Assembly (NCBI GenBank): GCA_022823725.1 | Contig: JAJEHL010000011.1 | Span: 73,107-137,106 of the forward strand | Source: Candidatus Latescibacterota bacterium | GTDB taxonomy: Bacteria > Latescibacterota > UBA2968 | DNA: 64,000 nucleotides | Direction: 5' to 3' | Shown here: positions 1-64,000 of the stretch, in pieces | How the letters are laid out: every line of letters begins with the position of its first letter | How positions within the stretch are numbered: position 1 is the stretch's first letter | The notes under the pieces: model-generated | What the model saw: the letters and a program-made list of their open reading frames with translations, nothing else | Told to the model about the DNA's origin: nothing | Databases searched by the model: none | Translations under genes and position numbers: made by a program

Positions 1-406
1 CCATGTAATCCTGGGCGTCAAAGTGAGACCGCGTCTTATTCGGCGAGCCTACGCCGTGTACAATCGCCAAACGACCTTCCTTGTACAGCGGTGCCAGATC
101 CGCAAAAGAGGGATGCAATGCAAAGCGACCATCCAGATCCGTCAGTTCGTTTTTCGGATCGGTCAGGTGCATAAACAAATTGGGGCGCGCCTCGGCGAGT
201 GCCGGATCGTTAAATGGCGTCACCGCCATCAACCCATCCATAGCCCCGCGCTGGAAAATCGTCACCAGCACTTTTCGACGGCTGTGTGCCAGCGGATTAT
301 TCGCAGCATCAGCCGCGCGGCTCAAGAACAGCGGCGTGCCCCCAAACGAGGCAGAAAACAATGCCAAACCGCTGCCCTTCATAAATGCTCTTCGAGTCCA
401 TTCCAT
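1..406 (-). CDS. DUF1501 domain protein, N-terminal part (gene runs off the left edge)
   Basis: Minus-strand translation from the ATG at 404-406 gives MEWTRRAFMKGSGLALFSASFGG...HGVGSP, with a twin-arginine signal (RRAFMKG). An aaggaga RBS lies 8 nt upstream. It sits directly downstream of the DUF1800 gene, which is the usual DUF1800/DUF1501 pairing. It is missing from the ORF track because it has no stop codon inside the window. Confidence 0.6.
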   Translation of the reverse strand, partial: MEWTRRAFMKGSGLALFSASFGGTPLFLSRAADAANNPLAHSRRKVLVTIFQRGAMDGLMAVTPFNDPALAEARPNLFMHLTDPKNELTDLDGRFALHPSFADLAPLYKEGRLAIVHGVGSPNKTRSHFDAQDYM

Positions 407-426
407 AACGCTATCTCCTTTTCGAT

Positions 427-2223
427 TTATCGGTATTGAAATTCCGGGGACCCCAGCAACATACTGATCACCTGAACCTCTTTGCGTTCGGCATCTGCGG
501 GAACCGTCTCTTTAACCTCTGACGCAATAGCACTCGTATCCTGTGCAGGCAACAGCAACTTGCTATACATCGCCAATGCCTCTTCCGTTGTCAGACCACT
601 ATTTTCGGGCAATTGCTTCAGTGTCACCCCGTTAATACGGCCAGCGGCCAGATGGATACCAAAATTCATTCGCGCAATTAGCGTACCCGAATTTGCCCAC
701 GACTCGGCATAATCCGGAAAACCCGTAGGCGGCAAATAACCATAAAGCGGCTCGCCCATGCGATCAAACCAGCGCATCATCGGCTGTGGATTCTTCACAT
801 CGGCTTCCAATGCGCGAAGAGAACTCACCGCCAACTCAAACGGAGACTTCATCTTGCTCCGCTTCTTCGCCTCTGCCCAAAACATGCGGGACTGCGCCAG
901 CGTAGCCATCACAGCAGCGATATCTCCATCGGTTTTGATAAAGGTTTCCGCCATCGCATCAATCAAATCATCTGACGGTGCATCGTTGACAAACCGACGC
1001 GCCAGCTTCGTAGAAATAAAACGCGCAGTTGAAGGGTGCTTAGACAGCATATCCAGAACGCGCTCACCCTCTTCCAGGCCACCACCTGCCGGGAACTTCT
1101 CACCCAGCACCACCTTGGCCTTGTCGTCGTGCCAGGATTTGCGGAACACAAAATCGCCCTGAAGAATGTTGTTATTATTCCCATTTGCCATTTGTTTTTT
1201 GATATTTTTTCGCCCATTGCCATAAGGCGCCGCAGCCCACCCCGTCAACACACGCGCGACCTCGGTCACATCCTTCTGCGTGTATCCACCATCCACACCC
1301 AGAGTATGCAACTCCATCAACTCGCGCGCATAATTCTCATTCAAACCATACTTGCGTCTTGGAGGCGTCTTCGGCTTGGCAACAGGTTTCGGAGTAGCCT
1401 TTGCCATCTCGCCCCCCATCATCTCACCCCCCATACCACCGTCCATACCGCCATCCATACCCATCTCGCCCGATGCCATTTCTTGTTTGGGCTGTGGCTT
1501 TGCTTGCTCCTGCTCCGATGGCGGTGCCATGCGCGACTGAGCATTATCCAGATAATACAACATCGCGGGATGCTTCGCCGTCGCACCCAAAATCACGCGG
1601 AACTCGCCCAACACATTGGGACGAATCGCATCGCGCTCATAAGAAAGTGTGCGACTGCGCGCCCCACCATCGCGCGTAGTCACATTGAAGTGGTTAAACC
1701 AGAAATCCGTCATCACCTCGGCGAGCTGATTCTCGCTATACACCGCCCGCATCACTTTCTGACCCTTCAGTTCCTGATTGGACAGCGCGCCATAAGGACG
1801 CAACCCGTGCTCCTTGCGATACGCACTTATCTTCTGATTCATCTCTTTGCGAGGCGTCTTCGCGGGATCAATCAACCCCGCTTTCGCCACCATTCTGCGA
1901 ATCCGCCCATTATTCACATAAACTGCGGCCATCTCTTCCTGGGTCATCTTCAACGCGGGAAACGCTTCCAATCGCTTTTCCAACTCAGCATCCGGCAAAT
2001 TGCCCTTCAACTGCTGAGCCAGCCACTTCTCGGGACCCATCTTTGCGACCTTTTCCACTTCACCTGGGCGCGCACCAAAGGCAAAACGCTCTAAGAGATA
2101 CGCTGCAGCCTGCTCCTTGCTCAGCCCTTCTTTCTTGTAGGGCAATTTCAACCCGGCCTCCGCCGGAGCTACCGCAAGCAGCGCACCGCAACACAAAACA
2201 GCGAGTGCAAAACGCAATATCAT
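427..2223 (-). CDS. DUF1800 family protein (secreted), with a Met/Gly-rich insert
   Basis: The ORF-track entry 427..2313 was trimmed to the ATG at 2221-2223 (MILRFALAVLCCGALLAVAPAEA signal peptide), which has a GGAGG RBS 7 nt upstream. An LLERFAFGARPGE motif near the N-terminus is typical of DUF1800. A low-complexity GEMGMDGGMDGGMGGEMMGGEM insert is present. Confidence 0.65.
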   Translation of the reverse strand: MILRFALAVLCCGALLAVAPAEAGLKLPYKKEGLSKEQAAAYLLERFAFGARPGEVEKVAKMGPEKWLAQQLKGNLPDAELEKRLEAFPALKMTQEEMAAVYVNNGRIRRMVAKAGLIDPAKTPRKEMNQKISAYRKEHGLRPYGALSNQELKGQKVMRAVYSENQLAEVMTDFWFNHFNVTTRDGGARSRTLSYERDAIRPNVLGEFRVILGATAKHPAMLYYLDNAQSRMAPPSEQEQAKPQPKQEMASGEMGMDGGMDGGMGGEMMGGEMAKATPKPVAKPKTPPRRKYGLNENYARELMELHTLGVDGGYTQKDVTEVARVLTGWAAAPYGNGRKNIKKQMANGNNNNILQGDFVFRKSWHDDKAKVVLGEKFPAGGGLEEGERVLDMLSKHPSTARFISTKLARRFVNDAPSDDLIDAMAETFIKTDGDIAAVMATLAQSRMFWAEAKKRSKMKSPFELAVSSLRALEADVKNPQPMMRWFDRMGEPLYGYLPPTGFPDYAESWANSGTLIARMNFGIHLAAGRINGVTLKQLPENSGLTTEEALAMYSKLLLPAQDTSAIASEVKETVPADAERKEVQVISMLLGSPEFQYR

Positions 2224-2356
2224 TGCAAACCTCCTTGAAAATTCCCCAACGGGAATGGTATCTGTGAATATCTCTAAATAAAATATATCACAATGCCTAA
2301 TGGTGCAATGCAATTATACAATTTTATACAACAATCATACAATTTTATACAATTCT

Positions 2357-2587
2357 ACGCGATGTGTGACTTCAAAATCGCCACAGAATAATGCCAACAA
2401 ACAGATATAAGAAAAGCCTGCCCCCCGTATGAAAGCACTACGGGGCTGGCTCTGCATGATTTTGAGCAGGGGTCAAAACCACTGGATTGCGGCTAACACC
2501 CTGCCGCAATGACGGCTCTAAAATCCTTGTTTTGCTGAACACTGATTGCTTGTTTTTTTCACCATTATCCTAAAGTCACACATGACG
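2357..2587. mobile_element. MITE copy 1 (non-autonomous element with terminal inverted repeats and a 9-bp target-site duplication)
   Basis: Termini are ACGCGATGTGTGACTT...AAGTCACACATGACG. It is flanked by a perfect 9-bp direct repeat TACAATTCT at 2348-2356 and 2588-2596. The interior carries a GCCCCCCGTA...TACGGGGC hairpin, a CCTGC...GCAGG hairpin and a REP-like hairpin CTGGATTGCGGCTAACACCCTGCCGCAATGACGG. Three further copies are in this window. Confidence 0.65.
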
Positions 2588-2601
2588 TACAATTCTGTCT
2601 T

Positions 2602-3924
2602 TTAGAACAAATCTGCCGGAACGGGCCTGACAACAATCGAGTCTTCCCCAAATCCTTCCAGTTGCTGGGGATTCAGCGGAGCTTGCCTGTACTGCAGGAT
2701 ATAAGACGAGCCGCCCTGTGTCAGATTCACGGTCAAAATATCGCCCTCTTTGCTGAAATCCACATCGGAAGCGGTCACCTCAGTCAGATTCACGCCATCC
2801 GATGCACCGCCTCCCAATGTGCCATTGATCACGGGTACGCCACTTTGAATCACATATCCCGTACGCCTGTTGAAGAACCGGGCTTCATCGGCGTGCGTGG
2901 AAAACTCGAGCGGCCTGGCAAACGTGATCTCCACAAAACCCTGTTCGATGACTGCACCATTCTCGATTAGAGGATCCTCCACATCGGCGGCTGGCACATG
3001 GCCAGATGGCGCGCGGTGGCGAGGACTGCGTCTCTCCAGAACGGGAAACCACTGGATATCCAGTGAAGCAGGAATACTCGGGAATAGGTCTTCGGGATCC
3101 ATCCACGTGCCATTGAGATGAGCATCTCGCAATGGCCATATTCCAGAATACGGCGGATCATGAGTATCCAATTCTGCAAGGATCTCTGCCGGAGGGGTAT
3201 AAGCGGCATAGCGTACGCCCTCACCGTCCTGCACCCACATAATCATCTGATGAGCGCGAGGATCTTGCCAGGGCCACGGACTATTAAAATAAATGGCCGA
3301 ACGGTTGTTGCGATTTTCAAACGAGCGGTTGTCTGGCCTGTCCGGGTTTGGAATACTAATGCGAACGCGCCCATTACCCAGCACTGTCACATTGCTGTAT
3401 TCCTCGGCTCCGGGTATCACGCGAATCAGGGTATTGGGCTGGTTCAATGCATTACCCGGACGCACCGGAAACGGACTCGTATAATTGGCCAAATTATTGC
3501 CCAATTCACCGACCAGCGGCAACCTGGGACCGGCCTGCCAGAGATAAAACGCACCATAAGCCAGCCTGATACGCTCCACATTATTTTGTGCATATTCAAT
3601 GCGAAGCTGATCGCGCGAGGCATTTACTGAACGCCAGTAATGCCGCACGGTCTTTTCATACGTCACCGACTCCATTGGCGGTGCTGCAAGCGGTGGATTG
3701 TACACAAATACCACCGTGCCATAATCCGATGCCGCCGCCGTAAAAATGATATGCCGGGGCGTGCCCTGAGGCGGATCGGCGACATTGATGGCACTGCCTC
3801 CATTCGTCCCGGAAATCAGCCGATAGCTGCCGCGCCACTCCTCGGCAGGCTGAACCGGGATATCTCGGGTACATCCTGTCGCGCCCAACACACCAATCAG
3901 ACAAAATAATAGAAACTTACGCAT
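2602..3924 (-). CDS. hypothetical lipoprotein
   Basis: ORF-track entry 2602..3945, with the start moved to the ATG at 3922-3924 (MRKFLLFCLIGVLGATGC, lipobox LGATGC). Unknown function, many N-x-S/T motifs. Lies downstream of, and co-oriented with, the T9SS cargo and the beta-barrel gene. Confidence 0.55.
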   Translation of the reverse strand: MRKFLLFCLIGVLGATGCTRDIPVQPAEEWRGSYRLISGTNGGSAINVADPPQGTPRHIIFTAAASDYGTVVFVYNPPLAAPPMESVTYEKTVRHYWRSVNASRDQLRIEYAQNNVERIRLAYGAFYLWQAGPRLPLVGELGNNLANYTSPFPVRPGNALNQPNTLIRVIPGAEEYSNVTVLGNGRVRISIPNPDRPDNRSFENRNNRSAIYFNSPWPWQDPRAHQMIMWVQDGEGVRYAAYTPPAEILAELDTHDPPYSGIWPLRDAHLNGTWMDPEDLFPSIPASLDIQWFPVLERRSPRHRAPSGHVPAADVEDPLIENGAVIEQGFVEITFARPLEFSTHADEARFFNRRTGYVIQSGVPVINGTLGGGASDGVNLTEVTASDVDFSKEGDILTVNLTQGGSSYILQYRQAPLNPQQLEGFGEDSIVVRPVPADLF

Positions 3925-4005
3925 CTTTTGATTCCTCCTGTTCAATAGGTGCGGGTTGAACTGCTACGCAGTTGTACACCGCTCGAAACCCGCACCTACA
4001 AACAT

Positions 4006-5013
4006 CTAGAACGTTCCCGAAAGCGTCAAACGCAGCGGTCGCTCTTTAATCACACCGCCGATATCGCTGTACGAAACATCCACACTTATCTTGCGCTCTT
4101 CGCTCACATTGAGATTCAAACCCGCCCCCACGCTCCAACTCTCCACATCATAGCGGAACTTATAACCGGCGCGAAGTGCCAGCAAATTTTGTATCCACAA
4201 CTCGCCGCCAATGTGATCGCGCTCTCCATAATCGCGGAAAAACACATGCTCATAAGCACCCGTCAGATAAAGCGGATCGCCCTGCTTGCCGATCAATTCC
4301 ATCGCAACGGCCAGATTGTAGAAAAACGGTAGGCGATAATCCTCGGTCAGCACTTCCTTATTGCCGCCCAGATTGCTGATGGTCATGCCCACGCGCAGGC
4401 TTTTGAAACCCGTGTAAAAAATCGTGCCAATATCAAATGACGTGGAACTCACATTGATGATATGAAGTTGGGACCGCACATAGCGCAGGCGAAAACCAAT
4501 CGAAAACTTATCGGTCAGTTGCTTGGCAAAAGACGCCGCAACCGAAAAATCTCCGAGTTTGATGTTTCGCCCCGTGCCATCGGGTTGCAAGGGCGTGGTC
4601 TCTTCCACATCGGGATAGGTAAATGTGCGAAAAGCGACACCCACAACGCCTATGGGAATGCGATAGGCAAAACCCCCAGCCCCCATCTTAGTGCCCACCA
4701 GCCACTCGTTATAAGACGCCAGATATGCCATATTGTCGATATGCACCAATCCGGCGGCATTCTGGAATATTGCGTGGATATCGCGCGACGTGCCCACATT
4801 GGCATCGGCCATGCCCGCCAGGCGCGCAGATGCAGAAATTTTCAAAAGCGCGAAACCACTGCGTGCAATGCGATTGCCCTTATCGCCTTCCGAGCGAAAA
4901 TGCCCTTCCGCAGCTATGGGTTCCAGATCCTCGAAACCTGCCACATCCTGAGCCATGGCACTTTGAGGGCTGAGAAAAAGCGCGACAGCTGCTATCCAGA
5001 TCATACGTTTCAT
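4006..5013 (-). CDS. outer-membrane beta-barrel protein (PorV/PorQ/PorP-like, T9SS-associated?)
   Basis: The ATG at 5011-5013 is preceded by a GAGGAG RBS; the track start at 5037 is a TTG. Signal peptide MKRMIWIAAVALFLSPQSAMAQD, alternating-hydrophobic strands and a C-terminal ...LTLSGTF ending in Phe, as in OMP barrels. Lies immediately downstream of a T9SS CTD cargo gene. Confidence 0.5.
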   Translation of the reverse strand: MKRMIWIAAVALFLSPQSAMAQDVAGFEDLEPIAAEGHFRSEGDKGNRIARSGFALLKISASARLAGMADANVGTSRDIHAIFQNAAGLVHIDNMAYLASYNEWLVGTKMGAGGFAYRIPIGVVGVAFRTFTYPDVEETTPLQPDGTGRNIKLGDFSVAASFAKQLTDKFSIGFRLRYVRSQLHIINVSSTSFDIGTIFYTGFKSLRVGMTISNLGGNKEVLTEDYRLPFFYNLAVAMELIGKQGDPLYLTGAYEHVFFRDYGERDHIGGELWIQNLLALRAGYKFRYDVESWSVGAGLNLNVSEERKISVDVSYSDIGGVIKERPLRLTLSGTF

Positions 5014-5040
5014 AATTTGCTCCTCAATAATGACCAATGA

Positions 5041-7785
5041 TCAATTGACAATCACAAACAGACCCTTCTGGATCTGACCCTCACTCTCGGGATGGTGCGA
5101 CTCAATCGCCCAGATATAAGTACCGGCATTGAGACGACCACGCGTATTGGCATTCAAACCCACCGTGTGCGTATCCCATTCAATTTCACCGCGCGCCACC
5201 GGGTTGCCCCGCTGCGGATCCAGTGTATCAAAAGTTTGGCGCCACGCCAGATCGCCCGTCAGCGTATAGATATACAGCGTACACCGGCTCGGCACATTAA
5301 CCCAGCGGATGCGAGGCGCGCCATAGCTGTGCTCATCCCTGCCCTGTACCCAGGGATTGGGCACCACCTTGATCGGCAGTGACATGGCTTCGTTTTCATG
5401 GTTGAGCAAGGCAGAGGTCAACCGCGGCACAATGCCATCGGCGGGCCACAAATACTGATTGCGCTCATCTGAATGCCCGGTTTCCAGACCCTGCTCATCA
5501 AAAGCGCGTATCGAATAATGGTGAATAAACCCGATATCGGGTTCTGGGTCGATAAACTGATAAGTACCCCAGCGGAAAGGACCATCGATCTCAGCTTCGG
5601 CAGGGTCCTCCTGGCCTTCTGCCCAGGGCTGATTGAGAAAAGCAGCACCTGCGGGCGCGCCTGCGGGCAACTGCCGTTCGCCTTCCGGTCCCTCAGCTTT
5701 GGGGATCGTCGCCAGCAATTTCCACGGTCCAGCCCGCATAAACTCAGAGCGATAAATCCGATAACCTATCACATCGGGACGCCCCAGGTCCGGATCAATC
5801 GCCGTATCGGCAATGCCAGACCAGTTCAATTCGATATTGCCTTCCAGATTCGTCATCCCATTGACCTTCACATCCGGCGGCTGGTTAAGCCCATCAAAGC
5901 CCAGATCATATAGCTTTTGCGCTTCATTGCCGTGCGCATAAATCGCTTCAAGACCCAGTTCCAATTCATCGGTCAAGCTCTGCTGCTGCCAGTTCCACTC
6001 GTAAGGACGCGCATAATTCTCGGTATCCATGCGATACTTTGCAGAATTGGACGCCATCCCCCCTACATAAGCGATCACCACTTTGGCTTTGTCGCCAGGA
6101 CCTAGGATATAGGGACCATAAATCTGTGCATCGATCCACGCACCCAATTCCTCATTGTCGTGGTGTTGTATCATCCGGTCTGTATCATTTTCCCCGAGCA
6201 CGCCAGCAGCATCGCTGTAGATGTCAAACAATTGATTCTCGCCGTGCGTACCGCCATGCGGATCATCGCCCAATGCCGAAGAATACATCCGCCACCTGAA
6301 CACGGCGTGAGGCTGTGGACCTTGTGGCTGCACATAGCCGCCTCTGCGATCCAGGGCATTGAACGGATGATCGGCTGTTCCCGTGGCAACCGGCATCATC
6401 CCGATATACTGAGGAGAAAGCAAGGTACCATCTATAATATTAGATGTTGACACGTACTGATGCTGTGCGCGAGACCGGGTATAAGGCTCTCCGTAGTCAT
6501 TCCACAATCGGGCAACGGCATCGCCATCATAGATATAAGTCAGATGCATGGGCGCGCCCTTGTAGTTGTAGGCATATTCCGGATGATCGTAATTATCCGC
6601 CTGTGTATAACGCCAATAATCGTCTTGCGTGGAAGGCTGCACAAAATTCCAGGCATTCGAGTTCGATCCCCCAGCAGGCACCCAGTCGGCACCGGTCTTG
6701 CTGGCGATAAATCCGTTCTTAACCACGATATAAACTTCGTCGAGTTGTTTGGGATATCCGGGATCAGCACTGCCATCGCCATCTATATCGCCATTATTCC
6801 AGAATTCCATCTCCGTGATCAAGAAGTCGTCGTAATCACCTCTGGTCATAATCGACGACTGCTTGCCATTGGGAGACGGCACCGGAATCATCACGTCATT
6901 ATCCGTACCCGGCGTGGAATACGCATGCACCAGACGCTTCACCGTAATGCCCGAAGCCTGCGACCAACCCGTCACCAGCAAATTCTCACCGAACAACTCG
7001 GGCGACAAACGCGGATGATTGGTCGCGACGCCATTGGAACGCATCTGATTCAACCCGGCGCGCACCCTGTTATAGGACGATTCCAGCATCTGCTTGAATC
7101 CCTCATTGTTCAGAGGATAAAACCCAAAACCCCAGTTGTAATAATCCATTGGCTCCACTTTGTCAGGACCAGGCGGAAAACCGCGTTGTCCCAAACCGCC
7201 ATAGGTGCCGACAGCATACTGGTATTCCACAGGCTCGCCATTCACAAAATTGTGCGTGATCTTCATATTTCTCATACGGGGCCAGTAGAGCGCGGCATTC
7301 TGTCCGTAATTGAACAGATTAAACGGACGGCCACCAGCACGCCACACAGACCGCCAGATCGGCGCAATGCTCTCGACATTGTTGCGCGGATTGTGCTGGA
7401 CTGGGAAAATGTCTGCGGATGGCTGGCGGGGACCTCCCTGAGATACAAATTTGCGCCCATCGTCTGTGCGCGCCATCACCCACACGCCATTGCCCCGCGA
7501 ATTATCCTGCCGATTAAACCGGTTCACAATACCCGACCGATAAGTCGAAGTCCACCGCCCGGGATAAGCCATGCCCACTTCGGGACCAAAGATGTTGCCG
7601 CCATCCAGCGAATGCCCCAGGGTGCCATTATTGCGCATCGACAACCAGAGCTTCGCGCGATTGGTCGTACGCCGACGCGTGCGCTGCTGCGCTTCGGCAT
7701 CGATCACTGTCCACAATTCCGATGCCCCCCACAGCACCACAAAGGCGAGCAACACCCGCGTAAATTTTTTAAATATCCGTTGCAT
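5041..7785 (-). CDS. secreted 914-aa protein with a type-A T9SS C-terminal sorting domain
   Basis: N-terminal signal peptide. The last ~90 aa (VVPNPW...CTLYIYTLTGDLAWRQ...EWDTHT...GRLNAGTYIWAIE...KGLFVIVN) fit the Por_Secre_tail / FlgD-Ig-like CTD pattern (PNPF, IYdl.G, WDG, sGvYf, KlvvlK). An internal FN3-like segment (GYRIYRS) is present. Function of the passenger domain is unknown. Confidence 0.7.
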   Translation of the reverse strand: MQRIFKKFTRVLLAFVVLWGASELWTVIDAEAQQRTRRRTTNRAKLWLSMRNNGTLGHSLDGGNIFGPEVGMAYPGRWTSTYRSGIVNRFNRQDNSRGNGVWVMARTDDGRKFVSQGGPRQPSADIFPVQHNPRNNVESIAPIWRSVWRAGGRPFNLFNYGQNAALYWPRMRNMKITHNFVNGEPVEYQYAVGTYGGLGQRGFPPGPDKVEPMDYYNWGFGFYPLNNEGFKQMLESSYNRVRAGLNQMRSNGVATNHPRLSPELFGENLLVTGWSQASGITVKRLVHAYSTPGTDNDVMIPVPSPNGKQSSIMTRGDYDDFLITEMEFWNNGDIDGDGSADPGYPKQLDEVYIVVKNGFIASKTGADWVPAGGSNSNAWNFVQPSTQDDYWRYTQADNYDHPEYAYNYKGAPMHLTYIYDGDAVARLWNDYGEPYTRSRAQHQYVSTSNIIDGTLLSPQYIGMMPVATGTADHPFNALDRRGGYVQPQGPQPHAVFRWRMYSSALGDDPHGGTHGENQLFDIYSDAAGVLGENDTDRMIQHHDNEELGAWIDAQIYGPYILGPGDKAKVVIAYVGGMASNSAKYRMDTENYARPYEWNWQQQSLTDELELGLEAIYAHGNEAQKLYDLGFDGLNQPPDVKVNGMTNLEGNIELNWSGIADTAIDPDLGRPDVIGYRIYRSEFMRAGPWKLLATIPKAEGPEGERQLPAGAPAGAAFLNQPWAEGQEDPAEAEIDGPFRWGTYQFIDPEPDIGFIHHYSIRAFDEQGLETGHSDERNQYLWPADGIVPRLTSALLNHENEAMSLPIKVVPNPWVQGRDEHSYGAPRIRWVNVPSRCTLYIYTLTGDLAWRQTFDTLDPQRGNPVARGEIEWDTHTVGLNANTRGRLNAGTYIWAIESHHPESEGQIQKGLFVIVN

Positions 7786-7858
7786 AAGCTAAACTCCTTA
7801 TTAAATAGCGGTCAGCAATCGGCTTTTTCGCTGACTGCTGACCGCTAAAAGTTAAGCT

Positions 7859-10800
7859 CTAAAATTTCATCCTCAAACCAAAGTGGAACTCGCGAGGTGA
7901 ATCCTGGTAGCGCAGATAGTCACCCACATCGCCATAATCAATATATTCGGGGTTGTCCGGCAATGGCGTGTAAATCACACCCCATTCCACGTATTCAGAC
8001 CCCACTTCCACCAGCTGATTATCCACGCGATAACTGATATGCGGATCTTTCTGGTTGAAGAGATTAAAGGCTTCGAAGAAAGCCGTTACACTCGCGCGCC
8101 TGTTAAACTTAAAGGTCTTCTCAAAGTTGAGATCTGTGCGCGTATGAATCGGGCCATTGTAGAAGCCTTCTCCGCCTCTTTCCGGCGGAGAATAGAAGAA
8201 CCTGCGACCCGTGAACAGGCGATACACCGTATTCAGGCGCAGGTTTTCAAACGGATGGAAGCCCACAAACCGCGGACCAAATTTTTCGGGCGACGAAAAC
8301 ATAAAGGTTACCGTGCCAAAGTTGGTTCGGTTCAAATTGGCGGGCCGAAACTCCTGAGACTGGTTTTGGCGCTGCAACCAGGTCGAGGCGCCTTTGCCAT
8401 CCCAGTTGATCAGGCTGTTTTCGGGATCCAGCGACCAGTTGTTGCGCCCAGCAGCATCTTCGACCAGTTCGAGATGATTGCGCGCCTGACTGCCAAAAGC
8501 CTGTCCCCGCGTAAAGCGCGTAATACCATCCATAGGCCGCGGGAACTCTTCGCCCGTATCGCTGCCATTAACAATACCAGGACCTGCCACACCTTCGTCG
8601 GTAAGAAAATCACCGTCGCCATTGGAATCGTGTGTCCACTCATACCAGTAATGCGACAAAAAGTTGCCATCGTTGTCGATATAACCGGCATAATTGCCGA
8701 AATTCGACGGATTCTTGGTCGCCAGCCTATCCGGATTGATATAATGCGCGCCGCGAACACCCGAGTTACCATTTTCAACCCACTGCACATTGTAGGCAAC
8801 CGTGAATGCCGTCATGTAGTTGAATTTCTTTTTTATAGACAACTCAAAGCCGCGCGTGTCGCGGTTATTCGTCTGGCCCGATGCCTGCACACTGCGGTTG
8901 TGCTGCAAACCCTGAGACTGCATACCGTAATTACCACCGCTACGGCGGTTGATCTGTTGCTTGTAATACGCCGTTATACCCGCCGTATAGTCCGTGATGA
9001 AGTTCCAGTCTGCACCCACTTCAAAACTCGTGGTTATCAGCGGCACAATTTTGGGCCATCCCCACTGCCCCGCATCCACGACATCCAGTGTGTTGTTTAT
9101 CTCAGACTCGTCAATCTGACCATTCTGGTTCAAATCCAGAAAAGCCTCTTCGGTACGGTAACTATGCGAGAAAATCCACCAGAACTGCTCAATTTGTTCA
9201 AACTTGCCAAAGGTGAAGTGCATCGCGCTGTTCTCCGTAATCGGATGCGACACACCCACGCGCGGCGACAATACGTGAATCGATCCCGGACGATGCGTTG
9301 GGATATTCTCGATCTTTGTCGGATCGTGATATTTGTAAAACGGAATAAAATACGCTGCCTGCGGCATCTCGGTATTCGGACTCCAGCGCAAGCCGCGCAA
9401 GCCCACATTCACCACAATCCCCTCAAACTCCATTTTGTCCTGGAAATACACGGCGTATTGACGCGGCACCACGCCGACATTGGGATTGTTGAACTGGCTG
9501 TAATACCGTTCAATCAGGCCCCTAAAGTCGTTTTTGTTGCGCGAAAAGCCCCAGTTGTCGTAAAACAAAAAGTCAATACCCGTTTTGATAAAGTGCCCCT
9601 TGGTTACCTGACTGGAATAATCGACCTTGAGCTGATAGCGGTCGCGCTCTGAATTTGTCCAGTTCACCACCGGGCGGCCAATGTAAAACCAGCCAGAATC
9701 ATTGCCAATACCCGGCTCGACATAGGGTTGATCCGTATTGGAGGGCAATTCAGAATTTACTTCAGTTGTGCGGGAATACGAGAACCGAATTTCGTAAAAG
9801 GTGCGCGCCGACAGCGTATGCGTCAAAGATGCGTAATTCATAAAATCGCGCGTGCGCAACTTGCCCGCCCCCGAGTATTCCGCAGGCACAAAGAGATTGC
9901 GTCCTGCCGAGTTCATATTCTTGCGCGACCCCTGTTCAATGCGCCGAATAACGCCCGCATTATACCGAGAACGCTGATTGAACAGAGACCCATAGTTCAA
10001 TTTGACATTGTTACTCGGGCGATACGTCAGCCTGAGGTTCGTGCGATTGTTAAACGGTGATACCGTCGTGGTTGAGGGAAAAGACGACGGGTTGCGATTC
10101 ATCGAAGACGTAATCGTGAAGCCCATTCTTCTCATAATCGGACCGCCCAACATGGCCTCGCCGCGACCACCCCACACACCCGTGTAATCCTGGCGCACAT
10201 GAACCTTGCGCTGAACATCGTCGGAAGCAAACTGTGAATCGGTTATCTCGCCAGTCTGATTGTCGTGCCCCAATATCCCATCGGGACCCGGGAACCAGGC
10301 TTGCAAATTTTCCCACTCGGGATTGCCCCACTGCATCCTGCCACGATGCACGGGTGCTTCATATACATTTGCCCCCCAGTGCTTCTGCCCGGGAGGTGTA
10401 ATGCGATACTCGCCCCTACCCGTGTACCTTTGACCGCCCTCTTTGGTCACCACCGAAACCACAGAACCCGCATTGCCGTACTCCGCATTCATCCCACCAC
10501 TCAACACGGTCAGTTCTTGCACGGCACTCGTGTTCACGCCCTGAAATCGCGTAAATCCGGCACGCGCATCGTTGTTCACCACGCGCACGCCATCGACCAT
10601 ATACGCCGTCTCCCAGAAGTTGCCACCGCGAACACTCTCCTCTTCATCGGGCGTCACGCCCGCCTGCAACTCCACAAAGTCCGACATTTCTCGCACGATC
10701 GGCAACGACTCAATTTCTTCTGCCGTAATAATGGACTTGCTCTCCGTCTTGTCGTGCTCCACTGCCGGACGCTCGGCAACGACGATCATCTCGCCCAATT

Positions 10801-11137
10801 GGAGCGTTTCTTCCTGCATCTGGAAGTTCACCGTCGTGGTATGGTCAACATTGACTATCACACCCGTGCGAACAGACTTTGAATACCCCATCATCACCGT
10901 TTCAATATCATAGGTTCCCGGCGGAATATTGATGATGAAGTATTCGCCCTCCTCATCGGTGATCCCGGCGCGTTTCACGCCATCGATATCGATCACCACA
11001 TTGGCACCGGGCAGTGGATCACCTGTAACCTCAGTGACGCGACCACTGATTTTACCCGTTGTGGCCGCTTCTGCCAATCCGGTGCTGATCACCAGGGCGA
11101 CCAGCAGACCCAGACAACACAATAATCGCTTGCTCAT
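7859..11137 (-). CDS. TonB-dependent receptor with an N-terminal carboxypeptidase-regulatory-like domain
   Basis: 1092 aa with a signal peptide, then a CarboxypepD_reg-like N-terminus (GKISGRVTEVTGDPLPGANVVIDIDGVKRAGITDEEGEYFI...GTYDIETVMMGYS), then a plug region. The terminal residues ...HFGLRMKF end in an aromatic, as in TonB-dependent receptors. No SusD partner follows. Confidence 0.8.
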   Translation of the reverse strand: MSKRLLCCLGLLVALVISTGLAEAATTGKISGRVTEVTGDPLPGANVVIDIDGVKRAGITDEEGEYFIINIPPGTYDIETVMMGYSKSVRTGVIVNVDHTTTVNFQMQEETLQLGEMIVVAERPAVEHDKTESKSIITAEEIESLPIVREMSDFVELQAGVTPDEEESVRGGNFWETAYMVDGVRVVNNDARAGFTRFQGVNTSAVQELTVLSGGMNAEYGNAGSVVSVVTKEGGQRYTGRGEYRITPPGQKHWGANVYEAPVHRGRMQWGNPEWENLQAWFPGPDGILGHDNQTGEITDSQFASDDVQRKVHVRQDYTGVWGGRGEAMLGGPIMRRMGFTITSSMNRNPSSFPSTTTVSPFNNRTNLRLTYRPSNNVKLNYGSLFNQRSRYNAGVIRRIEQGSRKNMNSAGRNLFVPAEYSGAGKLRTRDFMNYASLTHTLSARTFYEIRFSYSRTTEVNSELPSNTDQPYVEPGIGNDSGWFYIGRPVVNWTNSERDRYQLKVDYSSQVTKGHFIKTGIDFLFYDNWGFSRNKNDFRGLIERYYSQFNNPNVGVVPRQYAVYFQDKMEFEGIVVNVGLRGLRWSPNTEMPQAAYFIPFYKYHDPTKIENIPTHRPGSIHVLSPRVGVSHPITENSAMHFTFGKFEQIEQFWWIFSHSYRTEEAFLDLNQNGQIDESEINNTLDVVDAGQWGWPKIVPLITTSFEVGADWNFITDYTAGITAYYKQQINRRSGGNYGMQSQGLQHNRSVQASGQTNNRDTRGFELSIKKKFNYMTAFTVAYNVQWVENGNSGVRGAHYINPDRLATKNPSNFGNYAGYIDNDGNFLSHYWYEWTHDSNGDGDFLTDEGVAGPGIVNGSDTGEEFPRPMDGITRFTRGQAFGSQARNHLELVEDAAGRNNWSLDPENSLINWDGKGASTWLQRQNQSQEFRPANLNRTNFGTVTFMFSSPEKFGPRFVGFHPFENLRLNTVYRLFTGRRFFYSPPERGGEGFYNGPIHTRTDLNFEKTFKFNRRASVTAFFEAFNLFNQKDPHISYRVDNQLVEVGSEYVEWGVIYTPLPDNPEYIDYGDVGDYLRYQDSPREFHFGLRMKF

Positions 11138-11203
11138 TTACGACCCTCCATAAAAAATGGTGCGTGATAGCCCAGTTCCCCATACCGGAGAACTGAATCT
11201 CTT

Positions 11204-12019
11204 TTATTCGAAATAATATTTAAAACTCACACCAGCATCTGCTGTCCCTATCGGAAACGCCTTGTTCATTCCCCAGGCGGTCAATGGATTGATCTCGCCA
11301 AAGATGAGATTGTAGCGCACGCGAAAATCAAGCCCATAAGAAGAACCCAACGACCCCTCGAAACCAGCACTTATGGGGATCGTCCACGCTGTCCGCGTAT
11401 CCTCTGTGGGTTCCTTCCCATACAATAACACCTGGCCATTGTCAATCAGACCAATGCTTTTCTTTTGCGCTTCGGTCATAGTCGAAGCATCTAAGTCCGG
11501 ACTGCCGGGATACACCAGCAGAACTCGCACGCCACCGCGATCCACCTCATCGGGAATATTGGGGTTGGTCGGGATAATCAAGCCGTGCTTCACCTTGTGG
11601 CTATAATCGTAAAAACCAAGGCCCAACCCCAGATAAGGCGACCACTTCCGTTCGGACATGGTCTCGGCATTTTCCCTGAAAAACCACAGCCAGTTCGAGG
11701 CCACGCTATTCCAGGTCATCTCAGAATCTGCATCAGGACTTGGAACTTGACGACCTCTATATGTAAACGTGCGCCCGGGCAGATTTGAATTGCGAAACTT
11801 CGAGTAGTGATACTCCACCTCTGTGGTCAAACGCGGAGAAATCACATAACTCACATTCAAGCCGTACTTCAAATCACCAGCATACCAGCCACTCAAAGAG
11901 CCTGTCGGCTGATGATAATTCACCAATCCGCCAATAGCCCACAGATCTGCATCGCGAGCATCTGCGGAAGATACAGCAAATAGGAAAACCCCGGCGTACA
12001 AAATCAGAAATCTTTTCAA
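11204..12019 (-). CDS. outer-membrane beta-barrel protein (OmpA-like barrel, hypothetical)
   Basis: Signal peptide MKRFLILYAGVFLFAVSSADA, amphipathic beta strands, C-terminal ...GVSFKYYFE. An AAGGAGG RBS lies upstream of the ATG at 12019. Confidence 0.55.
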   Translation of the reverse strand: MKRFLILYAGVFLFAVSSADARDADLWAIGGLVNYHQPTGSLSGWYAGDLKYGLNVSYVISPRLTTEVEYHYSKFRNSNLPGRTFTYRGRQVPSPDADSEMTWNSVASNWLWFFRENAETMSERKWSPYLGLGLGFYDYSHKVKHGLIIPTNPNIPDEVDRGGVRVLLVYPGSPDLDASTMTEAQKKSIGLIDNGQVLLYGKEPTEDTRTAWTIPISAGFEGSLGSSYGLDFRVRYNLIFGEINPLTAWGMNKAFPIGTADAGVSFKYYFE

Positions 12020-12569
12020 AAGTGCCTCCTTGGGTTTGGGGTGAGCAAAAAATTCCTCTTTTTTTCGTTACTTAATTTATTTATATGGAACGCGCGTGCT
12101 GATCTCGTGGTCTAATCCTGCGAAACAAACAGATAGAACAGACGAATCTGAGAATAGCACAGAATGGTGTACAACTGGTTTCGGGTGAACCAAAAAGAGA
12201 GGACAGTATAATGTCGGATCACAGGCAAGACAAGCGTTTTCTAAGGCACACAACAAGACAAATTATTCTTCCAAGAAAGCATTCAAGACCGGGTTGAAAA
12301 TTGAGATTGTCTTGCGTTGTTGCAGGGAAAAAATAAGCTCAACAGATACAGAATTACATATATCTCATTACAAAACAATGTTTTATGAAAAATATATATT
12401 CAAAAATCTTATCGAACAAAACGTTTAAAATAAGAAACTCTAAACTGTCATATTAAAGCGCAAGTGGCTATAAATAATAGAGTTAAAATAACCTTGTCAA
12501 CGAAAAGTTTGTTAAAATTTGTAACAGGACAAATATTTTGATTTGATAGAACTTACTGATATATAAAAA

Positions 12570-12714
12570 ATGACAATCAAAACCTCTGGATCGTGGCTAA
12601 CATCATACCGCGATGACGGCGCTATGGATAGGCTTACACGATGACAACCAAAACCTCTGGATCGCGGCTTTAAGCATACCGCGATGACGGATACGGGCGA
12701 GGCATGCCTCGCCC
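12570..12714. repeat. REP-like hairpin array (2 units) plus a 20-bp GC palindrome
   Basis: Two units of GATGACAAYCAAAACCTCTGGATCG(C/T)GGCT-loop-ACCGCGATGACGG, followed by GGGCGAGGCATGCCTCGCCC at 12695-12714. Confidence 0.7.
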
Positions 12715-12731
12715 CTACATTGATGATAAGA

Positions 12732-13727
12732 TTAACGCATTTTTAAAATCCTATCGATCTCTGTCGCATTTAATTTTCTCTCAAAACGCGGACCGTATTT
12801 GGCGACAACGCGCGAGGAAACATAAGTCGCGAGCCTCGCGGCCTGATCCGCGTCATACCCCCGGGTCAAAGCAAACAAATACGCCCCGGCAAACGAATCG
12901 CCCGCACCATTGGTATCCACAGCATCCACCACAAACCCCGGCGCATGCAACACATCACCACCATCGCAGACCCTGGCACCGTCCGCACCATACGTCACAA
13001 CCAAACCGCCTACGCGATGGCGCAACGCACCAAAAGCCTCTTCTGTTGTCTCGGCACCGGTAAATATCCTGCCCTCATCTTCATTGCAAAACAGCATATC
13101 CACGCCCGCATCGACCAGTGCCGTCATCCTATCCTTAAAAGCAGCCACAATAGACGGATCGCTCAGGGTAAGCGCGACCTTTGTACCGTGCGCCTGCGCC
13201 ACCTTTTGCGCCGCCTGTGCCGCTTCAAAGCCATCGTCTGCCGCAATTAGATAACCCTCAATGTAAATAAAGTGGCTATCGGCAACCACAGCATCCTCAA
13301 CCTGCGCCACACCAAACGTACTCGTAATCCCCAAAAATGTATTCATCGTGCGATCCGCATCCTCCGTAATCATCACCAGACACTTGCCCGTAACCCCTTC
13401 CCCACGATGTAATGGATTGCACGCCACCCCCGCAGCACTGAGATCGCGAAGATAAAACTCGCCATCTGCATCCTCAGCCACCTTACATCCGTAATATCCC
13501 TGTCCACCACAATTGGCCAACGCGATCATCGTATTGGCCGCCGAACCGCCCGACGAGCGCGCCATCTCCTTCCCGCCCAAAGCATCGATCAACGCGCGCT
13601 GGCGATCTCCGTCAATCAGCGTCATCACACCCTTGTCAATCTCCATCGCCTCAAAAAACGACGGATCAACCCGAAACTGAATATCCACCAGCGCATTGCC
13701 CAGCCCATACACATCGTATTGCCGCAT
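12732..13727 (-). CDS. PfkB-family carbohydrate/nucleoside kinase (adenosine-kinase-like)
   Basis: An N-terminal GLGNALVDI segment and a C-terminal ...DTNGAGDSFAGAYLFAL segment match the ribokinase/PfkB signature motifs. Confidence 0.8.
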   Translation of the reverse strand: MRQYDVYGLGNALVDIQFRVDPSFFEAMEIDKGVMTLIDGDRQRALIDALGGKEMARSSGGSAANTMIALANCGGQGYYGCKVAEDADGEFYLRDLSAAGVACNPLHRGEGVTGKCLVMITEDADRTMNTFLGITSTFGVAQVEDAVVADSHFIYIEGYLIAADDGFEAAQAAQKVAQAHGTKVALTLSDPSIVAAFKDRMTALVDAGVDMLFCNEDEGRIFTGAETTEEAFGALRHRVGGLVVTYGADGARVCDGGDVLHAPGFVVDAVDTNGAGDSFAGAYLFALTRGYDADQAARLATYVSSRVVAKYGPRFERKLNATEIDRILKMR

Positions 13728-13751
13728 AATTTTTCCTCACTAAAGATAGAA

Positions 13752-14486
13752 TCAAACTTTTCTCCCGCCAAAAACAGCCAGTTCAAACAGCTTGAAATAA
13801 CAATCTACATCTGAAAAACCAATATCTCTGAGCCATTCGCATTGATCTTCAACAGACGCGAGAATATTCGCCTGTTTGTCATCGCGATAATAATAAGCCC
13901 GTGCAATTTCATCGCGCGATGCATTTGGGTCTCGCCGCGTCACAGAATCGTAAAGCGCGTCAATAAAGCGATCTGCAAAACGCGACTCAACCCACTTTGT
14001 CGGAGAGCGAACATGCTCGACATTGACAAACACGCCATTGGGAGAAAGCAGATCAAAAATCTCGCCATAAACCTCGCGCTTGCGCTCATCGCTCTGGTGG
14101 TGAATTGAAAAACCCGATACAATCGCATCATAAGGCGCGTCATCTGCAACCAGACTGAGCCAATCGGACGTCGCATAATCCCCAATAACAAAACGATGCT
14201 GTGACGCCGATCCCGCAAACCGTTTTCGCGCAGCCTCGATCATCGCCTCGGAAAAATCCACAAAAACGCCGCGCGCATCCGGATGGCATTCAATAACCGC
14301 AGCACCGAGTATGCCATCCCCACACCCCAGATCGAGCACAGCATTCACCCTGTGATCATCCGCATTGATCACCCGGCACATAACGGCAATCTGCTCATCG
14401 GACAGCGGAATTGCCTGCCGAATATTCCCGAGATATTTCTGCGCCAGATCCCGCGCCTGCCAGGCTGTATCTTTGCGTTTGCTCAT
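13752..14486 (-). CDS. class I SAM-dependent methyltransferase
   Basis: Motif I is VLDLGCGDGILG; the fold resembles Tam/UbiE-type methyltransferases. Confidence 0.75.
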   Translation of the reverse strand: MSKRKDTAWQARDLAQKYLGNIRQAIPLSDEQIAVMCRVINADDHRVNAVLDLGCGDGILGAAVIECHPDARGVFVDFSEAMIEAARKRFAGSASQHRFVIGDYATSDWLSLVADDAPYDAIVSGFSIHHQSDERKREVYGEIFDLLSPNGVFVNVEHVRSPTKWVESRFADRFIDALYDSVTRRDPNASRDEIARAYYYRDDKQANILASVEDQCEWLRDIGFSDVDCYFKLFELAVFGGRKV

Positions 14487-14525
14487 AAAAATCCCATTTC
14501 TCAGCTTTTAGCGGTCAACAGTCAA

Positions 14526-14569
14526 CAAAACCTCCTGGATCGCGGCTTTAATCATGCCGCGATGACAAT
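14526..14569. repeat. REP-like hairpin unit
   Basis: AAAACCTCCTGGATCGCGGCTTTAATCATGCCGCGATGACAATC. Confidence 0.6.
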
Positions 14570-14605
14570 CTTCCTTCACACTTCATACTTCACACTTCCC
14601 CATAT

Positions 14606-16186
14606 TCAATACCCCACTGCCAGACCATCCTTGCGGGGATCGGAAGCCGCGCAATAACCGTCATCCAGCTTATAAATGAGTTGCCCCCCGCCATATCCAA
14701 TAGCCTGCGGAACTTCGATATTGTGCCCGCGGGCGCGAAGATCGTCCAGCACACCGGCATCCACGCCGGGTTCAACACCCACACTCAAACCGCCAAAAAC
14801 CTGCCACCGGGGCGCATCACACGCAGCCTGTGGATTTTGACCATAAGCAAAAATCCGAATCATCATCTGCGCGTGACCTTGCGGCTGCATATGCCCCCCC
14901 ATAACACCGAAAGACATCACCGGTTGCCCCTCTCGGGTCGCAAACGCCGGAATAATCGTATGATACGGACGCTTGCCCCCATCCACGCGATTGGGATGGC
15001 CCTCCGCCAGAACAAAACCCGCGCCCCGGTTCTGCATGCTAATACCCGTATCCGGAACCACAATACCAGACCCAAAACCCATATAATTGGACTGAATAAA
15101 CGAAACCATCATTCCATCTTCATCTGCCGCCGTAAGATAAACCGTATCGCCACGCGGCACGCCAAAAGCGGGCACCCCCGCCCGCTTCAAATCGATCAAC
15201 TTAGCACGCTGTGACAGATAATCCGGATCGAGCAACTGCGCGAACTCAATATCCCTCGCATCCGGATCAGACACATACCTGTGCGTATCTGCATAGGCCA
15301 ACTTCATCGCCTCAATCTGCAGATGTAAGCTATCTGCCGAATCAACAGCATACTGAGTCAGATCCCAATTCTCCAGTATCCCCAGCGCAATCAGCGCCGC
15401 AATACCCTGACCATTTGGCGGAATTTCGTGCAACGTACAATCTCGGAAATCCATCGTCATCGTATCCACCCAATCTGCCCGATGCTCTGCCAGATCCTCT
15501 TCTGTCATCGCACCGCCAGTGCGTCTTGCATGCGCAACAATCTTTTCCGCCAGATCGCCCGAATAGAACGCCTCCCCTCTTGTCTCCGCAATCCGTTCAA
15601 GCGTACGCGCCTGTGCTTCACACGCAAATCTTTCCCCAATTCCGGGCGCGCGACCCTCCGGTGCAAAAGTCGCCATCCAATCGGGCATATCACCGTAATT
15701 ATACACAGCCTGTGCCCAACTATTTCCCGTAATAGGCGAAATAATAAAACCATCGCGAGCATAGTGAATCGCGGGTTCAAACAACGCTTCAAACGGCAAC
15801 ACGCCAAACCGCTCTGAAACCTCGGCCCACGCCGAAACACAGCCGGGCACAGTCACGGCATCCCAACCTTGCTGGGGCATCTGAGCATGCCCTGCAAACA
15901 ATTCGGGCGACCACGCCTTTGGGGAACGCCCCGATGCATTGAGACCATGTATTTGCTCGCCATCCCACAAAATGCAAAACGCATCGCTACCTATACCATT
16001 CATATTGGGTTCAACAACCGTAAGTACCATAGCTGTCGCCAGAGCCGCATCTGCGGCATTGCCACCTTTGAGCAACATCTGCAACCCCGCCTGAGCAGCC
16101 AGCGGTTGAGAAGTCGCAACCACATTGCGCGCCATAACGGGCATGCGTTGGGAAGCATACGGAAAAGACCAGGACAATTCGGGCAT
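14606..16186 (-). CDS. ggt: gamma-glutamyltransferase family protein
   Basis: N-terminal region ...SQPLAAQAGLQMLLKGGNAADAALA... A GGT-like autoprocessing region around GDTVYLTAADEDGMMVSFIQSNYMGFGSG. GGKRPYHTIIP near the C-terminus. No signal peptide. Confidence 0.8.
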   Translation of the reverse strand: MPELSWSFPYASQRMPVMARNVVATSQPLAAQAGLQMLLKGGNAADAALATAMVLTVVEPNMNGIGSDAFCILWDGEQIHGLNASGRSPKAWSPELFAGHAQMPQQGWDAVTVPGCVSAWAEVSERFGVLPFEALFEPAIHYARDGFIISPITGNSWAQAVYNYGDMPDWMATFAPEGRAPGIGERFACEAQARTLERIAETRGEAFYSGDLAEKIVAHARRTGGAMTEEDLAEHRADWVDTMTMDFRDCTLHEIPPNGQGIAALIALGILENWDLTQYAVDSADSLHLQIEAMKLAYADTHRYVSDPDARDIEFAQLLDPDYLSQRAKLIDLKRAGVPAFGVPRGDTVYLTAADEDGMMVSFIQSNYMGFGSGIVVPDTGISMQNRGAGFVLAEGHPNRVDGGKRPYHTIIPAFATREGQPVMSFGVMGGHMQPQGHAQMMIRIFAYGQNPQAACDAPRWQVFGGLSVGVEPGVDAGVLDDLRARGHNIEVPQAIGYGGGQLIYKLDDGYCAASDPRKDGLAVGY

Positions 16187-16204
16187 AGATCTGCATCTCC
16201 TATA

Positions 16205-16666
16205 TCAGTTCAAAGTGATTTCTTTTTTAACCTCATCCACCAAATCATCGCCATCAACAGATTCGCGCAGAGGCTCTGTAAAATTCAACCGATACCCATT
16301 GGGATCCATCACAATAACCTCGCGCGCATTCCACGGGCGATCGTGCGGACCGGAAATCTGGACACTGCCATCGCGCCGCACCCGTTTGGCAATCGCGTCA
16401 ACCGACTCGCGCAACACCGTAAAATTGAGCGTTACACCCGCGCCCCGGGTGCTTGAAATCAAAACATTTGGTCCCTCCTCCATCAGAATCAAATCCGCAT
16501 GAGGTGCCCACCGCAAATGCGACATAATGGGATCGCCATTGGCCCCCGGCATCTGTGAAACCAGAGAAAAACCGAGCGTATCGCAATACCATCGCGTAGA
16601 AATATTGAGATCGTGAACCATCAAAGTTGTGTAGGACGGCATCTGGTAGTCCAAATCGGATTCCAC
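16205..16666 (-). CDS. VOC-family (glyoxalase/bleomycin-resistance fold) protein
   Basis: Approximately 150 aa with the ...TLMVHDLNISTRWYCDTLGF... beta-alpha-beta-beta-beta pattern. Confidence 0.65.
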   Translation of the reverse strand: MESDLDYQMPSYTTLMVHDLNISTRWYCDTLGFSLVSQMPGANGDPIMSHLRWAPHADLILMEEGPNVLISSTRGAGVTLNFTVLRESVDAIAKRVRRDGSVQISGPHDRPWNAREVIVMDPNGYRLNFTEPLRESVDGDDLVDEVKKEITLN

Positions 16667-16705
16667 CTTGCATGTCCTTTCTCCCCGAAGGGGCAGCTAA
16701 CCACC

Positions 16706-16749
16706 AACAAAAAAACCCGCTGAAGATGCTTCAGCGGGTTCGTTTTTTC
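16706..16749. terminator. bidirectional rho-independent terminator
   Basis: AAAAAAACCCGCTGAAGATGCTTCAGCGGGTTCGTTTTTT. An 11-bp GC stem flanked by an A-run and a T-run can terminate transcripts from either direction. Confidence 0.55.
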
Positions 16750-17085
16750 AAGACTATTATGTACTTTAAGTCTGTCATCTCATTTTGAACCCGCCAATAA
16801 TATTTTTGTCATTACCCGTGAAAACCGCGAGATTCGATCCACCATCAGGGCATACATGGCCAGTGGCACGGACAAATGACATCTGCACGGTTGCACTGAT
16901 AGCGCAGTTATCCATCATCTGTAGGGTATTATTCTGGTGGGTTACAAAAATCATGTTACTCTCAACTATATATGCGAAATAGAACTGAATGGTGCAGAAG
17001 ATATATCGGGGATACAGTAAAGTCAAGTGGGTTTTTTTGTGTTAGAGATAAATACACCAAAAGCATCAGTCAAACAAAAATACAA

Positions 17086-17352
17086 CTACCTCTCCATCAT
17101 TTCAAACGATAACTTTGGGCGGTAACCAAGAGCCTCCAACATGGACCGCGCATCTTCCCAGGTCAAGCCAAAAGCCGCAACATCTGAAACGCCCAACTTC
17201 GCAACAATATCGCGAATCAGCGGTAAATCTCTGTCATCAAATTCACCTTCCATCATCGCATCTTCAGCCCAGGACACAAGTGACTCAAGCGAGAGTTGTC
17301 CGTTGAGATAAAGTTTTAAGCGATCAGCCAAAACATCTCGCGTAATATTCAT
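17086..17352 (-). CDS. hypothetical small protein (88 aa)
   Basis: ORF MNITRDVLADRLKLYLNGQLSLESLVSWAEDAMMEGEF... has no recognisable family. It lies between the bidirectional terminator and MITE copy 2. Confidence 0.4.
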   Translation of the reverse strand: MNITRDVLADRLKLYLNGQLSLESLVSWAEDAMMEGEFDDRDLPLIRDIVAKLGVSDVAAFGLTWEDARSMLEALGYRPKLSFEMMER

Positions 17353-17374
17353 GATTGATCCTCTATCTGTTGAA

Positions 17375-17584
17375 CGCGATGTGTGACTTCAAAATCGCCA
17401 CAGAATAATGCCGACAAACATAGATAAGAAAAGCCTGCCCCTGCATGATTTTGAGCAGGGGTCAAAACCACTGGATTGCGGCTAACACCCTGCCGCAATG
17501 ACGGCTCTAAAATCCTTGTTTTGCTGACTGCTAACCACTGATTGCTCATTTTTTTCTTCATTATTCTAAAGTCACACATGACGT
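17375..17584. mobile_element. MITE copy 2
   Basis: Same terminal inverted repeats as copy 1 (CGCGATGTGTGACTT...AAGTCACACATGACGT). A perfect 9-bp target-site duplication TCTGTTGAA lies at 17366-17374 and 17585-17593. Relative to copy 1 it has an internal deletion of the CCCCGTA...TACGGGG hairpin. Confidence 0.65.
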
Positions 17585-17607
17585 TCTGTTGAATTTCAAC
17601 TTACATC

Positions 17608-17762
17608 CTGATGTTACGCATGTCTGGGGTTTTTGTCATGCTGAGCGGAGTGGAACGGAGCCGAAGCATCCCTTCCACCTGCGTTAGTAGGAGATTCTTC
17701 GACTCCGCTGCGCTTCGCTCAGAATGACAGGCACATGATATTGTGCCTATGCGTAACATCAG
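17608..17762. repeat. long nested inverted repeat (foldback) element
   Basis: Outer arms CTGATGTTACGCAT / ATGCGTAACATCAG form a perfect 14-bp pair. Inside are nested arms GTCATGCTGAGCG / CGCTCAGAATGAC and GGAGCCGAAG / CTTCGACTCC, plus a 7-bp hairpin AGGCACA-TGATAT-TGTGCCT. Folded, it is a stem of roughly 150 nt. Confidence 0.5.
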
Positions 17763-17784
17763 TTATATCCACACGATCAGCCTT

Positions 17785-18591
17785 TTATCTGCGTTCATCT
17801 GCGCCATCTGCGGATGCTTTTCGATGAAACATAAGATCGGCAAACGCGCCCGTCACCTTACTACCCGTATTATCTGAATCGGACATAAGATACACGCGCA
17901 CAACCTCTGCGGGTTCTTCATCGGGATAAAATCGTTTGAAATCCCGGTAAAAATTGCGCGACTCTCCAACCCATTGATTTACATTTTGATCCCCGCTCTC
18001 GGCAACAATGCGGTACCACTTAAACTTGAAAAATCCCAGAATAGACGTCACTTGTGTCAGCGAAGTCTCTTCGGGTATGGTCCGCGTCCAGAGATAGGCA
18101 ATTTCCCGCAACTTCCCTTTGTTATTGAGAACAGAAATACCGATCTTCGCTGCAAAATCATCGCCCGATTTCTTAATTTTCCCTTTGTGATCCGCTGTAT
18201 CGCTATCATCAATCGTATTGCTCACCCGCCAGCGCCATGAGATATGCTGATACTCAGCCGCAGATATGAGATCATACTGCCCCTGCGCCTGTTTGCGGAC
18301 ATCCTTCCCAAACCCCCTGGGCGGGCGGTCACAACGCTTGATCCAATCCTGACTGCGATCAATAGACAACGCCGTGCCATTTTTTGTCGGCACCTGCCAG
18401 AAAAGCGCAGCCGCATGATCGCTGTGAATCGCAAACACCCCATCTCGATGTTGCCCAGTAACATTCTCGCCGCAATCGTCCCAATCGCGTCGAAGCCAAT
18501 CGCTCCCCATATCCACGGCAACGCGATCCTGCGCTTGTACAACACCTGAAAAAACAAAAAAGCCTATCAAAAAAATACTAATGCGAATCAT
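17785..18591 (-). CDS. secreted hypothetical protein
   Basis: Signal peptide MIRISIFLIGFFVFSGVVQAQD. No confident family assignment. Confidence 0.5.
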   Translation of the reverse strand: MIRISIFLIGFFVFSGVVQAQDRVAVDMGSDWLRRDWDDCGENVTGQHRDGVFAIHSDHAAALFWQVPTKNGTALSIDRSQDWIKRCDRPPRGFGKDVRKQAQGQYDLISAAEYQHISWRWRVSNTIDDSDTADHKGKIKKSGDDFAAKIGISVLNNKGKLREIAYLWTRTIPEETSLTQVTSILGFFKFKWYRIVAESGDQNVNQWVGESRNFYRDFKRFYPDEEPAEVVRVYLMSDSDNTGSKVTGAFADLMFHRKASADGADERR

Positions 18592-18634
18592 AATCTACCT
18601 TTTGTTGAAATATTGAAAACTAATTAAAACCGAT

Positions 18635-18896
18635 ACGCGATGTGTGACTTCAAATCCGCCACATAGTAATACCGATAAACAGGGATAAGAAAAGCCTGCC
18701 CCCCGTATGAAAGCACTACGGGGCTGGCTCTGCATGATTTTGAGCAGGGGGCAAAACCACTGGATTGCGGCTAAGCATGCCCCTGCATGATTTAAGCAGG
18801 GGACCCTGCCGCAATGACGGCTCTAAAATCCTTGTTTCGCTGACTGCTGACCACTGATTGCTTGTTTTCTTGACCATTATTCTAAAGTCACACATG
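18635..18896. mobile_element. MITE copy 3 (carries an extra REP-like insertion; right terminus degraded)
   Basis: The left TIR ACGCGATGTGTGACTT is intact. The right end is AAGTCACACATG followed by TCTA instead of ACGT. The interior contains an additional GCATGCCCCTGCATGATTTAAGCAGGGGACCCTGCCGCAATGACGG module. Confidence 0.6.
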
Positions 18897-19095
18897 TCTA
18901 TTGTTTCAGTGTGAATCAAATTCACACCTGTTGTGGAAACACCACATGCAAGCGCGGTTTTAGCGGGGATTTTATTCATTATACGCACAAATGCAATTAT
19001 TGTACCAATAAAAAAAGCGCGACGGGAAAAAAACCGCCGCGCTTATGTGTTTAAACGGCAAAGTGGGGCGAGGCATGCCTCGCCCCTACAATACA

Positions 19096-19722
19096 CTACA
19101 TCTCTGATGACTCTTCGCCGTGATGTTCGGACTTCTCTTTCATCTCGGACTTCTCCTCCGCCCCAGACTCTTTCTTCATCTGATCGCGATCTCCCCCACG
19201 GCGACCGCGAAACCAGCCGCGACCTCTGAACCGGGGACCATCGCCATCTCTAAAACCCGGACCGCGACCTCTAAAACCCGGTCCACCACGCCCCTTGAAA
19301 CCCGGTCCGCCGCGACCGCCTCGTCGCATCTCACCGAGCTTCTCCTTTTGCTCATCCGTCAACAAATTCTTGATATCCATATTATGCTGAATCTCACGCG
19401 CCATAATTTTTCCCTGCGCCGCCGTCACCGCATCGACCTTAGTCTGAATATCCGAAGCCGAAGGATTATCCTCCTTGCGAATCTCACCCAAATCGATCCG
19501 CGCTTTCTGGTGTGCTGCGCGCAAATCGACCATCGCCTTTTGATGGGCAGAACGCAGATCAGACATCTTCTCCTTCTGCTCATCCGTCAACTCCAGCGCC
19601 GCCATACCGCGCATACCGCGGCGTTTGGCCCTTTGGGCGTCTGCATGTTTCACAAAAGCAACGCCTCCAATAATGCCAAGAACAAAAACACCGATAACTG
19701 CGTAGATAATTTTGCGTTTCAT
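19096..19722 (-). CDS. periplasmic LTXXQ-motif protein (Spy/CpxP/ZraP family) with an RG-rich C-terminal tail
   Basis: Signal/anchor MKRKIIYAVIGVFVLGIIGGVAFV. Two LTDEQKEKM/L LTXXQ motifs. C-terminal GRGGPGFKGRGGPGFRGRGPGFR...RFRGRGWFRGRRGG tail. Confidence 0.7.
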   Translation of the reverse strand: MKRKIIYAVIGVFVLGIIGGVAFVKHADAQRAKRRGMRGMAALELTDEQKEKMSDLRSAHQKAMVDLRAAHQKARIDLGEIRKEDNPSASDIQTKVDAVTAAQGKIMAREIQHNMDIKNLLTDEQKEKLGEMRRGGRGGPGFKGRGGPGFRGRGPGFRDGDGPRFRGRGWFRGRRGGDRDQMKKESGAEEKSEMKEKSEHHGEESSEM

Positions 19723-19843
19723 GATACCAACTCCTCATAGTTAAACAGCAGTTTCCCTGCATACTGTCTGTTTGTAGTAAAAAATCGAACAACCCTCGGC
19801 TGTGTTCAGGCCGGCATCTGTTCACAACCCGAAAGATCGCTGA

Positions 19844-20284
19844 TCATGGCCCTCTGCGGGAACCGGGTGGACGGTCTCCCGGGGGCCCTCTGCGGCCGCC
19901 ACCTCGGCCGCGGAATCCTTGACGTCTGTTTTTTTCCTCAAATTTTGCAAACTGCTCAGGCGTGAGAATCGTCTTCAACTTCTCGCGCAACTTTTGCTCC
20001 TGCGACCGCATATCTTCGCCAATTTTTCGGCGCATCGTATCAATCTCGCGCCGGTGTTCCTGAAATGCAGCCCGCACAGCGCTCTTTTGTTCGTCTGACA
20101 AAGCGAGATCCTGCCCCATTCGCTCAATCATGCGATTGTAATCATAAGGCCGCCCCCCACGCGCCCCAGGTGGACCGGGTGAGCGTAAAAACTTACGCTC
20201 GACAATAGTACCACACACCAGCCCCAGGGCAAAAATGCCCATAAATAAAAGAATGGCCTGTGTGCGAGGAGAAAAAGAAAACAT
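19844..20284 (-). CDS. periplasmic LTXXQ-like protein (Spy/CpxP-like paralog) with an RG-rich tail
   Basis: TM/signal MFSFSPRTQAILLFMGIFALGLVCG. Contains LSDEQK and LTPEQ motifs and a C-terminal QGFRGRGGGRRGPPGDRPPGSRRGP tail. Confidence 0.55.
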   Translation of the reverse strand: MFSFSPRTQAILLFMGIFALGLVCGTIVERKFLRSPGPPGARGGRPYDYNRMIERMGQDLALSDEQKSAVRAAFQEHRREIDTMRRKIGEDMRSQEQKLREKLKTILTPEQFAKFEEKNRRQGFRGRGGGRRGPPGDRPPGSRRGP

Positions 20285-20298
20285 GATAGTCCCTTTGT

Positions 20299-20697
20299 TT
20301 ACTCGGGATAGATAACCAGGCTATCGGTTTGCACCTCCGACAGCACCATCTCAGTTTGCGAATCAAAATAATCCGACACTGTATTTGCCTCAGTACTTCC
20401 ATTATCTATCAGCACCATAAAAATAACAGCAGCGGCAGCGGCCAATGGTACAAGGCGTTTACCCGCCCATACCAGGCTATTCCATAAACTCTCTTCCCGA
20501 ATCTGTGTCTGAACACCATCCCACAACCCCGGCGAAGAATCCATCGGCCTCTGACTCAGACGCCTCTGCACATGGCGAAGCAAATCGTATTCGGCGCGAA
20601 GGTCTGCATCTTCTGCTATCCGCGCTTCAATTTCGCGCGCGTGCTCTGCAGGCAAATTGCCGTCAACATAGAGCAACAATTTATCGCGATCAGTCAT
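20299..20697 (-). CDS. anti-sigma factor (single-pass membrane)
   Basis: Start at the ATG 20695-20697 (MTDRDKLLLYVDGNLPAEHAREIEARI...), a typical anti-sigma N-terminus. A TM segment PLAAAAAVIFMVLI follows. Overlaps the 3' end of the ECF sigma gene. Confidence 0.6.
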   Translation of the reverse strand: MTDRDKLLLYVDGNLPAEHAREIEARIAEDADLRAEYDLLRHVQRRLSQRPMDSSPGLWDGVQTQIREESLWNSLVWAGKRLVPLAAAAAVIFMVLIDNGSTEANTVSDYFDSQTEMVLSEVQTDSLVIYPE

Positions 20698-21287
20698 ATA
20701 TCCTCCCCTTGCCATTCGCGGTACAGCGGCAAAAGCAAATCGCGTAAACGCGCCCGTGCCCGCGAAAGCCTCGATTTAACAGTGCCGACAGAAACATCCA
20801 AAACATCGGCAATTTCTTCTTGAGAAAGATCCTCTATATCCTTGAGAACCACCACCGCGCGATGCTCGGGCGAAAGGCAATCGAGCACCTTCTGAATCTC
20901 CTCGCGCAAACCAATGCGCTCAATATCATTTTGCGGTTCATCCGTACCCAAAAATCGATCCAGTGCCATATCGCTTGCCTCCTGCATCCCCTCGATAGAA
21001 ACCCGATCGGGCCGCCGTTGCTCTCGCTGGGCAAACGTGAGACAAACATTGGTGGTAATGCGATACAAATACGTGTAAAAATTCGACCGCCCCTCAAAAT
21101 TTCCCAGTGCTTTATATACCCTGACAAACGCTTCTTGCGCCGCATCCCTTGCCGCTTCTGGATCGCCGAGAATCGAACACGCCAGACCGTAAATACGGCC
21201 TTCATAATGTTCAACCAGATGGCGGAAAGCCTGCACATCGCCCTTTTGGCATTGACGAATCAGATCTCGTTCATCAAAATCAGCCAC
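20694..21287 (-). CDS. RNA polymerase ECF-type sigma-70 factor
   Basis: Region 2 (YEGRIYGLACSILGDPEAARDAAQEAFVRVYKAL) and region 4 (LSPEHRAVVVLKDIEDLSQEEIADVLDVSVGTVKSRLSRAR) signatures. Confidence 0.85.
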   Translation of the reverse strand: MADFDERDLIRQCQKGDVQAFRHLVEHYEGRIYGLACSILGDPEAARDAAQEAFVRVYKALGNFEGRSNFYTYLYRITTNVCLTFAQREQRRPDRVSIEGMQEASDMALDRFLGTDEPQNDIERIGLREEIQKVLDCLSPEHRAVVVLKDIEDLSQEEIADVLDVSVGTVKSRLSRARARLRDLLLPLYREWQGEDI

Positions 21288-21442
21288 TTTATCTTTTTCC
21301 TATAGTAGCCATCCGTTGCAGGCTCCGTCTATCCATCTATCCGTTTCGCAGGATTAGACCACGAGAACAACACTCGCGTTCCCTATAAAACAAAAAAATG
21401 GACATCGCTCAAAGCAATGTCCATTTCCGACATCACAGATGC

Positions 21443-23209
21443 TCACTCCGTAATAATATCGGCAAATGTCATACCCGAGGGAATCATGGGCAACACATGC
21501 TCTTGATACGGCACAACCACATCGAGCAAATAAGGACCGTTGGAAGAAATCATGCGGTCAATAGCCGGTACGAGATCCTCCTTGCGTTCCGCCCGTTCGG
21601 CCGGCACGCGGAACCCCTTTGCTATCGCCACATAATCGGGAAAAATCGCGTGACTCGGCGGAATATTCATATCTTCATGCGCCTGCGCCGCTTCCGGATC
21701 CCCAATAAACGTATGCCCGCGATTGCTCTTGTAAAAACGATCCTCCCACTGCACCACCATACCCAGATGCTGATTGTTGAGAATCATAGTCTTGACGGGA
21801 ATTTTCTCTGCATACAGCGTCGCCAACTCCTGCACATTCATCGCAAAACTGCCATCGCCATCAATATCGACAACCAGCGCGTCGGGAAATGCCAATTGCG
21901 CTCCCAGCGCAGCGGGCAAACCAAAACCCATCGCCCCCAAACCGCCCGACGTGAGCCAACGGCGCGGCTCATCAAAAGGATAAAATTGCGCCGCCCACAT
22001 CTGGTGTTGCCCCACCCCTGTGGATATAATGGCCTTCCCGTCTGTCATCTTATAAAGCATCTCAATCGCATACTGGGGCAAAATAACATCTTCGACATCT
22101 TTGTATGTAAAGGGATGTTTTTCGCGCCACGTTTCAATCTCATCACACCAGACCTGATAATCGCCCGGCACAACAATACTGTTCAGCTCTTGCAGGGCAT
22201 ATTTAATATCGCTCACAATCGGCAAATGGGCGACCTTATTCTTGTTAATCTCAGAAGGATCGATATCGATATGCACAATGCGACCGTGTTTGCAAAACTC
22301 TTCGAGTTTACCCGTCACCCGATCATCAAAACGCACGCCAAATGCCAGCAACAAATCGGCGTGATTAATGGCGTAATTGGCGTAAACCGACCCGTGCATC
22401 CCCAGCATCTGCAAAGACTGGGGATCTGTTTGCGGAAAAACACCCAGCCCCATCAACGTCTGCGCCACGGGAATACGTGTTTTTCGAGCAAACTCGCGAA
22501 GCTCTTCCGACGCATCTGCAGTCACAATCCCCCCGCCAGCATAAATGAGTGGGCGTTTGGATTCTAAAATTGCCTGTGCAACCTCTTGGATTTGCGCACG
22601 GCTGGCGTGCAACTGATTGGGGGTATAGCTGCGAATAGAAACCGTTTCGGGAAAATCGGGCACACAAACACTTTGCTGCACATTTTTGGGAATATCGACC
22701 AGCACAGGACCGGGCCGCCCAGACGAGGCAATAAAAAACGCCTCTTTGACAACGCGGGGAATATCTTCAATGCGATCCACGAGATAATTGTGCTTCGTAA
22801 TCTGCCGCGTAACCTCAATAATCGGAGTCTCTTGAAAAGCATCGCGACCAATAACAGCAGTGGAGACCTGGCCCGTGATGGCAACGAGCGGCACAGAGTC
22901 CATTTTGGCATCGGCCAGCCCCGTGACCAGATTGGTAGCTCCTGGTCCAGACGTTGCCATACACACCCCGACTTTGCCCGAGGCTTTGGCATATCCCTCA
23001 GCCGCGAAAATTTCGCCCTGTTCGTGCCGGCACAACACAACCTGGATATTGGAACGCGTGAGGGACTGGTGCATTTCCATACTGGCCCCTCCGGGATAGC
23101 CAAAAAGAACTTCGACCCCCTCGCGGATGAGACTTTCGACCAGAATATCGGCACCGCTCATTTCGCCAGGAGTGGAACCAGATGCCGTGGTCTGGGGATT
23201 GCTCGCCAT
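21443..23209 (-). CDS. ilvB: acetolactate synthase large subunit (TPP enzyme)
   Basis: Start at the ATG 23207-23209 (MASNPQ...), preceded by an [24 protein letters not shown]...[28 protein letters not shown] and a C-terminal TPP-binding [14 protein letters not shown] signature. No ilvN follows immediately. Confidence 0.85.
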
Positions 23210-23263
23210 TGCAAAAATCTCCTTGAGATAGGAGCACACCTGCGCGTGCGTCCTTTGTCAGAC

Positions 23264-23299
23264 AAAAAAAAACCGCCATTGCATTGTAGCGATGACGGG
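23264..23299 (-). terminator. attenuator terminator of the ilvB leader
   Basis: On the minus strand: CCCGUCAUCGCUACAAUGCAAUGGCGG followed by U9. Confidence 0.55.
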
Positions 23300-23336
23300 A
23301 TAAGATGTTTTTTCGATACGATCATCAATCCCATCA

Positions 23337-23417
23337 TCACATGGGTACAAGTACTACAACACGGCCTACAACAGCCGTTGTAATTGCAATGTGGGATGTG
23401 GTGATCTGATGTGTCAT
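23337..23417 (-). CDS. ilvB leader peptide (26 aa, Ile/Val/Thr-rich)
   Basis: ATG ACA CAT CAG ATC ACC ACA TCC CAC ATT GCA ATT ACA ACG GCT GTT GTA GGC CGT GTT GTA GTA CTT GTA CCC ATG TGA translates to MTHQITTSHIAITTAVVGRVVVLVPM. A TTGACA-N17-TATCTT promoter lies at 23448-23476 (minus strand). The segment GATGATGGGAT at the stop codon can pair with ATCCCGTCATC, the 5' half of the terminator, as an antiterminator. Confidence 0.5.
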   Translation of the reverse strand: MTHQITTSHIAITTAVVGRVVVLVPM

Positions 23418-23481
23418 AACTCTGCGCTCTCTTTCTGTAAGAAAGAAAAGATACAGGCTTAGTCCTGTTCTGTCAAGAAAA

Positions 23482-24252
23482 TCAGCTATTCTTCTCGCCA
23501 ATCATATTAATCTGGTCTCGCAGCTCGGCAGCGCGTTCAAATTCCTCATTGTCAATTGCTTCCAGCAATTCTTTCTTCAGACGCTCAGACTCCGTGAGGG
23601 GACGCTGTTGCTCAAGCTCGTTGAGCAATTCGTTCAGAGACTCAACAGAGCGTTTTTTTTCAATGTCAAATTCTTCTGCTTCCACTTCTTCCAGATTTTC
23701 GATCTTGTCGAGCACATCGCGAATAATGCGCATGCCCTCCGTAAAATTGTTCTTTTGCGATTCTATCATCACGCGCGCAATCGCGTGAATTCGCAAAACA
23801 TAAGGCCACCATTTTTCGAGATTGAGACGATCGTTTTTCGCAGCAGCGTATTGGTTGACAAAACGAAACAGCCTCATGTTGCGCTCTGTATCTCGAATAA
23901 CGCGGTCATAATCTCGTATTTGGAGTAAAAAAACATACCGCTCGTAGAGCAGTCGGCTTTCATCAAAGAGTTCACGACAGTGCGCCTTTTTCAGTGAAAA
24001 ACCATCGGATGTACCGTGTTCTTCAATGAAATGATGAAGCCTATCAGTAAAATGATCCAGCACAAACGCACTATTGTGCGGTTTGCGCCCATCGGGACGC
24101 CCGTCGAGTTCCATCTGTAGAATGCCTTGAAATGGACCCTGATCTATGCGCACCTGAATTTTTTCAACGCCTTTGGACGAGAAAATTTTGCGAATGCTGT
24201 TTTTGGGATCATAGGGCCAGTGCTTCAGCAAAGGGCCAATATCTTCGGTCAT
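23482..24252 (-). CDS. hypothetical protein with a C-terminal UVR (UvrB/UvrC-like) motif
   Basis: The C-terminal ...LLEAIDNEEFERAAELRDQI... matches the UVR domain consensus. The rest is unassigned. Confidence 0.5.
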   Translation of the reverse strand: MTEDIGPLLKHWPYDPKNSIRKIFSSKGVEKIQVRIDQGPFQGILQMELDGRPDGRKPHNSAFVLDHFTDRLHHFIEEHGTSDGFSLKKAHCRELFDESRLLYERYVFLLQIRDYDRVIRDTERNMRLFRFVNQYAAAKNDRLNLEKWWPYVLRIHAIARVMIESQKNNFTEGMRIIRDVLDKIENLEEVEAEEFDIEKKRSVESLNELLNELEQQRPLTESERLKKELLEAIDNEEFERAAELRDQINMIGEKNS

Positions 24253-24477
24253 GGCAAGTTCTCCTGATATGTGGGAGAGACTCCTTGAACTGCTGACGGC
24301 GGAAGAATACCCGAACCTGTTGTGCCATAGGTTTCAATCTAATTGCATTTGACTGCAGACGCAAGTATCATGTAAGGCGGGTAAGAAGTAAGACGACCAT
24401 CCTACCCCTCTCACGTCTTACGTTTTACGTCTCACCTACCTTTAAAGTTTCACGTCTCACCTTTACAGGAAAAACAA

Positions 24478-25809
24478 ATGGGAACAGAAAAAAACACAGG
24501 GTCAATCGCTGAGTTCTTTAAGTTTAACGCGCAAAACACAGATTGGCGCGCTGAAACGACAGGTGGTATAACGACATTTGTGACAATGGCTTATATCGTA
24601 GCCGTGAACCCCGGCATCTTATCTGAAGCATTGGGCGTGGATTTATTTCCCGAACTGTTATTCGCAACGTGTGCTTCGGCAGCCATCGCAACAATACTTA
24701 TGGGGCTTCTGGCAAATTATCCCTTTGCCCTGGCGCCGGGCATGGGCCTCAATGCGTTTTTTACCTATACAATTGTACTGGGTATGGGCGTACATTGGAA
24801 ATTGGCCCTGGGCGTAGTCCTCGCCTCCGGACTCCTGTTTTTATTATTAACTGTATTGCGAGTGCGTGAGGCCATTATCACAGCAGTGCCCCAACCGCTC
24901 AAGCTCGCCGCTGCCGCGGGTATTGGACTATTCATTGCATTTATCGGATTTAAGAATGCGGGTTTTATTATCGATGATCAGGCCACTTTGGTCAGCCTGG
25001 GCGATGTACGCACGGGACCTGTTGGATTGGCACTGGTGGGACTTTTTGGTACGGCCATCATGCTGGCTCGCGGCATCCGCGGTGCAATTTTACTCGGCGT
25101 AATCGGCGTCACCTTATTATCCATGATTATGGAACTCACGCCCTGGCCAACAGGGATCATAAGCCTTCCCGTTTGGCCCACCCATCTCTTTGGAGAAGCC
25201 ATCTATCATCTGCCCCTCGCATTTCACACCGCAGTAATAGAGCTCGTCTTTGCATTTCTCTTTGTCGATCTATTTGATACCATGGGCACACTGGTGGGAT
25301 TATCCGAACGCGTGGGATTCCTGGATAAGCGAGGACGATTGCCGCGCGCCAACAAAGCACTGCTATCAGACTCTATTGGAACTGTATGCGGCAGCGTATT
25401 GGGCACCTCAACAGTAACGACCTATATCGAAAGCGCCGCGGGCATATCCTCGGGCGCACGTACGGGCTTTGCCAGCCTGGTAACCGGCGGCCTGTTCATC
25501 TGCGCCTTATTTTTCATACCTCTGGTGCAGGCCATACCGTCCTTTGCCACAGCACCCGCGCTCATCGTCGTAGGCGTCATGATGATGGCTCCGGCTGCTC
25601 GCATTGTCTGGGACGATATGTCGGACGCCGTACCCGCTTTTTTAACACTAATAGCCATTCCCTTAACATTCAGCATTGCCGATGGATTGGCACTCGGATT
25701 TATAGCCTATCCCATAATCAAAAGATTGAGCAAAAAAGGCTCGGAAGTACATCCGCTCATAGATGTACTGGCCATCATATTTATTCTCAAATATGTCTTT
25801 ATGCCTTGA
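24478..25809 (+). CDS. NCS2-family purine permease (AzgA/PbuG-like, guanine/hypoxanthine)
   Basis: N-terminal FKF..QNTDWRAETTGGITTFVTMAYIVAVNPGIL is diagnostic of the AzgA subfamily. About 12 TM segments. Confidence 0.85.
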   Translation: MGTEKNTGSIAEFFKFNAQNTDWRAETTGGITTFVTMAYIVAVNPGILSEALGVDLFPELLFATCASAAIATILMGLLANYPFALAPGMGLNAFFTYTIVLGMGVHWKLALGVVLASGLLFLLLTVLRVREAIITAVPQPLKLAAAAGIGLFIAFIGFKNAGFIIDDQATLVSLGDVRTGPVGLALVGLFGTAIMLARGIRGAILLGVIGVTLLSMIMELTPWPTGIISLPVWPTHLFGEAIYHLPLAFHTAVIELVFAFLFVDLFDTMGTLVGLSERVGFLDKRGRLPRANKALLSDSIGTVCGSVLGTSTVTTYIESAAGISSGARTGFASLVTGGLFICALFFIPLVQAIPSFATAPALIVVGVMMMAPAARIVWDDMSDAVPAFLTLIAIPLTFSIADGLALGFIAYPIIKRLSKKGSEVHPLIDVLAIIFILKYVFMP

Positions 25810-25909
25810 AAGTTCCAAAAACTAAAAATGTTTGCGTGACATTTGCACCATTTCGTTTTATTATTTTATTGCAACCAAATTATCCGCGACAACCTTCAAG
25901 GAGAATTTC

Positions 25910-28768
25910 ATGCGTGCATTATTTATAACTTTTTTTCTTCTGTGGAGCACTTGCTCGGTCATAGCTCAGGATCTCGGTAGCTTGACTGGAAAAGTGGAAG
26001 ATGAAACGGGAGAAGCATTATTCGCAGCCAATGTCATAGTCAAAGGACCGGCCATTGAAGGCACCCGGGGCGCAATCACCAACGACCGGGGAGACTATCG
26101 CATCGACCGCTTGCCGCCGGGCATTTACGAAATCACCATCAGTTATATCGGATATGAAACCATGGTTACAACTGGCGTAGAAATCCGCGCTGGCGAAAGT
26201 ATGACGCGAGATTTCAAGTTGACCGCTGTAGCCCTCATTGGTCAACAGGTCGTGGTATCGGCATCGCGCAAACAGGAAAAAGCCCTGGACGCGCCCGCTT
26301 CAATTGCAACGATCGAAGCAGCCGAAATCAGAGATCGAGGCGTCCTGTCGCCGACCGAGCATATCAAAGCCCTGCCCGGTGTAGATTTTTCCAAAACGGG
26401 CATCTCACAAAGCAACGTGGTCGTTCGCGGATTCAACAATGTATTTTCCGGCGCATTGCTCACACTCGTTGACAATCGCATAGCCCGCGTCCCTTCCCTG
26501 CGTTTCAATGCCTTTGACATGATCCCCGTTACCGGTGACGACATCGAGCGCATTGAAGTGGTATTAGGACCCGGATCCGCGCTTTACGGTCCCAACACCT
26601 CCAGTGGCGTGATGCACATTATCACCCGCTCGCCATTTGGATCAGAAGGCAATACAATTTCCATATCTGGCGGCCAGCGCAGTGTGCGGAGATTATCACT
26701 GCGGCACGCCAGCAGCCTCAACAACAAGATCGGGATCAAAGTCTCAGGTGTGCATAGTTCAGCCCATGACTGGGAGTACATCGATCCTCTGGAAGTAGAA
26801 GCGCGCGGTTTTAATCCACGCGATTACAACTCAAAAAAGACATTGGGAGAACTGAGACTCGATTTTCGACCAACAGATGACCTGACAATCATAGGCTCAA
26901 CGGGTTATACAAAAACAAGCGGTATTGAATTGACGGGTTTGGGCGCGGGCCAGGCAAAAGACTGGACCTATAATTTTTATCAAGGCCGCCTGCTCTATCG
27001 CGAGTGGTTTGCACAAATTTTCTACAACACGAGCAATGCAGGTCAAACGAGAATGATCGCACCCAACGACCCAATTGTAGATAATTCATATTTGATGGTC
27101 ATGCAATTGCAGCACAGTGCCAATTTGGGACAAAAACAACACTTTGCTTATGGTGCTGATGTACTGCGAACCCGACCCGTGACAGGGGGCACAATAAATG
27201 GCATACATGAAGACATTGATAACATCAATGAATACGGGATCTATTTGCAAAGTGAAACCAGCCTGAGCGATCAAATCGAGCTGGTATTGGCCGGGCGCAT
27301 CGACAAACACAGTCACATTGAAGACCCGTTTTTCTCACCCCGCGCAGCGCTGGTCATTAAACCCAGACCGCTCAACACCCTGCGATTGACGTATAACCGC
27401 GCATTTAGCACGCCTTCGACCACCAACTTATTTTTGGACCGGATCGGCCTCCCCGATCCCTTTGGGTTCGGGGCATTGCAATCGTCATTGGGATTTAATC
27501 CAGCAATTGACGTTCGCGCACAGGGCACTGCCGGTACCGGATTCACATTTCGCAGAGACGACAGTGGCCTACCCATGTATCGAACGCCCTTTGCGCCCAT
27601 AGCGGGCTTGTCAAAAGATCACTACTTCTCTCTGCACAGTCCCCAGGGTACCAATTTGATGTGGGGCGCTGCCAGAGAAATAATAATGGGTATCCTTTTG
27701 GCGGAACTGGAACCTCTCGCAACAGGACTTTTCGTCGATCGGCTTGGGCTACCACAAGAACAAGCGGCTGCGGTAGCCGCACAACTGGTCCGAGACTTTC
27801 CCGGGATCATTCCAGAACAACTGCAGGGCTTGCAAAATACGGCCGGCACACTGAATACAGCAACGGCGAGTTTTGATCCCGAGCCCAGCCTCGCCAATGC
27901 AGTGGCAGACATAAACAAAATCGAATCGACCATCTCAGAAACTTTTGAAGTAGGATACAAAGGCGTCATCAATAACAAACTCATTCTGGCAGCCGATGTC
28001 TATCTAAGCAGAAAAAGAAATTTCACCAGCCCGTTGCGGATTGTAACACCCAGTGTATTTCTCGACTCCGGTCCCTTGAACGAGGCTCTGTTAAACGGAA
28101 TTACCGAGAACTTGAAAGACCCTGCCAACGCGAGTCTCGCAATTGCCATCGGTCTTTTAGATCAGCTCAATCTGCCCGATTTGGGCCTGGTCGGCAACGG
28201 CAATGGCACAGGCATAGATGAATTGACGCAGGTATTTGTAGCCAACGCCGCGGGGATCCCCTTTGGCACCATATCTGCCGAACAGGCATCAGATCCCACC
28301 GCAGTGATGGTCGCATATCGCAATTTTGGTCGCATAACGCTCTACGGTGCCGACCTATCGTTTGCGTATTATCCAAACGAAATATGGACTTTTACCGGCA
28401 ATTACTCCTATGTCAGCGATGACTTTTTCCCCAACTTAGACAACATCGGCGACATTGCCCTCAATGCACCCAAGCACAAATTTAACATCGGAATTGATTG
28501 TCAACTGCCCAATACACCACTTACTATTAGTGGGAAATTGAGCTATCGCGGTGGTTTTCCCATGCGATCGGGTGTATATATCGGCGATGTAGATGCTTAT
28601 ACTGTTTTGGACCTGAATACCGCATATCAGTTGCCTATTTCAAATGATCGCTTCAAGGTCACCTGGAATGTGGAAGTCAGCAACGTGTTAAACCAGGAAT
28701 ATCGATCATTTGTCGGTGCGCCATTTATTGGACGCCTAATCTTAACTGGCCTGAATATTCGGTTCTAA
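25910..28768 (+). CDS. TonB-dependent receptor with a CarboxypepD_reg-like N-domain (paralog 1)
   Basis: The ATG at 25910 is preceded by an AAGGAG RBS. Signal peptide MRALFITFFLLWSTCSVIAQD. CarboxypepD_reg segment (LTGKVEDETGEALFAANVIVKG...GIYEITISYIGYE). Plug domain. C-terminal ...GLNIRF. Confidence 0.8.
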   Translation: MRALFITFFLLWSTCSVIAQDLGSLTGKVEDETGEALFAANVIVKGPAIEGTRGAITNDRGDYRIDRLPPGIYEITISYIGYETMVTTGVEIRAGESMTRDFKLTAVALIGQQVVVSASRKQEKALDAPASIATIEAAEIRDRGVLSPTEHIKALPGVDFSKTGISQSNVVVRGFNNVFSGALLTLVDNRIARVPSLRFNAFDMIPVTGDDIERIEVVLGPGSALYGPNTSSGVMHIITRSPFGSEGNTISISGGQRSVRRLSLRHASSLNNKIGIKVSGVHSSAHDWEYIDPLEVEARGFNPRDYNSKKTLGELRLDFRPTDDLTIIGSTGYTKTSGIELTGLGAGQAKDWTYNFYQGRLLYREWFAQIFYNTSNAGQTRMIAPNDPIVDNSYLMVMQLQHSANLGQKQHFAYGADVLRTRPVTGGTINGIHEDIDNINEYGIYLQSETSLSDQIELVLAGRIDKHSHIEDPFFSPRAALVIKPRPLNTLRLTYNRAFSTPSTTNLFLDRIGLPDPFGFGALQSSLGFNPAIDVRAQGTAGTGFTFRRDDSGLPMYRTPFAPIAGLSKDHYFSLHSPQGTNLMWGAAREIIMGILLAELEPLATGLFVDRLGLPQEQAAAVAAQLVRDFPGIIPEQLQGLQNTAGTLNTATASFDPEPSLANAVADINKIESTISETFEVGYKGVINNKLILAADVYLSRKRNFTSPLRIVTPSVFLDSGPLNEALLNGITENLKDPANASLAIAIGLLDQLNLPDLGLVGNGNGTGIDELTQVFVANAAGIPFGTISAEQASDPTAVMVAYRNFGRITLYGADLSFAYYPNEIWTFTGNYSYVSDDFFPNLDNIGDIALNAPKHKFNIGIDCQLPNTPLTISGKLSYRGGFPMRSGVYIGDVDAYTVLDLNTAYQLPISNDRFKVTWNVEVSNVLNQEYRSFVGAPFIGRLILTGLNIRF

Positions 28769-28823
28769 AGCTATCTCTCTCCCATCTTAAAAAAATCCGG
28801 ACCATTGCGATAAGGAGGGTTTT

Positions 28824-31685
28824 ATGCGTGTATTGTATATCCTTGCTTTCGTACTGTGGAATGCTTACTCGGTCGTAGCTCAGGACTTCGGCAGTTTGAC
28901 GGGCAAAGTGAAAACCGAAGACGGAGAAATCTTATTCGGTGCCAATATCATAGTCAAAGGACCTGCCATTGAAGGCACCCGGGGCGCAATCACCAACGAC
29001 CGGGGAGACTATCGCATCGACCGCTTGCCGCCGGGCATTTACGAAATCACCATCAGTTATATCGGATATGAATCCATCGTTACAACCGGCGTAGAAATCC
29101 GCGCGGGCGAAAGTATGACGCGAGATTTCAGACTGACCGCTGTAACCCTCATTGGTCAACAAGTCGTGGTATCGGCATCGCGCAAACAAGAAAAAGCCCT
29201 GGACGCGCCCGCCTCAATTGCAACAGTCGATGCGTCTGAAATCAGAAATCGAGAAGTCTTGACAATGAGCGAATACGTCAAGACTCTGCCCGGCGTTGAC
29301 TATGCTCAAACAGGCATATCGCAAGGCAGCATGGTAGTTCGCGGATTCAACAAAGTATTTTCTGGCGCACTGCTCACACTCGTTGACAACCGCATTGCCC
29401 GAATCCCGTCGCTACGCTTGAATGCCTATGATTTGATCCCCCTTACCAGTGACGACATTGAGCGCATTGAAGTGGTTTTAGGACCCGGATCTGCGCTTTA
29501 CGGTCCCAACAGCGCCAATGGCGTGATGCACATTATCACCCGCTCGCCATTTGGATCGGAAGGCAATACAATTTCCATATCTGGCGGCCAGCGCAGTGTG
29601 CGAAAATTATCACTGCGGCACGCCAGCAGCCTCAACAACAAGATCGGGATCAAAGTTTCGGGTGGATATGTTGCAACCCATGACTGGGAATATGTCGATT
29701 CCCTGGAAGTGGAAGCGCGCGGTTTTAATCCACGCGATTATAGCACAGAAAGGACAAGTGGGGAGTTCAGACTCGATTTTCGACCAACAGACAACCTGAC
29801 ATTGATAGGGTCGGTGGGCTATTCAAAAATGAGCGGCCTTCAACAGACGGATTTGGGCGCGGGCCAGGCGAAAGACTGGACCTATAATTTTTATCAAGGC
29901 CGCCTGCTGTATCGCGGATGGTTCGCACAGATCTTCTACAACACCAGTAATGCAGGCGACACGGAACTGATCACAGCCGGTGACCCAATTGTAGATAATT
30001 CACATTTGATGGTCTCGCAACTGCAACACAATGCCAGTTTGGGACAGAAACAACACTTTGCTTATGGTGCTGACGTACTGCTCACCCGGCCCAAAACACA
30101 GGGCACAGTACACGGCATGCATGAAGACAATGACGACATCGATGAATACGGGATTTACCTGCAAAGCGAAACCAATCTGAGCGATCAAATCGATCTGATA
30201 TTGGCCGGGCGTATCGACAAACACAGCCATATAGGAGATCCGTTTTTTTCTCCCCGCGCAGCACTGGTCATCAAACCCACGCCGGAAAACACCCTGCGAT
30301 TGACGTATAACCGCGCATTTAGCACACCCTTAACCCCCGACATGTTTGTAGATCGGGTCGGCGTTCCCGACATCTTTATGCTCGGCACAAGTTTCAGCCC
30401 GGTATTGGGATTTAGTCCAGCAATTGACCTTCGCGCCCAGGGCACCGCCGGTACCGGATTCACATTTCGCAGAGACGACAATGGGCTACCCATGTTTCGG
30501 ACGGCCTTTGCGCCCATAGCGGGCTTGTCAAAAGATCACTACTTCTCTCTGCACGATCCCCAGGTCACCAATTTGATGTGGGGTGCTGCCAGAGAGGCAA
30601 TACTGGACGGCTTTCTATCTGAACTGGAACCTCTCGCAACAGAGCTTATCGCAGGCGGGCTTGGACTACCACCAGATCAAGCGGTTGCACTGATCGAAAA
30701 ACTCGTCGAGATCTTTCCCGGAACTATCCCAGAACAACTGCCGGGCTTGCAAAATACGGCTGCGATACTGAATGCAGAAACGCAGGGTTTCGATCCCATA
30801 CCCGACCTCGCCAATGCAGTGACAGACATAGAAAAACTCGGACCCACCATAACAGAAACCTTTGAAGTGGGATACAAAGGCATCATCAACAACAAACTCA
30901 TCCTGGCAGCCGATGTCTATCAAACCAGAATCAAAAATTTCGTCAGCCCGTTGCGGATTGAAACGCCCAACGTATTTCTCGCCCCCGGTCCCTTAAGCGA
31001 AGCCCTGACAGACGCGCTTACCGAGAACCTGAAAGACCCTGCCAATGCAAGCCTCGCAATTGCCCTTGTTTTTTTAGATCAACTCAACGAGCCAGAGTTG
31101 GGATTGGTTGGCAATGGCAATGGAACAGGCGTGGATGAATTGACGGAGCTATTCGTAGCCAACGCCGCGCTGATCCCATTTGGCACCATAGTGCCCGAAC
31201 AGGCAGCAGACCCCAATGCCGTGATAGTCGCACCTCGCAATTTTGGCAATATAACGCTCTACGGTGCCGACCTGTCGTTTGCGTATTATCCAAACGAAAT
31301 ATGGGCTTTTACCGGCAATTACTCATACGTCAGCAAGGACTTTTTCCCCAATTTAGACAACATCGGCGACATTGCCCTCAATGCTCCCCGGCACAAATTT
31401 AACATCGGTATCGATTGCCAACTGCCCAATATACCGCTCACGATCCGAGGGAAATTGCGTTACCGCGATGGCTTTCCAATGCAATCGGGTATATATGTCG
31501 GCAATGTAGATGCTCATACTGTTCTGGATTTGAATATCACCTATCAATTGCCTCTTTCAAATGATCGCTTCAACACCACCCTGAGTTTGGATGCCAGCAA
31601 TTTGCTAAGCCAGGAATATCAATCACTTGTCGGTGCGCCCTGGATCGGACGCCTGATTACAAGCAGCTTGCACGTTCGATTCTAA
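28824..31685 (+). CDS. TonB-dependent receptor (paralog 2, tandem duplicate of 25910..28768)
   Basis: About 75% identical to paralog 1 over the full length. Has an AAGGAGGG RBS. C-terminal ...SLHVRF. Confidence 0.8.
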   Translation: MRVLYILAFVLWNAYSVVAQDFGSLTGKVKTEDGEILFGANIIVKGPAIEGTRGAITNDRGDYRIDRLPPGIYEITISYIGYESIVTTGVEIRAGESMTRDFRLTAVTLIGQQVVVSASRKQEKALDAPASIATVDASEIRNREVLTMSEYVKTLPGVDYAQTGISQGSMVVRGFNKVFSGALLTLVDNRIARIPSLRLNAYDLIPLTSDDIERIEVVLGPGSALYGPNSANGVMHIITRSPFGSEGNTISISGGQRSVRKLSLRHASSLNNKIGIKVSGGYVATHDWEYVDSLEVEARGFNPRDYSTERTSGEFRLDFRPTDNLTLIGSVGYSKMSGLQQTDLGAGQAKDWTYNFYQGRLLYRGWFAQIFYNTSNAGDTELITAGDPIVDNSHLMVSQLQHNASLGQKQHFAYGADVLLTRPKTQGTVHGMHEDNDDIDEYGIYLQSETNLSDQIDLILAGRIDKHSHIGDPFFSPRAALVIKPTPENTLRLTYNRAFSTPLTPDMFVDRVGVPDIFMLGTSFSPVLGFSPAIDLRAQGTAGTGFTFRRDDNGLPMFRTAFAPIAGLSKDHYFSLHDPQVTNLMWGAAREAILDGFLSELEPLATELIAGGLGLPPDQAVALIEKLVEIFPGTIPEQLPGLQNTAAILNAETQGFDPIPDLANAVTDIEKLGPTITETFEVGYKGIINNKLILAADVYQTRIKNFVSPLRIETPNVFLAPGPLSEALTDALTENLKDPANASLAIALVFLDQLNEPELGLVGNGNGTGVDELTELFVANAALIPFGTIVPEQAADPNAVIVAPRNFGNITLYGADLSFAYYPNEIWAFTGNYSYVSKDFFPNLDNIGDIALNAPRHKFNIGIDCQLPNIPLTIRGKLRYRDGFPMQSGIYVGNVDAHTVLDLNITYQLPLSNDRFNTTLSLDASNLLSQEYQSLVGAPWIGRLITSSLHVRF

Positions 31686-31703
31686 TACTTGCCATATTCC
31701 CAC

Positions 31704-31738
31704 AAAAAAATCCGAATCGTTGCGATTCGGATTTTTTA
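31704..31738. terminator. bidirectional rho-independent terminator
   Basis: AAAAAAATCCGAATCGTTGCGATTCGGATTTTTT. Confidence 0.6.
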
Positions 31739-31743
31739 TATGC

Positions 31744-31786
31744 AAAACCTCTGGATCGCGGCTCAAAACCATGCCGCGATGACGGC
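31744..31786. repeat. REP-like hairpin unit
   Basis: AAAACCTCTGGATCGCGGCTCAAAACCATGCCGCGATGACGG. Confidence 0.6.
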
Positions 31787-31835
31787 TCTGTTGATAGGAT
31801 TGAGTTAAAACTTATTTGACAGATCATCAAGCGTT

Positions 31836-33026
31836 CTACTCAAGCGGCTGATAAGGCCGGGATTCTGGATCGCGTTCGGGAAGCCCCAAACTATCCCAAA
31901 AAATTGTGTGTTCAAATGGTGTGAGGCGAAAATCCGGAATGGGAACTGGCGCACCGCCCAACTCAGCGGATTTATTTGCCAAAATCCCCGGCAAGCAGTA
32001 TTCAATGGCGCGATACACATCAATAGGCGATGGCTTGCCAGCGAGAATAGACTGTGTAAAATGTCGGGCGAGTTTTAAGTCTGCACCGCCGTGACCTGCA
32101 GAAATATCATCGCCATGTGCGCCAAGACCAACGGGTAAAACCTCCCAACCACTGCGATGATCTGCCCCGCGAGAAAAGCGACGCGCGTGTTTTTCATAGC
32201 TAAACCACTCGGCACCGCCCTCAACGCCAAAAATGCGATAGCGGTGTTCAGAAGGACGGGCTGTATTCAGCGTAACCATAATTTTTATAAGTGCGCCCTT
32301 TGCTGTCTCGAACACCGCGATCTGACCGTCGGAGCGCAAAGGTGCGTCGGCACTTCGGAATGGCGCGCTGCGACAAGAAACAGAAACACAGCGATCGTCA
32401 ATCACTTCGAGCAATGGCCCCAGATCATGCGTCAGATATTGAATAGGCGGTTGATCGGCACGCCAGATCGGCATTGTATCCACATAACCGGCTGCTCGCG
32501 CTCGAGTCGGTGTATGCCGCGAACTATCGGGGCGAAAAAGCGTACCCGGCAAATGGTGAATATATTCTCCTTCGGCAATGGAAATGGGACCAAAGCGATC
32601 TTCGGCAACCCACTTGCGGAAATAGCGAAAAAAATCCCAATAACAGGTATTTTCTCCCAGCATATACGTTTTGCCCGTGTATTCAACGGTTTGGCGCAAA
32701 TTCATACACTCTTCTTGCGTATAAGCACCGGGAACTTCAGAAAGCACATGACAACCCGCGCGCATAGCCTGGCAACCGTGTTCCACCTGTAATTTGCCAT
32801 TCGTCGCAACCACAATAGCATCGGGTTTGAGATCGAGCAAATCGTCAAACTCGGGCAAAATCGGAGCCGATGCGCCAACCGATGCCAGATGTTGCTCGGC
32901 GCGTTCTCTCAAGCGTGGAAAGCGGTCGCAAGCACCAATAACCTCAGCCTCTTCCAGAGCGAGAAAATTCCTGAAATGCGTAAAACCGCGACCGAGGCCC
33001 AGAATACCAACTTTGAGTTTGTCCAT
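31836..33026 (-). CDS. Gfo/Idh/MocA-family oxidoreductase
   Basis: Start at the ATG 33024-33026 (MDKLKVGILGLGRGFTHF...). Rossmann GxGxxG at the N-terminus. Confidence 0.75.
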   Translation of the reverse strand: MDKLKVGILGLGRGFTHFRNFLALEEAEVIGACDRFPRLRERAEQHLASVGASAPILPEFDDLLDLKPDAIVVATNGKLQVEHGCQAMRAGCHVLSEVPGAYTQEECMNLRQTVEYTGKTYMLGENTCYWDFFRYFRKWVAEDRFGPISIAEGEYIHHLPGTLFRPDSSRHTPTRARAAGYVDTMPIWRADQPPIQYLTHDLGPLLEVIDDRCVSVSCRSAPFRSADAPLRSDGQIAVFETAKGALIKIMVTLNTARPSEHRYRIFGVEGGAEWFSYEKHARRFSRGADHRSGWEVLPVGLGAHGDDISAGHGGADLKLARHFTQSILAGKPSPIDVYRAIEYCLPGILANKSAELGGAPVPIPDFRLTPFEHTIFWDSLGLPERDPESRPYQPLE

Positions 33027-33041
33027 AATTAAACCCCTCAA

Positions 33042-34727
33042 TCAAGCAGACACAACGCGAATATCAACCTCAAATGCACTGACGGGATAATTTATACCCC
33101 AGATTTCGAGAACGCTGGGATGCACTTCCCCAATAAGCCCGTAAACGCGCTCGCATATCCGGATCTCGCCACTGCGACCAGGCAAAAATGTGGGATGATC
33201 AATCGGCGCAATAGTATATTCAAAATTAAAATAATAGGATAACACCTCGAGAAAGCTCTGAATACCGGACAAATTGGCCTCGTCACTCGCTTCGAGCGCA
33301 CAGAGATGAATATCTGTGCGCGTACCGTAATCTTCCTCCGGCGCGAGAACCCCCACCTCACCCACTTCAAAAATCCGATGCGGGTACAACGCGCGGCGGC
33401 TTGTCGCTTCGGTCTTCAACAAACCGGGCAACAAAGACGCTCGAATCGCGCTGTAATTTTCGGACATGGGATTTGAAATCGAAATAATCTTTGCATCCGG
33501 ATTATTCATATCCACGGTCTGTTCTTTTTGAGAACAGAGAATCGGCAAAAAGACCTCTTGAAATCCGCTCCCAACCATGAGATTGCGAAATCGGTCTGCA
33601 AGATCCTCTTCTGGCGCGGCTTTGCCAACCGTAAAATCCCGGGGCATCTCGGGTTCAAAAGCCTCGTACCCCACACCGATCACAACATCTTCCACAACAT
33701 CGACAGGATGCAAAATATCGTCGCGATAAGGTGCTGGACGCACTTTGATACTCCGCTCTTGCATTTCAATATCCCGATAACCCATCGCGTTGAGCGCGGT
33801 CTGAATCTGCCCTATCGAAATATGTGACCCAACCACTTTGTAAATCTCATCCACATCGACCTGCAACGGCTCGGTCAGATCATAAGGACACGTCACAACC
33901 TGTCCCCTCGGCGTGTGAAATGGATACCGCACCGTCACGGGATAAATACGACCGCCCCGATCAGCCATATTGACCGCCATAATCGCCATAGACAAAAGAA
34001 TAGCGTCGAGTTCGGGACCCGTTGCTTCGCAAAACAAAAACGCATCCCCCACTTCAACGCGCCCCAGACTCTGGCTATTAATCACAGGAGGCATCGAAAG
34101 AACCTCGCCGCGCGAATCGCGGATCAGGGGAAACTTATCCTTCCCCTCGAGAAGATGTGCATACATCTTGCCCGTGGGATGATCGGACAAAATCTGTCGC
34201 AAAGACATCTCATCTTCAAACTCCAGGGGAACAAAAGCAGTTTCATCGGGATCAACCGCATCGTATCGCACCGGATACACAATATCGGACGCATCGTAAA
34301 TCCCAATCGCAACAACGCTGCGACCTCGCCCATATCCATCGGCGAGTTTTTCCTGCGCCTCGATAAGCGCGTCAAGTGCCGCCTCGTCAATCGCAATACC
34401 CTCACACGCAAAAGCGGCAATATAAGGACGGATATTTCGCAACCCGGGATCGACAATAACCTCCCTTTCCTGCGATACGCCAGACGCATCAAAAAAAGAA
34501 TAGTCTGGCTGAACATTCTCCCGATGGCTTTTGAGCAACCGCGCAAGCCCCTCTCCCGACCACAAATCGGGACGATTGGTATCCTTGAGCTGAATGCGAA
34601 GCGTATCCCCATCCTCGGCATCAATCTCAGCCTTCGCAGTTTCAAGAGCAGCACTCAGGCTCTCCGACGAATAAACCTGCCCCGCGAGACGTTCAAAATC
34701 GGGTTTATTAACTGTAATCGTTGGCAT
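33042..34727 (-). CDS. pheT: phenylalanine--tRNA ligase beta subunit, archaeal/eukaryotic type
   Basis: 561 aa. The N-terminus MPTITVNKPDFERLAGQ and overall length match archaeal-type PheT, about 550 aa versus about 800 aa for bacterial PheT. Lies immediately downstream of the archaeal-type pheS. Confidence 0.7.
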   Translation of the reverse strand: MPTITVNKPDFERLAGQVYSSESLSAALETAKAEIDAEDGDTLRIQLKDTNRPDLWSGEGLARLLKSHRENVQPDYSFFDASGVSQEREVIVDPGLRNIRPYIAAFACEGIAIDEAALDALIEAQEKLADGYGRGRSVVAIGIYDASDIVYPVRYDAVDPDETAFVPLEFEDEMSLRQILSDHPTGKMYAHLLEGKDKFPLIRDSRGEVLSMPPVINSQSLGRVEVGDAFLFCEATGPELDAILLSMAIMAVNMADRGGRIYPVTVRYPFHTPRGQVVTCPYDLTEPLQVDVDEIYKVVGSHISIGQIQTALNAMGYRDIEMQERSIKVRPAPYRDDILHPVDVVEDVVIGVGYEAFEPEMPRDFTVGKAAPEEDLADRFRNLMVGSGFQEVFLPILCSQKEQTVDMNNPDAKIISISNPMSENYSAIRASLLPGLLKTEATSRRALYPHRIFEVGEVGVLAPEEDYGTRTDIHLCALEASDEANLSGIQSFLEVLSYYFNFEYTIAPIDHPTFLPGRSGEIRICERVYGLIGEVHPSVLEIWGINYPVSAFEVDIRVVSA

Positions 34728-34746
34728 TTTTACTCCTGCTGTTCAC

Positions 34747-36285
34747 TTACCGCGTATTCCTGACCAGATCCAAATCCGTACTGAACAAATCGCGTATATC
34801 GTTAATACCCAGCGCGACCATCGCCATTCTATCAACCCCCAGACCCCAGGCAATAACCGGAACATCCACACCCAGAGGTCGTGTAAGCTCAGGCCGAAAA
34901 AGACCCGCACCACCAAGCTCAATCCATCCCAGAACGGGATGCTTCGCCTGAAGTTCGACCGAAGGCTCGGTAAAAGGAAAATAATCGGGCACATAGCGCA
35001 CATCTTCGGACTGCGCGATCTCAAGCGCGAACAGCTTGAGCAAACCGAGCAAACTGCGAAAATTTATTTCCTCACCCAAAACAATACCCTCAGCCTGAAA
35101 AAAATCTGCCGCATGCGTGGCATCGACATCATCCGGACGAAAACAACGCGCAAGCGCGAAATATTTACCCGGGATATTTGGCTTTGAAGCGAGCGTACGC
35201 CCCGAAAGCGCAGTCCCCTGACTCCGCAAAATAAGGCGGCGCGACTGCTCGGGATTAAATTCATATTGCCAACCGCGCGAACCAGTATCGCCCCCGTTCT
35301 GATGCGCCTCAGCCACCCTCGAAAAATAGGGTTCCTCTGCCTCTCGGGATTGCGTCGGCTCCGTAACATAATACGCATCGTGAATATTGCGCGCCGCGTG
35401 GAACTGCGGCATAAAAAGGGCATCCATATTCCAGAACTCGGTCTCCACCAGAGAACCTTTCATCTCTTCAAAACCAAGCACCATCAACCGGCGCCGCACA
35501 TTATCGAGATACGCCCGATAGGGATGGTGCTTTCCAATAAGCACGCGCGGCGGCTTAATCGACAAATCATATCGGCGAAAAGACGCGCCCTGCCATGTAC
35601 CCTTCTGAATCATTTCCGGCGTAAGCCGAGAAACTTCATCACCCGTAAGATTGGCTTTGACAACCTCCACAAGCACGCGCCGTCCTTCTTCAGTAAGACA
35701 ATAAACCCGCTCCGTGCGCTCGTCCAAACGAACAGGTGCCCTGCCCCCGCCGCGCTTGCGGGCATTGGCTTCGATATACTGGACAACATCACCGGGAAAA
35801 TTATCAATCTCAATTCCGGTATCGGAAAATTTGTCAAAAAATTCTGGCATAAGTCGATCAATAAAAAAAGAAGCCCGATCTGCATCGACAATAACAACAG
35901 CCCCCTTATCCAGATCGATAATCCCATCCTTTTTCAAACCGCCAAAAGCACTGCCCCAGGCACCTCTGTCAAAACGCTCGTCAGCCTGCAAATCTTGAAT
36001 CCCAACACGCTCTGCATTCGCCCGGGTCAAAAGTGCCGTCTCTGGCGTCGCGCCCTTTGCTACAAAATCCCGTCCCACTTCCGTAAGCGAAACCGTTGCA
36101 CGCGTATTTTCTCCAGTAACTTCGAGCAACTGCTTGGAAATCAGCCACTCGACCGCGCGCCGAACCTGTCCTTCGCCAATGCCCGCCCCCTTTTGAAGTT
36201 GTGCATCGGACTGCTCGGCACTGGCATTATTCTCATATACACGCAAAATGCGAATTTCGAGCGCATGTAAAGATGCGAGATCCAT
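34747..36285 (-). CDS. pheS: phenylalanine--tRNA ligase alpha subunit, archaeal/eukaryotic type
   Basis: Start at the ATG 36283-36285 (MDLASLHALEIRIL...) with a GGAG RBS; the track start at 36318 is a TTG inside the T-box terminator. About 510 aa with an extended N-terminal tRNA-binding region. Class II catalytic core ...FRPDDVDATHAADFFQAEG...GWIELGGAGLFRPE...AWGLGVDRMAM. Confidence 0.7.
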   Translation of the reverse strand: MDLASLHALEIRILRVYENNASAEQSDAQLQKGAGIGEGQVRRAVEWLISKQLLEVTGENTRATVSLTEVGRDFVAKGATPETALLTRANAERVGIQDLQADERFDRGAWGSAFGGLKKDGIIDLDKGAVVIVDADRASFFIDRLMPEFFDKFSDTGIEIDNFPGDVVQYIEANARKRGGGRAPVRLDERTERVYCLTEEGRRVLVEVVKANLTGDEVSRLTPEMIQKGTWQGASFRRYDLSIKPPRVLIGKHHPYRAYLDNVRRRLMVLGFEEMKGSLVETEFWNMDALFMPQFHAARNIHDAYYVTEPTQSREAEEPYFSRVAEAHQNGGDTGSRGWQYEFNPEQSRRLILRSQGTALSGRTLASKPNIPGKYFALARCFRPDDVDATHAADFFQAEGIVLGEEINFRSLLGLLKLFALEIAQSEDVRYVPDYFPFTEPSVELQAKHPVLGWIELGGAGLFRPELTRPLGVDVPVIAWGLGVDRMAMVALGINDIRDLFSTDLDLVRNTR

Positions 36286-36310
36286 CAAGAGAAACTCCAA
36301 TGTTAGTATT

Positions 36311-36586
36311 AAAAACAAAAAGCCCCTTCGTCATCATAGGGACGAAAGAGCTTCTCCGCGGTACCACCCTATTTGCGCTTAAAAGCACCACTCAGTAGAT
36401 GGCCGTCACCATCCTGTCCATTATCGGCGGACCCACCGGCTCGGCTTAATAGGAAACTGTCTTTCCATTCGGCTTTGCAGCTCGGGAGGGAACTTCGCCT
36501 GTGCATCCTGCAGATGTGCTTTCAGCCCAGGACACATCCTCTCTGTGCAGTTGGGAACAGGCTACTTTTCTCCGTCATTGCTTTAA
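36311..36586 (-). promoter_or_regulatory. T-box riboswitch leader (Phe specifier candidate) upstream of pheS
   Basis: The minus strand contains CAAAUAGGGUGGUACCGCGGAG, a 15/17 match to the T-box consensus AAUUAGGGUGGNACCGCG. It is followed by the terminator CUUUCGUCCCUAUGAUGACGAAGGGGCUUUUUGUUUUU. Upstream is an AGAGAG (GA/K-turn-like) motif and a GAAGUUCCC segment holding a UUC Phe codon. A promoter TTGACA-N17-TATGTT lies at 36593-36622. Confidence 0.6.
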
Positions 36587-36637
36587 GGGCAAAACATAGA
36601 AATTTGCGCTACAAGTGTCAAGCCGAAAGTAGCAAAT

Positions 36638-38872
36638 CTATCCGTTAATCGTTTTTCCAAAAACCTGGACGAACATAAGAAAATCGGTAAAGTCAACAGA
36701 ACCATTCCCATCGATATCGAATTGGGACTCGGACGATCCAAACGCCCCCACAAACAGGAGAAAATCGGCAAAGTCGATTGTGCCATCTCTGTTAAAATCC
36801 GATTTGGCTTCCACAGAAAGCGGCTGGACAACGCCAGAAATCGTCAGCATAAGCTTTGCGCGATCCGGATCATTGCTCAAAATATTGACACTCCCCGAAA
36901 ACTCGCCCTCCATGGGTCTGGGAAACGTAATCGTAATCGTCGCAGAACTATCCGGAGACAGTGTAAACATCACAGGATCAAACGTCAGACCCGGCACATC
37001 GCTCTCAATACCCGTAATCTCCAAATCCGCGGTACCCGTATTCGTAATCGTGAAAGTCTGTTGAGCCGTCTTTTCGGCATCAATACTCCCGAAATCAATT
37101 GCGGGTGCCCCCACAACCAGCACTGGCGCAGGCGCCGCCTGCACAATCACAGAAACAGACAACGTCTGTGTTCCACTATTCGTGTCATTACTCGAAATCG
37201 TAATATTCCCCGAAAAAGTACCTTCCACAGAACTCGGAAACGTCACCGTCACCGTCTGCGAATCGTCAGGTTCTAATGTGAACATCGTAGTATCAAACGT
37301 CAAACCCGACACATCACTCTCAATACCCGTAATCTCCAAATCCGCGGTACCCGTATTCCTGATCGTAATCGTCCGCTGAACCGTTTGAGCAAACGCAACA
37401 GTACCAAAATCAACTGCCGTTTGCTGAACAGCAATCACTGGCACAGGTCGCGGCTGCACGGTCACAGAAACAGACAACGTCTGTGTTCCACTATTCGTGT
37501 CATTACTCGAAATATTGATATTACCCGAAAACGTACCCTCCACAGAACTCGGAAACGTAATCGTCACCATCTGTGAACTGCCAGGTTCCACTGTGAACAT
37601 CACAGGATCAAACTTCAGACCTGCCACATCACCCTCACCTTTAATACCTGTAATCATCAAAGGTGCAGTACCAGTGTTCTCAATCGTAATTGTCTGTTCA
37701 CCTGTTTGACCTGCGACAATAGGATCGAAATTAACTGCCGTTTGCTGAACAGCAATCGCTGGCACAGGTCGCGGCTGCACGGTCACAGAAACAGACAACG
37801 TCTGTGTTCCACTATTCGTGTCATCACTCGAAATCGTGATATTACCCGAAAACGTACCCGCTGTCGAACTCGGAAACGTAATCGTAACTGTCTGCGAACC
37901 ATTGGGAGCCAACGTGAACGTAGAAGGCGTAAACATCAAACCCGGCACATCACTCTCAATACCCGTAATCTCCAAATCCGCGGTACCCGCATTCCTGATC
38001 GTAATCGTCTGCTGAACCGTTTGAGCAAACGCAACAGTACCAAAATTAACTGCTGTTTGCTGAACAGCGATCACCGGTACAGGGGGCGGCTGCACAATCA
38101 CAGAAACGGATAATATCTGGGTTGCACGATCCGGGTCATTACTCGAAATCGTGATATTACCCGAAAACGTACCCGCTGTCGAACTCGGAAACGTAATCGT
38201 CACCATCTGTGAACTGTTAGGTGCCAGTGTGAACATCGTAGTATCAAACTTCAACCCCGGCACATCGCTCTCGATACCCGTAATCTCAAGGGAACCTGTG
38301 CCTGTATTCGTAATCGTAATCGTCTGTTGACCTGTTTGACCTGCGACAATCGTGCCAAAATCAACTGCCGTTTGCTGCACAGCGATCGTCGGCACACTCG
38401 CGGGTATTTGCGCCAACAGTTCAGTAACCTTGTCTTTCACCTGAGTAACAGAACTTGAACTCAGACCGCCTATGACGGGTAATGCAGTCCCATTGGGACG
38501 AACCACAACGAAGTTCTCATACGAGGCCGGAGCAGAACTACTCGCATTTAGAAGCAGGGGAAAGGTGATGCCTCCGTTCCTGCGAAAACCCTCAACCTGA
38601 GACTGACTACCACCCCAGGTATCGAGACCGAGCATCTCTACATTGGGGTTTGCTTTATAATCTTGCCATAATCCTTCGAGTCGCGGACCCGCCGCTTGAC
38701 AGGTCGGTCAGCCATGCCCAAAGACCGCAAGTATGAGTACTTTGCCACGATAGTCAGAGGCACTATATGTATTGCCATCGAGGCCCCGTAGAGAAAAATT
38801 AACCGTTTGTGCAGAGGCAGCCCCAACGAGCAAAAGCAGAATCATCGGGATGGACAATAGGTATTGGCGCAT
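36638..38872 (-). CDS. selenoprotein candidate: secreted TlpA-like redoxin (U-P-T-C motif) fused to five Ig-like (ASH/choice-of-anchor-D-like) repeats and a C-terminal dockerin
   Basis: The ATG at 38870-38872 (AAGGA RBS) opens MRQYLLSIPMILLLLVGAASAQTVNFSLRGLDGNTYSASDYRGKVLILAVFGHG. An in-frame TGA at 38708-38710 follows, then PTCQAAGPRLEGLWQDYKANPNVEMLGLDTWGG..., continuing the ORF-track entry 36638..38635 in the same frame. The UGA falls exactly at the first Cys of the redoxin F-x-x-x-W-C-x-x-C motif. The body is five repeats of about 105 aa (IAVQQTAV(D/N)FG...LEITGIESDV.GL.F...VTITFPSS..GTFSGNITISSND). The C-terminus has two dockerin-type calcium-binding segments (DFNRDGTIDFADF and DIDGNGSVDFTDF). 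Confidence 0.6.
38680..38700 (-). promoter_or_regulatory. bacterial SECIS-like hairpin 8 nt downstream of the in-frame UGA
   Basis: mRNA ...UGA CCGACCUG UCAAGCGG CGGGU CCGCGAC...: the stem GUC(AA)GCGG / CCGCGAC has a G/U-containing apical loop CGGGU. Placement is compatible with bSECIS. Confidence 0.4.
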
Positions 38873-38902
38873 GGTGTTTATCCTTATATATTGGTGGAAA
38901 TA

Positions 38903-39107
38903 ATGACAACCAAAACCTTCTGGATCGCGGCTAACACCCTGCCGCGATGACAGCATAAAGGCTAAGACAAAAGCAAAACCTCTGGATCGCGGCTCAACAT
39001 CATAGCCTGCCCCCGTATGCTTTAAGCAGGGGCCGCGATGACGGCATAAAGGCTAAAACAAAAGCAAAACCCCTGGATTGCGGCTTTAAGCAGGCCGCAA
39101 TGACGGC
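38903..39107. repeat. REP-like hairpin array (3 units)
   Basis: Three units of ATGACRRCMTAAAGGCTAAGACAAAAGCAAAACCYCTGGATYGCGGCT-loop-GCCGCRATGACGG. Loops differ in length (9 to about 30 nt); one loop embeds a CCCCGTA/TTAAGCAGGGG module. Confidence 0.7.
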
Positions 39108-39180
39108 TTTTCTGTACTAAAGATATCAACGCTTCAATTTAACAGAAGTTTCTCCACAGGTCAACCACAAGGAGTGAGCG

Positions 39181-40020
39181 ATGGGCATCCTCACCGATCA
39201 AAAAAAGTCGTTTTTTGACACCTTTGGATTTCTCGCATTTCCGGGATTACTGGCAGATTGCATCGACGAAATCATCGAAGCATTTGAAGATATATGGGCA
39301 CAACGGGGGGGTGGACACAATGGGCAACCGCACGACGGCAAACGCCGGTCGTGTATTGTGCCATTTATCGACCAGCACGAACGCCTGTGCGCCCTCTTAG
39401 ATGACCCGAGAATAAAAGAAATACTCGTCGGATTACTCGGTGAAAGTTTCAACTACATGGGATCGGACGGAAATTACTATGCTGGCGACACGCAATGGCA
39501 TTCGGATGGCTGGGGCAAGGAAATTCGATTTGTAAAAATAGCCCTGTACCTGGATCACTTAACGCGCGACACGGGTTGTTTGCGCGTCATCCCTGGAAGT
39601 CACCATCTCAAAGATACATACGCAAATAATGTCGAAAACACCGTCCGAAATTCCCAGGATGAATGGGACATGCGCGGACCAGACATACCCGCGTTAGCAC
39701 TGGAAACCAACCCGGGCGACGTCGTCTTATTCAACCACAACTTAAAACACGCGGCCTTTGGCGGCAGTCCGCGTCGGCGAATGTTCACCATCAACTGCAG
39801 CGAACGCTTCCCTGAAGATGAAGAACACATCGACCTATTAAAAACACAGATTGCCGCACGCGCGCGATTCTGGAACGATCGCGCTTACGGAAAGATCATG
39901 CTCGCAACCGCTGGACCCGAACGCAAAAAACATCTGACACAAGTCCTGGCGCACGACGACCACCTCGCCGAACTCTCCGCCCGCGCAAGAAAAGAAATGC
40001 CCGAGCCATCGCGTGGATAA
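39181..40020 (+). CDS. phytanoyl-CoA dioxygenase (PhyH) family Fe(II)/2-oxoglutarate oxygenase
   Basis: ...QWHSDGW... (HxD) and ...FNHNLKHAAFG (distal His), with the PhyH-like length and pattern. GAGTGA RBS. Confidence 0.7.
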   Translation: MGILTDQKKSFFDTFGFLAFPGLLADCIDEIIEAFEDIWAQRGGGHNGQPHDGKRRSCIVPFIDQHERLCALLDDPRIKEILVGLLGESFNYMGSDGNYYAGDTQWHSDGWGKEIRFVKIALYLDHLTRDTGCLRVIPGSHHLKDTYANNVENTVRNSQDEWDMRGPDIPALALETNPGDVVLFNHNLKHAAFGGSPRRRMFTINCSERFPEDEEHIDLLKTQIAARARFWNDRAYGKIMLATAGPERKKHLTQVLAHDDHLAELSARARKEMPEPSRG

Positions 40021-40061
40021 ATCGCGGACACTTTGAGCAATAAGTTGAGAGGGATGCTATT

Positions 40062-40361
40062 ATGAATAAAAAACCAATATCTACTTATGAACGACTGATG
40101 CAAGACCCGGAGTTTAGAGAAGAATACAAAACGGAATACAAAGATTTTGCTCTTTCGGAATTGATTCTGGCACTCATGGATGGCGATGACAAATCGGTTC
40201 GAAAGTTGGCGAAAGAAGCGGGCTTATCCGCCAATACAATTCAAAATATCCGATCTGGAAAACAGCAAGATATTCGCCTGCAGAGCTTTAAGAACATCGT
40301 ACAAGCCTACGGATTTCAGATTATTTTGGAAAAAGATGGAGAGCGAATACCTGTTGCCTGA
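40062..40361 (+). CDS. small HTH (XRE-like) DNA-binding protein
   Basis: SVRKLAKEAGLSANTIQNIRSGKQ helix-turn-helix. 99 aa. Confidence 0.55.
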   Translation: MNKKPISTYERLMQDPEFREEYKTEYKDFALSELILALMDGDDKSVRKLAKEAGLSANTIQNIRSGKQQDIRLQSFKNIVQAYGFQIILEKDGERIPVA

Positions 40362-40384
40362 TACAAAATCTTCAACTACTCAAA

Positions 40385-40430
40385 ATAGAAAAGGGACGCA
40401 CATTACTCTGCGTCCCTTTGTTTTATTTTC
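40385..40430. terminator. bidirectional rho-independent terminator between convergent genes
   Basis: AAAAGGGACGCACATTACTCTGCGTCCCTTTGTTTTATTTT. Confidence 0.6.
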
Positions 40431-40437
40431 AAATCAC

Positions 40438-41364
40438 TTACGAGAGAATTCCATCAATCTCTTCCATCTCCGCATCACTGAGATCCCAGCCAACAGTCGC
40501 GGCATTTGCCGTGACCTGCTCGGGCGTGGTAGCTCCGGCAATCACGGAACACACACAGGGATTGGCGAGAAGCCACGCAAAAGCCAGATCGAGAATGGTG
40601 TGATCGCGCTCCTGTGCAAATTTTTCCAACGCTTCCAGAATATTAAAATTCTTATCCGTAAACATACCGCGATCGCCCTCTGCCAAACGCGTACCCTCGG
40701 GTGCTGGTTCATCCCGGCGATACTTACCCGTAAGAAAACCGCTCGCAAGGGGAAAATAGGGCAAAATACCAATACCATAAGACTTGCAAAAAGGCACAAG
40801 CTCTGCCTCAACCTCGCGGTCGAGCATACTATAGCGGGGTTGCACAGTCGAAAACGCGACCAAATTCTTCGCACGCGAAGTCCATAAGGCCTCGCAGACC
40901 TCCCACGCCATAAAATTGGAACAACCGATATAGCGCACCTTGCCCTGAGCAACGAGATAGTCAAGCGCGTGCAAAGTCTCCTCAATAGGCGTATTGGAAT
41001 CCGTCTGATGGATCTGATAGAGATCGATATAATCCGTACTGAGACGTCTGAGACTATCCTCCACCTCTTTGAGAATATGGTAACGCGAATTGCCACGCAT
41101 ATTGGGACCATCCCCCATACTCATCGACACCTTAGTCGCCAGAATAAACGCATCGCGCTTGCCTCTAATCGCCCGGCCAATATAGGACTCCGACAGCGTA
41201 TCCCCGTACATATTAGCCGTATCGATCAACGTAATCCCTTCATCCAGCGCCCGACCCATAACACGCGCCGTAGCCCTCGCGTCGAGACGCCAGCCAAAAT
41301 TATTCGTACCCAACCCAATCGACGAAACCTGAAGTCCTGAATTGCCGAGTTGCCGATATTCCAT
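40438..41364 (-). CDS. aldo/keto reductase
   Basis: Start at the ATG 41362-41364 (MEYRQLGNSGLQVSSIGLGTNNFG...) with an AAGGAG RBS. AKR signatures ...IDTANMYG... and ...GKVRYIGCSNF... Confidence 0.85.
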   Translation of the reverse strand: MEYRQLGNSGLQVSSIGLGTNNFGWRLDARATARVMGRALDEGITLIDTANMYGDTLSESYIGRAIRGKRDAFILATKVSMSMGDGPNMRGNSRYHILKEVEDSLRRLSTDYIDLYQIHQTDSNTPIEETLHALDYLVAQGKVRYIGCSNFMAWEVCEALWTSRAKNLVAFSTVQPRYSMLDREVEAELVPFCKSYGIGILPYFPLASGFLTGKYRRDEPAPEGTRLAEGDRGMFTDKNFNILEALEKFAQERDHTILDLAFAWLLANPCVCSVIAGATTPEQVTANAATVGWDLSDAEMEEIDGILS

Positions 41365-41391
41365 TTGAAACTCCTTCTCAAAAAACAACTT

Positions 41392-42573
41392 CTAAAAAAT
41401 ATCTCCCTGATACAACTGCTGTAAAAACTCCGCGACAGGCAAAACATCCACACCATCAAAATGATAGCTCCGCTTGCCCGTATAAACCCCCACCATGCGA
41501 TCAACGCGAATCTGTGGGGATAGACTCATATCGCGCATCTGACGTTCCCAACGCCTATCCCACCGATCAGACAACTTAACTTCGAGACACACCACATGCG
41601 CCCGGGAAGATACCGTTCGCTTGCGCGTTTCAATAACAAAATCGATTTCTCCTCCCATAGCCGTGCGATAAAATGCAATAGGACGGTATTTTTCTCGCGT
41701 GTGATTGTACACGCGCAACTCGTGATAGATCAACGTCTCCAAAGCCGTTCCCAACCAGACGCGATCAAGCGGGTCCTCGAGCAATCCCGCGGCTGCACGC
41801 GCAACTCCCGGATCGAACCAGTAGAATTTGGGGCGGGTCTGCTCTCGAACTTTAATATTCGGGCGATACGCCAAAAGTTTGTGCCCCAAAAGCGTATCTT
41901 CCAGAATCGAAAAATAGATATCGATACTGCTGCGAGAAACCGCTGCGTCTCGCGCAAGACTTTGCGCGTTAACCTGCTGGGCATTGATCTGACCTGCAAT
42001 GCTTAAAAATCGGAGAAAAGGAGACAGGTTCCGCACCACCCCCTCTTCTTTAATCTCTTCTCTAATATAGGTATTGACATAAGCATCGAGAATATCGCGG
42101 GCATACGTGCGGTCTAATTGCACCGTGGGCAACAAACCGTATTGTAGTGAAAAATCGAGATCAAAAAGCGCACCGAGTTCTGCACTGCTAAACGATTCCA
42201 TATGGCGAGTAATTGCGCGACCAGCAAGCAAATTAGTACCACCTCGACGCAATTTACGCGCAGAAGAACCGCAAAGCACGAATCGCCACCGTTTATTTTC
42301 AATCAAACGATGAACCTCATTTAGCAAAGCGGGAATTTTTTGAACTTCATCCAGGACTACCCAGGTCTGCTCTGGACGATTGCCGATCAGAGCCTCGAGG
42401 TGATGGGGCGACTGCGAAAGCTCAAGATAAAGTGAAGAATCGAGCAAATCGAGATAAATCGCATCGGGCAAAACCTGGCGCAAATAGGTGCTTTTGCCTG
42501 TTGAGCGCGGACCAAAAAGAAAAAACGAGCGATCGGGTAATGCCAGAAGGCGTTTTAATAAGGGATTTTCCAT
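41392..42573 (-). CDS. AAA+ ATPase with a DUF4143-like C-terminal domain
   Basis: Walker A GPRSTGKST. Walker B VVLDEVQ. The C-terminal half is typical of the ATPase/DUF4143 (archaeal-ATPase-like) family. Confidence 0.75.
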   Translation of the reverse strand: MENPLLKRLLALPDRSFFLFGPRSTGKSTYLRQVLPDAIYLDLLDSSLYLELSQSPHHLEALIGNRPEQTWVVLDEVQKIPALLNEVHRLIENKRWRFVLCGSSARKLRRGGTNLLAGRAITRHMESFSSAELGALFDLDFSLQYGLLPTVQLDRTYARDILDAYVNTYIREEIKEEGVVRNLSPFLRFLSIAGQINAQQVNAQSLARDAAVSRSSIDIYFSILEDTLLGHKLLAYRPNIKVREQTRPKFYWFDPGVARAAAGLLEDPLDRVWLGTALETLIYHELRVYNHTREKYRPIAFYRTAMGGEIDFVIETRKRTVSSRAHVVCLEVKLSDRWDRRWERQMRDMSLSPQIRVDRMVGVYTGKRSYHFDGVDVLPVAEFLQQLYQGDIF

Positions 42574-42639
42574 ATTGCAAATTTACAAAACTATTGTAAA
42601 AAAACAATGCAAATTTACAAAACTATTGTAAATTTGCAA
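42574..42639. promoter_or_regulatory. tandem dyad-symmetric 23-nt motif abutting the ATPase start codon
   Basis: GCAAATTTACAAAACTATTGTAAA occurs twice, at 42578-42601 and 42611-42634. The second copy extends to a 31-bp dyad TGCAAATTTACAA-AACTA-TTGTAAATTTGCA. The ATG (minus strand) is at 42571-42573, with no obvious SD sequence. Confidence 0.45.
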
Positions 42640-42656
42640 TCTCAGAAAATAAAAAA

Positions 42657-42867
42657 AACGCGATGTGTAACTTCAAAATCGCCACAGAATAATGCCGACA
42701 AACGGGTATAAGAAAAGCCTGCCCCTGCATGATTTTGAGCAGGGGTCAAAACCACTGGATTGCGGCTAACTCCCTGCCGCAATGACGGCTCTAAAATCCT
42801 TATTTTGCTAACTGCTGACCACTGATTGCTCATTTTTTTCATCATTATTCTAAAGTCACACATGACG
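42657..42867. mobile_element. MITE copy 4
   Basis: ACGCGATGTGTAACTT...AAGTCACACATGACGT. The flanking A-rich 8-9 bp direct repeat TAAAAAAA(A) is at 42649-42656 and 42867-42874. Confidence 0.6.
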
Positions 42868-42887
42868 TAAAAAAATATGGACGATGA

Positions 42888-43697
42888 TTAAAAAGAATAA
42901 GATGCAGAGAGGGACAAAGGCGTGTGAGAGCGGTTGAATTTGAGGCGGTCCAATGGAATAGACTGCCAAGTCTCATAGCTGGCGAGTTTGCCAATAATAC
43001 TACCGACACCGGCACCGACCGCAGAAATAACAACAGTTTGTGGACTTAGAACAATATTGGCAAGAGCTGACCATCCCGTCTCGTTACTCCTGTTCAAATC
43101 GGACGAGGAAAAAATAACACCGATACAAAAACCCGTAACCAGACCGGCTTTGAATCCCTTCCGGATATGGGATGTCTTGCTCAGATTAATCGACAGTTGA
43201 TCGAGTTCCGAAACTGTCAAAATTTTGTACTCATCGCGCTTATGTGTATCTGCCAAAACGATCAAAGAGTCGCTCACACTCGCAATAATACCCCCAAACC
43301 GACTATCTGCTGCTTCCGCAATGCCAATAACCGCCCGGTGCCCGGGTATAACGCCAGTCCGAGTCAAAAATCGACGCGCCTGGGGATTGAACTGCACGGC
43401 GATTCTTTTCGTCTTCTTTACGCGCAAATGATCAATAGACTGGTAGGTAATACGGCGTCTATAGGGCAATTGGTCTGTGATGATTGTAACCGCATAACCC
43501 TGTGTGCGATTGATATAGCCTCGAAAACGCCTTTTTTGCGCACCGATAAAATACGCACCCTCGACATACGTCCCGATATCGAGTTTTTTTGCTCTTTCAC
43601 TTACATCACTCGCATAACCCTGTGTACAAAGTTGTCCCAGCAGAAATATCAGAAGTATCGAACAGGTCTTAAAAGCGCGAAAAAAAAAGAAAGGCAA
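42888..43697 (-). CDS. hypothetical secreted/outer-membrane protein
   Basis: N-terminal hydrophobic segment. C-terminal ...LSASYSF ending in Phe. No family recognised. Confidence 0.45.
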   Translation of the reverse strand: MPFFFFRAFKTCSILLIFLLGQLCTQGYASDVSERAKKLDIGTYVEGAYFIGAQKRRFRGYINRTQGYAVTIITDQLPYRRRITYQSIDHLRVKKTKRIAVQFNPQARRFLTRTGVIPGHRAVIGIAEAADSRFGGIIASVSDSLIVLADTHKRDEYKILTVSELDQLSINLSKTSHIRKGFKAGLVTGFCIGVIFSSSDLNRSNETGWSALANIVLSPQTVVISAVGAGVGSIIGKLASYETWQSIPLDRLKFNRSHTPLSLSASYSF

Positions 43698-43723
43698 GAT
43701 AGGCGATCCGTGAATGAAAAATA

Positions 43724-44086
43724 TTACGGTTTGTCTTCGGGTGGAATATAGCGGTTGGCGAGTTCGACATAATCTTCGCGAATCGGTGAAAAAATATCGA
43801 GAGCCACGCAGGGACCATCTACGGCCTCAGCCCGGTGTGGCACATGGGCGGGAATCAGAAAAGCTTCGCCGGGTTCAACCGTGCGGGTCTCACCATCAAT
43901 AGTGAACTTCATCCTCCCCTCAATCATCATCCCCCCCTGCTCGTGGGGATGGCTGTGCATCGGCACCACAGCACCCGCATCAAATTCAACGCGCGAGAGC
44001 ATCAAATTCTCACCATAAGGCGTCCGAATGCGCACGCCGGGCGCGACTTCATTAGCGGGATACTTATCCCAATCAATAAAAGACAT
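43724..44086 (-). CDS. cupin-domain protein
   Basis: Start at the ATG 44084-44086 (MSFIDWDKYP...). Cupin motifs G(X)5HXH (GAVVPMHSHPHEQGG) and ...PAHVPHRAEAV. Confidence 0.65.
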   Translation of the reverse strand: MSFIDWDKYPANEVAPGVRIRTPYGENLMLSRVEFDAGAVVPMHSHPHEQGGMMIEGRMKFTIDGETRTVEPGEAFLIPAHVPHRAEAVDGPCVALDIFSPIREDYVELANRYIPPEDKP

Positions 44087-44090
44087 CTTG

Positions 44091-44339
44091 TTAAGCTTTC
44101 GAAAAGTGGGCAACAGGAATATTTTCTGTTCTCTCAGGAGACTGGGCACCTGTAGCAATGTCGTGAACCGCGTGAAGAAGTTCTGCAGAGTAATAGCGAT
44201 TGCCACATGAATCACAAACACCGACCGTGACATCTTCTAAAATTACAAAACCATTTTTATGTTTAAATACTTCGCTTTCTAATGGCTTTGCCTGTACTGT
44301 TCCATCACAATAATCACACTGATATCCATATATTTGCAT
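44091..44339 (-). CDS. YgiT/MqsA-type zinc-finger protein (putative antitoxin)
   Basis: Start at the ATG 44337-44339 (MQIYGYQCDYCDGTV...VGVCDSCGNRYY), a CxxC...CxxC zinc ribbon. Lies 2 nt after the stop of the DUF4258 gene. Confidence 0.55.
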   Translation of the reverse strand: MQIYGYQCDYCDGTVQAKPLESEVFKHKNGFVILEDVTVGVCDSCGNRYYSAELLHAVHDIATGAQSPERTENIPVAHFSKA

Positions 44340-44340
44340 A

Positions 44341-44637
44341 TTATCCCTCAAGTGGAGTGATTTCATAAACAGTGATAATTAAAAATCTCCCATTGCCGGC
44401 AAATCGTCCAACAATACCCACCGGTGTTTTCTGATCTACAGCCGTGCCCTCAAGGATATATTTTGTTCCTCTGGGATCATTTCTTTCTATACGTGCGACC
44501 TGTCCGTTTTGAACTGCATTTTCTACATCGACAATATCTAAGAGATCTTCTGCCATCTCTTCCATTGCATGTGCAGACATATCATACTGCCGAAGACGAA
44601 ATCTCTCTTTTATCCGCTCAATATCGCTTCTCGGCAC
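44341..44637 (-). CDS. DUF4258-domain protein (putative toxin)
   Basis: 98 aa, ...AHAMEEMAEDLLDIVDVENAVQNGQVARIERNDPRGTKYILEG... DUF4258 genes are commonly paired with YgiT-type zinc-finger genes. Confidence 0.5.
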   Translation of the reverse strand: MPRSDIERIKERFRLRQYDMSAHAMEEMAEDLLDIVDVENAVQNGQVARIERNDPRGTKYILEGTAVDQKTPVGIVGRFAGNGRFLIITVYEITPLEG

Positions 44638-44704
44638 AGGCCTTCCTTAAATATAGGGTATTCTTCTATTTTTTCATATCGCGCACAATACTGTATTTGA
44701 CTTC

Positions 44705-45151
44705 CTATCCTTCGGACGCGCGCGCCTCTTTGTCAATCGCGCCAAAGAGTTGCCGCGTCATCAAACGGGCTGCACTGGCATGCATGCGCTGTCCCACAGC
44801 AGCGATTGGCCCGCCGATTTGCACATCGCCCTCAAACGTAATCTGCGTATGCTCGCCTTCAGGGGCAAGTTCCACAACGCCCTGCCCCTTGACAAACCCG
44901 GTCGTGCCCTTGATATCGACCACCATCGTATAGCGCTCGGGCGGTTGAATATCTGAAAGGGTGACACGACCCGTGTATTTGCCGCGAACGGGACCAATCC
45001 CCGCTGAAACAGCCATATCGTAAACCCCATCATCCCGGTGTTCCAACTTATCACAGCCCGGCATACAACGAGCGAGCACCTCGGGATCGATAAGCAATTC
45101 AAAAGTGCGTTCAACCGTCGCGCCAATAGTGTGTGTACCAGAAAGTTTCAA
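44705..45151 (-). CDS. coxG: CoxG-like SRPBCC protein (carbon monoxide dehydrogenase subunit G family)
   Basis: 148 aa, MKLSGTHTIGATVERTFELLIDPEVLARCMPGC... Lies downstream of the coxSLM-like genes. Confidence 0.65.
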   Translation of the reverse strand: MKLSGTHTIGATVERTFELLIDPEVLARCMPGCDKLEHRDDGVYDMAVSAGIGPVRGKYTGRVTLSDIQPPERYTMVVDIKGTTGFVKGQGVVELAPEGEHTQITFEGDVQIGGPIAAVGQRMHASAARLMTRQLFGAIDKEARASEG

Positions 45152-45205
45152 AACACCTCCTAAAAAAACACAGCTCCCTTCCCAAAAGAGAAGAGAGCCG
45201 TAAAA

Positions 45206-46063
45206 TCAAGCTGCGCGATCAATTGCCTGGCTCAATGCCCGTTGTGTAAACACGCGCGCCAAATGGGCGCGGTAATCGCCAGAAGCGTGGTGATCTTCCT
45301 GAAATTCTTCCACACCATCAGCCGCATGGGCCGCCGCATCGGCAACAGCGTCAATACCCTGTCCCACAAGCGCGTCTTCGACCGCATGTGCGCGGTACGC
45401 CGCAGGCGCAACACCGGTAACACCCACAGCCACAGAAGCGCAATTGCCCGCATCATCCAAAGTGACCTGAGCCGCAACGCCTGCAAGGGCAAAACCGGAT
45501 GCAGATTGTCGCATCTTGACATAAGCACCACCCGAATTCTCGGGCGGCGTGGCAATGCGAATACCAGTAAGAACCTCGCCGGGTTGCAAATCCGTAATAA
45601 AAAGATCCACAAAAAAATCTGACGCAGCAACCGCGCGTTCACCATCTGGCCCGGCAATATCGAATTGTGCATCGAGGGCGAGCATCGTCGCAGGCCAATC
45701 CGCAGCCGGGTCGGCATGGGCAATACTCCCGCCCACAGTGCCTCGATTCCGCACCTGCGCATCGCCAATCTCCGCTGCGGTCTCGGGCAAAAGTGAACAT
45801 TTTGAAGGCAATAAGCGATGGCTTTCCACAGCATAATGCGTGGCCAGCGCACCAATGGTAATGGTCTCATTGCCCGCCGTCACTCTCTTTAAGCCAGCAA
45901 CACCGCCCAGGTCAATAACGACCGAAGGCGCGGCAAGACGCAATTTCATAGACGGAATCAGACTGTGACCGCCCGCCAGTACTTTGGCATCGTCGCCGAA
46001 CTCTTGCACCAGCCGCATCGCGCTTCTCAAAGTTTTGGGTGCGTGGTAATCAAAGGGGGTCAT
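45206..46063 (-). CDS. coxM: FAD-binding subunit of an xanthine dehydrogenase-family Mo hydroxylase (CoxM-like)
   Basis: ...AGGHSLIPSMKLRLAAP... FAD-binding PCMH signature. Confidence 0.8.
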   Translation of the reverse strand: MTPFDYHAPKTLRSAMRLVQEFGDDAKVLAGGHSLIPSMKLRLAAPSVVIDLGGVAGLKRVTAGNETITIGALATHYAVESHRLLPSKCSLLPETAAEIGDAQVRNRGTVGGSIAHADPAADWPATMLALDAQFDIAGPDGERAVAASDFFVDLFITDLQPGEVLTGIRIATPPENSGGAYVKMRQSASGFALAGVAAQVTLDDAGNCASVAVGVTGVAPAAYRAHAVEDALVGQGIDAVADAAAHAADGVEEFQEDHHASGDYRAHLARVFTQRALSQAIDRAA

Positions 46064-46066
46064 TGT

Positions 46067-48400
46067 TCAGGTCTCCTGCATGAGTTTCCAGAGTTTTTCA
46101 GGACGCAAAGGCAAATCGATATGCCGCACGCCAAAAGGTTTCAGCGCGTCAATCACCGCATTGGCTATCGCGGGCGTAGAACCAATCGTACCCGCTTCGC
46201 CCACACCTTTGACACCCATCGGATTAACGGGCGAAGGCGTAACCGTATTTGCCAGTTCAAAGCGCGGAAAATTGTGCGCTTTGGGCAAGGCATAATCCAT
46301 AAATGAACCAGTGATCATCTGCCCGCTTTCATCGTAAATAGCTTCCTCGTAAAGGGCCTGTCCCACACCCTGCGCAATACCGCCGTGTACCTGGCCCTCA
46401 ACAATCAACGGATTGATAATATTCCCACAATCGTCAACGGCAATATAGCGTTGTATCTCGACCTCGCCCGTATCGGCATCGACCTCGACCACGGCGATAT
46501 GCGTGCCAAAGGGATAGGTAAAATTGGGCGGTTCAAAAAAGTGCGATTCGGCCAAACCGGGTTCTGTGCCCTCGGGGAGTTCCACCCCCACATGAGCCAC
46601 CATCGCAATCTCGCCCAAAGTAAGACCCGACTCGGGCGCACCCCGAACGCAGTATTTGTCGTCTTCAATCACAATATCCTGCGGATTGCTCTCCAGCAGA
46701 TGCGCGGCAATATTGATCACTTTATCTTTCACCTTGCCCATCGCATGCACCATCGCCGTACCACCCACAGCCGTCGCGCGGCTACCAAATGTACCAATAC
46801 CGTATTGCACCGTATCAGTATCGCCGTGGATAATGCGAATATCGTCAATATCAACCCCCAAACCATCGGCAATAAGCTGGGCAAATGTGGTCTCCTGCCC
46901 CTGTCCGTGAGGCGATACACCCGTGAGCACGGTTACCTTACCCGTGGGATCTACGCGCACAGTACTGCTTTCCCATCCGCCAGCGGGCATCGCAGCAGAA
47001 GGACCCATCCCACAAATCTCCACATAAGTGGAAAATCCAATACCGAGATATCGGCCCTCTTCTCGCAATTCGGCCTGCTGCTCGCGCAAAGCGTCGTAAT
47101 CGGCAATCTTGAGTGCCTTGTCGAGCGCCGCCGTATAGTCGCCACTATCATAAGCCACAGCAGTCCCCGTTTCATAGGGAAAAGCATCTTTGCCGATAAA
47201 GTTTTTGCGCCGCACCTCCAGAGGATCCAGATCCAGATCGTGCGCCACCACATCGATCATGCGTTCGATGAGATACGTGGCCTCTGGACGCCCCGCACCT
47301 CGATAGGCATCCGTCGCCATCTTATTCGTAAAAGCCGCTTTGAGATTCATCTGCACATTTTTAAACGTGTAAGAACCGCACAACATCAATCCCGTAAGCG
47401 TGGGAATGGCCGGTGTGAGCAACTGATAATAAGCTCCCACATCAGCCGAAACCGTGTATCTGAGACCCAGGATCGTACCGTCGTCTTTCACCGCGAGTTC
47501 GACATCCCCTGTCTGATCGCGTCCGTGAATCGTGTGCAAAAAGTTCTCACGCCGCCCTTCAATCCACTTCACGGGTTGCCCCAGATATTTCGCCATATGC
47601 CCCAGCAGAGCTTCCTCGGCATACACATTGAGCTTGCAACCAAAACCACCGCCCACTTCGGGCGCAATAACGCGCACATGATTTTCGGCCATACTGAGCA
47701 TAACGGATATTTGCGTGCGCAAAAGATGGGGAATTTGCGTGGAAGACCACAAGTTGAGCTGATCTTTGCCGGGCAAATATTGGGCAACCACACCGCGCGT
47801 CTCCATCGGATTGGGAACCAGACGCTGATGGTCAATTCGCTGGCTAACGACATGATCGGCCTCGGCAAAAGCCGCATCCACATCGCCCCCGGCAATACTC
47901 CAGGTAAAAGCCATATTATCGTCCCAATCTTCGTGAATAATAGGCGCGCCATCGGCAAAAGCCGCCTCAGCCGAATTGATGGCATCGAGAGGTTCGTAAT
48001 CGACCTCAATCAAATCCAGTGCATCCTGAGCAATATACGCATCGGTCGCTGCAACAGCGGCGACGGGTTCACCGACAAAACGCACCTTTCCCGTAGCGAG
48101 CACGGGATGGTGGGGCACCTTAATACCCGGAAATCCCTCCGGATCTGTAGCCGCACAGGGAATCCCACCAATGACGTCTTTAACATCATCGCCAGTGACA
48201 ACAGACTTGACGCCGGATAAATTTTGAGCCGCATCGGTATTAATACCATTGATGCGCGCATGGGCATAAGGGCTTCGCAAAATCGCGACATGTAACAAAT
48301 TGGGCAACTTAATGTCATCGACATAATGTGCAAGGCCCTGAATCAGTCGAGGGTCTTCTCGGCGCTTAATACGGGCGCCAACAGATTTGCTAACAGGCAT
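46067..48400 (-). CDS. coxL: molybdopterin-binding large subunit, form II CODH-like (AYRGAGR motif)
   Basis: 777 aa in the aldehyde oxidase / xanthine dehydrogenase a/b-hammerhead and MoCo-binding family. The active-site loop AYRGAGR at 47288-47308 (GCC TAT CGA GGT GCG GGG CGT on the minus strand) is the form II motif rather than form I AYxCSFR. Confidence 0.85.
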   Translation of the reverse strand: MPVSKSVGARIKRREDPRLIQGLAHYVDDIKLPNLLHVAILRSPYAHARINGINTDAAQNLSGVKSVVTGDDVKDVIGGIPCAATDPEGFPGIKVPHHPVLATGKVRFVGEPVAAVAATDAYIAQDALDLIEVDYEPLDAINSAEAAFADGAPIIHEDWDDNMAFTWSIAGGDVDAAFAEADHVVSQRIDHQRLVPNPMETRGVVAQYLPGKDQLNLWSSTQIPHLLRTQISVMLSMAENHVRVIAPEVGGGFGCKLNVYAEEALLGHMAKYLGQPVKWIEGRRENFLHTIHGRDQTGDVELAVKDDGTILGLRYTVSADVGAYYQLLTPAIPTLTGLMLCGSYTFKNVQMNLKAAFTNKMATDAYRGAGRPEATYLIERMIDVVAHDLDLDPLEVRRKNFIGKDAFPYETGTAVAYDSGDYTAALDKALKIADYDALREQQAELREEGRYLGIGFSTYVEICGMGPSAAMPAGGWESSTVRVDPTGKVTVLTGVSPHGQGQETTFAQLIADGLGVDIDDIRIIHGDTDTVQYGIGTFGSRATAVGGTAMVHAMGKVKDKVINIAAHLLESNPQDIVIEDDKYCVRGAPESGLTLGEIAMVAHVGVELPEGTEPGLAESHFFEPPNFTYPFGTHIAVVEVDADTGEVEIQRYIAVDDCGNIINPLIVEGQVHGGIAQGVGQALYEEAIYDESGQMITGSFMDYALPKAHNFPRFELANTVTPSPVNPMGVKGVGEAGTIGSTPAIANAVIDALKPFGVRHIDLPLRPEKLWKLMQET

Positions 48401-48410
48401 GGGGCGCCTC

Positions 48411-48875
48411 CTATCTGGTCATTTTTTTCGATGCGTATTGAACCGCATCGACAATGTGTTGATACCCTGTACAGCGGCACAAATTGCCTTCTATACCGCG
48501 TCGAATATCGGCTTCATTGGGTTTGGGATTGCGTTCTAAAAGCTGGTGCGCGGCAATAATCATGCCCGGGGTGCAAAAACCGCACTGCAATCCATGGCAT
48601 TCCCAGAAGCCCTCCTGAATAGGGTGCAATTCACCATTTTGGGCAAGGCCCTCAATGGTAGTAATTTCAGCACCATCGGCTTGCACTGCCAAAACCGTAC
48701 ACGATTTGACAGCATCTCCATTGAGCATCACACTGCACGCGCCACAAAGGCTGGTCTCGCAGCCCACATGCGTGCCAGTAAGCCCGACGACCTCGCGCAA
48801 AAAATGCACGAGCAACATCCGAGGTTCCACGTCGTAGCTTTGATGCTCCCCGTTCACAGTGACTTCAATTTTCAC
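48411..48875 (-). CDS. coxS: (2Fe-2S)-binding small subunit (CoxS-like)
   Basis: The GTG at 48873-48875 is preceded by an AAGGAGG RBS ([10 protein letters not shown]...). The cysteine pattern C-x4-C-x2-C...C for two [2Fe-2S] clusters is present ([12 protein letters not shown]..., CGFCTPG). Confidence 0.8.
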
Positions 48876-49016
48876 GCAAGCCTCCTTTGAAAAGGGGGGA
48901 AGAAAAAATAGACTTACACTCTGTCGCAAGATATAGCGCATGAGAACGCCATGCAAATAGTTTCTCTAAGGCACAGGTGAACCATCTTGGGATACGACCC
49001 ATTTTACACCGCGCCA

Positions 49017-50204
49017 TCACTCCATTAATTTATTTTTTTCTTTATCTAATTCTTCAAGTGCTTTGCGGGCAGATTCTTGTTTGGGCCGCCACTTGAGAGC
49101 GGTTTGAAACGCCTCGCGAGCTTCTTGGATTTTGTTTTGATGGAGATAAATTTGCCCTATCCGATAATATGCGTTACCCCTTGATCGTTTTGCATCTGAC
49201 GGTATAATTTGCAGCCACGCTTTGAAGTATTCAAGACCGCGATCAAGCCTGTCCCCAGATTCTGCTGATATGCGTCCTAAAGCGTATAATACATTCAATT
49301 TGCGCTGTTGAAATATTACTATCTTTTCAAATGATGAAATAGTTGTATCGCGCCTTATCGATAGGGAATCGGTCGTCATCTGAAGACATTGTTCTGCGGC
49401 TCGATATGCTCGGTCAAATTGTTTGAGATCAAACAAATATGTACTCAGAATGCTGAAGGCACGGCAGGAAAAAGGGTATTTTTGCACATAAGATTCGAGC
49501 AGATCAACGGCTTCTTCGCGGCGTTCTGTTCGACTGAGATGCCCGCTAAGCCATAAAACGGGTAAATGATTGGACGGAGCTTTTTCTAATGCGGTTCTAA
49601 ATTCTTGTTCGACTTTGTCCAATTCATCCTTTTTGCCGTAAATTCCAGCTTGTGCTAAATACCCCCTGATGGGATCGAGTCTCTTAATCTGATCGGCTTG
49701 ATTTTGTGCTTCTTTTTTGTTCCCTCCAATAATACCCGGTGCCCTGAGGTGATATTCCATCAAGAAAAACTGTGCCTCAATATAATCCGGGTCTAAGGCA
49801 ATGGCTTTTTCAATGGTCCTTTTTGCATTGCGAGCGTGTCCAGGTTTTCTAAAAATGCTGGCTTTTATCGCTTTTTGACCATACATTTGCGCCAGCCAAT
49901 AGTAATAATTGGCATTTTGGGGACCGAATTTAGTGGCTTTCTCAAAATGGTCAAAAGCATCATCTACCCTATTATCCCAATCATCTACTCTATTACCCCA
50001 AATTATTGCTAACCGACCCAGAAGAAAGTATATCTGGTCTTTATCGGGCGATGTTTTTAAGAGCGTTTGTAAATGCGTCTCGGCTTTCTCATAGTGTCCG
50101 GCAATAAATGCGTCGAAAACCTGGCGCAACGACGCATCGGCATTTCCCATCGTGAGCAGAATCCATAAGGTCAAAATTAGATATCTCCAACGCATCGTAC
50201 TCAA
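49017..50204 (-). CDS. secreted tetratricopeptide-repeat protein
   Basis: Signal peptide RWRYLILTLWILLTMGNADA. Multiple TPR-like A/Y/L repeats (YYYWLAQMYGQKA, YYRIGQIYLHQNKIQEAREAF). Confidence 0.6.
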   Translation of the reverse strand: MSTMRWRYLILTLWILLTMGNADASLRQVFDAFIAGHYEKAETHLQTLLKTSPDKDQIYFLLGRLAIIWGNRVDDWDNRVDDAFDHFEKATKFGPQNANYYYWLAQMYGQKAIKASIFRKPGHARNAKRTIEKAIALDPDYIEAQFFLMEYHLRAPGIIGGNKKEAQNQADQIKRLDPIRGYLAQAGIYGKKDELDKVEQEFRTALEKAPSNHLPVLWLSGHLSRTERREEAVDLLESYVQKYPFSCRAFSILSTYLFDLKQFDRAYRAAEQCLQMTTDSLSIRRDTTISSFEKIVIFQQRKLNVLYALGRISAESGDRLDRGLEYFKAWLQIIPSDAKRSRGNAYYRIGQIYLHQNKIQEAREAFQTALKWRPKQESARKALEELDKEKNKLME

Positions 50205-50246
50205 TTCCCTTCATAATTTGGTTATATTGAACAACAGGAGGCCCCA

Positions 50247-50867
50247 ATGAAAACACTTTACTACGTCGCCGACCCCATGTGTTCCTGGTGCTGGGGATTT
50301 CAGCCAGTGCTCGAAAAAGTAAAAGAAGCTATACCCGAAGAGTTATCACCCGTATATATCATGGGAGGATTGGCACGCGACACCGATGACCTCATGCCCG
50401 ACGCGATGCAGGCGCATATCCAGCGCGCCTGGCGCGAAGTAGCAGCCATAACAGGCGCGAGTTTCAACTGGGACTTTTGGGAAAAATGCAAACCGAGGCG
50501 ATGCACCTATCCATCTTGCAGGTCATTTTATGCGGCTCAAAATCAAGGGGCTGGAACAGCGATGTACGAAGCGATTCAACGCGCCTATTATCGGGAAGCA
50601 CGCAATCCATCGGATGCAGACGTCCTCGTCGCATTGGCGGGTGAAATCGGATTAGACACAGCGCGTTTTGCATGCGATCTATCCTCACCCGAAATCGAAC
50701 AAAAGATGCAAGATGGATTTAACATCAGGCGATCAATGAATGCCAACCAGTTTCCAAGCCTCGTCATAAGAAACAACGCGTCCGTCACCTTCATCACCCG
50801 GGGCTATAACGACGCGGAAAACGTGTTGACGCGCTTGCGAGCTATAATCTCTGGATTGCGGCTTTAA
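50247..50867 (+). CDS. DsbA-family thioredoxin-fold protein (2-hydroxychromene-2-carboxylate isomerase/DsbA-like)
   Basis: MKTLYYVADPMCSWCWGF with a CSWC CxxC motif. The last ~8 codons (...IISGLRL*) are encoded by a REP-like unit. Confidence 0.7.
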   Translation: MKTLYYVADPMCSWCWGFQPVLEKVKEAIPEELSPVYIMGGLARDTDDLMPDAMQAHIQRAWREVAAITGASFNWDFWEKCKPRRCTYPSCRSFYAAQNQGAGTAMYEAIQRAYYREARNPSDADVLVALAGEIGLDTARFACDLSSPEIEQKMQDGFNIRRSMNANQFPSLVIRNNASVTFITRGYNDAENVLTRLRAIISGLRL

Positions 50868-50930
50868 GCACGCCGCAATGACAAACCAAAACCTGCTGGA
50901 TCGCGGCTCAACATCATGCCACGATGACGG
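50848..50930. repeat. REP-like hairpin array (2 units)
   Basis: CTGGATTGCGGCTTTAAGCACGCCGCAATGAC...CTGGATCGCGGCTCAACATCATGCCACGATGACGG. Confidence 0.65.
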
Positions 50931-50991
50931 CTCTGTTGATGGGATTGATCATGTATAAGGTTGATGAACGCTGATAGCTTGTTTTGCTAAC

Positions 50992-51597
50992 CTATTCCCA
51001 GAGCCTGCGGACATCGAGTTCAAAATTGGGCAACAGAGGATCGCCAGAAATGGTCTCTGGATCAGACAGACAAACGACTTCTTCATCTGGACGATAGACA
51101 TAAACATTCCGCTCTCTCGGATCGATAAGCCAGCCGAGTTGCGCGCCATTATCGATATATTCCTGCATCTTGTCTTTTATGGCATCAAGGCGATCCGTTC
51201 GAGAAAGTAATTCGACGACAAAATCGGGACAAATCGGAGCGAACTCCTCCTGTTCATCTTCTGAAAGCACCTCCCACCGCTCTTTCAGAATCCACGCCAG
51301 ATCGGGAGCGCGCACAGCGCCATTGGAAAGGGTAAAACCAGCGGACGAATCAAAGCCAAAACCCGTCTCATCAGACTGCATCCAATTATAAAATTGACCG
51401 ATAAGCCCAAAATTCCGCTGCCCAGATTTGCTCCCCGTTGGTGGCATAATAATTATATCTCCATCGCAATTAAGTTCCATTCTCAGATCGGGATTGGCCT
51501 GGCAAAATTCAAAAAACTCATGCCTGTCCATGCGCAATACAGACCCGAAATGAAGCGTAAGAGCATCCTGGTCTGTTTGTAATGCAACTGCACTCAT
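50992..51597 (-). CDS. Uma2-family (DUF820, restriction-endonuclease-like fold) protein
   Basis: The ATG at 51595-51597 has a GGAGG RBS (MSAVALQTDQDALTLHF...PDLAWILKERW...PDFVVELLS...). The track start at 51801 is an upstream extension across a promoter region. Confidence 0.65.
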   Translation of the reverse strand: MSAVALQTDQDALTLHFGSVLRMDRHEFFEFCQANPDLRMELNCDGDIIIMPPTGSKSGQRNFGLIGQFYNWMQSDETGFGFDSSAGFTLSNGAVRAPDLAWILKERWEVLSEDEQEEFAPICPDFVVELLSRTDRLDAIKDKMQEYIDNGAQLGWLIDPRERNVYVYRPDEEVVCLSDPETISGDPLLPNFELDVRRLWE

Positions 51598-51765
51598 GGA
51601 AAATCCTCCAAAAAAGAAAAATTTTTCGCGGTAATAAAAAATACCCACAACCCGAACATTGTGCAACCCCATAAGGACGGCGAACATCGCCTTGACATCC
51701 ATAAGAAGTTTTGAAATATTAAAGCCCAATATATCTGTAACGACAAACGAGAAGGAGAACACAAA

Positions 51766-52137
51766 ATGGCTGACCAAAACATACCGACACAAGACCAACA
51801 CAACGAATTGCTATTCATGCAACTGGTCATGATGTTTCAGGGCATGGCATTGCAAAACTTGGGCAAAGTGATGAACCCGGTAACCAACCAGATTGAACGC
51901 AACCTGGAACAGGCAAAAAACATGATAGACATCCTGGGCATGCTGGACGAAAAAACAAAAGGCAACTTAAATGACAACGAGCAAAAATTAATGGAACACG
52001 TCTTATTTGAACTGCGAATGAACTATGTGGATGAACTCAAAAAGGACGAAGCATCTGAAGAACAGGCGGAGGATCAGGCAGAAGAGCAGGCACCAGATAA
52101 TAATGCGAATACAGAGGTGAAGGAAGACAGCAAATAA
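51766..52137 (+). CDS. DUF1844-domain protein
   Basis: ...FMQLVMMFQGMALQNLGKVMNPVTNQIERNLEQAKNMIDILGMLDEKTKGNLNDNEQKLMEHVLFELRMNYV matches the DUF1844 pattern. Acidic C-terminal tail. GAAGGAGA RBS. Confidence 0.6.
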   Translation: MADQNIPTQDQHNELLFMQLVMMFQGMALQNLGKVMNPVTNQIERNLEQAKNMIDILGMLDEKTKGNLNDNEQKLMEHVLFELRMNYVDELKKDEASEEQAEDQAEEQAPDNNANTEVKEDSK

Positions 52138-52178
52138 TAGCTGACCTGTAGCGATCAGCACACAGGTGAAGCAGAACA

Positions 52179-52339
52179 AAAAACCTTCTGGATCGCGGCT
52201 AACATCCTGCCGCGATGACAGCATAAAGGCTAAGACAAAAGCTAAACCTCTGGATCGCGGCTTAAGCATGCCCCCCGTATAAAAACACTACGGGGCAGGC
52301 TCTGCATGATTTAAGCAGGGGACCTGCCGCGATGACGGC
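52179..52339. repeat. REP-like composite array
   Basis: Two CTGGATCGCGGCT...GCCGCGATGAC(A/G)G units. The second loop carries the GCCCCCCGTATAAAAACACTACGGGGCAGGC and CTGCATGATTTAAGCAGGGG modules. Confidence 0.65.
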
Positions 52340-52883
52340 TTTTATGTATAGTACAGGTGGAGGAAAAAAATTGAGCGCATCAAAGAAGTGGTCGGCTTGC
52401 TGCTTACTGCTCATCATGTATCTGCCGTTAAGCTGTGCTTATTACTCCACATCAGCCACGGGCAGTGGTGGCATCCGCTCCGTCGCTGTACCTCTACTCG
52501 ACAATGAAAGCCTCGAAGCCGGAATTCACCAGGCACTAACAGACAGCTTAATTCAGGGATTTGTCTCTGATGCGGCCTTGCGCGTCGTCGAAGAAGATCA
52601 AGCCGATGCCATATTGCAAGGCACCGTCCTCGAAATCAAAGAAGAACCCTTTACTTATGGCGGTCAGGCGAGTGCCGAACAATATCAAATCTCCGTCTTT
52701 GTAAAAATAGCCTTTTACGACACGCGGGAAAAACAAACCCTCTGGGAACTGGACCGCGTACGCGGTTACGGCATCTACGACGCATCGGGTCAACGCGACC
52801 TCGCCCGCACCCAGGGCATTGGCGATGCGCTGCGAATGCTCTCCAAAGACGTCGTAGATCGAACGCAAGTAGGAGGATGGTAA
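52332..52883 (+). CDS. lipoprotein, LptE-like (LPS-assembly lipoprotein?)
   Basis: Lipoprotein signal ...WSACCLLLIMYLPLSC. About 160-aa mature protein with a beta-rich pattern. The assignment to LptE is tentative. The 5' end overlaps the preceding REP unit. Confidence 0.4.
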   Translation: MTAFMYSTGGGKKLSASKKWSACCLLLIMYLPLSCAYYSTSATGSGGIRSVAVPLLDNESLEAGIHQALTDSLIQGFVSDAALRVVEEDQADAILQGTVLEIKEEPFTYGGQASAEQYQISVFVKIAFYDTREKQTLWELDRVRGYGIYDASGQRDLARTQGIGDALRMLSKDVVDRTQVGGW

Positions 52884-52886
52884 CGC

Positions 52887-53825
52887 ATGCCTGAAAACAA
52901 CATCGTGGTCGATGATTTCATGCAATTGATCGGCGGTACGCCACTGATTCGCTTAAACAACCTGGCGACATCCGACATGGCCGAAGTCGTCGTCAAAATG
53001 GAATCACTAAATCCTGCTCGCACGGTAAAAGATCGCATTGCCCTATCCATGGTCGAAGCCGCAGAACGCGACGGACACTTAAAACCGGGCATGACCATCG
53101 TCGAACCAACCAGTGGCAACACGGGCATTGGTCTGGCAATGGTCGCAACCGCGCGAGGTTATCGCCTCATATTAACCATGCCCGATTCCATGAGCCGGGA
53201 GCGACGCGACCTGCTCGAAAGCTACGGTGCCGAATTGATATTAACACCGGGCGATCTCGACATGCCCGGCGCTGTCGCAGAAGCCGAACGAATCGTAAAT
53301 GAGTCACCCGAAACAACCTTTATGCCGCAGCAATTTAACAACCCTGCCAACCCGGAAATACACCGTCAAACCACCGCCCGAGAAATTTTAGAAGCCGTTG
53401 ATGGACACCTCGACGCCTTTGTCGCAGGCGTGGGCACCGGAGGAACCATTACAGGCGTGGGCGAAGTCTTAAAAGCCGAATTAGAACACATACTCGTAGT
53501 TGCCGTCGAACCCACCAAGTCCCCGGTCCTCTCAGGCGGAGAAGCCGGATTACACGGCATTCAGGGCATCGGTGCTGGCTTCATTCCCTCAGTCCTCAAC
53601 CGCGACATCTTTGACGCGCTAATATGCGTGCGCGATGAAGACGCCATCAAAACGGCACGCAAACTGGGCCGCGAAGAAGGCATCCTCGCCGGCATATCAG
53701 CCGGGGCAAATGTATTCGCCGCCCTGCAAGTCGCCCGCGACCTCGGACCCGGGAAGCGGGTCGCAACCATAATCTGCGACTCGGGTGAGCGGTACTTCAG
53801 CGTACCTGAATTCTTACAAGCGTAG
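52887..53825 (+). CDS. cysK: cysteine synthase A (O-acetylserine sulfhydrylase)
   Basis: The PLP-lysine region ...NPARTVKDRIALSMV..., the glycine-rich PLP loop GVGTGGTITG and a TSGNTG motif are all present. Confidence 0.9.
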   Translation: MPENNIVVDDFMQLIGGTPLIRLNNLATSDMAEVVVKMESLNPARTVKDRIALSMVEAAERDGHLKPGMTIVEPTSGNTGIGLAMVATARGYRLILTMPDSMSRERRDLLESYGAELILTPGDLDMPGAVAEAERIVNESPETTFMPQQFNNPANPEIHRQTTAREILEAVDGHLDAFVAGVGTGGTITGVGEVLKAELEHILVVAVEPTKSPVLSGGEAGLHGIQGIGAGFIPSVLNRDIFDALICVRDEDAIKTARKLGREEGILAGISAGANVFAALQVARDLGPGKRVATIICDSGERYFSVPEFLQA

Positions 53826-53853
53826 AAGAACCCATTTACAACAGGAGACCTCC

Positions 53854-54891
53854 ATGAGCAATATCCCCAATTATTTGAAAAATTACGCCGACCTTTACGC
53901 CGATAACCCGCGCGCCGCCGCAGTAAAATGGTTCCGCGAGGCGCGTTACGGACTATTCTTACACTACGGGCTATACTCTCTAATAGGGCGACACGAATGG
54001 GTGCAACTGCGAGAACTCATACCCGTTGCCGAATACGCAAAACTCATGGACGACTTCACCGCTGAAAACTTCAATGCCGAGCGCATTGCACAATTTGCCG
54101 TTGACTGCGAAATGAAATACATCAACATCACCACGCGGCATCACGACTCATTCTGTCTCTTCGACACAGCCGAAACGGACTTTAACAGCACCAATGCGCC
54201 AGCGGGCCGCGATCTGATCAAAGAACTCGCCGAAGCGTGTGATCGCCACGCACTCGGCTTGTGTTTGTACTACTCCCATGGACGGGATTGGAAACATCCA
54301 CATGCCCCCAACAATGACGAATGGGGCGGACAGGCAAGACCCAAATACGACCCGCCCGAACCGAGCTATGCCACTGGCTCCGCGCACAACCTGCAAATAT
54401 ATCTCGACTTCATGCAGGCGCAAATAACCGAACTACTCACAAATTACGGACCCGTAGCCGCAATCTGGCTGGATGGAATTGCCGTTCCCAACAACGGCGA
54501 TACAGCGAAATTTAAGAGCCAGGAACTCTACGACTATATCCACAGCGTACAACCGCAAGTGCTGGTCTCCTACAAACAGGGCTTGCTGGGCACCGAAGAC
54601 TTTCAAGCCCCTGAACATCAAGCCATAGACCAGACAAACAAACCCATGGAAATCTGCACGACAATGTGTTCTGGACCCGATGGAAAAGGCGTATCCTGGG
54701 GCTATCTCGCCGAAGGGGGCCACCACAAAGAAGAAGAAGAAGTTTGGGCGGCACTGACAGCAGCGCGGGAAGGCGGTTGCAATTTATTGTTAAACACCGG
54801 ACCCCTGCCCGATGGATCACTCGACGAAAAAGATGTACCCGTACTGCTCGCAGTGGGCGAACGCATCCGCAAAGAGGGATTTCCGAAATAA
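53854..54891 (+). CDS. alpha-L-fucosidase, GH29 family
   Basis: The ATG at 53854 has a GGAGAC RBS (MSNIPNYLK...). WFREARYGLFLHYGLYS and ...YINITTRHHDSFCLFDT... GH29 signatures. No signal peptide. Confidence 0.75.
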   Translation: MSNIPNYLKNYADLYADNPRAAAVKWFREARYGLFLHYGLYSLIGRHEWVQLRELIPVAEYAKLMDDFTAENFNAERIAQFAVDCEMKYINITTRHHDSFCLFDTAETDFNSTNAPAGRDLIKELAEACDRHALGLCLYYSHGRDWKHPHAPNNDEWGGQARPKYDPPEPSYATGSAHNLQIYLDFMQAQITELLTNYGPVAAIWLDGIAVPNNGDTAKFKSQELYDYIHSVQPQVLVSYKQGLLGTEDFQAPEHQAIDQTNKPMEICTTMCSGPDGKGVSWGYLAEGGHHKEEEEVWAALTAAREGGCNLLLNTGPLPDGSLDEKDVPVLLAVGERIRKEGFPK

Positions 54892-54925
54892 AAAGCGCGA
54901 ATAGACGTCCCCCGCCCCACCACCC

Positions 54926-54968
54926 AAAACCTCTGGATTGCGGCTAACATCCTGCCGCAATGACGGCT
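54926..54968. repeat. REP-like hairpin unit
   Basis: AAAACCTCTGGATTGCGGCTAACATCCTGCCGCAATGACGG. Confidence 0.6.
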
Positions 54969-55030
54969 TTGTTGATGAACTGCTAACGCAGTTGTACCCC
55001 GTTCCGTTGATTTAAGGAGCCTGACTTATT

Positions 55031-56986
55031 GTGTCAGTACAAACAACCGACATACAGGAACCCCAACCCCTGACAAAACGATCGCCCTGGTGGGCAATTG
55101 CACTGGCCGTATTGATCACCGTATCAATCAACGCAATCATCCCCTATACCCATCATTACATGCACACCATCTCACTGGTCGAAGGCATGATACCGATGGG
55201 TATTTTTATGCCATTTTTGGTACTGATCTTTATCGTAAATCCCGTGCTACGCGCCCTGGGATATGCATTACAACCCTGGGAATTGATCTTCATTTTCGCG
55301 GTGGGCTACGTGAGCATGTCCATCAATGAACTGCTCGGGCGCGTACTGGCAACCTATGCCGTAATGCACTACATGGCCACGCCGGAAAACCTCTGGGAAG
55401 AATACGTCTTGGGCCTCGTCCAACCCTATCTCGTAGTCGAAGATGCCAAAGATCAATTGGCCTGGTTTTACGAGGGCCTGCCTCGCAACGCAACGATCCC
55501 CTGGGCAATCTGGATACGCCCCACATTCTGGTGGCTGAGCTTTATCGCCGCACTCGGCATGGGATCAGTCGCATTGGCTACAATCTTGCGCCGGCAATGG
55601 GTCGAACAAGAGCGGTTGCCCTTTCCCTTTGCACAAGTCGCCGAAGAACTGGCCGAGACAGCGGGACCAAAGGGATTTCCCGAATACATGAAACAGCCGT
55701 TATTCTGGGCTGGCTTTTCCATTCCCGCAGTTATTGTACTGTGGTACATCATCGGCTACTTCGACCCCAGCTTCCCCGTAATTACCATAGGGATCCAGAA
55801 TCACACAATCTCATTGGGAAGATATGTGCCCTACCTGCACGGACGCCTCAACTTTTTAATTATCGGATTTGCGTACTTTACCGATCTACAGGTCTTATTT
55901 TCAATCTGGGTATTCTGGGTACTCACCTGGCTTCAAATAGGGATGACCAACCGGCTGGGCCTGGCAGAGGGCCTGGGTGAGTTTGCTGGCACGCGGCAGC
56001 AGGCACTGGGGGGATTTATCGTCTTTTGTCTATGGGGATTGTGGATTGCGCGAACCCACATAAAGGCGGTCTTCCAACAGGCATTTCGCCAGACAAAAAA
56101 TATGGATGACCAGAACGAATTAATGTCCTACCGCACTGCAGTCGCCACATTTCTCGCCTGTACTCTATTTGCCATGTTCTGGTTATTCAAAGGAGGGATG
56201 ACACCGTTTTGGGCCGTATTGGTCACGGTATTCTGGTTCATCTTTTACACCGGATTTGCCAAAATCGTAGCAATGACCGGACTCGTATTTCTGGAATCGC
56301 CCAGCAGCCTGGGCACGGGCATAATGGGATTCGCACCACCTGATTCACTATCGCCAAACACAATTGCTATGCGGCAACAAGTGGGCAGCATGTATCAAAA
56401 TGGCAAAAGCTTTACCATGCCCGCTGCCGCCCATGCCGCGCGGTTGAGCATCGGCCTGGGCAATCGGGCGCGTGTACTGGGTTTGACCATCGCATTTGCA
56501 TTTATATTTTCGCTCATTGCCGCCGCCGCATCGACAATTTATCTGGGCTATACCGATGGCGCGTTTAATTTTGGCTCGTACATGTTCCGGGTTGCTGCGC
56601 CGCGCTACTACGACGGCATTGTATCATCCATCCGCGACATAGGCAAAGAGACCCATTACGGCCTTCGGATGGCATTTACCGCATTTGGCGCACTGACAAT
56701 GGGCATCTTAACCCTCTGCCAATACCGATTCACCTGGTGGCCTCTCCATCCCATCGGCTTTACGGTCGTAACCTTTTATTCGGCACGCACTGCCATCTTG
56801 TCCGTATTTCTCACATGGCTGATTAAATTTGTCATATTCCGCCTGGGAGGGATCGCGCTGTATCGCAGGGCAAAACCCTTTTTCATCGGCATGATCGTGG
56901 GATACACCCTATCGCTCATTGTGAGCATGGGCGTCGATCTCTTATGGTTCCCCGGGCAAGGGCACAATCTGTATTGGGGAGATTAA
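55031..56986 (+). CDS. polytopic inner-membrane protein of unknown function
   Basis: GTG start with an AAGGAG RBS. About 16 predicted TM segments, rich in W/F/Y. No family assignment was possible. Confidence 0.6.
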   Translation: MSVQTTDIQEPQPLTKRSPWWAIALAVLITVSINAIIPYTHHYMHTISLVEGMIPMGIFMPFLVLIFIVNPVLRALGYALQPWELIFIFAVGYVSMSINELLGRVLATYAVMHYMATPENLWEEYVLGLVQPYLVVEDAKDQLAWFYEGLPRNATIPWAIWIRPTFWWLSFIAALGMGSVALATILRRQWVEQERLPFPFAQVAEELAETAGPKGFPEYMKQPLFWAGFSIPAVIVLWYIIGYFDPSFPVITIGIQNHTISLGRYVPYLHGRLNFLIIGFAYFTDLQVLFSIWVFWVLTWLQIGMTNRLGLAEGLGEFAGTRQQALGGFIVFCLWGLWIARTHIKAVFQQAFRQTKNMDDQNELMSYRTAVATFLACTLFAMFWLFKGGMTPFWAVLVTVFWFIFYTGFAKIVAMTGLVFLESPSSLGTGIMGFAPPDSLSPNTIAMRQQVGSMYQNGKSFTMPAAAHAARLSIGLGNRARVLGLTIAFAFIFSLIAAAASTIYLGYTDGAFNFGSYMFRVAAPRYYDGIVSSIRDIGKETHYGLRMAFTAFGALTMGILTLCQYRFTWWPLHPIGFTVVTFYSARTAILSVFLTWLIKFVIFRLGGIALYRRAKPFFIGMIVGYTLSLIVSMGVDLLWFPGQGHNLYWGD

Positions 56987-57477
56987 ACTTCAAACACCTG
57001 CGACACCCAATCGGACAATCGGGTATTGAGCGGTTTTAACATCACGAGTGCATCTTCGCGGGGATCTGTATAATACGCTTTTCTGATCGCTATAGTCTCA
57101 AACCCCATCTTCTTATAGAGATCAATCGCAACCCAATTGGACATACGCACTTCCAGAGACACCACGCGCACCTTTGTCTTCAGCAGATCAAACACAGCTT
57201 TCAGCGTTCTTCTTCCCCACCCCTTATGTTGAAAATCAGGCGCAATAGCGAAATTCGCCAGATGAAACTCCCGATCAATCAAAAAACCCACGACATAGCC
57301 CGCAACCTCGCACTCTACCGTAACCACCTGGCAAAAACCGTTTTTGCGATTCCGCGCAGACTCAAAATCGCGGCGTTTCCATGGCGCGGGAAAAACAGCC
57401 CTTTCAATTTTTATAACCCGATCGAAGTGCGAAGGGACCATCTCTACCAGCACGGGCGTTCCAGAATTATCCATCAC
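56983..57477 (-). CDS. rimI: GNAT N-acetyltransferase (ribosomal-protein-alanine acetyltransferase RimI-like)
   Basis: GNAT motif A ...QHKGWGRRTL... It overlaps the tsaB stop, which is the conserved tsaB-rimI arrangement. Confidence 0.7.
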   Translation of the reverse strand: MMDNSGTPVLVEMVPSHFDRVIKIERAVFPAPWKRRDFESARNRKNGFCQVVTVECEVAGYVVGFLIDREFHLANFAIAPDFQHKGWGRRTLKAVFDLLKTKVRVVSLEVRMSNWVAIDLYKKMGFETIAIRKAYYTDPREDALVMLKPLNTRLSDWVSQVFEV

Positions 57478-58186
57478 CAGTCAAACGCGCTTCCCGCACG
57501 CGCTCTGCTTGTGTTCGCCGCAAATAAAAAGGCTCTGCCGTCTCCGCATCATCCACCTCTCCCCGTTCACAACGCGCCTGCCCCAACAGCGCAACAGCCC
57601 CGGCAGTCGGGCGACCCAGAGTTGCATTTGCAAAATACGCATCTCGTCCCAACGCATCGACAATAACATCGCGATAAGCCTGGGCACCATCTCCCACCAC
57701 CGTCACAGGACGCGGCAGACGCGTGACCCAATTGGAAACCGCATCTGCGCGATCGGGCATTCTCGAAATCGGATCCCCCGCAACGAGATCATATACCCCC
57801 GCATACACATCGCCTCGCCGAGCATCCAGCATCGGGCAAACGGGCACCCCCTCCACCCCTGCCCCAAAAGCCATGCCAGCAAGGGTTGACACGCACACAA
57901 ACACAAGATCGGCACCGCGACACAACCCCTTTGCCAGACCCATACCGATACGCAACCCCGTAAACGAACCGGGACCAGCAGCCACAGCCACGCCATCCAG
58001 ATCGCCAACGCTTAAACTCGCCTCTCGCAACACCATCTCAACCATCGGCTGCAACCGCTCCGAATGATGCGATCCCAATTCCAACGTGTATTCCACAACC
58101 ACGCGGGCATCGCAGGCCAGAGCCACACTGCATACCGGTGTTGAAGTCTCAATACCCAAAAATTTTTGCACCTTGCAATACCTCAA
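57467..58186 (-). CDS. tsaB: tRNA threonylcarbamoyladenosine biosynthesis protein TsaB
   Basis: ...[16 protein letters not shown]... (inactive Kae1/TsaD-homolog N-terminus) and ...[13 protein letters not shown]... The TTG start overlaps the ruvB stop (TTGA). Confidence 0.8.
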
Positions 58187-59208
58187 AACAACTTACTTTG
58201 CGACTCATCTTCGGGCGGCGTCTTCCCCAAATGCAAATACGCCCGCGCCGTCGCTTGTCGCCCCCGAGGCGTGCGCACCAGCAACCCCTCCTGAATCAGA
58301 TAGGGTTCATACACTTCCTCGAGCGTATCCATCTCCTCACTCAGCGCAGCCCCCAGGTTATTCAAACCAACGGGACCCCCGTCGAATTTATCGATCAGCG
58401 TTTCCAACAATCGGCGATCCATTTCATCCAATCCCTTTGCATCCACCCCCAATAATGCCAGTGCCTTAACCGCAACTTCTTCCGTAATCACGCCATCGGC
58501 GCGCGCCTGTGCATAATCGCGAGACCGCGACAACTGACGCCCGGCAATGCGCGCTGTTCCCCGCGACCTGTGGGCAATCACGCGCGCGGCATCCTCTTCA
58601 ATCTCAATACCCAAAATACGCGCCGCCCTCATTACAATGGCCTGCAACTCTTCCGGAGCGTAAAAATCCAGCCGCTCCATCAACCCAAAGCGCGATCGCA
58701 TCGGTGCCGTAAGCAGTCCCAATCGCGTTGTTGCGCCCACCATAGTAAAAGGTTCAAGCGGAATTTGATACGACCTGGCACTCGGCCCGCTATCGATCAT
58801 AATATCCAGCGTAAAATCCTCCATTGCCGAATACAAATGTTCTTCTACCACCCGATTCATGCGATGGATCTCGTCGATAAACAGCACATCGCGCTCATTC
58901 AAATTCGTCAAAATCCCCGCCAGGTCAGCCGGACGCTCGAGTACCGGTCCCGATGTCACATGAATTTCAACCTCAAGCTCGTGCGCTATCACATAAGCCA
59001 TCGTCGTTTTGCCCAGACCGGGAGGCCCGTGCAACAAAATATGATCCATAGCCTCATTGCGATGACGCGCAGCCTCCACAGCAATACGCAAATTCGTCTT
59101 CGCCTTTTCTTGCCCGACCATATCGTCAAATCGAATTGGACGAATCCGCTGATCGCGCTCAAGTTCGTCGCCATCCTGAAATTCGGGATCGGTAAATCGT
59201 TCATCCAT
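58183..59208 (-). CDS. ruvB: Holliday junction branch-migration ATPase RuvB
   Basis: Start at the ATG 59206-59208 (MDERFTD...). Walker [10 protein letters not shown]. ...[15 protein letters not shown]... Confidence 0.9.
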
Positions 59209-59304
59209 AAAAATGGCCTTATGACTACATAGATACGAGCGGGTTAGAAACCCGCCCCTACATATCCCACGATACGTTTCTTTTTTTACACCACCCATGC
59301 AGGT

Positions 59305-59901
59305 TTAGATATTTCTCAACGACCGCTTAATCACTTCCTCAATCGGCGCGTCGTCGCCCAACTCCTGCAAGACCGTTGCAACAACTTTGCGCGCCTGCAC
59401 CGGATTCGCGCCCAAACCAGATAGAGCAGCAGCGGCTTCGTCCAACAAATCGGGATCTGCATGCCCCACGGCATCGGATGTAAGATCTTCTGGCGCAATA
59501 TCGCCAATTTTGTCCTTCATTTCCAGCACCAGACGCTGCGCGAGTTTTTGACCAATGCCTTTAATACGCGTCAATCCTTTGGCATCTTCTGCGGCAACCA
59601 ACCGCCTGAAATCGGCAATGGGAATACCGGACAAAATTTTCAATGCCATCGGTGGTCCAATACCCGAAACCGCAATCAGGCGCTCAAACAAATCGCGTTC
59701 GGACACTGAGGCAAATCCGTAAAGCGTCATCGCGTCTTCCCTCACATAGAGATGCGTGAGAATATTGACGCGCCCGTCCTCAACCGAAAGCGATTCATAA
59801 CTCGACAGCGAAATATTGACGTGATACCCCACACCCTGAACATCGACAATAACATGAGTCGGGTGTTTTTCGACCAATCGCCCTTCTAAAAACGCAATCA
59901 T
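59305..59901 (-). CDS. ruvA: Holliday junction DNA helicase RuvA
   Basis: MIAFLEGRLVEKHPTHVIVDVQGVGYHVNIS... plus HhH motifs (GIGPPMALKILS, IKGIGQKLAQRL). Confidence 0.9.
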   Translation of the reverse strand: MIAFLEGRLVEKHPTHVIVDVQGVGYHVNISLSSYESLSVEDGRVNILTHLYVREDAMTLYGFASVSERDLFERLIAVSGIGPPMALKILSGIPIADFRRLVAAEDAKGLTRIKGIGQKLAQRLVLEMKDKIGDIAPEDLTSDAVGHADPDLLDEAAAALSGLGANPVQARKVVATVLQELGDDAPIEEVIKRSLRNI

Positions 59902-59905
59902 TATA

Positions 59906-60538
59906 TTATCTTTCCCTTCGGTTCAGTCGCCGTCGCGACTTCGCACTCACGCCGATTTCTTTGAGTTTCTCATCAAAACGACTCTGTTCCCTACCCCCCT
60001 GTTTCAACGCCTCAATTTTCTCTGCCAATTTATTTTGTCGTATCCCAGGCCCTTGCACGGCAACCTTCTGATGCGCGTGACACAGGGCAATCGCCACGGC
60101 ATCTGTCGCATCAAAACCCTGACCCACTGCCTCTTTTCCCAACAATCGCTGAATCATAAATTGCACCTGTTCTTTGGACGCACCGCCCCGGCCCACAACG
60201 GCTCTTTTCACCTCGCGGGGGGAGTACTCAAAAATGGGCAGATCGGAATTGGCCAGTGCCGTCACAATAGCCCCACGCGCCTGACACAACTTAATCAGCG
60301 ATTGCGTATTGGCACCGTAAAAAACAGATTCAAGCGCGACTTCATGCGGGCTTGAATCCGCGACCAGCGCGAGCAAGTGATCGTAGATGTAGAGCAAGCG
60401 CTGGGGAAAAGACAATTTATTACCGGGCCGAATACAGCCGCATTTCAGCAACTGATTTTTCCGGTTCTGGTGCTCAACCAGACCAAAACCGGTTACCACA
60501 CTACCCGGATCAATACCCAGAATGATCACGCAAACCAC
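59906..60538 (-). CDS. ruvC: crossover junction endodeoxyribonuclease RuvC
   Basis: ...ILGIDPGSVVTGFGLV... catalytic Asp. ...FEYSPREVKRAVVGRGGASKEQV... Carries a ~40-aa basic C-terminal extension. Confidence 0.85.
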   Translation of the reverse strand: MVCVIILGIDPGSVVTGFGLVEHQNRKNQLLKCGCIRPGNKLSFPQRLLYIYDHLLALVADSSPHEVALESVFYGANTQSLIKLCQARGAIVTALANSDLPIFEYSPREVKRAVVGRGGASKEQVQFMIQRLLGKEAVGQGFDATDAVAIALCHAHQKVAVQGPGIRQNKLAEKIEALKQGGREQSRFDEKLKEIGVSAKSRRRLNRRER

Positions 60539-60732
60539 CTTTTGAAGTGTTATCCGCAGGCATGTCCCCCGGATAAAAACACTACGGGGCAGGCTCTGCG
60601 GGTGTAAGCAGGGATGAACGCAGATAAATGCAGATGGAGAGATAAGGAGAGAAAATTCTCACACAAAGACGCGGACAGTGTATAACTGCGATGCATTACC
60701 AGCAGTTCTGGGACATAACTGGGGAGGGGAAA

Positions 60733-61482
60733 TCACTCAGTCAGGACAGCTAATTCTTTGTCATCAATCTCAAAATTGGCATATACCCGCTGCACATCGT
60801 CATTGTCTTCGAGCATTTCCATCAAGGCCAACAATTGCTGCGCGATTTTGCCTTCAACGGGCACAGTATTTTGCGGAACGCGCGTCAATTCAGCGCGCTC
60901 GATTTCAATACCCGCCTCTTCAATCGCTCTGCGAACGCTTTCAAAATCGGGCAGAGATGCATAAACTTCATAGACATTTTCTTCTTCTGCAATATCCTCG
61001 GCACCGGTATCCAACGCCACCAGCATGATCTCTTCCTCTTCCACACCCTCTTTGGGCACCGAAATCAGGCCCTTTTGCTCAAACACCCACGCCACGGAAC
61101 CACTTTCGGCCATACTGCCGTTGTATTTGCTAAACAAATGCCGCACTTCAGATACCGTGCGATTGCGATTATCCGTCAGAGTTTCAATAAACACGGCCAC
61201 ACCGCCCGGTCCGTAGCCCTCGTAAATCGCACCTTCATAAGATTCGCCTTCAAGCTCTCCTGTACCCTTTTTAATCGCGCGCTCAATATTGCCCATAGGC
61301 ATATTTTCCACCTTCGCACCCAGAACAGCCGCGCGCAGACGCGGATTGTTCGCTTCATCGCCACCACCCTCGCGGGCAGCCACGGTAATCTCTCGGATCA
61401 ATTTGGTAAACGCCTTGCCTCGAGCCGCGTCCTGACGGCTCTTGCGATGCTTGATATTTGCCCATTTAGAATGTCCAGCCAT
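60733..61482 (-). CDS. yebC: YebC/PmpR-family transcriptional regulator
   Basis: [14 protein letters not shown]... is diagnostic. Lies upstream of ruvCAB. Confidence 0.9.
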
Positions 61483-61567
61483 CCTGCCATACTCCTTTAT
61501 TTATAGGTCTCCTATTACCTTGATCCAAATGTAGTCAGAACCCCGGCATTGTGCAATAGGAAATACG

Positions 61568-63007
61568 CTACTCACGAACTTGCAACAGATCCATAAATTC
61601 CCACACGGGCATCGTATCCAAATCCGAACTTTCAAACACAGCCAAAATATCTTGCACCTGGCGCATCTCAAACCGCGTACTCATATTTTCCACAAACTTT
61701 TCCACCAGCAAAGGCGCGGCCTCCTGACGCCTTCTACGATGCCCAATGGGATATTCAACCGTCACGGCCGCTGTTGCCGATCCATCTTTAAAAAACACCT
61801 GTACAGTATTGGCAATTGACCGCTTCTGAGGATCGTGATAATCCCGCGTAAACCGCGCGTTCTCCATCACCACCATCTTTTCTCTCAACCCATCAATGCG
61901 CGCGTCCTCTGCACGCTCCTCCTCATAGTCATCTGCGGTCAAATCCCCAAAAATCAGCCCTATCGCCACCATATATTGCAAGCAGTGATCTCGATCTGCA
62001 GGATTGTACAGCGGACCGGTCTTATCGATAATTTTTACGGCAGCTTCGTGGGTCTCAATCACCACCCGCTCGACCATCTCCAAACGCGGTGCCACCTCAT
62101 CGTGCAATGCAAACGCGGCTTCTACCGCTGTCTGCGCGTGAAATTCGGCGGGAAAAGACACCTTGAACAACACGTTTTCCATCACATAAGAACCATACAA
62201 ACGTTGAAACTGAAACCGGTCACCATTCCAAAAGCGGTCGTAAAAACCCCATACGGGTGCAGACAGAGCCGTTGGATATCCCATCTCACCGCGCTTTGTT
62301 TGCAATGCCAAAAACACGCCACGCGCTGTCGCATCACCCGCCGCCCAACTCTTGCGCGATCCCGTATTGGGTGCATGCCGATAGGTTCGCAAAGGACCCA
62401 AATCGCACCACACCTGCGACAATGCATTAACCACCTGCCCCTCATCACAGCCCAGCAGCCCAGCAGAAACCGCCGCGCTCGCCAACTTCACCAAAATCAC
62501 ATGGTCCAGTCCCCGAGCATTAAAACTGTTTTCCAACGCCATCACGCCCTGAATCTCGTGCGCCTTGATCATCGCCACAAACACATCCCGCATAACCAGC
62601 ATTTCTCTCCCCTGTGCCCGCTGCGTGCGCGACATCCAATCCGCCACCCCGAGAATTGCACCCAGGTTGTCTGAAGGATGGCCCCACTCAGCCGCCAACC
62701 ACGTATCGTTAAAATCCAGCCAGCGCACCAGTGTCCCAATATTAAATGCAGCAGTCACCGGATCGAGTTCGTAACCAGTACCCGGCACCCGCGCACCGTG
62801 CGGCACAATCGTTCCCGGCACCACGGGACCGAGCATCTTCGTACACTCGGAAAACCGCAATGCCAACACCGCACACCCCAAACTATCCATCAGACACAAT
62901 CGAGCCGTCTGAAAAGCCTCCGCGGAATTCACTTCACAATCCAGCACGTACTGTGCGATAGTCACCAGTTCTCTATCCGGTGTCCGACCATCCATAGCAG
63001 TCCTCAA
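61568..63007 (-). CDS. prpD: MmgE/PrpD-family 2-methylcitrate dehydratase
   Basis: About 479 aa with PrpD-family length and motifs (...[14 protein letters not shown]...). Adjacent to a citrate-synthase-family gene. Confidence 0.75.
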
Positions 63008-63032
63008 GCTATTAGCAATCAGTGATCAGCTA

Positions 63033-63091
63033 AAAAATCCTGGATCGCGGCTAACATCCTGCCGCGATGACGGGCGAGGCATGCCTCGCCC
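63033..63091. repeat. REP-like unit fused to a 20-bp GC palindrome
   Basis: CTGGATCGCGGCTAACATCCTGCCGCGATGACGG followed by GCGAGGCATGCCTCGCCC. Confidence 0.65.
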
Positions 63092-63131
63092 CTACGGTTG
63101 TTCACACTTCACACTTCCTAATTCACACTTC

Positions 63132-64000
63132 CTAGCCCCTATCTTCTATCGGCACATAATCTCGCGCCTCTACCCCCGTGTATTCCGCCAGAGGCCGAAT
63201 CAGCCTATTATCCGCCCGCTGTTCCACCACATGAGCAGCCCAACCGCTACAACGACTGAGCACAAATACAGGTGTGAAAAGCGCCGTCTCAATGCCGGCC
63301 ATATGATACGCTGTTGCCGAATAAAAATCCAAATTTGGAAACAACTTCTTTTCATCCCACATAACCCGCTCAATCGCTTCAGAGATCTCGTACAGACTCA
63401 TATCGCCCATTGCTTCACTGACCTGACGTGCCCAATTTTTAATAATCGCATTGCGCGGATCTCGCACGCGATAAACCCCGTGCCCAAACCCCATAATCAA
63501 TTCTCTGCGCGCCAGCATCTCTCGCACACCTGTTGCCGCGTCTTCGGGCGTCTCGAACTGCTCGATCAATTCCATTGCCCGCTCGTTCGCGCCCCCGTGC
63601 AAAGGCCCGCTCAAAGTGCCAATTGCCCCGGTAATACATCCATAAAAATCAGCAAGCGTAGAAGCGCAGACTCTCGCCGTAAACGTCGAGGCATTAAACT
63701 CGTGCTCGGCATATAAAATCAACGACGCATCCATCATCCGACATTCCAACTCCGAAGGCGTCTCTGCTTTGAGCATATACAAAATATAAGTCGCGTGATC
63801 ATCCACATCCACATCCAAAACATCAGCCCCCAGATGCCAGACCCCCAGCATAGAGGGCAATGCACCCAAAAGCCGCACAGCCACAGTTACGCCATTCCCC
63901 AAATCCCGCTCTGGCTCGGCAATACCAAGCGCCGATACACCGGTTCGCAAAACATCCATCGGATGCGCGTCTGAAGGCAGCGAACGCAGAACCCGCACAA
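63132..64000 (-). CDS. prpC: citrate synthase family protein (2-methylcitrate synthase PrpC-like), C-terminal part; continues past the right edge
   Basis: Citrate-synthase signature around ...GFGHGVYRVRDPR... and a ...MHMLRTGVSALG-like region. The ORF runs to the window end. Confidence 0.75.
   Translation of the reverse strand, partial: VRVLRSLPSDAHPMDVLRTGVSALGIAEPERDLGNGVTVAVRLLGALPSMLGVWHLGADVLDVDVDDHATYILYMLKAETPSELECRMMDASLILYAEHEFNASTFTARVCASTLADFYGCITGAIGTLSGPLHGGANERAMELIEQFETPEDAATGVREMLARRELIMGFGHGVYRVRDPRNAIIKNWARQVSEAMGDMSLYEISEAIERVMWDEKKLFPNLDFYSATAYHMAGIETALFTPVFVLSRCSGWAAHVVEQRADNRLIRPLAEYTGVEARDYVPIEDRG

Follow-up and report, generated by a model that had tools for sequence, protein, structure and literature searches.

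Four repeats in the window, that is, the whole 64-kb stretch of Candidatus Latescibacterota DNA analysed here, are real miniature transposons (MITEs), an ordinary kind of element, which are very probably moved in trans by an IS982-family transposase and carry a nested layer of REP-like hairpins. The parent of these MITEs is a 1,048-bp IS982-family insertion sequence with the same termini, found in MAGs of related Candidatus Latescibacterota. The ancestral MITE measures 182 bp and includes one of the hairpins, termed B; the copies in the window exceed this length, at 211-262 bp, because hairpin modules of 28-29 nt sit inside them. These modules (C and A), together with B and a further module, D, belong to families of REP-like extragenic palindromes that occur solo, in tandem or nested throughout the genome.

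The MITE copies and their target sites

The four copies occupy positions 2357-2588 (copy 1), 17374-17584 (copy 2), 18635-18896 (copy 3) and 42658-42868 (copy 4), all intergenic, on the + strand and with the termini ACGCGATGTGTGACTT...AAGTCACACATGACGT. An earlier interpretation made from the letters of the window (the sequence-only reading) had located them to within one base, as is apparent from both motif and profile searches: the motif ATGTGTGACTT, with at most one mismatch allowed, has eight matches in the window, which are exactly both ends of all four copies (shuffled sequences give a mean of 1.03 and 0 of 100 shuffles reach eight), and nhmmer with a profile of the copies recovers the four copies in full length, with E-values between 1e-75 and 1e-85. 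The shared termini are indeed inverted repeats, identical at 14 of 16 positions (ACG-CG-ATGTGTGACTT versus ACG-TC-ATGTGTGACTT). Copies 2 and 4 are both of 211 bp, composed of the basic MITE and module C, and are 95% identical to one another; copy 2 sits 21 bp upstream of the ATG of an 88-aa ORF (17086-17352, - strand). Copy 1 (232 bp) corresponds to the 182-bp basic MITE with a 7-nt internal deletion and with module C, inside which module A is nested, and copy 3 (262 bp) contains C with nested A and, within the loop of hairpin B, another C-type module. At its right end copy 3 is truncated, lacking the last four bases (...CACACATG), and its ortholog at L040:738-948 (L numbers designate loci fetched from other genomes) has a complete right end (...CATGACGT). 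The sole ORFs of the copies, whose products begin MCDFRIM, are located on the - strand at 17349-17579, 42642-42863 and in part of 18716-18988, encode 73-90 aa and start at an ATG within the right terminal repeat. They had been called spurious and are not genes, because module indels of 28 or 29 nt, which are not multiples of three, shift their frames.

Perfect 9-bp direct repeats had been described at the flanks of copies 1 and 2, and these 9-mers are literally present (TACAATTCT at 2348-2356 and 2588-2596; TCTGTTGAA at 17366-17374 and 17585-17593), but in both of them one base, an A or T, already belongs to the end of the element. If the ends are set at ACG...CGT, which holds for every relative, each duplication measures 8 bp, namely ACAATTCT for copy 1 (left 2349-2356, right 2589-2596) and TCTGTTGA for copy 2 (left 17366-17373, right 17585-17592). 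Copy 4, for which an A-rich 8-9-mer had been noted, is flanked by A7 on both sides (42651-42657 and 42869-42875), an A-run that is ambiguous as a duplication. No duplication is found at the flanks of copy 3, which has a damaged end.

At least 63 paired short elements are present in the window and 115 fetched loci, nearly all of these loci deriving from Latescibacterota MAGs, and 61 of the 63 are intergenic. The modal length of the MITEs is 182 bp, with 33 of 72 paired elements in the 180-189-bp bin, and they form two subfamilies that have the same termini and unrelated interiors. Two loci assigned to other lineages, L045 ('Poribacteria') and L107 ('Rhodothermaceae'), share over 90% identity with Latescibacterota loci and have probably been mis-binned; a third, L079 (Pirellulaceae), was rejected as a family member, the match having arisen by chance. 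Duplications extend beyond the copies of the window: 54 of the 75 paired elements of the window and fetched loci are flanked by a repeat of 7 nt or more (21 are not), compared with 0 of 1,224 in an offset control. The rule of 9 bp initially put forward does not hold across the family, where the lengths span 7-11 bp (7 bp, n=14; 8 bp, n=18; 9 bp, n=18; 10 bp, n=3; 11 bp, n=1). The expected preference for AT-rich targets is apparent, the duplications being 77% A+T compared with 50% overall. Insertion is confirmed by clean empty sites in other genomes, of which there are four, each retaining the target once: L005/L114 (7 bp), L103/window (8 bp), L032/L098 (9 bp) and L105/L091 (11 bp). In the second of these pairs it is the window that represents the empty allele, for the MITE copy of L103. 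A further locus, L087, lacks the MITE of copy 4, but the site is rearranged and was therefore not used as evidence.

The parental insertion sequence

A full-length insertion sequence with the same terminal repeats, the existence of which had been anticipated, is found in related MAGs and is exemplified by L008:4630-5677, an element of 1,048 bp that has the ends ACGTGATGTGTGACTT...AAGTCACACATCGCGT (ACG...CGT) and an 8-bp duplication, TATTTTGT. Its single ORF, of 312-326 aa, scores 165 bits against NF033520, the IS982 equivalog of NCBIfam (cut-off 130, E = 2e-48), and also matches the Pfam family DDE_Tnp_1_3 (PF13612), and the only other NCBIfam match of the transposase is a sub-threshold one to IS5 (21 bits); the parent is accordingly not a member of IS1, IS4, IS256 or ISAs1, the families first suggested. 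The transposase shares 36% identity over 97% of its length with that of ISAba9 (E = 3e-54), and identity to the annotated IS982 members in the plasmid collection is at most 36%, which would make this a new, unnamed insertion sequence. The only hits of a literature search on the terminal-repeat sequence were eukaryotic primer sequences with no relation to it. In the fetched loci there are eight full-length copies of the insertion sequence and many that are cut at an edge, with duplications of their own of 7, 7, 7, 8, 8 and 9 bp, and L059:3633-4091 is a 459-bp derivative produced by internal deletion. The 182-bp MITE shares just ~20 bp per end with the insertion sequence and its interior is without similarity to it; to judge from this comparison, the MITE subfamily could have originated by capture of terminal repeats around a REP-containing stretch, instead of by internal deletion.

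As already noted in the sequence-only reading, the window contains no transposase of its own: tblastn with the IS982-family transposase found nothing at E <= 1e-3 in the 64 kb. An insertion-sequence copy of 727 bp, truncated at a contig end, is present in L055, which belongs to the MAG nearest to the window, with ~97% identity over the loci they share. An intact transposase (P0121), identical in sequence, occurs on 15 contigs, and the 10 listed of these 15 represent 10 different public samples; the window's own sample is not among these 10 in an exact-protein look-up. We infer a working IS982 copy in the window's own genome, which lies outside the scanned collection.

The proposal that the repeats are non-autonomous MITEs inserted by a transposase is upheld by the duplications, the clean empty sites and the insertion sequence with the same termini. 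The DDE transposase of the 1,048-bp element would act in trans via the 16-bp terminal repeats, ACG[C/T][G/C]ATGTGTGACTT, binding both termini of a MITE and inserting it into AT-rich intergenic DNA. Staggered cuts of variable width would be made in the target, and their repair would give rise to direct repeats of 7-9 bp and occasionally of 10-11 bp.

Hairpin modules and replication-strand polarity

The interior of the elements had been described as built from three small hairpin modules, with indels of whole modules between copies. Alignment recovers both features, but only one of the three modules belongs to the ancestral MITE; the other two are hairpin repeats of 28-29 nt in their own right, nested in the 182-bp element. 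Hairpin B (CTGGATTGCGGC-loop-GCCGCAATGACGG) is part of that element and is found, on the + strand, at 17471-17504, 2482-2515, 18760-18820 and 42755-42788. Module C (29 nt, AGCCTGCCCCTGCATGATTTTGAGCAGGG) is inserted at TAAGAAA^GTCAAAAC of the basic MITE at 17432-17460 (+ strand), and the same insert is present at 42716-42744 and, carrying module A as well, at 2415-2471 and 18693-18749. Module A (28 nt, CCCGTATGAAAGCACTACGGGGCTGGCT; 2424-2451 and 18702-18729, + strand) is in each case nested inside C, and the second C-type module of copy 3 (GCATGCCCCTGCATGATTTAAGCAGGGGA; 18775-18803, + strand) lies in the loop of hairpin B. In an alignment of 182-bp elements with the copies of the window, the two C-type modules and A stand out as exact insertions of 28-29 nt that are accompanied by no duplication. 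Among the orthologs of copy 4, the element holds either no module, C alone, or both C and A. Further modules, designated F, G, H and I, occupy different nesting sites in other MITE copies.

Outside the MITEs, the 64-kb window contains 13 free B units, some of them in tandem arrays, and three D units, and 75 free B units were counted in ~1 Mb of sampled sequence. All of those in the window are on the + strand. Single free B hairpins occur at 14519-14568, at 31744-31803, between convergent genes, and at 54917-54966, between two + strand genes; a further one, at 63024-63095, is fused to module D. Two adjacent units are located at 50835-50948. Two more, in tandem with a unit of ~71 bp, occupy 12570-12690 and are followed by module D; the ortholog of this locus, L005:3485-3900, has six B units versus the two in the window. 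In a cluster of three units at 38904-39110 the middle one (38975-39046) harbours a C-type module in its loop, and the second of two units at 52172-52340 (52242-52338) contains C with nested A in its loop, the same B(C(A)) arrangement as in MITE copy 3. Module D (GGGCGAGGCATGCCTCGCCCCTAC) is present as identical copies at 12695-12718, 19066-19089 and 63072-63095 (+ strand), and also within the MITE copies of L063, L039 and L115. Its - strand reads GTAG-GGGCGAGGCATGCCTCGCCC, placing GTAG at the foot of the hairpin as in a canonical REP. The GT[AG]G foot is absent from B, where the two strands read CTGG and CGTC. The stem of B is 97.8% paired over 46 distinct copies and includes one covarying pair (C-G/U-A at 30:14), and its loop sequences vary freely. 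A search for a Y1/RAYT gene in ~1 Mb, a weak test with IS608 TnpA and E. coli RAYT as tblastn queries, revealed none, the best E-value being 0.16.

The GC skew of the window is negative throughout, and all 17 B matches lie on its + strand. Across loci, the orientation of free B relative to the sign of the locus GC skew divides 67:8 when copies are counted and 26:2 (p = 3e-6) when counted by locus at |skew| >= 0.05. Module D is similarly polarized (13:1), its GTAG strand being the G-rich strand, which is the lagging-strand template. Neighbouring genes were considered as the determinant of element orientation and rejected, as flanking-gene direction is unrelated to the orientation of B (21 '--', 19 '++', 11 '-+' and 10 '+-') and GC skew is followed instead. 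On chromosome OX638329.1, the orientation is mostly '-' from ~0.5 to 2.8 Mb and '+' from 3.4 to 6.1 Mb, and the exceptions include two '+' loci near 1.4 Mb that match the local skew. The MITEs themselves are oriented 45:9 with respect to the sign of GC skew, a replication polarity that is not predicted by a symmetric DDE reaction; in a separate count, the ratio is 36:6 for MITEs with B and a weaker 15:6 for those without.

The small hairpin modules (C, and A inside C) constitute a second layer, nested into the 182-bp MITE. These modules may spread on single-stranded DNA at the replication fork by means of a REP-associated (HUH/Y1) enzyme, a mode of mobility that would explain both the absence of duplications and the strong replication-strand polarity. 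A broader version of this scheme, which is put forward tentatively and is the less favoured side of the balance, proposes that the 22-29-nt modules B, C, A, D and others from relatives are layered ultra-small mobile DNAs of an uncultivated phylum, which insert without duplications into a DDE-type MITE and into the stems and loops of one another, amplify in tandem and are placed on a single replication strand through a Y1/RAYT-like enzyme. The IS982 MITE would then serve as a vehicle that carries the modules and shares their polarity.

Competing explanations, related systems and significance

The elements might be fossils that spread in an ancestor and are now immobile, with no working IS982 left in the window's genome. 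The lack of a transposase in the 64 kb fits such a history, as do the damaged copy 3 without a duplication, the 21 of 75 paired elements with no duplication of at least 7 nt, and the presence of copies 2 and 4 at the same sites in the closest MAG (L093:150-360, with the same duplication as copy 2, and L075:5806-6044), which makes these two insertions older than that split. Insertion polymorphisms with clean empty sites nevertheless distinguish relatives, including the site at which the window is empty for the copy of L103, and these, along with the intact and identical transposase ORFs across many samples, the insertion-sequence fragment in the closest MAG and the 95% identity of copies 2 and 4, render immobility unlikely. 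That the whole 211-262-bp unit is instead a structured ncRNA or a regulatory or terminator element, and not a transposon, is scarcely credible. Its single strand does fold better than shuffles (z = -2.7 and -4.0), all four copies are intergenic with - strand genes on both sides, and the pairing of the B stem is kept, but such folding is expected of any element with inverted repeats and palindromes, and neither terminal repeats identical to those of an insertion sequence nor target duplications and empty sites would be accounted for. Moreover, an Rfam scan of the window at gathering score yields only a T-box leader elsewhere, one of 17300-19000 at E <= 1 finds nothing on the MITEs, and orientation is tracked by GC skew and not by gene direction. 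Promoter-like and terminator-like consensus matches on the elements are no commoner than in shuffles.

A more serious contender, although still one to which we lean against, holds that the modules themselves are immobile and that the size differences result from recombination or gene conversion among MITE variants together with slippage at palindromes. Module C is at an identical position in the four copies of the window and in L040, L093 and L075, for which one ancestral event followed by transposition of the MITE would suffice. The orthologs of copy 4 also behave in part as this explanation expects: L075 (239 bp, with C and A) has several differences from copy 4 inside the MITE and 250-bp flanks that are more than 99% identical, a conversion-like pattern that may reflect gene conversion between MITE copies, and the left flank of L113:310-491 (182 bp, no module) differs, indicating a rearrangement at the MITE. 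However, C and C(A) are also found in the loops of free B units (38975-39046 and 52242-52338), D follows B at 12695 and 63072 and recurs in the MITEs of L063, L039 and L115, and F, G, H and I take other positions in other copies. Modules in several hosts and positions call for at least one true insertion per combination of module and host, and the insertions have no flanking direct repeats to serve slippage. The polarity of B, D and the MITEs could alternatively, although we consider this improbable, be ascribed to selection and not to single-strand insertion: a polar signal in the chromosome, for example a motif that binds a protein or organises the chromosome, would be read on one of the replication strands. 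The density of 17 B hairpins per 64 kb is very high, and DDE-type MITEs are polarized too, both with and without B; surveys have found, in addition, that DDE insertion-sequence families can be replication-polarised via sliding-clamp contacts (PMC3971601). Against this, no candidate binding protein or motif was identified, the loops of B vary freely, and module D has the canonical REP layout; the known partners of canonical REPs are Y1 enzymes that act on the lagging-strand template (PMC3333891, PMC6006769).

The preferred reading, of MITEs moved by an IS982-family transposase with REP-like hairpins nested inside them, combines features of several known systems. In common with IS982-family members (ISAba9, ISPsma1 and IS982 of Lactococcus), the parent is ~1 kb in length and has a single DDE transposase ORF, and the repeats of ISAba9 (ACCCCAATCTCAACTT and ACGCCAATCTCAACTT) display the AC...ACTT layout of the parent's 16-bp repeats. 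Duplications in this family range from 3 to 9 bp in the ISfinder family table. They are of variable length here too, but 10-11 bp also occur, with one 11-bp case confirmed by an empty site, and the host is an uncultivated Latescibacterota lineage. A parallel in layout, with the inverted repeats of a co-resident IS982-family element at its flanks, is the Cardinium MITE (~240 bp, from ISCca4), which is short, non-coding, high-copy and sustained by intact parental copies (PMC9769881). Its sequence and host are unrelated, however, and the elements described here differ from it in forming two subfamilies, in their nested REP-like hairpins and in being replication-polarised.

The modules B, C, A and D resemble the REP, BIME and REPIN elements associated with RAYT (TnpA-REP) Y1 enzymes (PMC3333891, PMC6006769, PMC3116915) in that they are short, intergenic, high-copy imperfect palindromes, single or clustered. 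Variable tandem unit number between genomes and insertion without duplication are likewise shared, and module D has the same GTAG foot, on the lagging-strand template. Unlike those elements, B, the most abundant module here, is without the GT[AG]G foot, its units and those of the other modules follow one another head-to-tail instead of forming inverted doublets, and the modules are nested in each other's stems and loops and in a DDE-type MITE. In heterocyst-forming cyanobacteria, hairpin repeats of 20-30 nt reportedly insert, with no duplication, both into MITEs and into each other (Elhai et al. 2008, Genome Res). These small dispersed repeats belong to another phylum and have other sequences, and replication-strand polarity is, to our knowledge, not a reported feature of them.

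Current understanding is not overturned by any of these findings. They do present a hazard for annotation, as the elements yield conserved-looking fake ORFs, and they interrupt short-read assemblies, many copies of the parent being at contig ends or on ~1-kb contigs. The elements also mark points of rearrangement, an example being the altered left flank of L113. For this Latescibacterota lineage, associated with sponge metagenomes, the results describe an active pair of IS982 element and MITE, whose insertions are polymorphic among close relatives. In addition, the MITEs provide dated 'before and after' templates, which we take to show the ongoing addition of tiny REP-like hairpins, and the 26:2 polarity of the hairpins offers a clean signature by which fork-coupled mobility on single strands can be tested in this phylum.

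A MITE family and its parental IS982-family insertion sequence

Four related, non-coding miniature transposons (MITEs), all in + orientation and all intergenic, are present in the window at 2357-2588 (copy 1, 232 bp), 17374-17584 (copy 2, 211 bp), 18635-18896 (copy 3, 262 bp) and 42658-42868 (copy 4, 211 bp). Their relatedness, proposed in a sequence-only reading, was borne out by reading and aligning the four stretches, and a profile built on the copies re-finds all of them in the window with E-values of 1e-75 to 1e-85. The 11-mer ATGTGTGACTT, with at most one mismatch, occurs at eight sites in the window, which are precisely both ends of copies 1-4; shuffled windows gave a mean of 1.03, and eight were reached in 0 of 100. 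The terminus ACGCGATGTGTGACTT and the reverse complement ACGTCATGTGTGACTT are identical at 14 of 16 positions. The MCDFRIM... ORFs, previously considered spurious, do exist and start at an ATG within the right terminal repeat, but are artefacts because 28- and 29-nt indels break their frames.

Relatives were collected by scanning a species-representative genome collection, outside which the window's own genome lies, with the degenerate terminus ACGYSATGTGTGACTTYARA, giving at least 115 stretches (loci with L-numbers). Almost all of the matches listed are in MAGs named Candidatus Latescibacterota or uncultured Latescibacteria, the loci closest to the window among them being 94-97% identical; a Pirellulaceae match was dismissed as chance. 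Two loci filed as Poribacteria and Rhodothermaceae MAGs (L045, JAPPIG010000035.1, and L107, CAZCYQ010000119.1) are 90-95% identical to Latescibacterota chromosomes and have probably been binned wrongly in these public MAGs. The commonest MITE form in the relatives is 182 bp long (the 180-189-bp bin holds 33 of 72 paired elements among the matches listed), and a second subfamily combines identical termini with an unrelated interior.

An IS982-family insertion sequence shares its termini with these MITEs. At several loci the termini are spaced 1,028 bp apart, and the search for a full-length element with the same terminal repeats, suggested earlier, succeeded in the relatives: L008:4630-5677, for example, is an element of 1,048 bp that runs from ACGTGATGTGTGACTT to AAGTCACACATCGCGT, with a single ORF and the 8-bp flanking repeat TATTTTGT. 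It is assigned to the IS982 family because of its ORF, which scores 165 bits against NF033520, the NCBIfam equivalog for 'IS982 family transposase' (cut-off 130), matches Pfam DDE_Tnp_1_3 and aligns over 97-100% of its length, at 34-36% identity, with annotated IS982-like transposases (e.g. ISAba9, ISPsma1). The IS1, IS4, IS256 and ISAs1 families, earlier named as candidate parents, are therefore set aside. The ISAba9 repeats ACCCCAATCTCAACTT and ACGCCAATCTCAACTT have the AC start and ACTT inner end of the parental element. The ends correspond crosswise: 22 nt at the left of the MITE are identical to the insertion sequence's right end, and ~20 nt at the right of the MITE resemble the insertion sequence's left end.

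Eight full-length copies are found among the matches listed, plus many cut by locus edges; a 459-bp derivative (L059) has arisen by internal deletion. The transposase, P0121, is intact on 15 contigs, the best 10 of the 15 coming from 10 different samples, and its cluster is widespread. The sequence-only reading saw no transposase in the window; accordingly, the 64 kb contain no homolog of this one, and the MAG closest to the window among the matches listed (L055) carries a 727-bp piece of the insertion sequence at a contig end. We infer that this transposase works in trans in the genome to which the window belongs.

Target duplications, empty alleles and neighbouring features

With boundaries set at ACG...CGT throughout, 54 of 75 paired elements among the matches listed are bordered by direct repeats of 7 nt or more, compared with 0 of 1,224 in the offset control. 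Within the same matches the duplications measure 7 bp (14 elements), 8 bp (18), 9 bp (18), 10 bp (3) and 11 bp (1); those at full-length insertion sequences are 7, 7, 7, 8, 8 and 9 bp. The 9-bp duplications first ascribed to copies 1 and 2 had each counted in a terminal A or T that belongs to the element, and with consistent boundaries become 8 bp (ACAATTCT and TCTGTTGA). The suspected AT-rich target preference holds, the duplications being 77% A+T vs 50% overall, and 61 of 63 short elements among the matches listed are intergenic. When pre-insertion sites were reconstructed and searched against other loci, clean empty alleles with a single target copy were recovered for L005/L114 (7 bp), L103/window 16819-17104 (8 bp), L032/L098 (9 bp) and L105/L091 (11 bp). 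Together, the duplications and empty alleles are direct evidence for the transposase-mediated insertion proposed earlier and for a variable stagger. The insertion targets are AT-rich and intergenic, 7-11 bp are duplicated, and the insertions are polymorphic between related genomes.

Several other features lie nearby. A second, different MITE-like repeat (17608-17762) adjoins copy 2, with perfect 14-bp inverted termini (CTGATGTTACGCAT / ATGCGTAACATCAG) enclosing GTCATGCTGAGCGGAG...CTCCGCTGCGCTTCGCTCAGAATGAC, a long hairpin with an RNA fold energy of -56 kcal/mol. Copies are present in L077, L105, L068, L032 and L110, among others; the core also forms the interior of MITE subfamily 2, and the repeat gives rise to a spurious ORF at 17601-17759 (...CHSERSAAESKNL...). 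Copy 4 is separated from the start of ORF 41392-42573 (-) by a region (42576-42638) in which a 25-nt sequence, TGCAAATTTACAAAACTATTGTAAA, is directly repeated without mismatch at a spacing of 32 bp; the pair also forms a 31-nt palindrome, and a similar pair, ATACAATTTTATACAA, lies beside copy 1 at ~2320-2356. Both may be operator or promoter repeats, and copies 4 and 1 respectively are inserted at their edges. In L113:1-310, compared with window 42540-42657, the copy 4 ortholog keeps its right flank and has an unrelated left flank, which suggests that a rearrangement broke the sequence at the MITE. Elsewhere, a T-box leader (RF00230; 108 bits vs a gathering score of 93), the sole Rfam match in the window, lies at 36335-36587 (-), upstream of ORF 34747-36318 (-). 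Five tandem ~315-bp repeats, 60-80% identical, at 36807-38335 within ORF 36638-38635 (-) point to a predicted product built from repeated 105-aa domains. The adjacent large ORFs 25832-28768 and 28824-31685 (+; 978 and 953 aa), ~85% identical in DNA over the compared stretches, look like a tandem gene duplication.

Hairpin modules inside and outside the MITEs

The interior had been described as three hairpin modules. This stands for hairpin B, which is part of the basic 182-bp MITE, whereas modules C and A are insertions relative to that form; comparison with it also upheld the view that copies differ by whole-module indels. Module C, a 29-nt hairpin, is in all four window copies at TAAGAAA^GTCAAAAC; the 28-nt hairpin A lies within C in copies 1 and 3, and copy 3 has an extra C-type module inside the hairpin B loop. 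No duplications flank the module insertions in the window copies. Orthologs of copy 4 form a series: 182 bp without a module (L113), 211 bp with C (window) and 239 bp with C plus A (L075). The L075 copy and window copy 4 also show several internal differences, with flanks >99% identical, and gene conversion between MITE copies may lie behind some ortholog differences.

The hairpin modules exist independently as well as nested in MITEs. Hairpin B (CTGGATYGCGGC-loop-GCCGCRATGACGG) has 13 free-standing copies in the window, of which those at 38975-39046 and 52242-52338 have C or C(A) lodged in the loop, and it forms tandem arrays of a ~71-bp unit, orthologous loci having two units (window) vs six (L005). 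Pairing in its 8-bp stem reaches 97.8% across 46 distinct free copies, and a single position covaries (C-G in 30 of them, U-A in 14). Module D, GGGCGAGGCATGCCTCGCCCCTAC, is present in three identical copies in the window and on the opposite strand reads as GTAG plus a hairpin, the canonical REP layout (PMC6006769). Further nested modules occur in other MITE copies of the relatives. A 22-23-nt module, ACTGGCGTTGTGCCTTCGGCGTG, is inserted within the 5' arm of hairpin B, in MITEs and free B units (L044, L048, L100, L039, L115, L071, L029, L032, L038, L103, L068); it is strand-asymmetric, since the written strand would pair only via several G-T wobbles round a TTCG or TTGC loop.

Replication polarity and its possible origin

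GC skew is negative everywhere in the window (-0.05 to -0.23), and all 17 B matches there are on the + strand. Across loci, orientation agrees with skew sign for free B at 67:8 per copy and 26:2 per locus (|skew| >= 0.05; p = 3e-6), for module D at 13:1 and for MITEs at 45:9 (|skew| >= 0.05; p = 7e-7), the MITEs with B giving 36:6 and those without 15:6; these counts are somewhat inflated by orthologous copies common to several genomes. On chromosome OX638329.1 orientation is mostly - at ~0.5-2.8 Mb and mostly + at 3.4-6.1 Mb; among the exceptions are two + loci near 1.4 Mb, at which it tracks local skew. Transcription direction is not the determinant of B orientation, as the flanking genes (B normalised to +) are mixed: '--' 21, '++' 19, '-+' 11 and '+-' 10.

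Module D has its GTAG on the G-rich strand, which by the usual rule is the leading strand in sequence and so corresponds to the template of lagging-strand synthesis. This template is where IS200/IS605-type Y1 enzymes work (PMC3333891, PMC6006769), and the hairpin modules would travel as single-stranded DNA at the fork via a RAYT-like (REP-associated Y1) enzyme; no RAYT-like gene was found in ~1 Mb searched with approximate query sequences. For the DDE-type MITEs, the polarity could reflect insertion bias via the replisome or selection, and there is precedent for DDE insertion sequences being oriented with replication (PMC3971601).

IS982-derived MITEs are already known from Cardinium (PMC9769881), as are REP/BIME/REPIN systems and their tie to Y1 enzymes. 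In the literature searched, neither this element nor any mobile DNA of sponge-associated Latescibacterota is described. What stands out as more unusual is that tiny hairpins are nested in layers and strongly polarised with respect to replication, a combination that merits attention at whole-genome scale.

Follow-up and report, generated by a model that had tools for sequence, protein, structure and literature searches.

On the minus strand of the window (the whole 64,000-nt stretch of Candidatus Latescibacterota DNA that was analysed), an ilvB gene, which encodes the large subunit of a biosynthetic-type acetolactate synthase, lies downstream of a same-strand gene with a UVR motif, and the gap between the two holds a promoter-like site, a short open reading frame (ORF) and an intrinsic terminator (Table 1). 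Based on the gene calls at the locus, neither ilvN nor ilvH was found 3' of ilvB. The ECF sigma factor gene that comes next is followed by a gene for a putative anti-sigma factor and, after it, by genes for LTXXQ/Metal_resist proteins. The original prediction had interpreted the gap as a leader-peptide transcription attenuator placed upstream of ilvB.

Table 1. Features of the ilvB locus, in window coordinates and ordered from the upstream gene to the downstream one.
Feature	Position	Strand	Description
UVR-motif gene	23482-24252	-	UvrB/C motif, 256 aa; same strand as ilvB, upstream of the leader, ends at 23482
Promoter-like site P1	23448..23476	-	TTGACA 23476-23471, 17-nt spacer, TATCTT 23453-23448
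Leader ORF	23337..23417	-	26 codons + UGA, MTHQITTSHIAITTAVVGRVVVLVPM; ATG 23417-23415, stop TGA 23339-23337
Thr/Ile-rich first half of leader	23376..23414	-	Codons 2-14 (THQITTSHIAITT); 5 Thr and 3 Ile codons
Tentative segment 1	23385..23398	-	CAUCCCACAUUGCA, ORF nt 20-33; pairs with segment 2 in nascent-transcript folds
Val cluster	23346..23372	-	Codons 16-24 (VVGRVVVLV): GUU GUA GGC CGU GUU GUA GUA CUU GUA
Segment 2	23328..23340	-	GUGAUGAUGGGAU; antiterminator 5' arm, from the last base of codon 26 across the stop codon
Segment 3	23289..23301	-	AUCCCGUCAUCGC; antiterminator 3' arm and terminator 5' arm; columns 49-61 of alignment A2
Intrinsic terminator	23264..23298	-	Stem CCGUCAU.GC / GC.AUGGCGG (23298-23273) + U9 (23272-23264)
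P2, decayed second-promoter remnant	23233..23261	-	CTGACA, 17 nt, TGTGCT (alignment A3)
ilvB Shine-Dalgarno sequence	23224-23219	-	AAGGAG
ilvB	21443..23209	-	Acetolactate synthase large subunit, biosynthetic-type, 588 aa; start ATG 23209; TIGR00118, 728.8 bits (cutoff 538.35)
ECF sigma factor gene	20694-21287		Next gene downstream of ilvB

Organization of the ilvB leader region

The promoter that had been read in the gap, TTGACA-N17-TATCTT on the minus strand, is present at 23476-23448 (P1). It agrees with the consensus at 10 of 12 positions, and two sites of this kind occur in the 1 kb scanned, for 0.7 expected; a transcript from P1 would start at about 23441, with a 5' untranslated region of approximately 24 nt. 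Downstream of it, the 26-codon leader ORF was found as described, with a peptide that matches the quoted one exactly. Its Shine-Dalgarno sequence is weak in the window (AGAGAG/GCAGAG) and weak or absent in several relatives, and its stop codon is directly followed by a second in-frame UGA, with two more after UGG GAU. The richness of the peptide in Val, Thr, Ile and Leu holds, but of the counts that had been given (7, 6, 4 and 1, respectively) those of Val, Thr and Ile are each one too high: the ORF encodes 6 Val, 5 Thr, 3 Ile and 1 Leu, i.e. 15 of its 26 residues. At the amino-acid frequencies of the window, 15 or more such residues in 25 would be expected with a binomial probability of 8.5e-4. 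The 64-kb window has 331 ORFs of 15-40 codons that start with ATG, and of these the leader alone has at least five Val within nine residues. The program-made ORF list does contain a spurious 60-aa GTG ORF at this place (23158-23340), as the original prediction stated, but not only that one, since a 54-aa TTG ORF (23337-23501), which includes the 26-codon leader in frame, is listed too.

The rho-independent terminator claimed to follow the leader stop codon was also found, with CCGUCAU (23298-23292) pairing with AUGGCGG (23279-23273) ahead of the U9 tract. It has a folding energy of -12.8 kcal/mol (z = -3.75, with none of 200 shuffles folding as well), and 55 nt separate the end of the U9 from the ilvB start. 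The complementarity between GAUGAUGGGAU and AUCCCGUCAUC proved more extensive than first reported: not 10 but all 11 positions pair (ten Watson-Crick pairs and one G-U), and the helix extends to 13 bp (23340-23328 with 23301-23289), with -23.7 kcal/mol, z = -5.46 and none of 200 shuffles as good. Given that segment 3, the 3' arm of this 13-bp 2:3 helix, contains the terminator 5' arm, antiterminator and terminator are mutually exclusive, in agreement with the alternative 2:3 and 3:4 structures originally proposed, both of which covary (see below). When the full-length leader of the window is folded, the antiterminator is preferred. A further hairpin, formed by CUCC and GGAG over the ilvB Shine-Dalgarno sequence (23234-23219), is deleted in the closely related locus L001 and was not counted in the mechanism.

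A covariance model built here (CM R1) scores 75.9 bits at the locus. Its only other match in the 64-kb window (16710-16778, 21.7 bits) was rejected as an ordinary gene-end terminator without a leader ORF. In Rfam 15, no family reached its gathering score at the locus or at 13 related loci; the best match to an Rfam leader family was Thr_leader in L163, with 20.1 bits and E = 3.3 (gathering score 55).

Conservation and covariation among relatives

Close relatives were reached by an ilvB protein homology search, with identities from 97% to 63%, several of them being named Latescibacterota or Latescibacteria, and the loci of twelve were fetched. The closest genome among the matches listed is the Candidatus Latescibacterota MAG OZ242195.1 (L001), whose ilvB is 98% identical. 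The comparative set consists of eleven sequences, namely the window and 10 further loci with ilvB 71-98% identical, which contain nine non-redundant leaders counting that of the window. The conservation of a Val-rich leader and of the pairing segments, which the original prediction had proposed to look for, extends to all relatives in this range. For ilvB identities of at least 71%, the order UVR gene, gap, ilvB is kept in every case, the ECF sigma factor gene lies downstream of ilvB in all except L167, and each gap has a promoter with a TTGAC(A/T) element, a frame that is open and rich in Val, and a terminator with a U run. The promoter is found at the equivalent place in all relatives, with a TTGAC(A/T) -35 and a TAnnnT -10 element, 75-90 nt 5' of the leader start.

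The leader peptide of L161/L162 (ilvB 93% identical) is the same as that of the window, with two synonymous and no non-synonymous differences between window and L161. The other leaders are MTNFITTTAITAITGVVNRVVVLVPTRWRDR (L163), MTYQTTTSLMTTTTDIVGRVIVLLLKRWRDR (L164), MQTPINTVSVQTDDTLVVGVVGVPVQRWRR (L165), MTSTQITAIVVTHLVERVGVVDVSVPRWRY (L166), MSPRTTKLSKRIDLRLVRLVTVTGRRWARR (L167), ...IIQKRLVRVVRVSDLVVTSNEPRRWDRP (L168), ...LIGVGLVAGLVVANGEDRQRERP (L169) and ...LYAVVGVVSDLVGVDTGIRWRDCL (L170). As regards start codons, three relatives would need a putative GTG or TTG start. In L171 and L172 (ilvB 69% identical) no leader was found, the neighbours are different and only a promoter stands beside ilvB; the absence of the leader at this identity indicates that the element belongs to one clade. 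Among the other matches listed in the ilvB scan (genome and metagenome contigs of Planctomycetota, Verrucomicrobiota and others, at most 63% identical), no such leader was seen.

Covariation was counted on a MAFFT alignment (A2) that starts at segment 2 and was not fitted to any structure; it replaced a first MAFFT alignment (A1), in which segment 2 of L165 and L166 was three columns out of register. Folded alone, each sequence forms a terminator of -12.8 to -29.5 kcal/mol with a U run and an alternative 2:3 helix of -15.9 to -34.5 kcal/mol. On A2, 87.3% of the cells of the antiterminator and 91.7% of those of the terminator (11 sequences) are paired, counts which overstate the number of independent events, since the sequences are related. 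Changes on both sides were observed in 5 of the 13 antiterminator pairs, with a score that none of 500 shuffles reached, and in 5 of the 11 terminator pairs. As a control that preserves relatedness, the registers were slid, which left at most 57% of the antiterminator cells and at most 58% of the terminator cells paired; the result is clear nonetheless.

In particular, column 57, within segment 3, shows a three-way covariation, with U-A/C-G pairs with segment 2 and A-U/G-C pairs with segment 4. Where the relatives have CCCGCCAUC, which pairs twice with GAUGGCGGG, the window has CCCGUCAUC; here the partner in segment 2 has changed from G to A, which makes the pair A-U, and the one in segment 4 is still G, which makes it G-U.

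The two ends of the leader ORF seen in the clade bear on the role of segment 2. In the relatives, its homologue CGAUGGCGGGAU lies inside the ORF, where it encodes R-W-R-D (CGA UGG CGG GAU), and the stop codon comes after it; thus CCC ACG CGA UGG CGG GAU AGG UGA in the relatives corresponds to CCC AUG UGA UGA UGG GAU UGA UGA in the window. In the window lineage the stop is 5 codons further upstream, and the pairing of segment 2 has been kept through a compensating change in the 2:3 helix. Both stop placements would put segment 2 beneath a ribosome completing the leader, and the shift can be regarded as a natural test of the idea that the ribosome masks this segment.

These observations also bear on the possibility that the hairpin and U9 do no more than terminate the UVR-motif gene upstream, the ORF and the alternative pairing being there by coincidence. 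In favour of it, the hairpin sits downstream of a same-strand gene, and small ORFs are plentiful, with 331 counted in the window. Against it, the hairpin lies approximately 210 nt past the stop codon of that gene, from which a conserved promoter separates it, no other of the 331 small ORFs has such a Val cluster, the leader is conserved, and the antiterminator (z = -5.5) covaries. From the sequence evidence we disfavour this explanation and regard it as extremely improbable.

Between the terminator and ilvB, five relatives (L163-L166 and L169) have a second promoter of consensus sequence, TTGACA-N17-TATAAT (P2), and L171 and L172, which have no leader, use a homologous site as their only promoter. 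The homologous site in the window is a remnant that a consensus scan did not call, and no intact P2 was found in the window, L001, L161, L168 or L170. In the five relatives with a consensus P2, control by the attenuator can consequently extend only to transcription that starts at P1; in the window, it probably extends to every ilvB transcript. No clear link was found between terminator strength and the loss of P2 across lineages, given that L168 and L170 are without P2 and yet have strong terminators.

This promoter arrangement makes it conceivable that promoter, ORF and terminator together are a separate small gene, which would encode a hydrophobic micropeptide and have no role in regulating ilvB: where P2 is intact, and in L171 and L172, which use the same promoter, ilvB can be transcribed alone. 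Such a gene is nevertheless hard to reconcile with the comparative data and, in our judgement, hardly probable. The peptide is poorly conserved, pairs of leaders differing by 9-15 non-synonymous changes, and it is the Val content and the GUA codons that persist; the C-terminal RWRD is kept as a nucleotide pairing arm, the window lineage being truncated there with its pairing intact. Moreover, the covarying helix is exclusive with the terminator, something for which the terminator of a plain gene has no need, and the genomes without an intact P2 (window, L001, L161, L168 and L170) do not offer ilvB this separate promoter.

Codon choice in the leader and what it would sense

In the leader of the window, GUA accounts for 4 of the 6 Val codons, and it is the rarest Val codon in the long ORFs of the window (13.7%), falling to 2% of the Val codons of ilvB itself. 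Across the nine non-redundant leaders, 37 of the 52 Val codons are GUA (71%) and none is GUG; for the adjacent ilvB genes the corresponding ranges are 2-22% for GUA and 25-45% for GUG. The preference is confined to the reading frame of the leader, which contains 37 of the 38 GUA triplets of these leaders and is free of stop codons in all nine, with 33 and 6 stops in the other two frames. Between leaders the peptide drifts, with 9-15 non-synonymous changes per pair, and the Val content is kept, as would be expected if the codons, and not the peptide, were what matters. The open frame and the in-frame GUA preference thus give indirect support to the putative leader being read as codons. Biased synonymous codon choice is a recognised property of attenuator leaders and has been explained by the selective charging of isoacceptors (PMC1183508).

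The Val cluster (codons 16-24) would be the regulatory stall site that frees segment 2. The Thr and Ile codons of the first half may be additional regulatory codons; among the relatives, the leaders of L163 (7 Thr) and L164 (8 Thr) are likewise rich in Thr, those of L165 and L166 (4 each) less so, and those of L167-L170 have 1-4.

A different type of sensing can be envisaged, in which the hairpin switch responds to a protein or small ligand acting on the GUA-repeat region, in a TRAP-like or riboswitch-like manner. TRAP of Bacillus is an RNA-binding attenuation protein that binds triplet repeats, and the GUA triplets of the leaders, spaced 3-6 nt, superficially resemble the repeats of attenuation proteins. 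The weak Shine-Dalgarno sequence of the leader would suit a sensor of this kind and, in some bacteria, a ppGpp riboswitch controls ilvB (PMC10272879). Against this stand the GUA frame, which is open from the start codon to segment 2 in all nine leaders (with 33 stops in the +1 frame), and the variation of the GUA triplets in both number (2-6) and spacing. Additionally, no Rfam family is matched at the window locus even at E <= 10, apart from chance snoRNA-type matches, and there is no conserved structure upstream of segment 2 beyond a local hairpin, so that we hold direct protein or ligand sensing to be very unlikely.

Proposed mechanism and comparison with known attenuators

Taking these results together, we consider it very probable, on the basis of sequence comparison, that ilvB is preceded here by a transcription attenuator of the ribosome-mediated (leader-peptide) type. 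This reading, put forward in the original prediction, is supported by the conservation of the element, the covariation of both helices, the open frame, the codon bias and the presence of acetolactate synthase downstream. The geometry of the ribosome, the coupling of transcription with translation, the amino acids sensed and the direction of the response are, in what follows, those that we infer from the arrangement of the elements.

In the proposed mechanism, transcription would start from P1 and a ribosome would translate the 26-codon leader while the RNA polymerase moves ahead. With Val-tRNA (perhaps also Thr- and Ile-tRNA) charged, the ribosome would reach the UGA at 23339-23337 and cover segment 2; with this segment masked, the 3:4 terminator would form together with its U9, and transcription would end 55 nt before ilvB. 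When charged Val-tRNA is scarce, the ribosome would instead stall in the GUU/GUA cluster (codons 16-24), best at codons 20-22, the 2:3 helix (-23.7 kcal/mol, vs -12.8 kcal/mol for the terminator) would form when segment 3 emerges, no terminator would be made and the polymerase would continue through to ilvB. Further inputs may come from the Thr and Ile codons of the first half. By established footprint sizes, a ribosome reaches approximately 12-15 nt past its A site. When the A site holds the stop codon (ORF nt 79-81), the ribosome would be expected to cover nt 78-90, which correspond to segment 2; when it holds one of Val codons 20-22 (nt 58-66), the leading edge would fall near nt 70-81, and segment 2 would be wholly or mostly accessible.

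Whether the attenuator also has the first of the four segments of the classic design is a matter on which the folds are equivocal. In the window, the duplex between segment 1 and segment 2 has -14.7 kcal/mol, with p = 0.018 when compared with dinucleotide shuffles, and the equivalent pairing (ORF nt 18-33) has p = 0.006 in L166 and p = 0.028 in L168; it is significant in these 3 of 10 sequences and not in the 7 others. Segment 1 is tentatively a possible anti-antiterminator, pairing with segment 2 before segment 3 has been transcribed. Given this equivocal shuffle test, the full four-segment design is kept as tentative, so that, of the "classic" attenuation originally claimed, the 2:3/3:4 part stands and the remainder is provisional. 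The two designs differ in what they predict for an untranslated leader, which would terminate with four segments and read through with two helices.

A more elaborate version can be outlined, in which the attenuator, specific to a clade of Latescibacterota, has two inputs, with the Thr/Ile codons lying on a segment 1 that would otherwise sequester segment 2 and the downstream run of rare GUA codons coupling ilvB expression to how far one tRNA-Val isoacceptor is charged, and in which the cassette of P1, leader and terminator was added upstream of an older, constitutive P2 that has decayed in the window lineage, giving the attenuator full control. We regard this version as possible, if rather doubtful; if true, it would record how an attenuator arose and took over control step by step.

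Attenuators of this general type are well known. Enterobacterial amino-acid leaders include those of trp, his, leu, thr, ilvGMEDA, pheA and ilvBN (ivbL) and, in E. coli and Salmonella, ivbL is a short ORF rich in Val and Leu codons that precedes ilvBN. The element described here resembles E. coli ivbL in having an ORF of cognate codons whose end overlaps an antiterminator arm, which competes with a terminator upstream of acetolactate synthase. It differs in that the ilvB of the window is without ilvN, in the Thr/Ile codons of the first half of the leader and in its phylum, Latescibacterota. With the enterobacterial leaders in general it shares the biased choice of synonymous codons (PMC1183508), but there is no sequence similarity and no match to the Rfam leader families, and the 1:2 pause/anti-antiterminator hairpin is only tentative in the window.

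Further parallels are those reported by the Breaker laboratory, whose article (PMC10272879) describes ilvB-II in Corynebacterium, ilvB-OMG with 41 representatives in various phyla and an ilvB motif in Leptospira. According to the same article, the peptides of upstream ORFs (uORFs) associated with ilvB are variable in length and sequence and rich in codons for branched-chain amino acids (BCAA), and have been interpreted as belonging to transcription attenuators; in the uORFs of ilvB-OMG and of the Leptospira motif, threonine is abundant as well and Val codons occur in runs. The leader of the window is similar, being a BCAA/Thr-rich uORF before ilvB. Its helices and sequence are, by contrast, specific to its clade and match nothing in Rfam 15, which may itself lack some of these motifs.

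In actinobacteria (Corynebacterium, Mycobacterium and Streptomyces), ilvB is preceded by short ORFs in which Ile, Val and Leu codons form runs and which overlap terminator hairpins followed by poly-U (PMC1262725; see also PMC11857589). The layout is the same as in the window and the sequences are unrelated; the C. glutamicum ilvB leader has been described with a three-hairpin model. In the case of S. coelicolor, mutation of the regulatory codons of the ilvB leader was without effect, which is not the behaviour of a classical attenuator (PMC1262725), so that anatomy alone can mislead as to mechanism.

Beyond the clade, approximately 20 of 160 unrelated ilvB loci sampled have some uORF with a run of V/I/L residues followed by a T run, which, together with the known ilvB uORF attenuators of several phyla, indicates that this kind of device is common. 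In three Verrucomicrobiota loci (L021, L086 and L087) and four metagenome loci (L137, L140, L144 and L145), a uORF with a run of Val/Ile/Leu precedes ilvB, with a T run no more than ~40-80 nt after the uORF, but the peptides are other ones, e.g. MKNVTLTVILVVAVVGSDAVGVS. The covariance model gives L021 29.3 bits and L087 26.7 bits, vs 50-79 bits in the Latescibacterota set, and the relation between the leader of Latescibacterota and these uORFs may be one of either homology or convergence.

As to annotation, the 54- and 60-aa ORFs would be spurious and the 26-codon leader the real product, and the leader set can be used to seed a covariance model for the clade. What is known of attenuation itself is unchanged, the device being ordinary in kind, but the comparative case is unusually clean, with a three-way covariation, a rare-codon choice that is kept and a stop-codon shift. 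The literature searched contains no report of an ilvB attenuator in Latescibacterota, nor of this clade-specific sequence family. Based on our analysis, ilvB is predicted to respond in these bacteria to the charging of Val (possibly also Thr/Ile) tRNA, so that uORF-dependent attenuation of ilvB would apparently extend to one more lineage, the uncultured phylum Candidatus Latescibacterota.

Promoter and leader architecture upstream of ilvB

In five Latescibacterota relatives that carry the leader (L163, L164, L165, L166 and L169), a consensus promoter, TTGACA-N17-TATAAT, lies between the attenuator terminator and ilvB, followed by a conserved stretch containing GAAAAATA. The relatives L171 and L172, which lack the leader, have this site as their sole promoter. 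In the window and in L161 (a further relative with the leader) its -10 element has decayed and the UTR downstream of it has been deleted. This comparison suggests that the attenuator cassette is a later addition, placed upstream of an older ilvB promoter.

Just upstream of ilvB, the window and L161 share about 30 nt, GACGCACGCGCAGGTGTGCTCCTATCTCAAG (23219-23251 in the window), which is absent from the relative L001 (at 3985-3995) and has a short direct repeat, AAAGGA/CAAGGA, on either side. Within it, a CUCC...GGAG hairpin (23234-23219), called terminator-like by the scan, is predicted to base-pair with the Shine-Dalgarno sequence of ilvB.

The leader itself has also changed, its stop in the window lineage (23337-23340) lying five codons further upstream than in L163-L166, through a CGA to UGA change plus additional in-frame UGAs; the double stop UGA UGA of the window sits within sequence that is coding in the 3' ends of the relatives' leaders.

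No small-subunit gene (ilvN/ilvH) adjoins ilvB in the window. The order of the genes that follow (ECF sigma factor to DUF3047 protein; 17785-21287, minus strand) is the same in most relatives, where the probable anti-sigma is a zf-HC2 protein.

Features in the window and at other ilvB loci
Feature	Source	Position	Strand	Remark
T-box leader, RF00230	window	36335-36587	-	108 bits (gathering score 93); 5' of pheS and pheT
pheS, archaeal/eukaryal type	window	34747-36318	-	3' of T-box
pheT, archaeal/eukaryal type	window	33042-34727	-	3' of T-box
TTGACA-N17-TATAAT remnant	window	23261-23233
ECF sigma factor, probable anti-sigma, two LTXXQ/Metal_resist periplasmic proteins, DUF3047 protein	window	17785-21287	-	3' of ilvB
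Strong ordinary intrinsic terminator, ACCCGCTGAAGCATCTTCAGCGGGTTTTTTT	window	16710-16778	-	gene end
TTGACA-N17-TATAAT promoter	L163	1480-1510
TTGACA-N17-TATAAT promoter	L164	455-485
TTGACA-N17-TATAAT promoter	L165/L166	about 2925-2955
TTGACA-N17-TATAAT promoter	L169	about 2775-2805
V/I/L-run uORF + T run	L021	3767-3888
V/I/L-run uORF + T run	L087	1248-1374
V/I/L-run uORF + T run	L086	1163-1243
V/I/L-run uORF + T run	L137, L140, L144, L145, L052, L075, L133

Comparable leaders and the reach of the covariance model

The ilvB loci of other phyla have their own uORFs with V/I/L runs, followed by T runs, as exemplified by the peptides MKNVTLTVILVVAVVGSDAVGVS and MRENIRQIALVLVVVVGDAVGACRE in Verrucomicrobiota and MLSSFTGRITTTVPVVVVIIGVVVSVPV among the soil loci; the two of these loci searched against Rfam (L021 and L087) gave no match. 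The covariance model built from the leader of the window and its relatives has a sole other match in the window, an ordinary gene-end terminator (21.7 bits), which shows that the terminator half of the model is generic.

Two predicted types of tRNA-charging sensor

The ORFs that follow the T-box score 537 bits (pheS, PRK04172) and 489 bits (pheT, pheT_arch), and the specifier position of the T-box alignment reads UUC (Phe), in the context GAA-G-UUC. Since this T-box exists besides the ilvB leader, both sensing types occur in one genome, in which, judging from sequence, tRNA charging is sensed in two ways, by a T-box and by a predicted leader peptide.

Follow-up and report, generated by a model that had tools for sequence, protein, structure and literature searches.

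The archaeal-type phenylalanyl-tRNA synthetase (PheRS) operon of a Candidatus Latescibacterota bacterium is preceded by a full-length T-box leader, located on the minus strand of the 64-kb stretch of DNA analysed here (the window). Judging from sequence and comparative evidence, we consider it very probable that this leader is a functional class I T-box for tRNA-Phe which controls pheS-pheT, possibly along with an adjacent oxidoreductase gene, and that it is ancestral to the sampled clade, in which it would have been lost at least three times. A preliminary description of the same DNA had proposed a T-box in front of archaeal-type pheS and pheT genes; this proposal stands, and all the elements that it listed are found on the minus strand where it had placed them, with two corrections of detail given below.

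A T-box leader upstream of archaeal-type pheS-pheT

RF00230, the Rfam T-box family, was the sole Rfam family detected in the 64-kb window. The match extends from 36587 to 36335 on the minus strand, covers model positions 1–219 of 219 and scores 108.4 bits (E = 5.1e-23), compared to a gathering score of 93 bits. A score of this size together with this E-value and coverage of the full model places the leader far beyond chance, and a chance match was thus ruled out as its origin. The promoter, the elements of the leader and the genes that follow are as below.

36593–36621, minus strand: sigma-70-type promoter, TTGACA-17 nt-TATGTT, with 10 of 12 consensus matches
36335–36587, minus strand: T-box leader, full-length RF00230 match (covariance model)
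36480–36581, minus strand: Stem I (RF00230 alignment, covariation)
36577–36575 with 36484–36482, minus strand: K-turn (GA motif) at the base of Stem I, UGA with CGA (RF00230 alignment)
36566–36563, minus strand: S-turn AGUA in Stem I
36544–36539, minus strand: AG bulge AGAGAG in distal Stem I
36532–36519, minus strand: Stem I distal loop
36490–36492, minus strand: specifier codon UUC (Phe), in the 3' side of the specifier loop, GAAGUUCC (36496–36489)
36439–36478, minus strand: Stem II, with upper helix GGAA/UUCC and a non-canonical lower part
36416–36438, minus strand: Stem IIA hairpin (CGG...CCG) and IIB pseudoknot, loop GUCC (36432–36429) with GGAC (36419–36416)
36398–36413, minus strand: extra hairpin X (GAUGG-UGACGG-CCAUC), between the IIA/B pseudoknot and Stem III
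36375–36388, minus strand: Stem III (GUGC-UUUUAA-GCGC), with flanks 5'-GAGUG and AA-3'
36374–36356, minus strand: T-box core, AAAUAGGGUGGUACCGCGG
36338–36370, minus strand: antiterminator helix with the 7-nt bulge UGGUACC, in which UGGU (36366–36363) is the predicted partner of the tRNA 3' ACCA
36311–36356, minus strand: intrinsic terminator, a 16-bp stem (36356–36317) followed by UUUUUGUUUUU, with the U tract at 36321–36311
34747–36288, minus strand: pheS, archaeal/eukaryotic-type PheRS alpha subunit, 513 aa (NF003210, 536.7 bits, cutoff 350)
33042–34727, minus strand: pheT, archaeal-type PheRS beta subunit, 561 aa (TIGR00471 pheT_arch, 488.5 bits, cutoff 282.65)
31836–33041, minus strand: Gfo/Idh/MocA-family oxidoreductase gene, abutting pheT

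The TTGACA-17-TATGTT promoter noted earlier is present at 36621–36593, and its pattern is kept in close relatives; this probable promoter would place the transcript start ~6–7 nt downstream, where the Rfam match begins. All Stem I motifs, that is the K-turn, the S-turn (AGUA/GAA), the AG bulge and the distal loop, could be located, and they are invariant or nearly so in an alignment of 27 leaders. Here the preliminary description had applied one wrong label: the AGAGAG which it called a GA motif belongs to distal Stem I, where it forms the AG bulge, the true GA motif, or K-turn, being the UGA/CGA pair of segments at the stem base.

Stem II contains four non-standard pairs in its lower part in the cmscan alignment, and in relatives it carries variable insertions of up to ~80 nt. 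Hairpin X is an insertion relative to the Rfam consensus in the same alignment, and it was absent from the two bacterial-type pheS T-boxes examined (L081 and L169). We assigned the hairpin at 36388–36375, and not hairpin X, to Stem III because its GAGUG and AA flanks fit the RRRNG-Stem III-AA motif of T-boxes (PMC7778990). The T-box core does match the consensus quoted in the preliminary description, although at 16 of the 17 specified positions instead of the 15 that had been counted.

The first gene, pheS, begins 22 nt after the U tract. It most likely starts with the TTG at 36288, downstream of a Shine–Dalgarno (SD) sequence GGAG (36298–36295), rather than with the ATG one codon later, a choice that is based on the aligned relatives. 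It is followed after 19 nt by pheT, a linkage found in each of the 80 loci that is long enough to show it. Both subunits exceed the cutoffs of the archaeal-type models (NF003210/PRK04172 for alpha, TIGR00471 pheT_arch for beta), whereas the beta subunit obtains 111.3 bits with the bacterial model pheT_bact and so falls under its cutoff of 402.65. Among solved structures, the best matches of PheS are eukaryotic cytosolic alpha chains (~500 residues) at 209–219 bits, compared to ~96–116 bits for bacterial alpha chains. Subunit lengths of 513 and 561 aa can be set beside the ~500 and ~560 aa of archaeal-type PheRS, as opposed to ~340 and ~800 aa in the bacterial type (PMC3191353). The archaeal-type identity proposed earlier for the pair is therefore upheld for each subunit.

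Covariation in the fold

The Rfam structure of the window sequence was mapped onto an alignment (A1) of 27 non-redundant leaders, and controls were made by sliding the pairing partners by 1–3 columns. Standard pairs occupied 94.7% of the cells, as opposed to 38–48% in the slid controls, and 27 of 51 pairs had changed on both sides, as opposed to 9–13; none of 500 shuffles reached the observed values. The covariation is carried by Stem I, upper Stem II, hairpin X and Stem III. Helices 3–5 of Stem I are 88–96% paired, and both partners have changed in 14 of their 16 pairs; the same holds for all four pairs of the upper helix of Stem II and for four of the five pairs of hairpin X, which is 99.3% paired. 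The pseudoknot partners also covary across relatives (GUCC/GGAC, CUCUC/GAGAG, CUCCC/GGGAG, CUCUUU/AAAGAG and CGUUCC/GGAGCG). In the terminator conformer pairing reaches 97%; both partners have changed in three pairs and a single partner in four. As the antiterminator helices never vary in the alignment, covariation speaks neither for nor against them.

Conservation was concentrated in short motifs: the 27 leaders show little or no variation in the S-turn, the GAA, the UUC, the K-turn, the entire T-box core, the 3' arm CUUUCGUCCC and the antiterminator element, and none in AGGGUGGUACCGCG. RNAalifold, working from the alignment alone, recovered Stem I, Stem III, the terminator and, as an independent prediction, hairpin X, with 26 compensatory pairs. 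It also paired UUC with GAA or GGA across the specifier loop, which we discounted as an artefact of the energy model, this pairing being without compensatory support and the Rfam register having one compensatory case (L015). A consistent fold thus accommodates Stem I, the specifier loop and the bulge of the antiterminator, and covariation across the 27 leaders backs it and shows the leader to be under structural selection.

Folding energies gave a different kind of information. For the leader as a whole the energy was no better than that of shuffled sequences (z = −1.0), and the minimum-free-energy fold picked the terminator conformer; such a result comes as little surprise in a switch whose two folds compete, and thermodynamics alone gives no support. 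The argument is therefore carried by the model match together with the comparative evidence. The 3' region of the leader folds at −29.9 kcal/mol (z = −3.55).

Specifier codon and expected match to tRNA-Phe

The UUC that the preliminary description had seen in a candidate specifier loop lies at 36492–36490, on the 3' side of the specifier loop of Stem I and 2–4 nt from the 3' end of that loop, which is the canonical +0 frame under the TBDB rule for specifier position (PMC7778990). Two-codon families such as Phe have a single strongly preferred specifier, and UUU occurs in only ~1% of Phe T-boxes (PMC7778990). In our alignment UUC is invariant (27 of 27 leaders) and both flanking positions vary; moreover, it agrees with the amino acid of the regulated genes, pheS and pheT, downstream. 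The base 3' of the UUC is C, with A only in L034; T-boxes usually carry a purine at this place.

At the other contact site, the UGGU of the T-box bulge expects the discriminator A73, and A73 is the discriminator of tRNA-Phe. Neither the window nor any of the 44 related loci yielded a tRNA-Phe gene, the tRNA genes there comprising just tRNA-Leu(CAG) and one predicted tRNA-Ser(GGA), and hence the match to the GAA anticodon and A73 of the host is an expectation based on the established features of tRNA-Phe.

Proposed mechanism

The best-supported reading of these features is an ordinary class I transcriptional T-box. Transcription would start at the TTGACA/TATGTT promoter, and Stem I would bind tRNA-Phe, its UUC pairing with the GAA anticodon while the elbow of the tRNA docks on the platform formed by the AG bulge and the distal loop. 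Were the tRNA-Phe uncharged, its free ACCA end would pair with the UGGU of the bulge and stabilise the weak antiterminator, allowing the polymerase to read into pheST; with charged tRNA-Phe, the much more stable terminator should form and transcription should stop at the U tract. The two conformers compete for sequence, since the 5' arm of the terminator overlaps the 3' arm of the antiterminator in the common segment UUCGUCCCU. Predicted energies are −5.8 kcal/mol for the antiterminator (canonical structure) and −21.0 kcal/mol for the terminator hairpin, a difference which suggests that termination is the default state, as in classical T-boxes. The shared segment, these energies and the covariation of the terminator bear out the earlier claim of an intrinsic terminator alternative to the antiterminator. 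Because a T-box senses the charging of the tRNA and not the synthetase, the type of enzyme encoded downstream is irrelevant to this mechanism.

Distribution and history of the leader

A genome scan with PheS yielded 80 loci, of which 44 encode proteins with 62–98% identity and the other 36, all from Nitrospirota, with 51–54%. Nearly all of the 44 related loci are labelled Candidatus Latescibacterota, the remainder being a few Gemmatimonadota and a few other bacterial MAGs. The host itself is a member of Candidatus Latescibacterota, and the FCB-like affinity that had been read from its DNA proved correct, this being a candidate phylum of the FCB group. The leader occurs in 38 of the 44 related genomes, complete in 37 and cut in one (L028) by a contig end inside the terminator. 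The exact core UGGUACCGCG was found 80–370 nt upstream of pheS in 37 of 44 loci, and nhmmer recovered the whole leader in the same 37.

At the Rfam gathering threshold, just 2 of 17 clade loci passed, a result which was first read as absence of the leader. That reading was overturned in E-value mode, where all nine leaders scored gave full-length RF00230 matches of 66–97 bits, eight of them under the gathering score of 93. These sub-threshold scores are mainly due to the Stem II insertions and to hairpin X.

Six of the 44 loci lack the leader (L005, L010, L011, L012, L013 and L014). In two of these (L005 and L012) the same upstream gene is retained, with only a short spacer in place of the leader, and one leaderless relative has a PheS that is 94% identical. 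That six relatives, including one so similar, do without the leader indicates that the control is dispensable. On a neighbour-joining tree of PheS the leader is present on every deep Latescibacterota branch, and the six absences form three groups, a pattern which points to a leader already carried by the ancestor of the sampled clade, with no fewer than three subsequent losses.

The Nitrospirota loci gave a different picture: the T-box core was found upstream of pheS in none of the 36, and RF00230 had no match at E ≤ 0.01 in nine of them, which included the two with stray core-like words. A T-box in front of the Nitrospirota archaeal-type pheS was accordingly rejected. In addition, metagenomes were scanned with the conserved 3' core, a generic pattern that picked up T-boxes from numerous lineages (bacterial pheS, ileS, aromatic biosynthesis). 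Among these matches, only L137, upstream of an archaeal-type pheS, and L186, which has a UUC and a contig end before the gene, resemble the leader; the scan identified neither a donor of the leader nor a sister T-box before another gene in the phylum.

Alternative explanations

The leader could be a real T-box and yet serve an auxiliary PheRS (one induced by stress, say, or resistant to an inhibitor) while a bacterial-type PheRS encoded elsewhere does the housekeeping. T-boxes in Firmicutes often control duplicated aminoacyl-tRNA synthetase (aaRS) genes, which is the precedent for such an arrangement. Tables in PMC2494555 show multiple ligase copies. We nevertheless regard this as unlikely, given that archaeal-type pheST is present in all 44 clade genomes, with identities that sort into coherent clades, as vertical inheritance would produce, that the lineages which lost the leader still retain pheST, and that neither the 64-kb window nor the loci contain any sign of a second pheS; in Spirochaetaceae, moreover, the bacterial enzyme gave way to the archaeal-type one (PMC3191353). 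We infer instead that the archaeal-type PheRS is the housekeeping enzyme of the cell. A further thought is that the leader is a relic, a T-box acquired by horizontal transfer that is decaying and now regulates nothing. The six losses among relatives and the fact that most clade copies lie under the Rfam gathering score would fit such decay, but the functional motifs are all intact and nearly invariant, compensatory changes occur in every variable helix although PheS is just 62–98% identical to that of the window, and the low scores stem from Stem II insertions and hairpin X rather than from erosion of core motifs; we thus hold a relic to be very improbable, and a working switch remains the preferred reading.

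It is still less probable that the switch answers a different tRNA through a specifier in another frame (GUU for Val or UCC for Ser). The serine reading has in its favour that every leader has a Ser codon in the +1 frame (UCC, with UCA in L034), but it is disfavoured because the UGGU expects A73, in keeping with tRNA-Phe, while bacterial tRNA-Ser has G73. The −1 frame varies among relatives (GUU, with UUU in L018), and UUC is both in the canonical +0 frame and followed by pheST. An equally faint chance attaches to control at the level of translation, in the manner of class II T-boxes that sequester the ribosome-binding site. Translational T-boxes do exist in Actinobacteria (PMC7778990, PMC11297988); here, however, a strong, covarying intrinsic terminator with a U tract overlaps the antiterminator, the SD sequence GGAG is located 13 nt past the U tract, outside both helices, and Stem I has its full length, whereas class II T-boxes have a truncated one. 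These observations leave the transcriptional T-box for tRNA-Phe as the favoured interpretation.

Comparison with known systems

In the T-box surveys that we used (Wels 2008, Sun 2013), Firmicutes account for >95% of hits, with others in Actinobacteria, Chloroflexi, Deinococcus-Thermus and two delta-proteobacteria, and with none in Bacteroidetes/Chlorobi or Spirochaetes (PMC2494555 Table 3, PMC3766115); the spirochaetes without T-boxes number six genomes in one of them (PMC2494555 Table 3). T-boxes elsewhere have been attributed to horizontal transfer (TBDB preprint, bioRxiv 10.1101/2020.06.17.157016). Our literature search turned up no publication that connects T-boxes to Latescibacteria, Gemmatimonadetes or Nitrospirae, nor any that connects them to archaeal-type PheRS. 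The preliminary description had called the pairing of leader and operon an unexpected combination, and this is right insofar as it lies outside the classical range of T-boxes in the surveys (PMC2494555, PMC3766115), but not mechanistically, where a device that reads tRNA charging is in no way odd beside this enzyme.

The closest likeness is to the class I aaRS leaders of Firmicutes, represented by Phe-specific leaders of bacterial-type pheST (metagenomic L100, L150, L169 and L081), which belong to the same family model. Shared with them are Stem I, Stem II, the IIA/B pseudoknot, the Stem III motif, a UGGN bulge and a competing terminator, and with the Phe leaders also the UUC specifier, the UGGU bulge and the logic of feedback on the cognate synthetase. 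The differences are that the Latescibacterota host belongs to an FCB-group candidate phylum and is not Gram-positive, that its enzyme is the archaeal/eukaryotic-type PheRS (513 + 561 aa) and not the bacterial type, that a pyrimidine follows the specifier, that most clade copies fall below the Rfam gathering score and that, compared to L081 and L169, an extra covarying hairpin is inserted between the pseudoknot and Stem III.

The leuA T-boxes of Geobacter sulfurreducens and Pelobacter carbinolicus (PMC2494555) are likewise isolated cases outside the classical phylum range, although they precede a biosynthetic gene in a few species, whereas the Latescibacterota leader precedes an aaRS operon and appears to be ancestral to a broad clade of a candidate phylum. 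Archaeal-type PheRS enzymes of the same kind, with adjacent pheS and pheT, occur in Spirochaetaceae (Andam and Gogarten 2011, PMC3191353) and in Nitrospirota (L044–L080), the latter having, at 51–54% identity, the nearest PheS outside the Latescibacterota clade; unlike in Latescibacterota, no T-box was found upstream of pheS in either group. The class II ileS T-boxes of Actinobacteria share the tRNA-sensing core of specifier and UGGN bulge, but combine a shortened Stem I with a sequestrator that hides the SD sequence, in contrast to the full Stem I and intrinsic terminator seen here.

What is new is therefore the phylum, the type of gene regulated, the extra covarying hairpin and the mostly sub-threshold Rfam scores; the mechanism is the textbook one, and the Latescibacterota leader leaves the understanding of how T-boxes work unchanged. 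It widens the range of T-boxes to include an FCB-group candidate phylum and illustrates their portability, as a switch indifferent to the enzyme can be grafted onto a xenologous, archaeal-type synthetase. A bolder proposition, to which we assign about even chances, is that no T-box lineage had been described before in any candidate phylum of this group and that an RNA of the Gram-positive type was recruited, at an early stage of Latescibacterota evolution, to an operon derived from Archaea, giving a chimeric unit. If so, enzyme and switch would be of different foreign origins, the leader would have acquired a lineage-specific extra hairpin, and T-boxes of uncultured Gram-negative phyla, with most copies below the gathering score, may be systematically under-counted. 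With eight of the nine relatives scored lying under 93 bits, routine annotation will miss such leaders. The clade also offers a clean natural series for questions on the spread and loss of T-boxes, in which the leader was present ancestrally, disappeared three times independently and carries an extra hairpin and variable insertions in Stem II.

Neighbouring genes

At the junction between pheT and the abutting oxidoreductase gene no convincing terminator was found, and this gene may be the third co-transcribed member of the unit; the adjacency is kept only in the closest relatives. Upstream of the promoter lies a gene for a repetitive surface protein that is Ig-like and ends in a dockerin-like tail, and SusC/TonB-type receptors are also encoded in the window.

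An additional hairpin in the T-box leader

The T-box leader that precedes the archaeal-type pheS-pheT genes carries one structural element in addition to those described by the family model:

36398-36413, minus strand: additional hairpin outside the Rfam T-box consensus, lying after the IIA/B pseudoknot and before Stem III

This hairpin was also found at the equivalent positions of the leaders among the related loci recovered in the PheS genome scan (L001-L043 and L066, mostly Latescibacterota). Its covariation is strong: it is 99.3% paired, and 4 of its 5 pairs are compensatory. The T-boxes of two metagenomic bacterial-type pheS loci (L081 and L169) lack the extra hairpin of the Latescibacterota leader.

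Variation of the leader and its surroundings among relatives

One gene lies directly upstream of the T-box promoter:

36638-38635, minus strand: dockerin-type surface-protein gene

Its product of 665 amino acids comprises five Ig repeats of the choice-of-anchor D / ASH type and ends in a dockerin-like pair of calcium-binding repeats. The gene's synteny with pheS is kept in the closest relatives. The stop codon lies 17 nt from the -35 box of the T-box promoter, and no terminator was found within these 17 nt.

Two related loci, L005 (about 2950-3000) and L012 (about 2895-3000), retain both pheS and this same upstream gene, but the T-box leader of roughly 290 nt is cleanly gone and a short spacer stands in its place; the PheS of leaderless L005 is 94% identical to that of the window. 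At L015 (about 2735-2825), an insertion of about 80 nt, consisting of purine-rich and pyrimidine-rich arms (GAAAGAGGAAATAAGAAAGAAGAA ... TTCTTCCTTCTCTCTT), lies within Stem II, despite which the leader still scores 105.6 bits against RF00230. In four near-identical relatives (L001, L009, L038 and L042), the gap between the T-box terminator and pheS is longer by 80-140 nt, and the extra sequence of L042 contains a palindrome, GGGCGACC...GGTCGCCC, which may represent a small mobile or REP-like insertion.

Other RNA elements at the compared loci

Two Nitrospirota MAG contigs carry group I intron matches (RF00028) above the gathering score, each ~2.5 kb upstream of archaeal-type pheS:

L044, 145-351, minus strand: group I intron match, 63 bits
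L076, 593-809, minus strand: group I intron match, 62.6 bits

About 100 nt beyond pheT, a tRNA-Leu(CAG) gene lies convergently on the opposite strand in one subclade of relatives (L023, L024, L027, L028, L031, L032 and L043). ARAGORN also called a tRNA-Ser(GGA) within pheT of L032, which is probably a false positive. On an unrelated metagenomic contig (L097, about 4300-4560), two tandem T-box-like elements precede genes for DAHP synthase and prephenate dehydratase.

Other genes in the window

Several large genes were annotated further from the leader:

25832-28768 and 28824-31685, plus strand: tandem large TonB-dependent receptors, SusC/RagA-like N-terminal parts
7859-11137, minus strand: further large TonB-dependent receptor, SusC/RagA-like N-terminal part
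46067-48400, minus strand: molybdenum hydroxylase large subunit

These receptors fit a Gram-negative cell envelope of the FCB type. The hydroxylase subunit scored slightly below cutoff with both the glyceraldehyde dehydrogenase alpha model (759 bits) and the aerobic CO dehydrogenase large-subunit model (733 bits).

Follow-up and report, generated by a model that had tools for sequence, protein, structure and literature searches.

Gene organization and annotation

The window, which is the whole 64,000-nucleotide stretch of DNA analysed here, harbors two open reading frames (ORFs) on its minus strand that share a common frame (38708..38956 and 36638..38635, six-frame translation). Between the ATG at 38872 and the TAG at 36638, the TGA at 38710..38708 is the sole interrupting stop, and translation across it gives exactly GKVLILAVFGHG, the stop, and PTCQAAGPRLEGLWQDY in direct succession. 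This matches the sequence-only reading of the locus, in which the two ORFs were split only by the TGA at 38708-38710 and the frame was otherwise free of stops. The features of the locus are as follows.

36638..38872, minus strand: complete predicted selenoprotein gene of 744 codons plus a TAG stop, with a single in-frame UGA as codon 55 (from translation and the same organization in orthologues)
38881..38885, minus strand: putative Shine-Dalgarno-like AAGGA, 8 nt 5′ of the ATG (from an upstream alignment of eight orthologues)
38810..38872, minus strand: probable Sec-type signal peptide, MRQYLLSIPMILLLLVGAASA with cleavage before Q (basic n-region, hydrophobic core and A-x-A cleavage motif, read from the sequence)
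38402..38806, minus strand: thioredoxin-fold redoxin domain, ResA/TlpA-like, aa 23-157, with the active site U55-P-T-C58
38708..38710, minus strand: predicted selenocysteine codon 55, an in-frame UGA that aligns with the invariant first Cys of CPxC
38678..38700, minus strand: SECIS-like hairpin, +11 to +33 counted from the U of the UGA, with the window sequence GUC(AA)GCGG[CGGGU]CCGCGAC
36821..38392, minus strand: five tandem Ig-like repeats (choice-of-anchor D / DUF1573 / HYDIN-ASH, PapD-like β-sandwich) of 102-107 aa each
38392-38078, 38077-37763, 37762-37442, 37441-37127 and 37126-36821, minus strand: boundaries of the individual repeats
36641..36820, minus strand: type I dockerin module at the C-terminus, whose two Ca-binding loop-helix segments read DFNRDGTIDFADFLLF and DIDGNGSVDFTDFLMF

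The AAGGA sits within a block, CAATATAT(A/G)AGGA(T/G)AAAT, that is almost invariant among the eight aligned upstream regions, which supports 38872 as the true start. The N-terminus that follows is likely a Sec-type signal peptide, the features of which are kept in all orthologues. Gene callers and NCBI treat the TGA as the end of one ORF with a second ORF downstream. In scaffold_19 of ENA ERZ23491381, the same gene is annotated as a 54-aa ORF and a 665-aa ORF, and the NCBI label on the downstream part is “choice-of-anchor D domain-containing protein.”

Domain structure

The redoxin domain is recognized by the Pfam families AhpC-TSA (PF00578, 42.9 bits against a cut-off of 26, aa 23-119) and Redoxin (29.4 bits against 26.6). 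In a profile search against the PDB, the closest structures are 2ls5 (3e-30), 3kcm (4e-29), and ResA (1e-25). A model of the Cys homologue P0016, which is of moderate quality (pLDDT 70), places C81-P-T-C84 at the N-terminus of helix 82-99, and a fold search returned the same ResA-like proteins. Within the CxxC dyad, the predicted selenocysteine is the N-terminal residue, which is exposed and nucleophilic and lies where helix α-1 begins. The NCBIfam models for ResA, StoA, and TlpA score 39.1, 22.4, and 17.6 bits against cut-offs of 170, 210, and 230, respectively. These scores lie far under the cut-offs, so the redoxin is not an equivalog of any of the three; it is related to ResA/StoA/TlpA and the orthologue of no named enzyme. 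It carries a subfamily signature, LGLDxW...GITFPLLLN, that is common to Bacteroidota envelope redoxins. The Cys relatives in Bacteroidota are anchored to the envelope by a lipobox or a T9SS C-terminal domain, which speaks for the family as a whole residing in the cell envelope or at the cell surface.

The redoxin is followed by the five Ig-like repeats, which are matched by PF22544 (1.4e-68) and PF07610 (2.4e-58) in five stretches each and by the NCBIfam model choice_anch_D (NF012200, 67.8 bits against a cut-off of 45). TRF reports a period of 315 nt with 4.6 copies and 78% matches, in agreement with the five repeats of ~105 aa that had been read from the sequence. The AlphaFold2 (AF2) model of the repeats has a pLDDT of 84.5 and finds the HYDIN PapD-like domain 2e6j as its best PDB match (E = 7e-10). 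The repeats had also been described as nearly identical at the DNA level and recently amplified; this does not hold, as pairwise DNA identity between repeats is 66-86% and TRF matches reach only 78%. A recent repeat burst is ruled out by this divergence. At least the final repeat has a clear orthologue in L008, which likewise shows that the array is not a recent burst. The number of repeats varies from one to five among species.

The C-terminal dockerin, also part of the sequence-only reading, is confirmed by Pfam Dockerin_1 (PF00404, 33.3 bits against a cut-off of 22.9, match at 36674-36802) and narrowly by NCBIfam dockerin_GC (NF041540, 29.8 bits against 29). Its sequence shows the pattern D-x-[DN]-x-[DN]-G-x-[IV]-D-F-x-D-F twice. 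Structure prediction, which had been put forward as a check on the repeats and the dockerin, returned the β-sandwich with 2e6j on top and, after it, two helices at the dockerin. The proposed order of a probable signal peptide, redoxin, five Ig repeats, and dockerin is correct.

The in-frame UGA codon

Among homologous redoxins, 58 distinct sequences, most of them from Bacteroidota loci, have TGT or TGC in place of the UGA (about 60 Cys homologues). Their alignment puts the TGA on the invariant Cys of C-P-x-C, the first Cys of the CxxC motif at which it had been placed from the sequence alone. A UGA that matches a redox-site Cys is the standard hallmark of selenoproteins (PMC1794560, PMC9312934).

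The TGA is found at the same codon in 12 of the 12 distinct Latescibacterota orthologues examined and, in addition, in L039. The Latescibacterota set (L001, L002-L004, L005, L006-L010, and L060-L063) stems from independent samples and assemblers. Five of its members, L006-L010, are GTDB species representatives, several of them complete chromosomes, and the complete Latescibacterota chromosomes with orthologues include OZ242311.1, OX638329.1, OZ253501.1, and CBDDPH010000002.1. The active-site motif is U-P-T-C in the window gene and U-P-S/T-C in the orthologues. Neither frameshifts nor additional stops occur across the TGA in the orthologues, and their pN/pS amounts to 0.28 before the UGA, 0.60 from the UGA to Met80, and 0.41 beyond Met80. 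Since the UGA and the frame are kept in 12 distinct orthologues from independent assemblies, a sequencing error and a pseudogene are effectively excluded. The orthologues are closely related (pS about 0.2), and classical compensatory covariation is therefore nearly absent among them.

L039 belongs to an unrelated lineage and combines its redoxin (PF00578 at 43 bits) with a FlgD-Ig tail. It carries the TGA at the same site within a U-P-F-C motif; its close relative L056 has TGC there. The L039 lineage has placed a TGA at this site independently.

TGA is the terminator of 17 of the 53 window ORFs and hence an ordinary stop, so the code is not reassigned; genetic codes 4 and 25 are ruled out on this ground. 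Elsewhere in the window, a scan for genes interrupted by TGA gave only ordinary gene junctions and non-coding frames, with no second selenoprotein candidate that would corroborate the Sec trait.

The SECIS-like hairpin

The stem-loop GUC(AA)GCGG-CGGGU-CCGCGAC of the sequence-only reading is present and starts 8 nt past the UGA. All seven of its seven pairs form, with an energy of -6.9 kcal/mol in the window gene, L007, and L008. In most orthologues, the hairpin takes the form GAG(C)CGCG[GGUC]CGCG(A)CUC, which reaches -9.5 kcal/mol in L001 and L002 and is identical in sequence in L005, L006, L009, and L060-L063; the regions of L060-L062 fold to the same hairpin. L039 has a hairpin of its own, CGCCGAC[GGUCC]GUCGGUG, at -10.5 kcal/mol. 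The post-UGA RNA was compared in ungapped codon register; a MAFFT alignment had put a spurious gap in L039.

The bacterial SECIS (bSECIS) consensus consists of a 3-9 nt loop, an upper stem of at least 4 bp, a G in the first two loop positions, and a spacing of 16-37 nt (PMC13188914). The hairpins at this locus have a GGUC or CGGGU loop, an upper stem of 4 bp with a 3-bp extension, and a spacing of 16-18 nt. Most orthologues (-9.5 kcal/mol) and L039 (-10.5 kcal/mol) agree with the consensus on all four points. The window gene, L007, and L008 share the consensus geometry, but at -6.9 kcal/mol they do not reach the -7.5 kcal/mol that the consensus model demands. The minimum-energy fold predicted for the window is a rival hairpin, GACCUGUC/GGCGGGUC with the loop AAGC, and shuffled sequences fold as well as the 86 nt surrounding the UGA (z = 0.11). 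For this reason, comparative analysis was given preference over the single-sequence fold. The window hairpin by itself would be no more than chance, and the case rests on the comparative data.

Among these, the loop-forming Gly-Pro codons GGU CCG occur in nine of nine Sec forms as opposed to five of 50 Cys forms, with part of the loop sequence being dictated by the conserved Gly-Pro of the protein. Synonymous divergence among orthologues is minimal over codons 61-87, just 3′ of the UGA. The stem has a single synonymous change, between GCG and GCC at codon 60. It covaries 4:4 with the identity of codon 59 (CAA or AAT versus AGA) and toggles two alternative registers. CAA-GCG and AGA-GCC each give the full 7-pair hairpin; the AAT-GCG version of L010 retains the 4-bp GCGG/CCGC upper stem only. 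A strong hairpin is also present 3′ of the TGC in the Cys homologue L056, which means that a hairpin is not diagnostic in GC-rich genes. An Rfam search with 181 nt around the UGA (E up to 10) returned two noise matches and no SECIS family; Rfam holds no fitting general bacterial SECIS model, so this search is uninformative.

The SECIS of Escherichia coli fdhF comprises a minimal 17-nt upper stem-loop located 11 nt from the UGA, with a bulged U17 and G23/U24 in the loop (PMC8659212). The hairpins described here resemble it in having a short, GC-rich upper stem-loop that begins 10-13 nt past the UGA in the different variants. The GGUC loop covers positions 22-25 in most orthologues, with G23/U24 at identical positions and an unpaired nucleotide at 17. 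Instead of a bulged U17, however, the orthologue hairpin has C17 in a 1x1 internal loop. The window copy differs further in its shifted register (loop CGGGU) and is weaker.

Relation to known selenoproteins, redoxins, and dockerin proteins

The “Prx-like thiol:disulfide oxidoreductase” (PF00578, UxxC) is an accepted family of predicted selenoproteins (PMC9312934). It is characterized by UxxC or UxxU, with WP_010940744.1 of Geobacter as reference (PMC9312934, PMC13188914). By domain and motif, the window gene belongs to this family, as it has both the PF00578 domain and the UxxC motif of the family definition (PMC9312934). Common to both are an AhpC/TSA-redoxin, Sec as the first residue of UxxC, Cys homologues at the site, and a bSECIS-type hairpin just past the UGA. 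One difference is that the catalogue entries of the family consist of domain and motif only, without an Ig-repeat or dockerin fusion, whereas the window gene has both. Its redoxin also falls in a distinct subfamily together with the Bacteroidota envelope redoxins, the comparison with WP_010940744.1 covering domain and motif.

With ResA, TlpA, and CcmG (DsbE) (PDB 1st9, 1jfu, 3gl3, 3kcm, and 2ls5), the window protein shares the thioredoxin fold, the dyad at the N-terminus of helix α-1, and export, which is predicted here; the profile-to-PDB E values are 1e-25 to 3e-30. In contrast to these enzymes, it has Sec in place of the first Cys and Gly in place of the Trp before CxxC (G-U-P-T-C), and it adds C-terminal Ig repeats and a dockerin. 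Etrx1 and Etrx2 of Streptococcus pneumoniae (PDB 2yp6, 4hqs, and 4hqz) are envelope-tethered ResA-like redoxins that are matched by both sequence and fold. They hand electrons to an extracellular methionine-sulfoxide reductase and offer a useful functional analogy. Unlike the window protein with its Sec and dockerin, they are lipid-anchored Cys enzymes of a Gram-positive host. In its Ig repeats and dockerin, the protein resembles non-cellulosomal dockerin proteins and choice-of-anchor D (DUF1573/HYDIN-ASH) proteins: the Ca-binding segments of the type I dockerin are duplicated, and the repeats are PapD-like β-sandwiches. Here, the same modules bear a predicted selenoenzyme head.

Sec machinery and partners

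No selA, selB, selD, or tRNA-Sec lies in the 64-kb window, which contains no tRNA at all; the lack of sel genes among the window ORFs had been noticed before. A search with E. coli SelA gave 8000 candidates, and the 120 matches listed among these were all from Enterobacteriaceae, which says nothing on Latescibacterota. Cohesin families are absent from the Pfam matches of 49 window ORFs, and neither a CcdA/DsbD-type electron donor nor MsrAB is encoded in the window.

Proposed function and alternative explanations

The locus very probably represents one gene of a sponge-associated Latescibacterota bacterium that encodes an exported selenoprotein, composed of a signal peptide, a ResA/TlpA-like redoxin with a U-P-T-C active site, five PapD/HYDIN-type Ig repeats, and a type I dockerin. 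The selenoprotein reading first drawn from the sequence alone gains support from the Cys correspondence, the 12 distinct UGA orthologues, the normal use of TGA stops, the SECIS-like hairpin with a GGU-containing loop at canonical distance, and the switch in L039. Translation would begin at 38872. At UGA codon 55, the hairpin 11-14 nt downstream would recruit a SelB·GTP·Sec-tRNA(Sec) complex and present G23/U24 in its apical loop, and selenocysteine would be inserted instead of termination. The protein most likely acts as an extracytoplasmic thiol/selenol-disulfide oxidoreductase. In the presumed direction of the reaction, Sec would attack a substrate disulfide or oxidised sulfur centre, and Cys58 would resolve the selenenylsulfide. 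The Ig repeats may hold the catalytic head off the anchoring point, with the dockerin serving as the anchor that presumably binds a cohesin-bearing partner encoded elsewhere.

Three other explanations of the UGA itself have to be weighed. Read-through in a lineage without Sec machinery, by a near-cognate or suppressor tRNA that inefficiently inserts Trp, Cys, or Arg, would agree with the lack of such machinery in the 64-kb window and with the window hairpin, which is marginal and no better than shuffled sequence. It is nevertheless improbable, as every Cys homologue has the catalytic Cys of CxxC at this site and only Sec or Cys would keep function there; it also fails to explain why the GGU CCG loop codons are invariant, why G23/U24 have the canonical spacing, and why the UGA recurs independently with a hairpin in L039. 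Still less probable is that the TGA is a real stop, be it in a decaying pseudogene or between two genes, one for a 54-aa peptide and one for a 665-aa Ig/dockerin protein that would start at Met80. The gene-caller and NCBI annotation match this view and Met80 is kept in orthologues, yet the 24 codons from the TGA to Met80 are in frame and stop-free in 12 distinct orthologues (pN/pS 0.60) and encode the remaining active site (PTC) and helix α-1 of the thioredoxin fold. A product starting at Met80 would lack the signal peptide and half its fold. The Cys homologues have Leu, Ile, or Ala at this position, which marks Met80 as an internal residue, and the conserved Shine-Dalgarno-like block precedes Met1, not Met80. 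A pseudogene, moreover, would not retain one identical lesion across species-level divergence. An error in sequencing or assembly that turned a Cys codon (TGT or TGC) into TGA has a negligible chance of being correct: the same TGA recurs across different samples and projects, in more than 12 independent assemblies that include ENA ERZ21830300, ERZ21862620, ERZ23491743, and ERZ23491381, NCBI GCA_009841665.1 and GCA_021295695.1, the Logan assembly of SRR9841446, and chromosome-level MAGs (OZ/OX accessions). Of these, ERZ23491743 and GCA_009841665.1 derive from data sets of Ircinia sponges.

A fourth alternative concerns the function only. Instead of being a disulfide reductase or isomerase, the Sec domain could be a peroxiredoxin-like thiol peroxidase that reduces H2O2 or organic peroxides on the cell surface. 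AhpC/TSA is the best Pfam match, Sec-peroxiredoxins exist (PMC13188914), and a surface antioxidant role would fit a symbiont in a sponge. This assignment seems rather unlikely, however, as U-P-T-C sits at the CxxC position of ResA/TlpA and does not form the peroxiredoxin motif PxxxTxxU; among solved structures, thiol-disulfide oxidoreductases of the ResA, DsbE-like, and Etrx types come closest, and peroxiredoxins score far lower.

Beyond the single gene, the selenoprotein reading allows for a wider, more tentative proposal. Sponge-associated Latescibacterota may possibly display an extracytoplasmic selenoenzyme on a cohesin-dockerin scaffold, with an Ig stalk tuned from one to five repeats, and thereby perform selenium redox chemistry (disulfide reduction or oxidant defence) at the symbiont-host interface. 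Such a protein would be the first selenoprotein to carry a dockerin, and the use of selenocysteine would be documented for the first time in the phylum.

Significance

In the searchable literature and supplements, nothing relevant links Latescibacter- names with selenocysteine, selenoprotein, selenophosphate, or dockerin, and a fusion of a selenoprotein with Ig repeats and a dockerin was not found in the searchable literature. If confirmed, the gene would extend the use of selenocysteine to Latescibacterota, an uncultured phylum, and add a secreted, dockerin-tethered architecture to a family known mostly as small stand-alone redoxins. All public copies are mis-annotated as a 54-aa ORF and a truncated “choice-of-anchor D domain-containing protein,” so that metabolic reconstructions of sponge symbionts miss the redox function. 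With a GGUC loop and a spacing like those in E. coli, the native SECIS might also function in E. coli expression. Latescibacterota and Bacteroidota, as well as L039 and L056, provide clean Sec/Cys pairs for the question of why Sec is selected at envelope redox sites.

Gene structure and coding potential

The minus-strand frame from an ATG at 38872 to a TAG at 36638 carries a single interruption, a TGA at 38710..38708 (codon 55), and very probably encodes a selenoprotein of 744 residues, a reading that sequence comparison supports well. The ORF listing divides the gene into 38708..38956 and 36638..38635, the split from which the sequence-only reading had started. The downstream piece starts merely at Met80, the first Met 3' of the TGA, and the 24 codons from the TGA to this Met continue the frame without a stop. 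The ATG is preceded at 8 nt by an AAGGA Shine-Dalgarno-like motif in a block that is nearly invariant among orthologues, and the predicted N-terminus (MRQYLLSIPMILLLLVGAASA followed by Q) is that of a typical Sec-pathway signal peptide. The main practical value of the reading is that a systematic mis-annotation of the gene is put right.

Predicted selenocysteine and cysteine forms at codon 55

Homologues retrieved with the redoxin domain as query are of two kinds. In the first, close relatives with 70-85% identity all start at the equivalent of Met80, joined by a 93-aa fragment that ends in ...IIGYG, matching codon 54. More distant full-length redoxins of ~190 aa make up the other kind. The UGA aligns with the invariant first Cys of C-P-x-C, as had been proposed from the sequence.

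The state of codon 55 was read directly from the DNA of the homologues. All Latescibacterota orthologues carry TGA there; they comprise 12 distinct sequences, five of them from GTDB species representatives, and stem from several independent projects and in some cases from chromosome-level MAGs. In 58 distinct sequences of homologous redoxins, which come from Balneolaceae, Flavobacteriaceae, and other loci mostly of Bacteroidota, the codon is TGT or TGC. The orthologues belong to sponge-associated Latescibacterota MAGs, some of which bear the label Gemmatimonadetes; the window itself is part of a sponge metagenome scaffold (ENA ERZ23491381, scaffold_19, 328 kb). TGA also occupies this codon in L039, a distant homologue of an unrelated uncultured bacterium that joins the redoxin to a FlgD-Ig tail, and its close relative L056 has TGC. 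L039 (TGA at 3055) and L056 (TGC at 1755) form a second, independent Sec/Cys pair within this redoxin family; both come from uncultured GC-rich bacteria, and a FlgD-Ig C-terminal domain replaces the Ig repeats and dockerin.

A sequencing error, a pseudogene, and two separate genes were each considered as the origin of the interruption. The same TGA recurs in orthologues from independent projects, the Latescibacterota orthologues have an unbroken frame before and after it, and synteny is kept (PhyH, the gene, T-box-pheS-pheT, GFO_IDH, and TonB receptors). Among these orthologues pN/pS is 0.28 upstream of the TGA (codons 1-54) and, downstream of it, 0.60 up to Met80 (codons 56-79) and 0.41 thereafter (codons 80-105). 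Of 53 ORFs picked in the window, 17 end in TGA, and the codon is therefore not reassigned. Taken together, the Cys correspondence, TGA conservation, synteny, frame, pN/pS, and codon use exclude all three alternatives: the recurrence of the TGA with frame conservation bears on the error, the conserved TGA, intact frame, and pN/pS on the pseudogene, and the frame kept across the TGA on the two-gene reading.

In line with the earlier reading, no SelA, SelB, or SelD occurs among the Pfam matches of 49 ORFs in the window, and no tRNA was found in its 64 kb. A SelA protein search returned, among the matches listed, enterobacterial entries only.

The hairpin downstream of the UGA

Hairpin positions are numbered from the U of the UGA as 1. 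The hairpin that had been proposed for the window, GUC(AA)GCGG[CGGGU]CCGCGAC, does form at positions 11-31 with -6.9 kcal/mol in the window, L007, and L008 (codons CAA GCG). In the commoner variant, with codons AGA GCC (L001, L002, L005, L006, L009, and L060-L063), the hairpin is GAG(C)CGCG[GGUC]CGCG(A)CUC at positions 14-33; its energy of -9.5 kcal/mol was evaluated for L001 and L002, and the others are identical over these positions. L010 (AAT GCG) retains only the 4-bp GCGG/CCGC upper stem of the window register, with incomplete lower pairs. The synonymous GCG/GCC change switches the register and co-varies perfectly (4:4) with the preceding codon, and G22-G23-U24 stay within the apical loop in all three variants. 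The orthologues are too similar to one another for classical covariation statistics. L039 carries, in unrelated sequence at the same place, CGCCGAC[GGUCC]GUCGGUG with -10.5 kcal/mol.

In the minimal SECIS of E. coli fdhF, a 17-nt stem-loop at 11 nt from the UGA presents G23/U24 in its loop and leaves U17 unpaired (PMC8659212). The GGUC loop lies at positions 22-25 as well, and the commoner variant likewise has an unpaired nucleotide at position 17. The published bSECIS consensus (PMC13188914) asks for a loop of 3-9 nt with a G in its first two positions, an upper stem of at least 4 bp, and a spacing of 16-37 nt. Most orthologues agree with this consensus in all four criteria; the window hairpin agrees in geometry and slightly misses the energy threshold of -7.5 kcal/mol.

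The loop-forming Gly-Pro codons are GGU CCG in 9/9 Sec forms versus only 5/50 Cys forms. Synonymous divergence is lowest (0.03-0.08) in windows spanning codons 61-87 and ~0.2 elsewhere. This codon bias and low divergence are evidence for constraint at the RNA level. In the window, folding of the region is not more stable than that of shuffled sequence and favors a competing hairpin as the minimum-energy structure, and an Rfam search around the UGA gave no match. In the Cys form L056, the TGC too is followed by a very stable hairpin (-18.3 kcal/mol), which could be a fossil SECIS or a mere effect of GC content.

Domain architecture

Pfam domains of the read-through product
Residues 23-119: AhpC/TSA-Redoxin domain, 42.9 bits (cut-off 26)
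After the redoxin: five HYDIN/DUF1573/ASH Ig-like stretches
Last 60 residues: Dockerin_1, 33.3 bits (cut-off 22.9)

The architecture of redoxin, five Ig-like repeats, and dockerin put forward earlier is borne out by Pfam, and NCBIfam concurs on choice-of-anchor D and a dockerin model. The NCBIfam equivalog models of ResA, StoA, and TlpA score far under their cut-offs. Against the PDB, the redoxin-family profile matches the ResA-like thiol-disulfide oxidoreductases 2ls5 (3e-30), 3kcm (4e-29), and B. subtilis ResA (1e-25), and also pneumococcal surface thioredoxins Etrx. In the model of the Cys homologue P0016, whose confidence is only moderate (pLDDT 70), the long helix alpha-1 has C-P-T-C at its N-terminus, and a fold search with this model finds ResA-like proteins once more. 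The AlphaFold model of the last repeat and dockerin (pLDDT 84.5) takes on a beta-sandwich followed by helices, with the PapD-like domain of HYDIN as its closest PDB match.

Tandem Repeats Finder reports a period of 315 nt with 4.6 copies and 78% matches. The repeats had been described as nearly identical at the DNA level and recently amplified. Neither description holds: pairwise identity of the five units is 66-86% in DNA and 52-81% in protein, so the array is not a recent burst of near-identical units, and L008 contains a clear orthologue of the last unit. Repeat number is one in L001, L002, and L005, two in L006, L007, and L009, four in L010, and five in the window and L008. The repeats contain no UGA. 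At 36641..38392 (minus strand) the NCBIfam model NF041425 of OS_HP2 (seleno)proteins matches them weakly and below threshold (24-31 bits, cut-off 100), a reflection of the shared DUF1573-type fold only.

Family membership, proposed mechanism, and location

The "Prx-like thiol:disulfide oxidoreductase" selenoproteins are catalogued as PF00578 proteins with UxxC (PMC9312934), and the gene belongs to this family by that definition, which combines a conserved domain with a Sec motif. Apparently new are the phylum of the host, the subfamily to which the redoxin belongs, and its attachment to choice-of-anchor-D Ig repeats and a dockerin; the searchable literature yielded nothing that links Latescibacter* with selenocysteine, selenoproteins, or dockerins.

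Selenocysteine would be inserted at codon 55 in a SelB-dependent manner, and the protein would be exported through its signal peptide. As a ResA-like thiol/selenol-disulfide oxidoreductase, it would likely attack with Sec55 as nucleophile, and Cys58 would be the resolving residue. A peroxidase role of the Sec domain is the weaker explanation, since its motif is that of ResA-type proteins instead of the PxxxTxxU of peroxiredoxins, and the nearest structures are likewise of the former type. In the proposed oxidoreductase, the Ig repeats may act as a stalk of species-specific length, and the dockerin may bind a cohesin-bearing partner. Neither cohesin nor CcdA/DsbD is found among the Pfam matches of the 49 window ORFs.

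A probable envelope location is supported by the relatives, which carry lipobox (Bacteroidota Cys homologues P0016 and P0018), T9SS sorting (PF18962 in the Cys homologue P0021), or FlgD-Ig features, and by a PorV-like T9SS component encoded in the window, which is relevant because redoxin relatives in other phyla carry T9SS-type C-terminal domains. The PorV-like component adjoins ORFs of 914 aa and 447 aa (4006..5037, 5041..7785, and 2602..3945, respectively, all minus strand), and these two ORFs have no Pfam match at E <= 1e-5.

Neighboring loci and related arrangements

33042..34727, minus strand: pheT, 561-aa PheRS beta subunit of the B5/tRNA_synthFbeta type
34747..36318, minus strand: pheS, long 523-aa PheRS alpha
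36335..36587, minus strand: full-length T-box leader (RF00230, 108 bits, gathering score 93)
38913..39085: intergenic repeats between the PhyH and selenoprotein genes
25832..28768 and 28824..31685, plus strand: adjacent paralogous TonB-dependent receptors with CarboxypepD_reg N-terminal domains
7859..11137, minus strand: third TonB-dependent receptor
45206..48956, minus strand: three-gene molybdopterin dehydrogenase cluster, CoxSML/xanthine dehydrogenase type (Fer2_2, MoCoBD, FAD_binding_5)
50247..50867, plus strand: separate DsbA-like thioredoxin in the Cys form, near the molybdopterin cluster

The T-box lies directly downstream of the selenoprotein gene and precedes pheS and pheT; its specifier region, GAAG-UUC-C, fits Phe. 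Because T-boxes are found chiefly in Firmicutes, one in Latescibacterota merits attention. The intergenic segment holds two copies of a 54-nt direct repeat (93% identical) and a partial 20-nt third copy. Related blocks (...GTCATCGCGGC...GCCGCGATCCAGAGGTTTTGG...) lie upstream of orthologues in variable copy number, and gene callers turn them into spurious N-terminal extensions (proteins P0017 and P0023). These blocks may represent a small repeat element or serve as a regulatory site. All orthologous contigs share the synteny of the TonB receptor pair with the selenoprotein locus.

In Balneolaceae and related Bacteroidota, genes for Cys homologues come in tandem pairs ~510-530 nt apart, and several encode lipobox signal peptides (L013, L015, L016, L018-L021, L025-L027, L029-L033, L037, L038, L045, and L049-L054). 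At the Sec-form locus L063 (GCA_021295695.1, JAGWBW010000074.1), another ORF that ends in an Ig domain and dockerin (1..304) lies directly upstream of the selenoprotein gene, which suggests a tandem paralogue.
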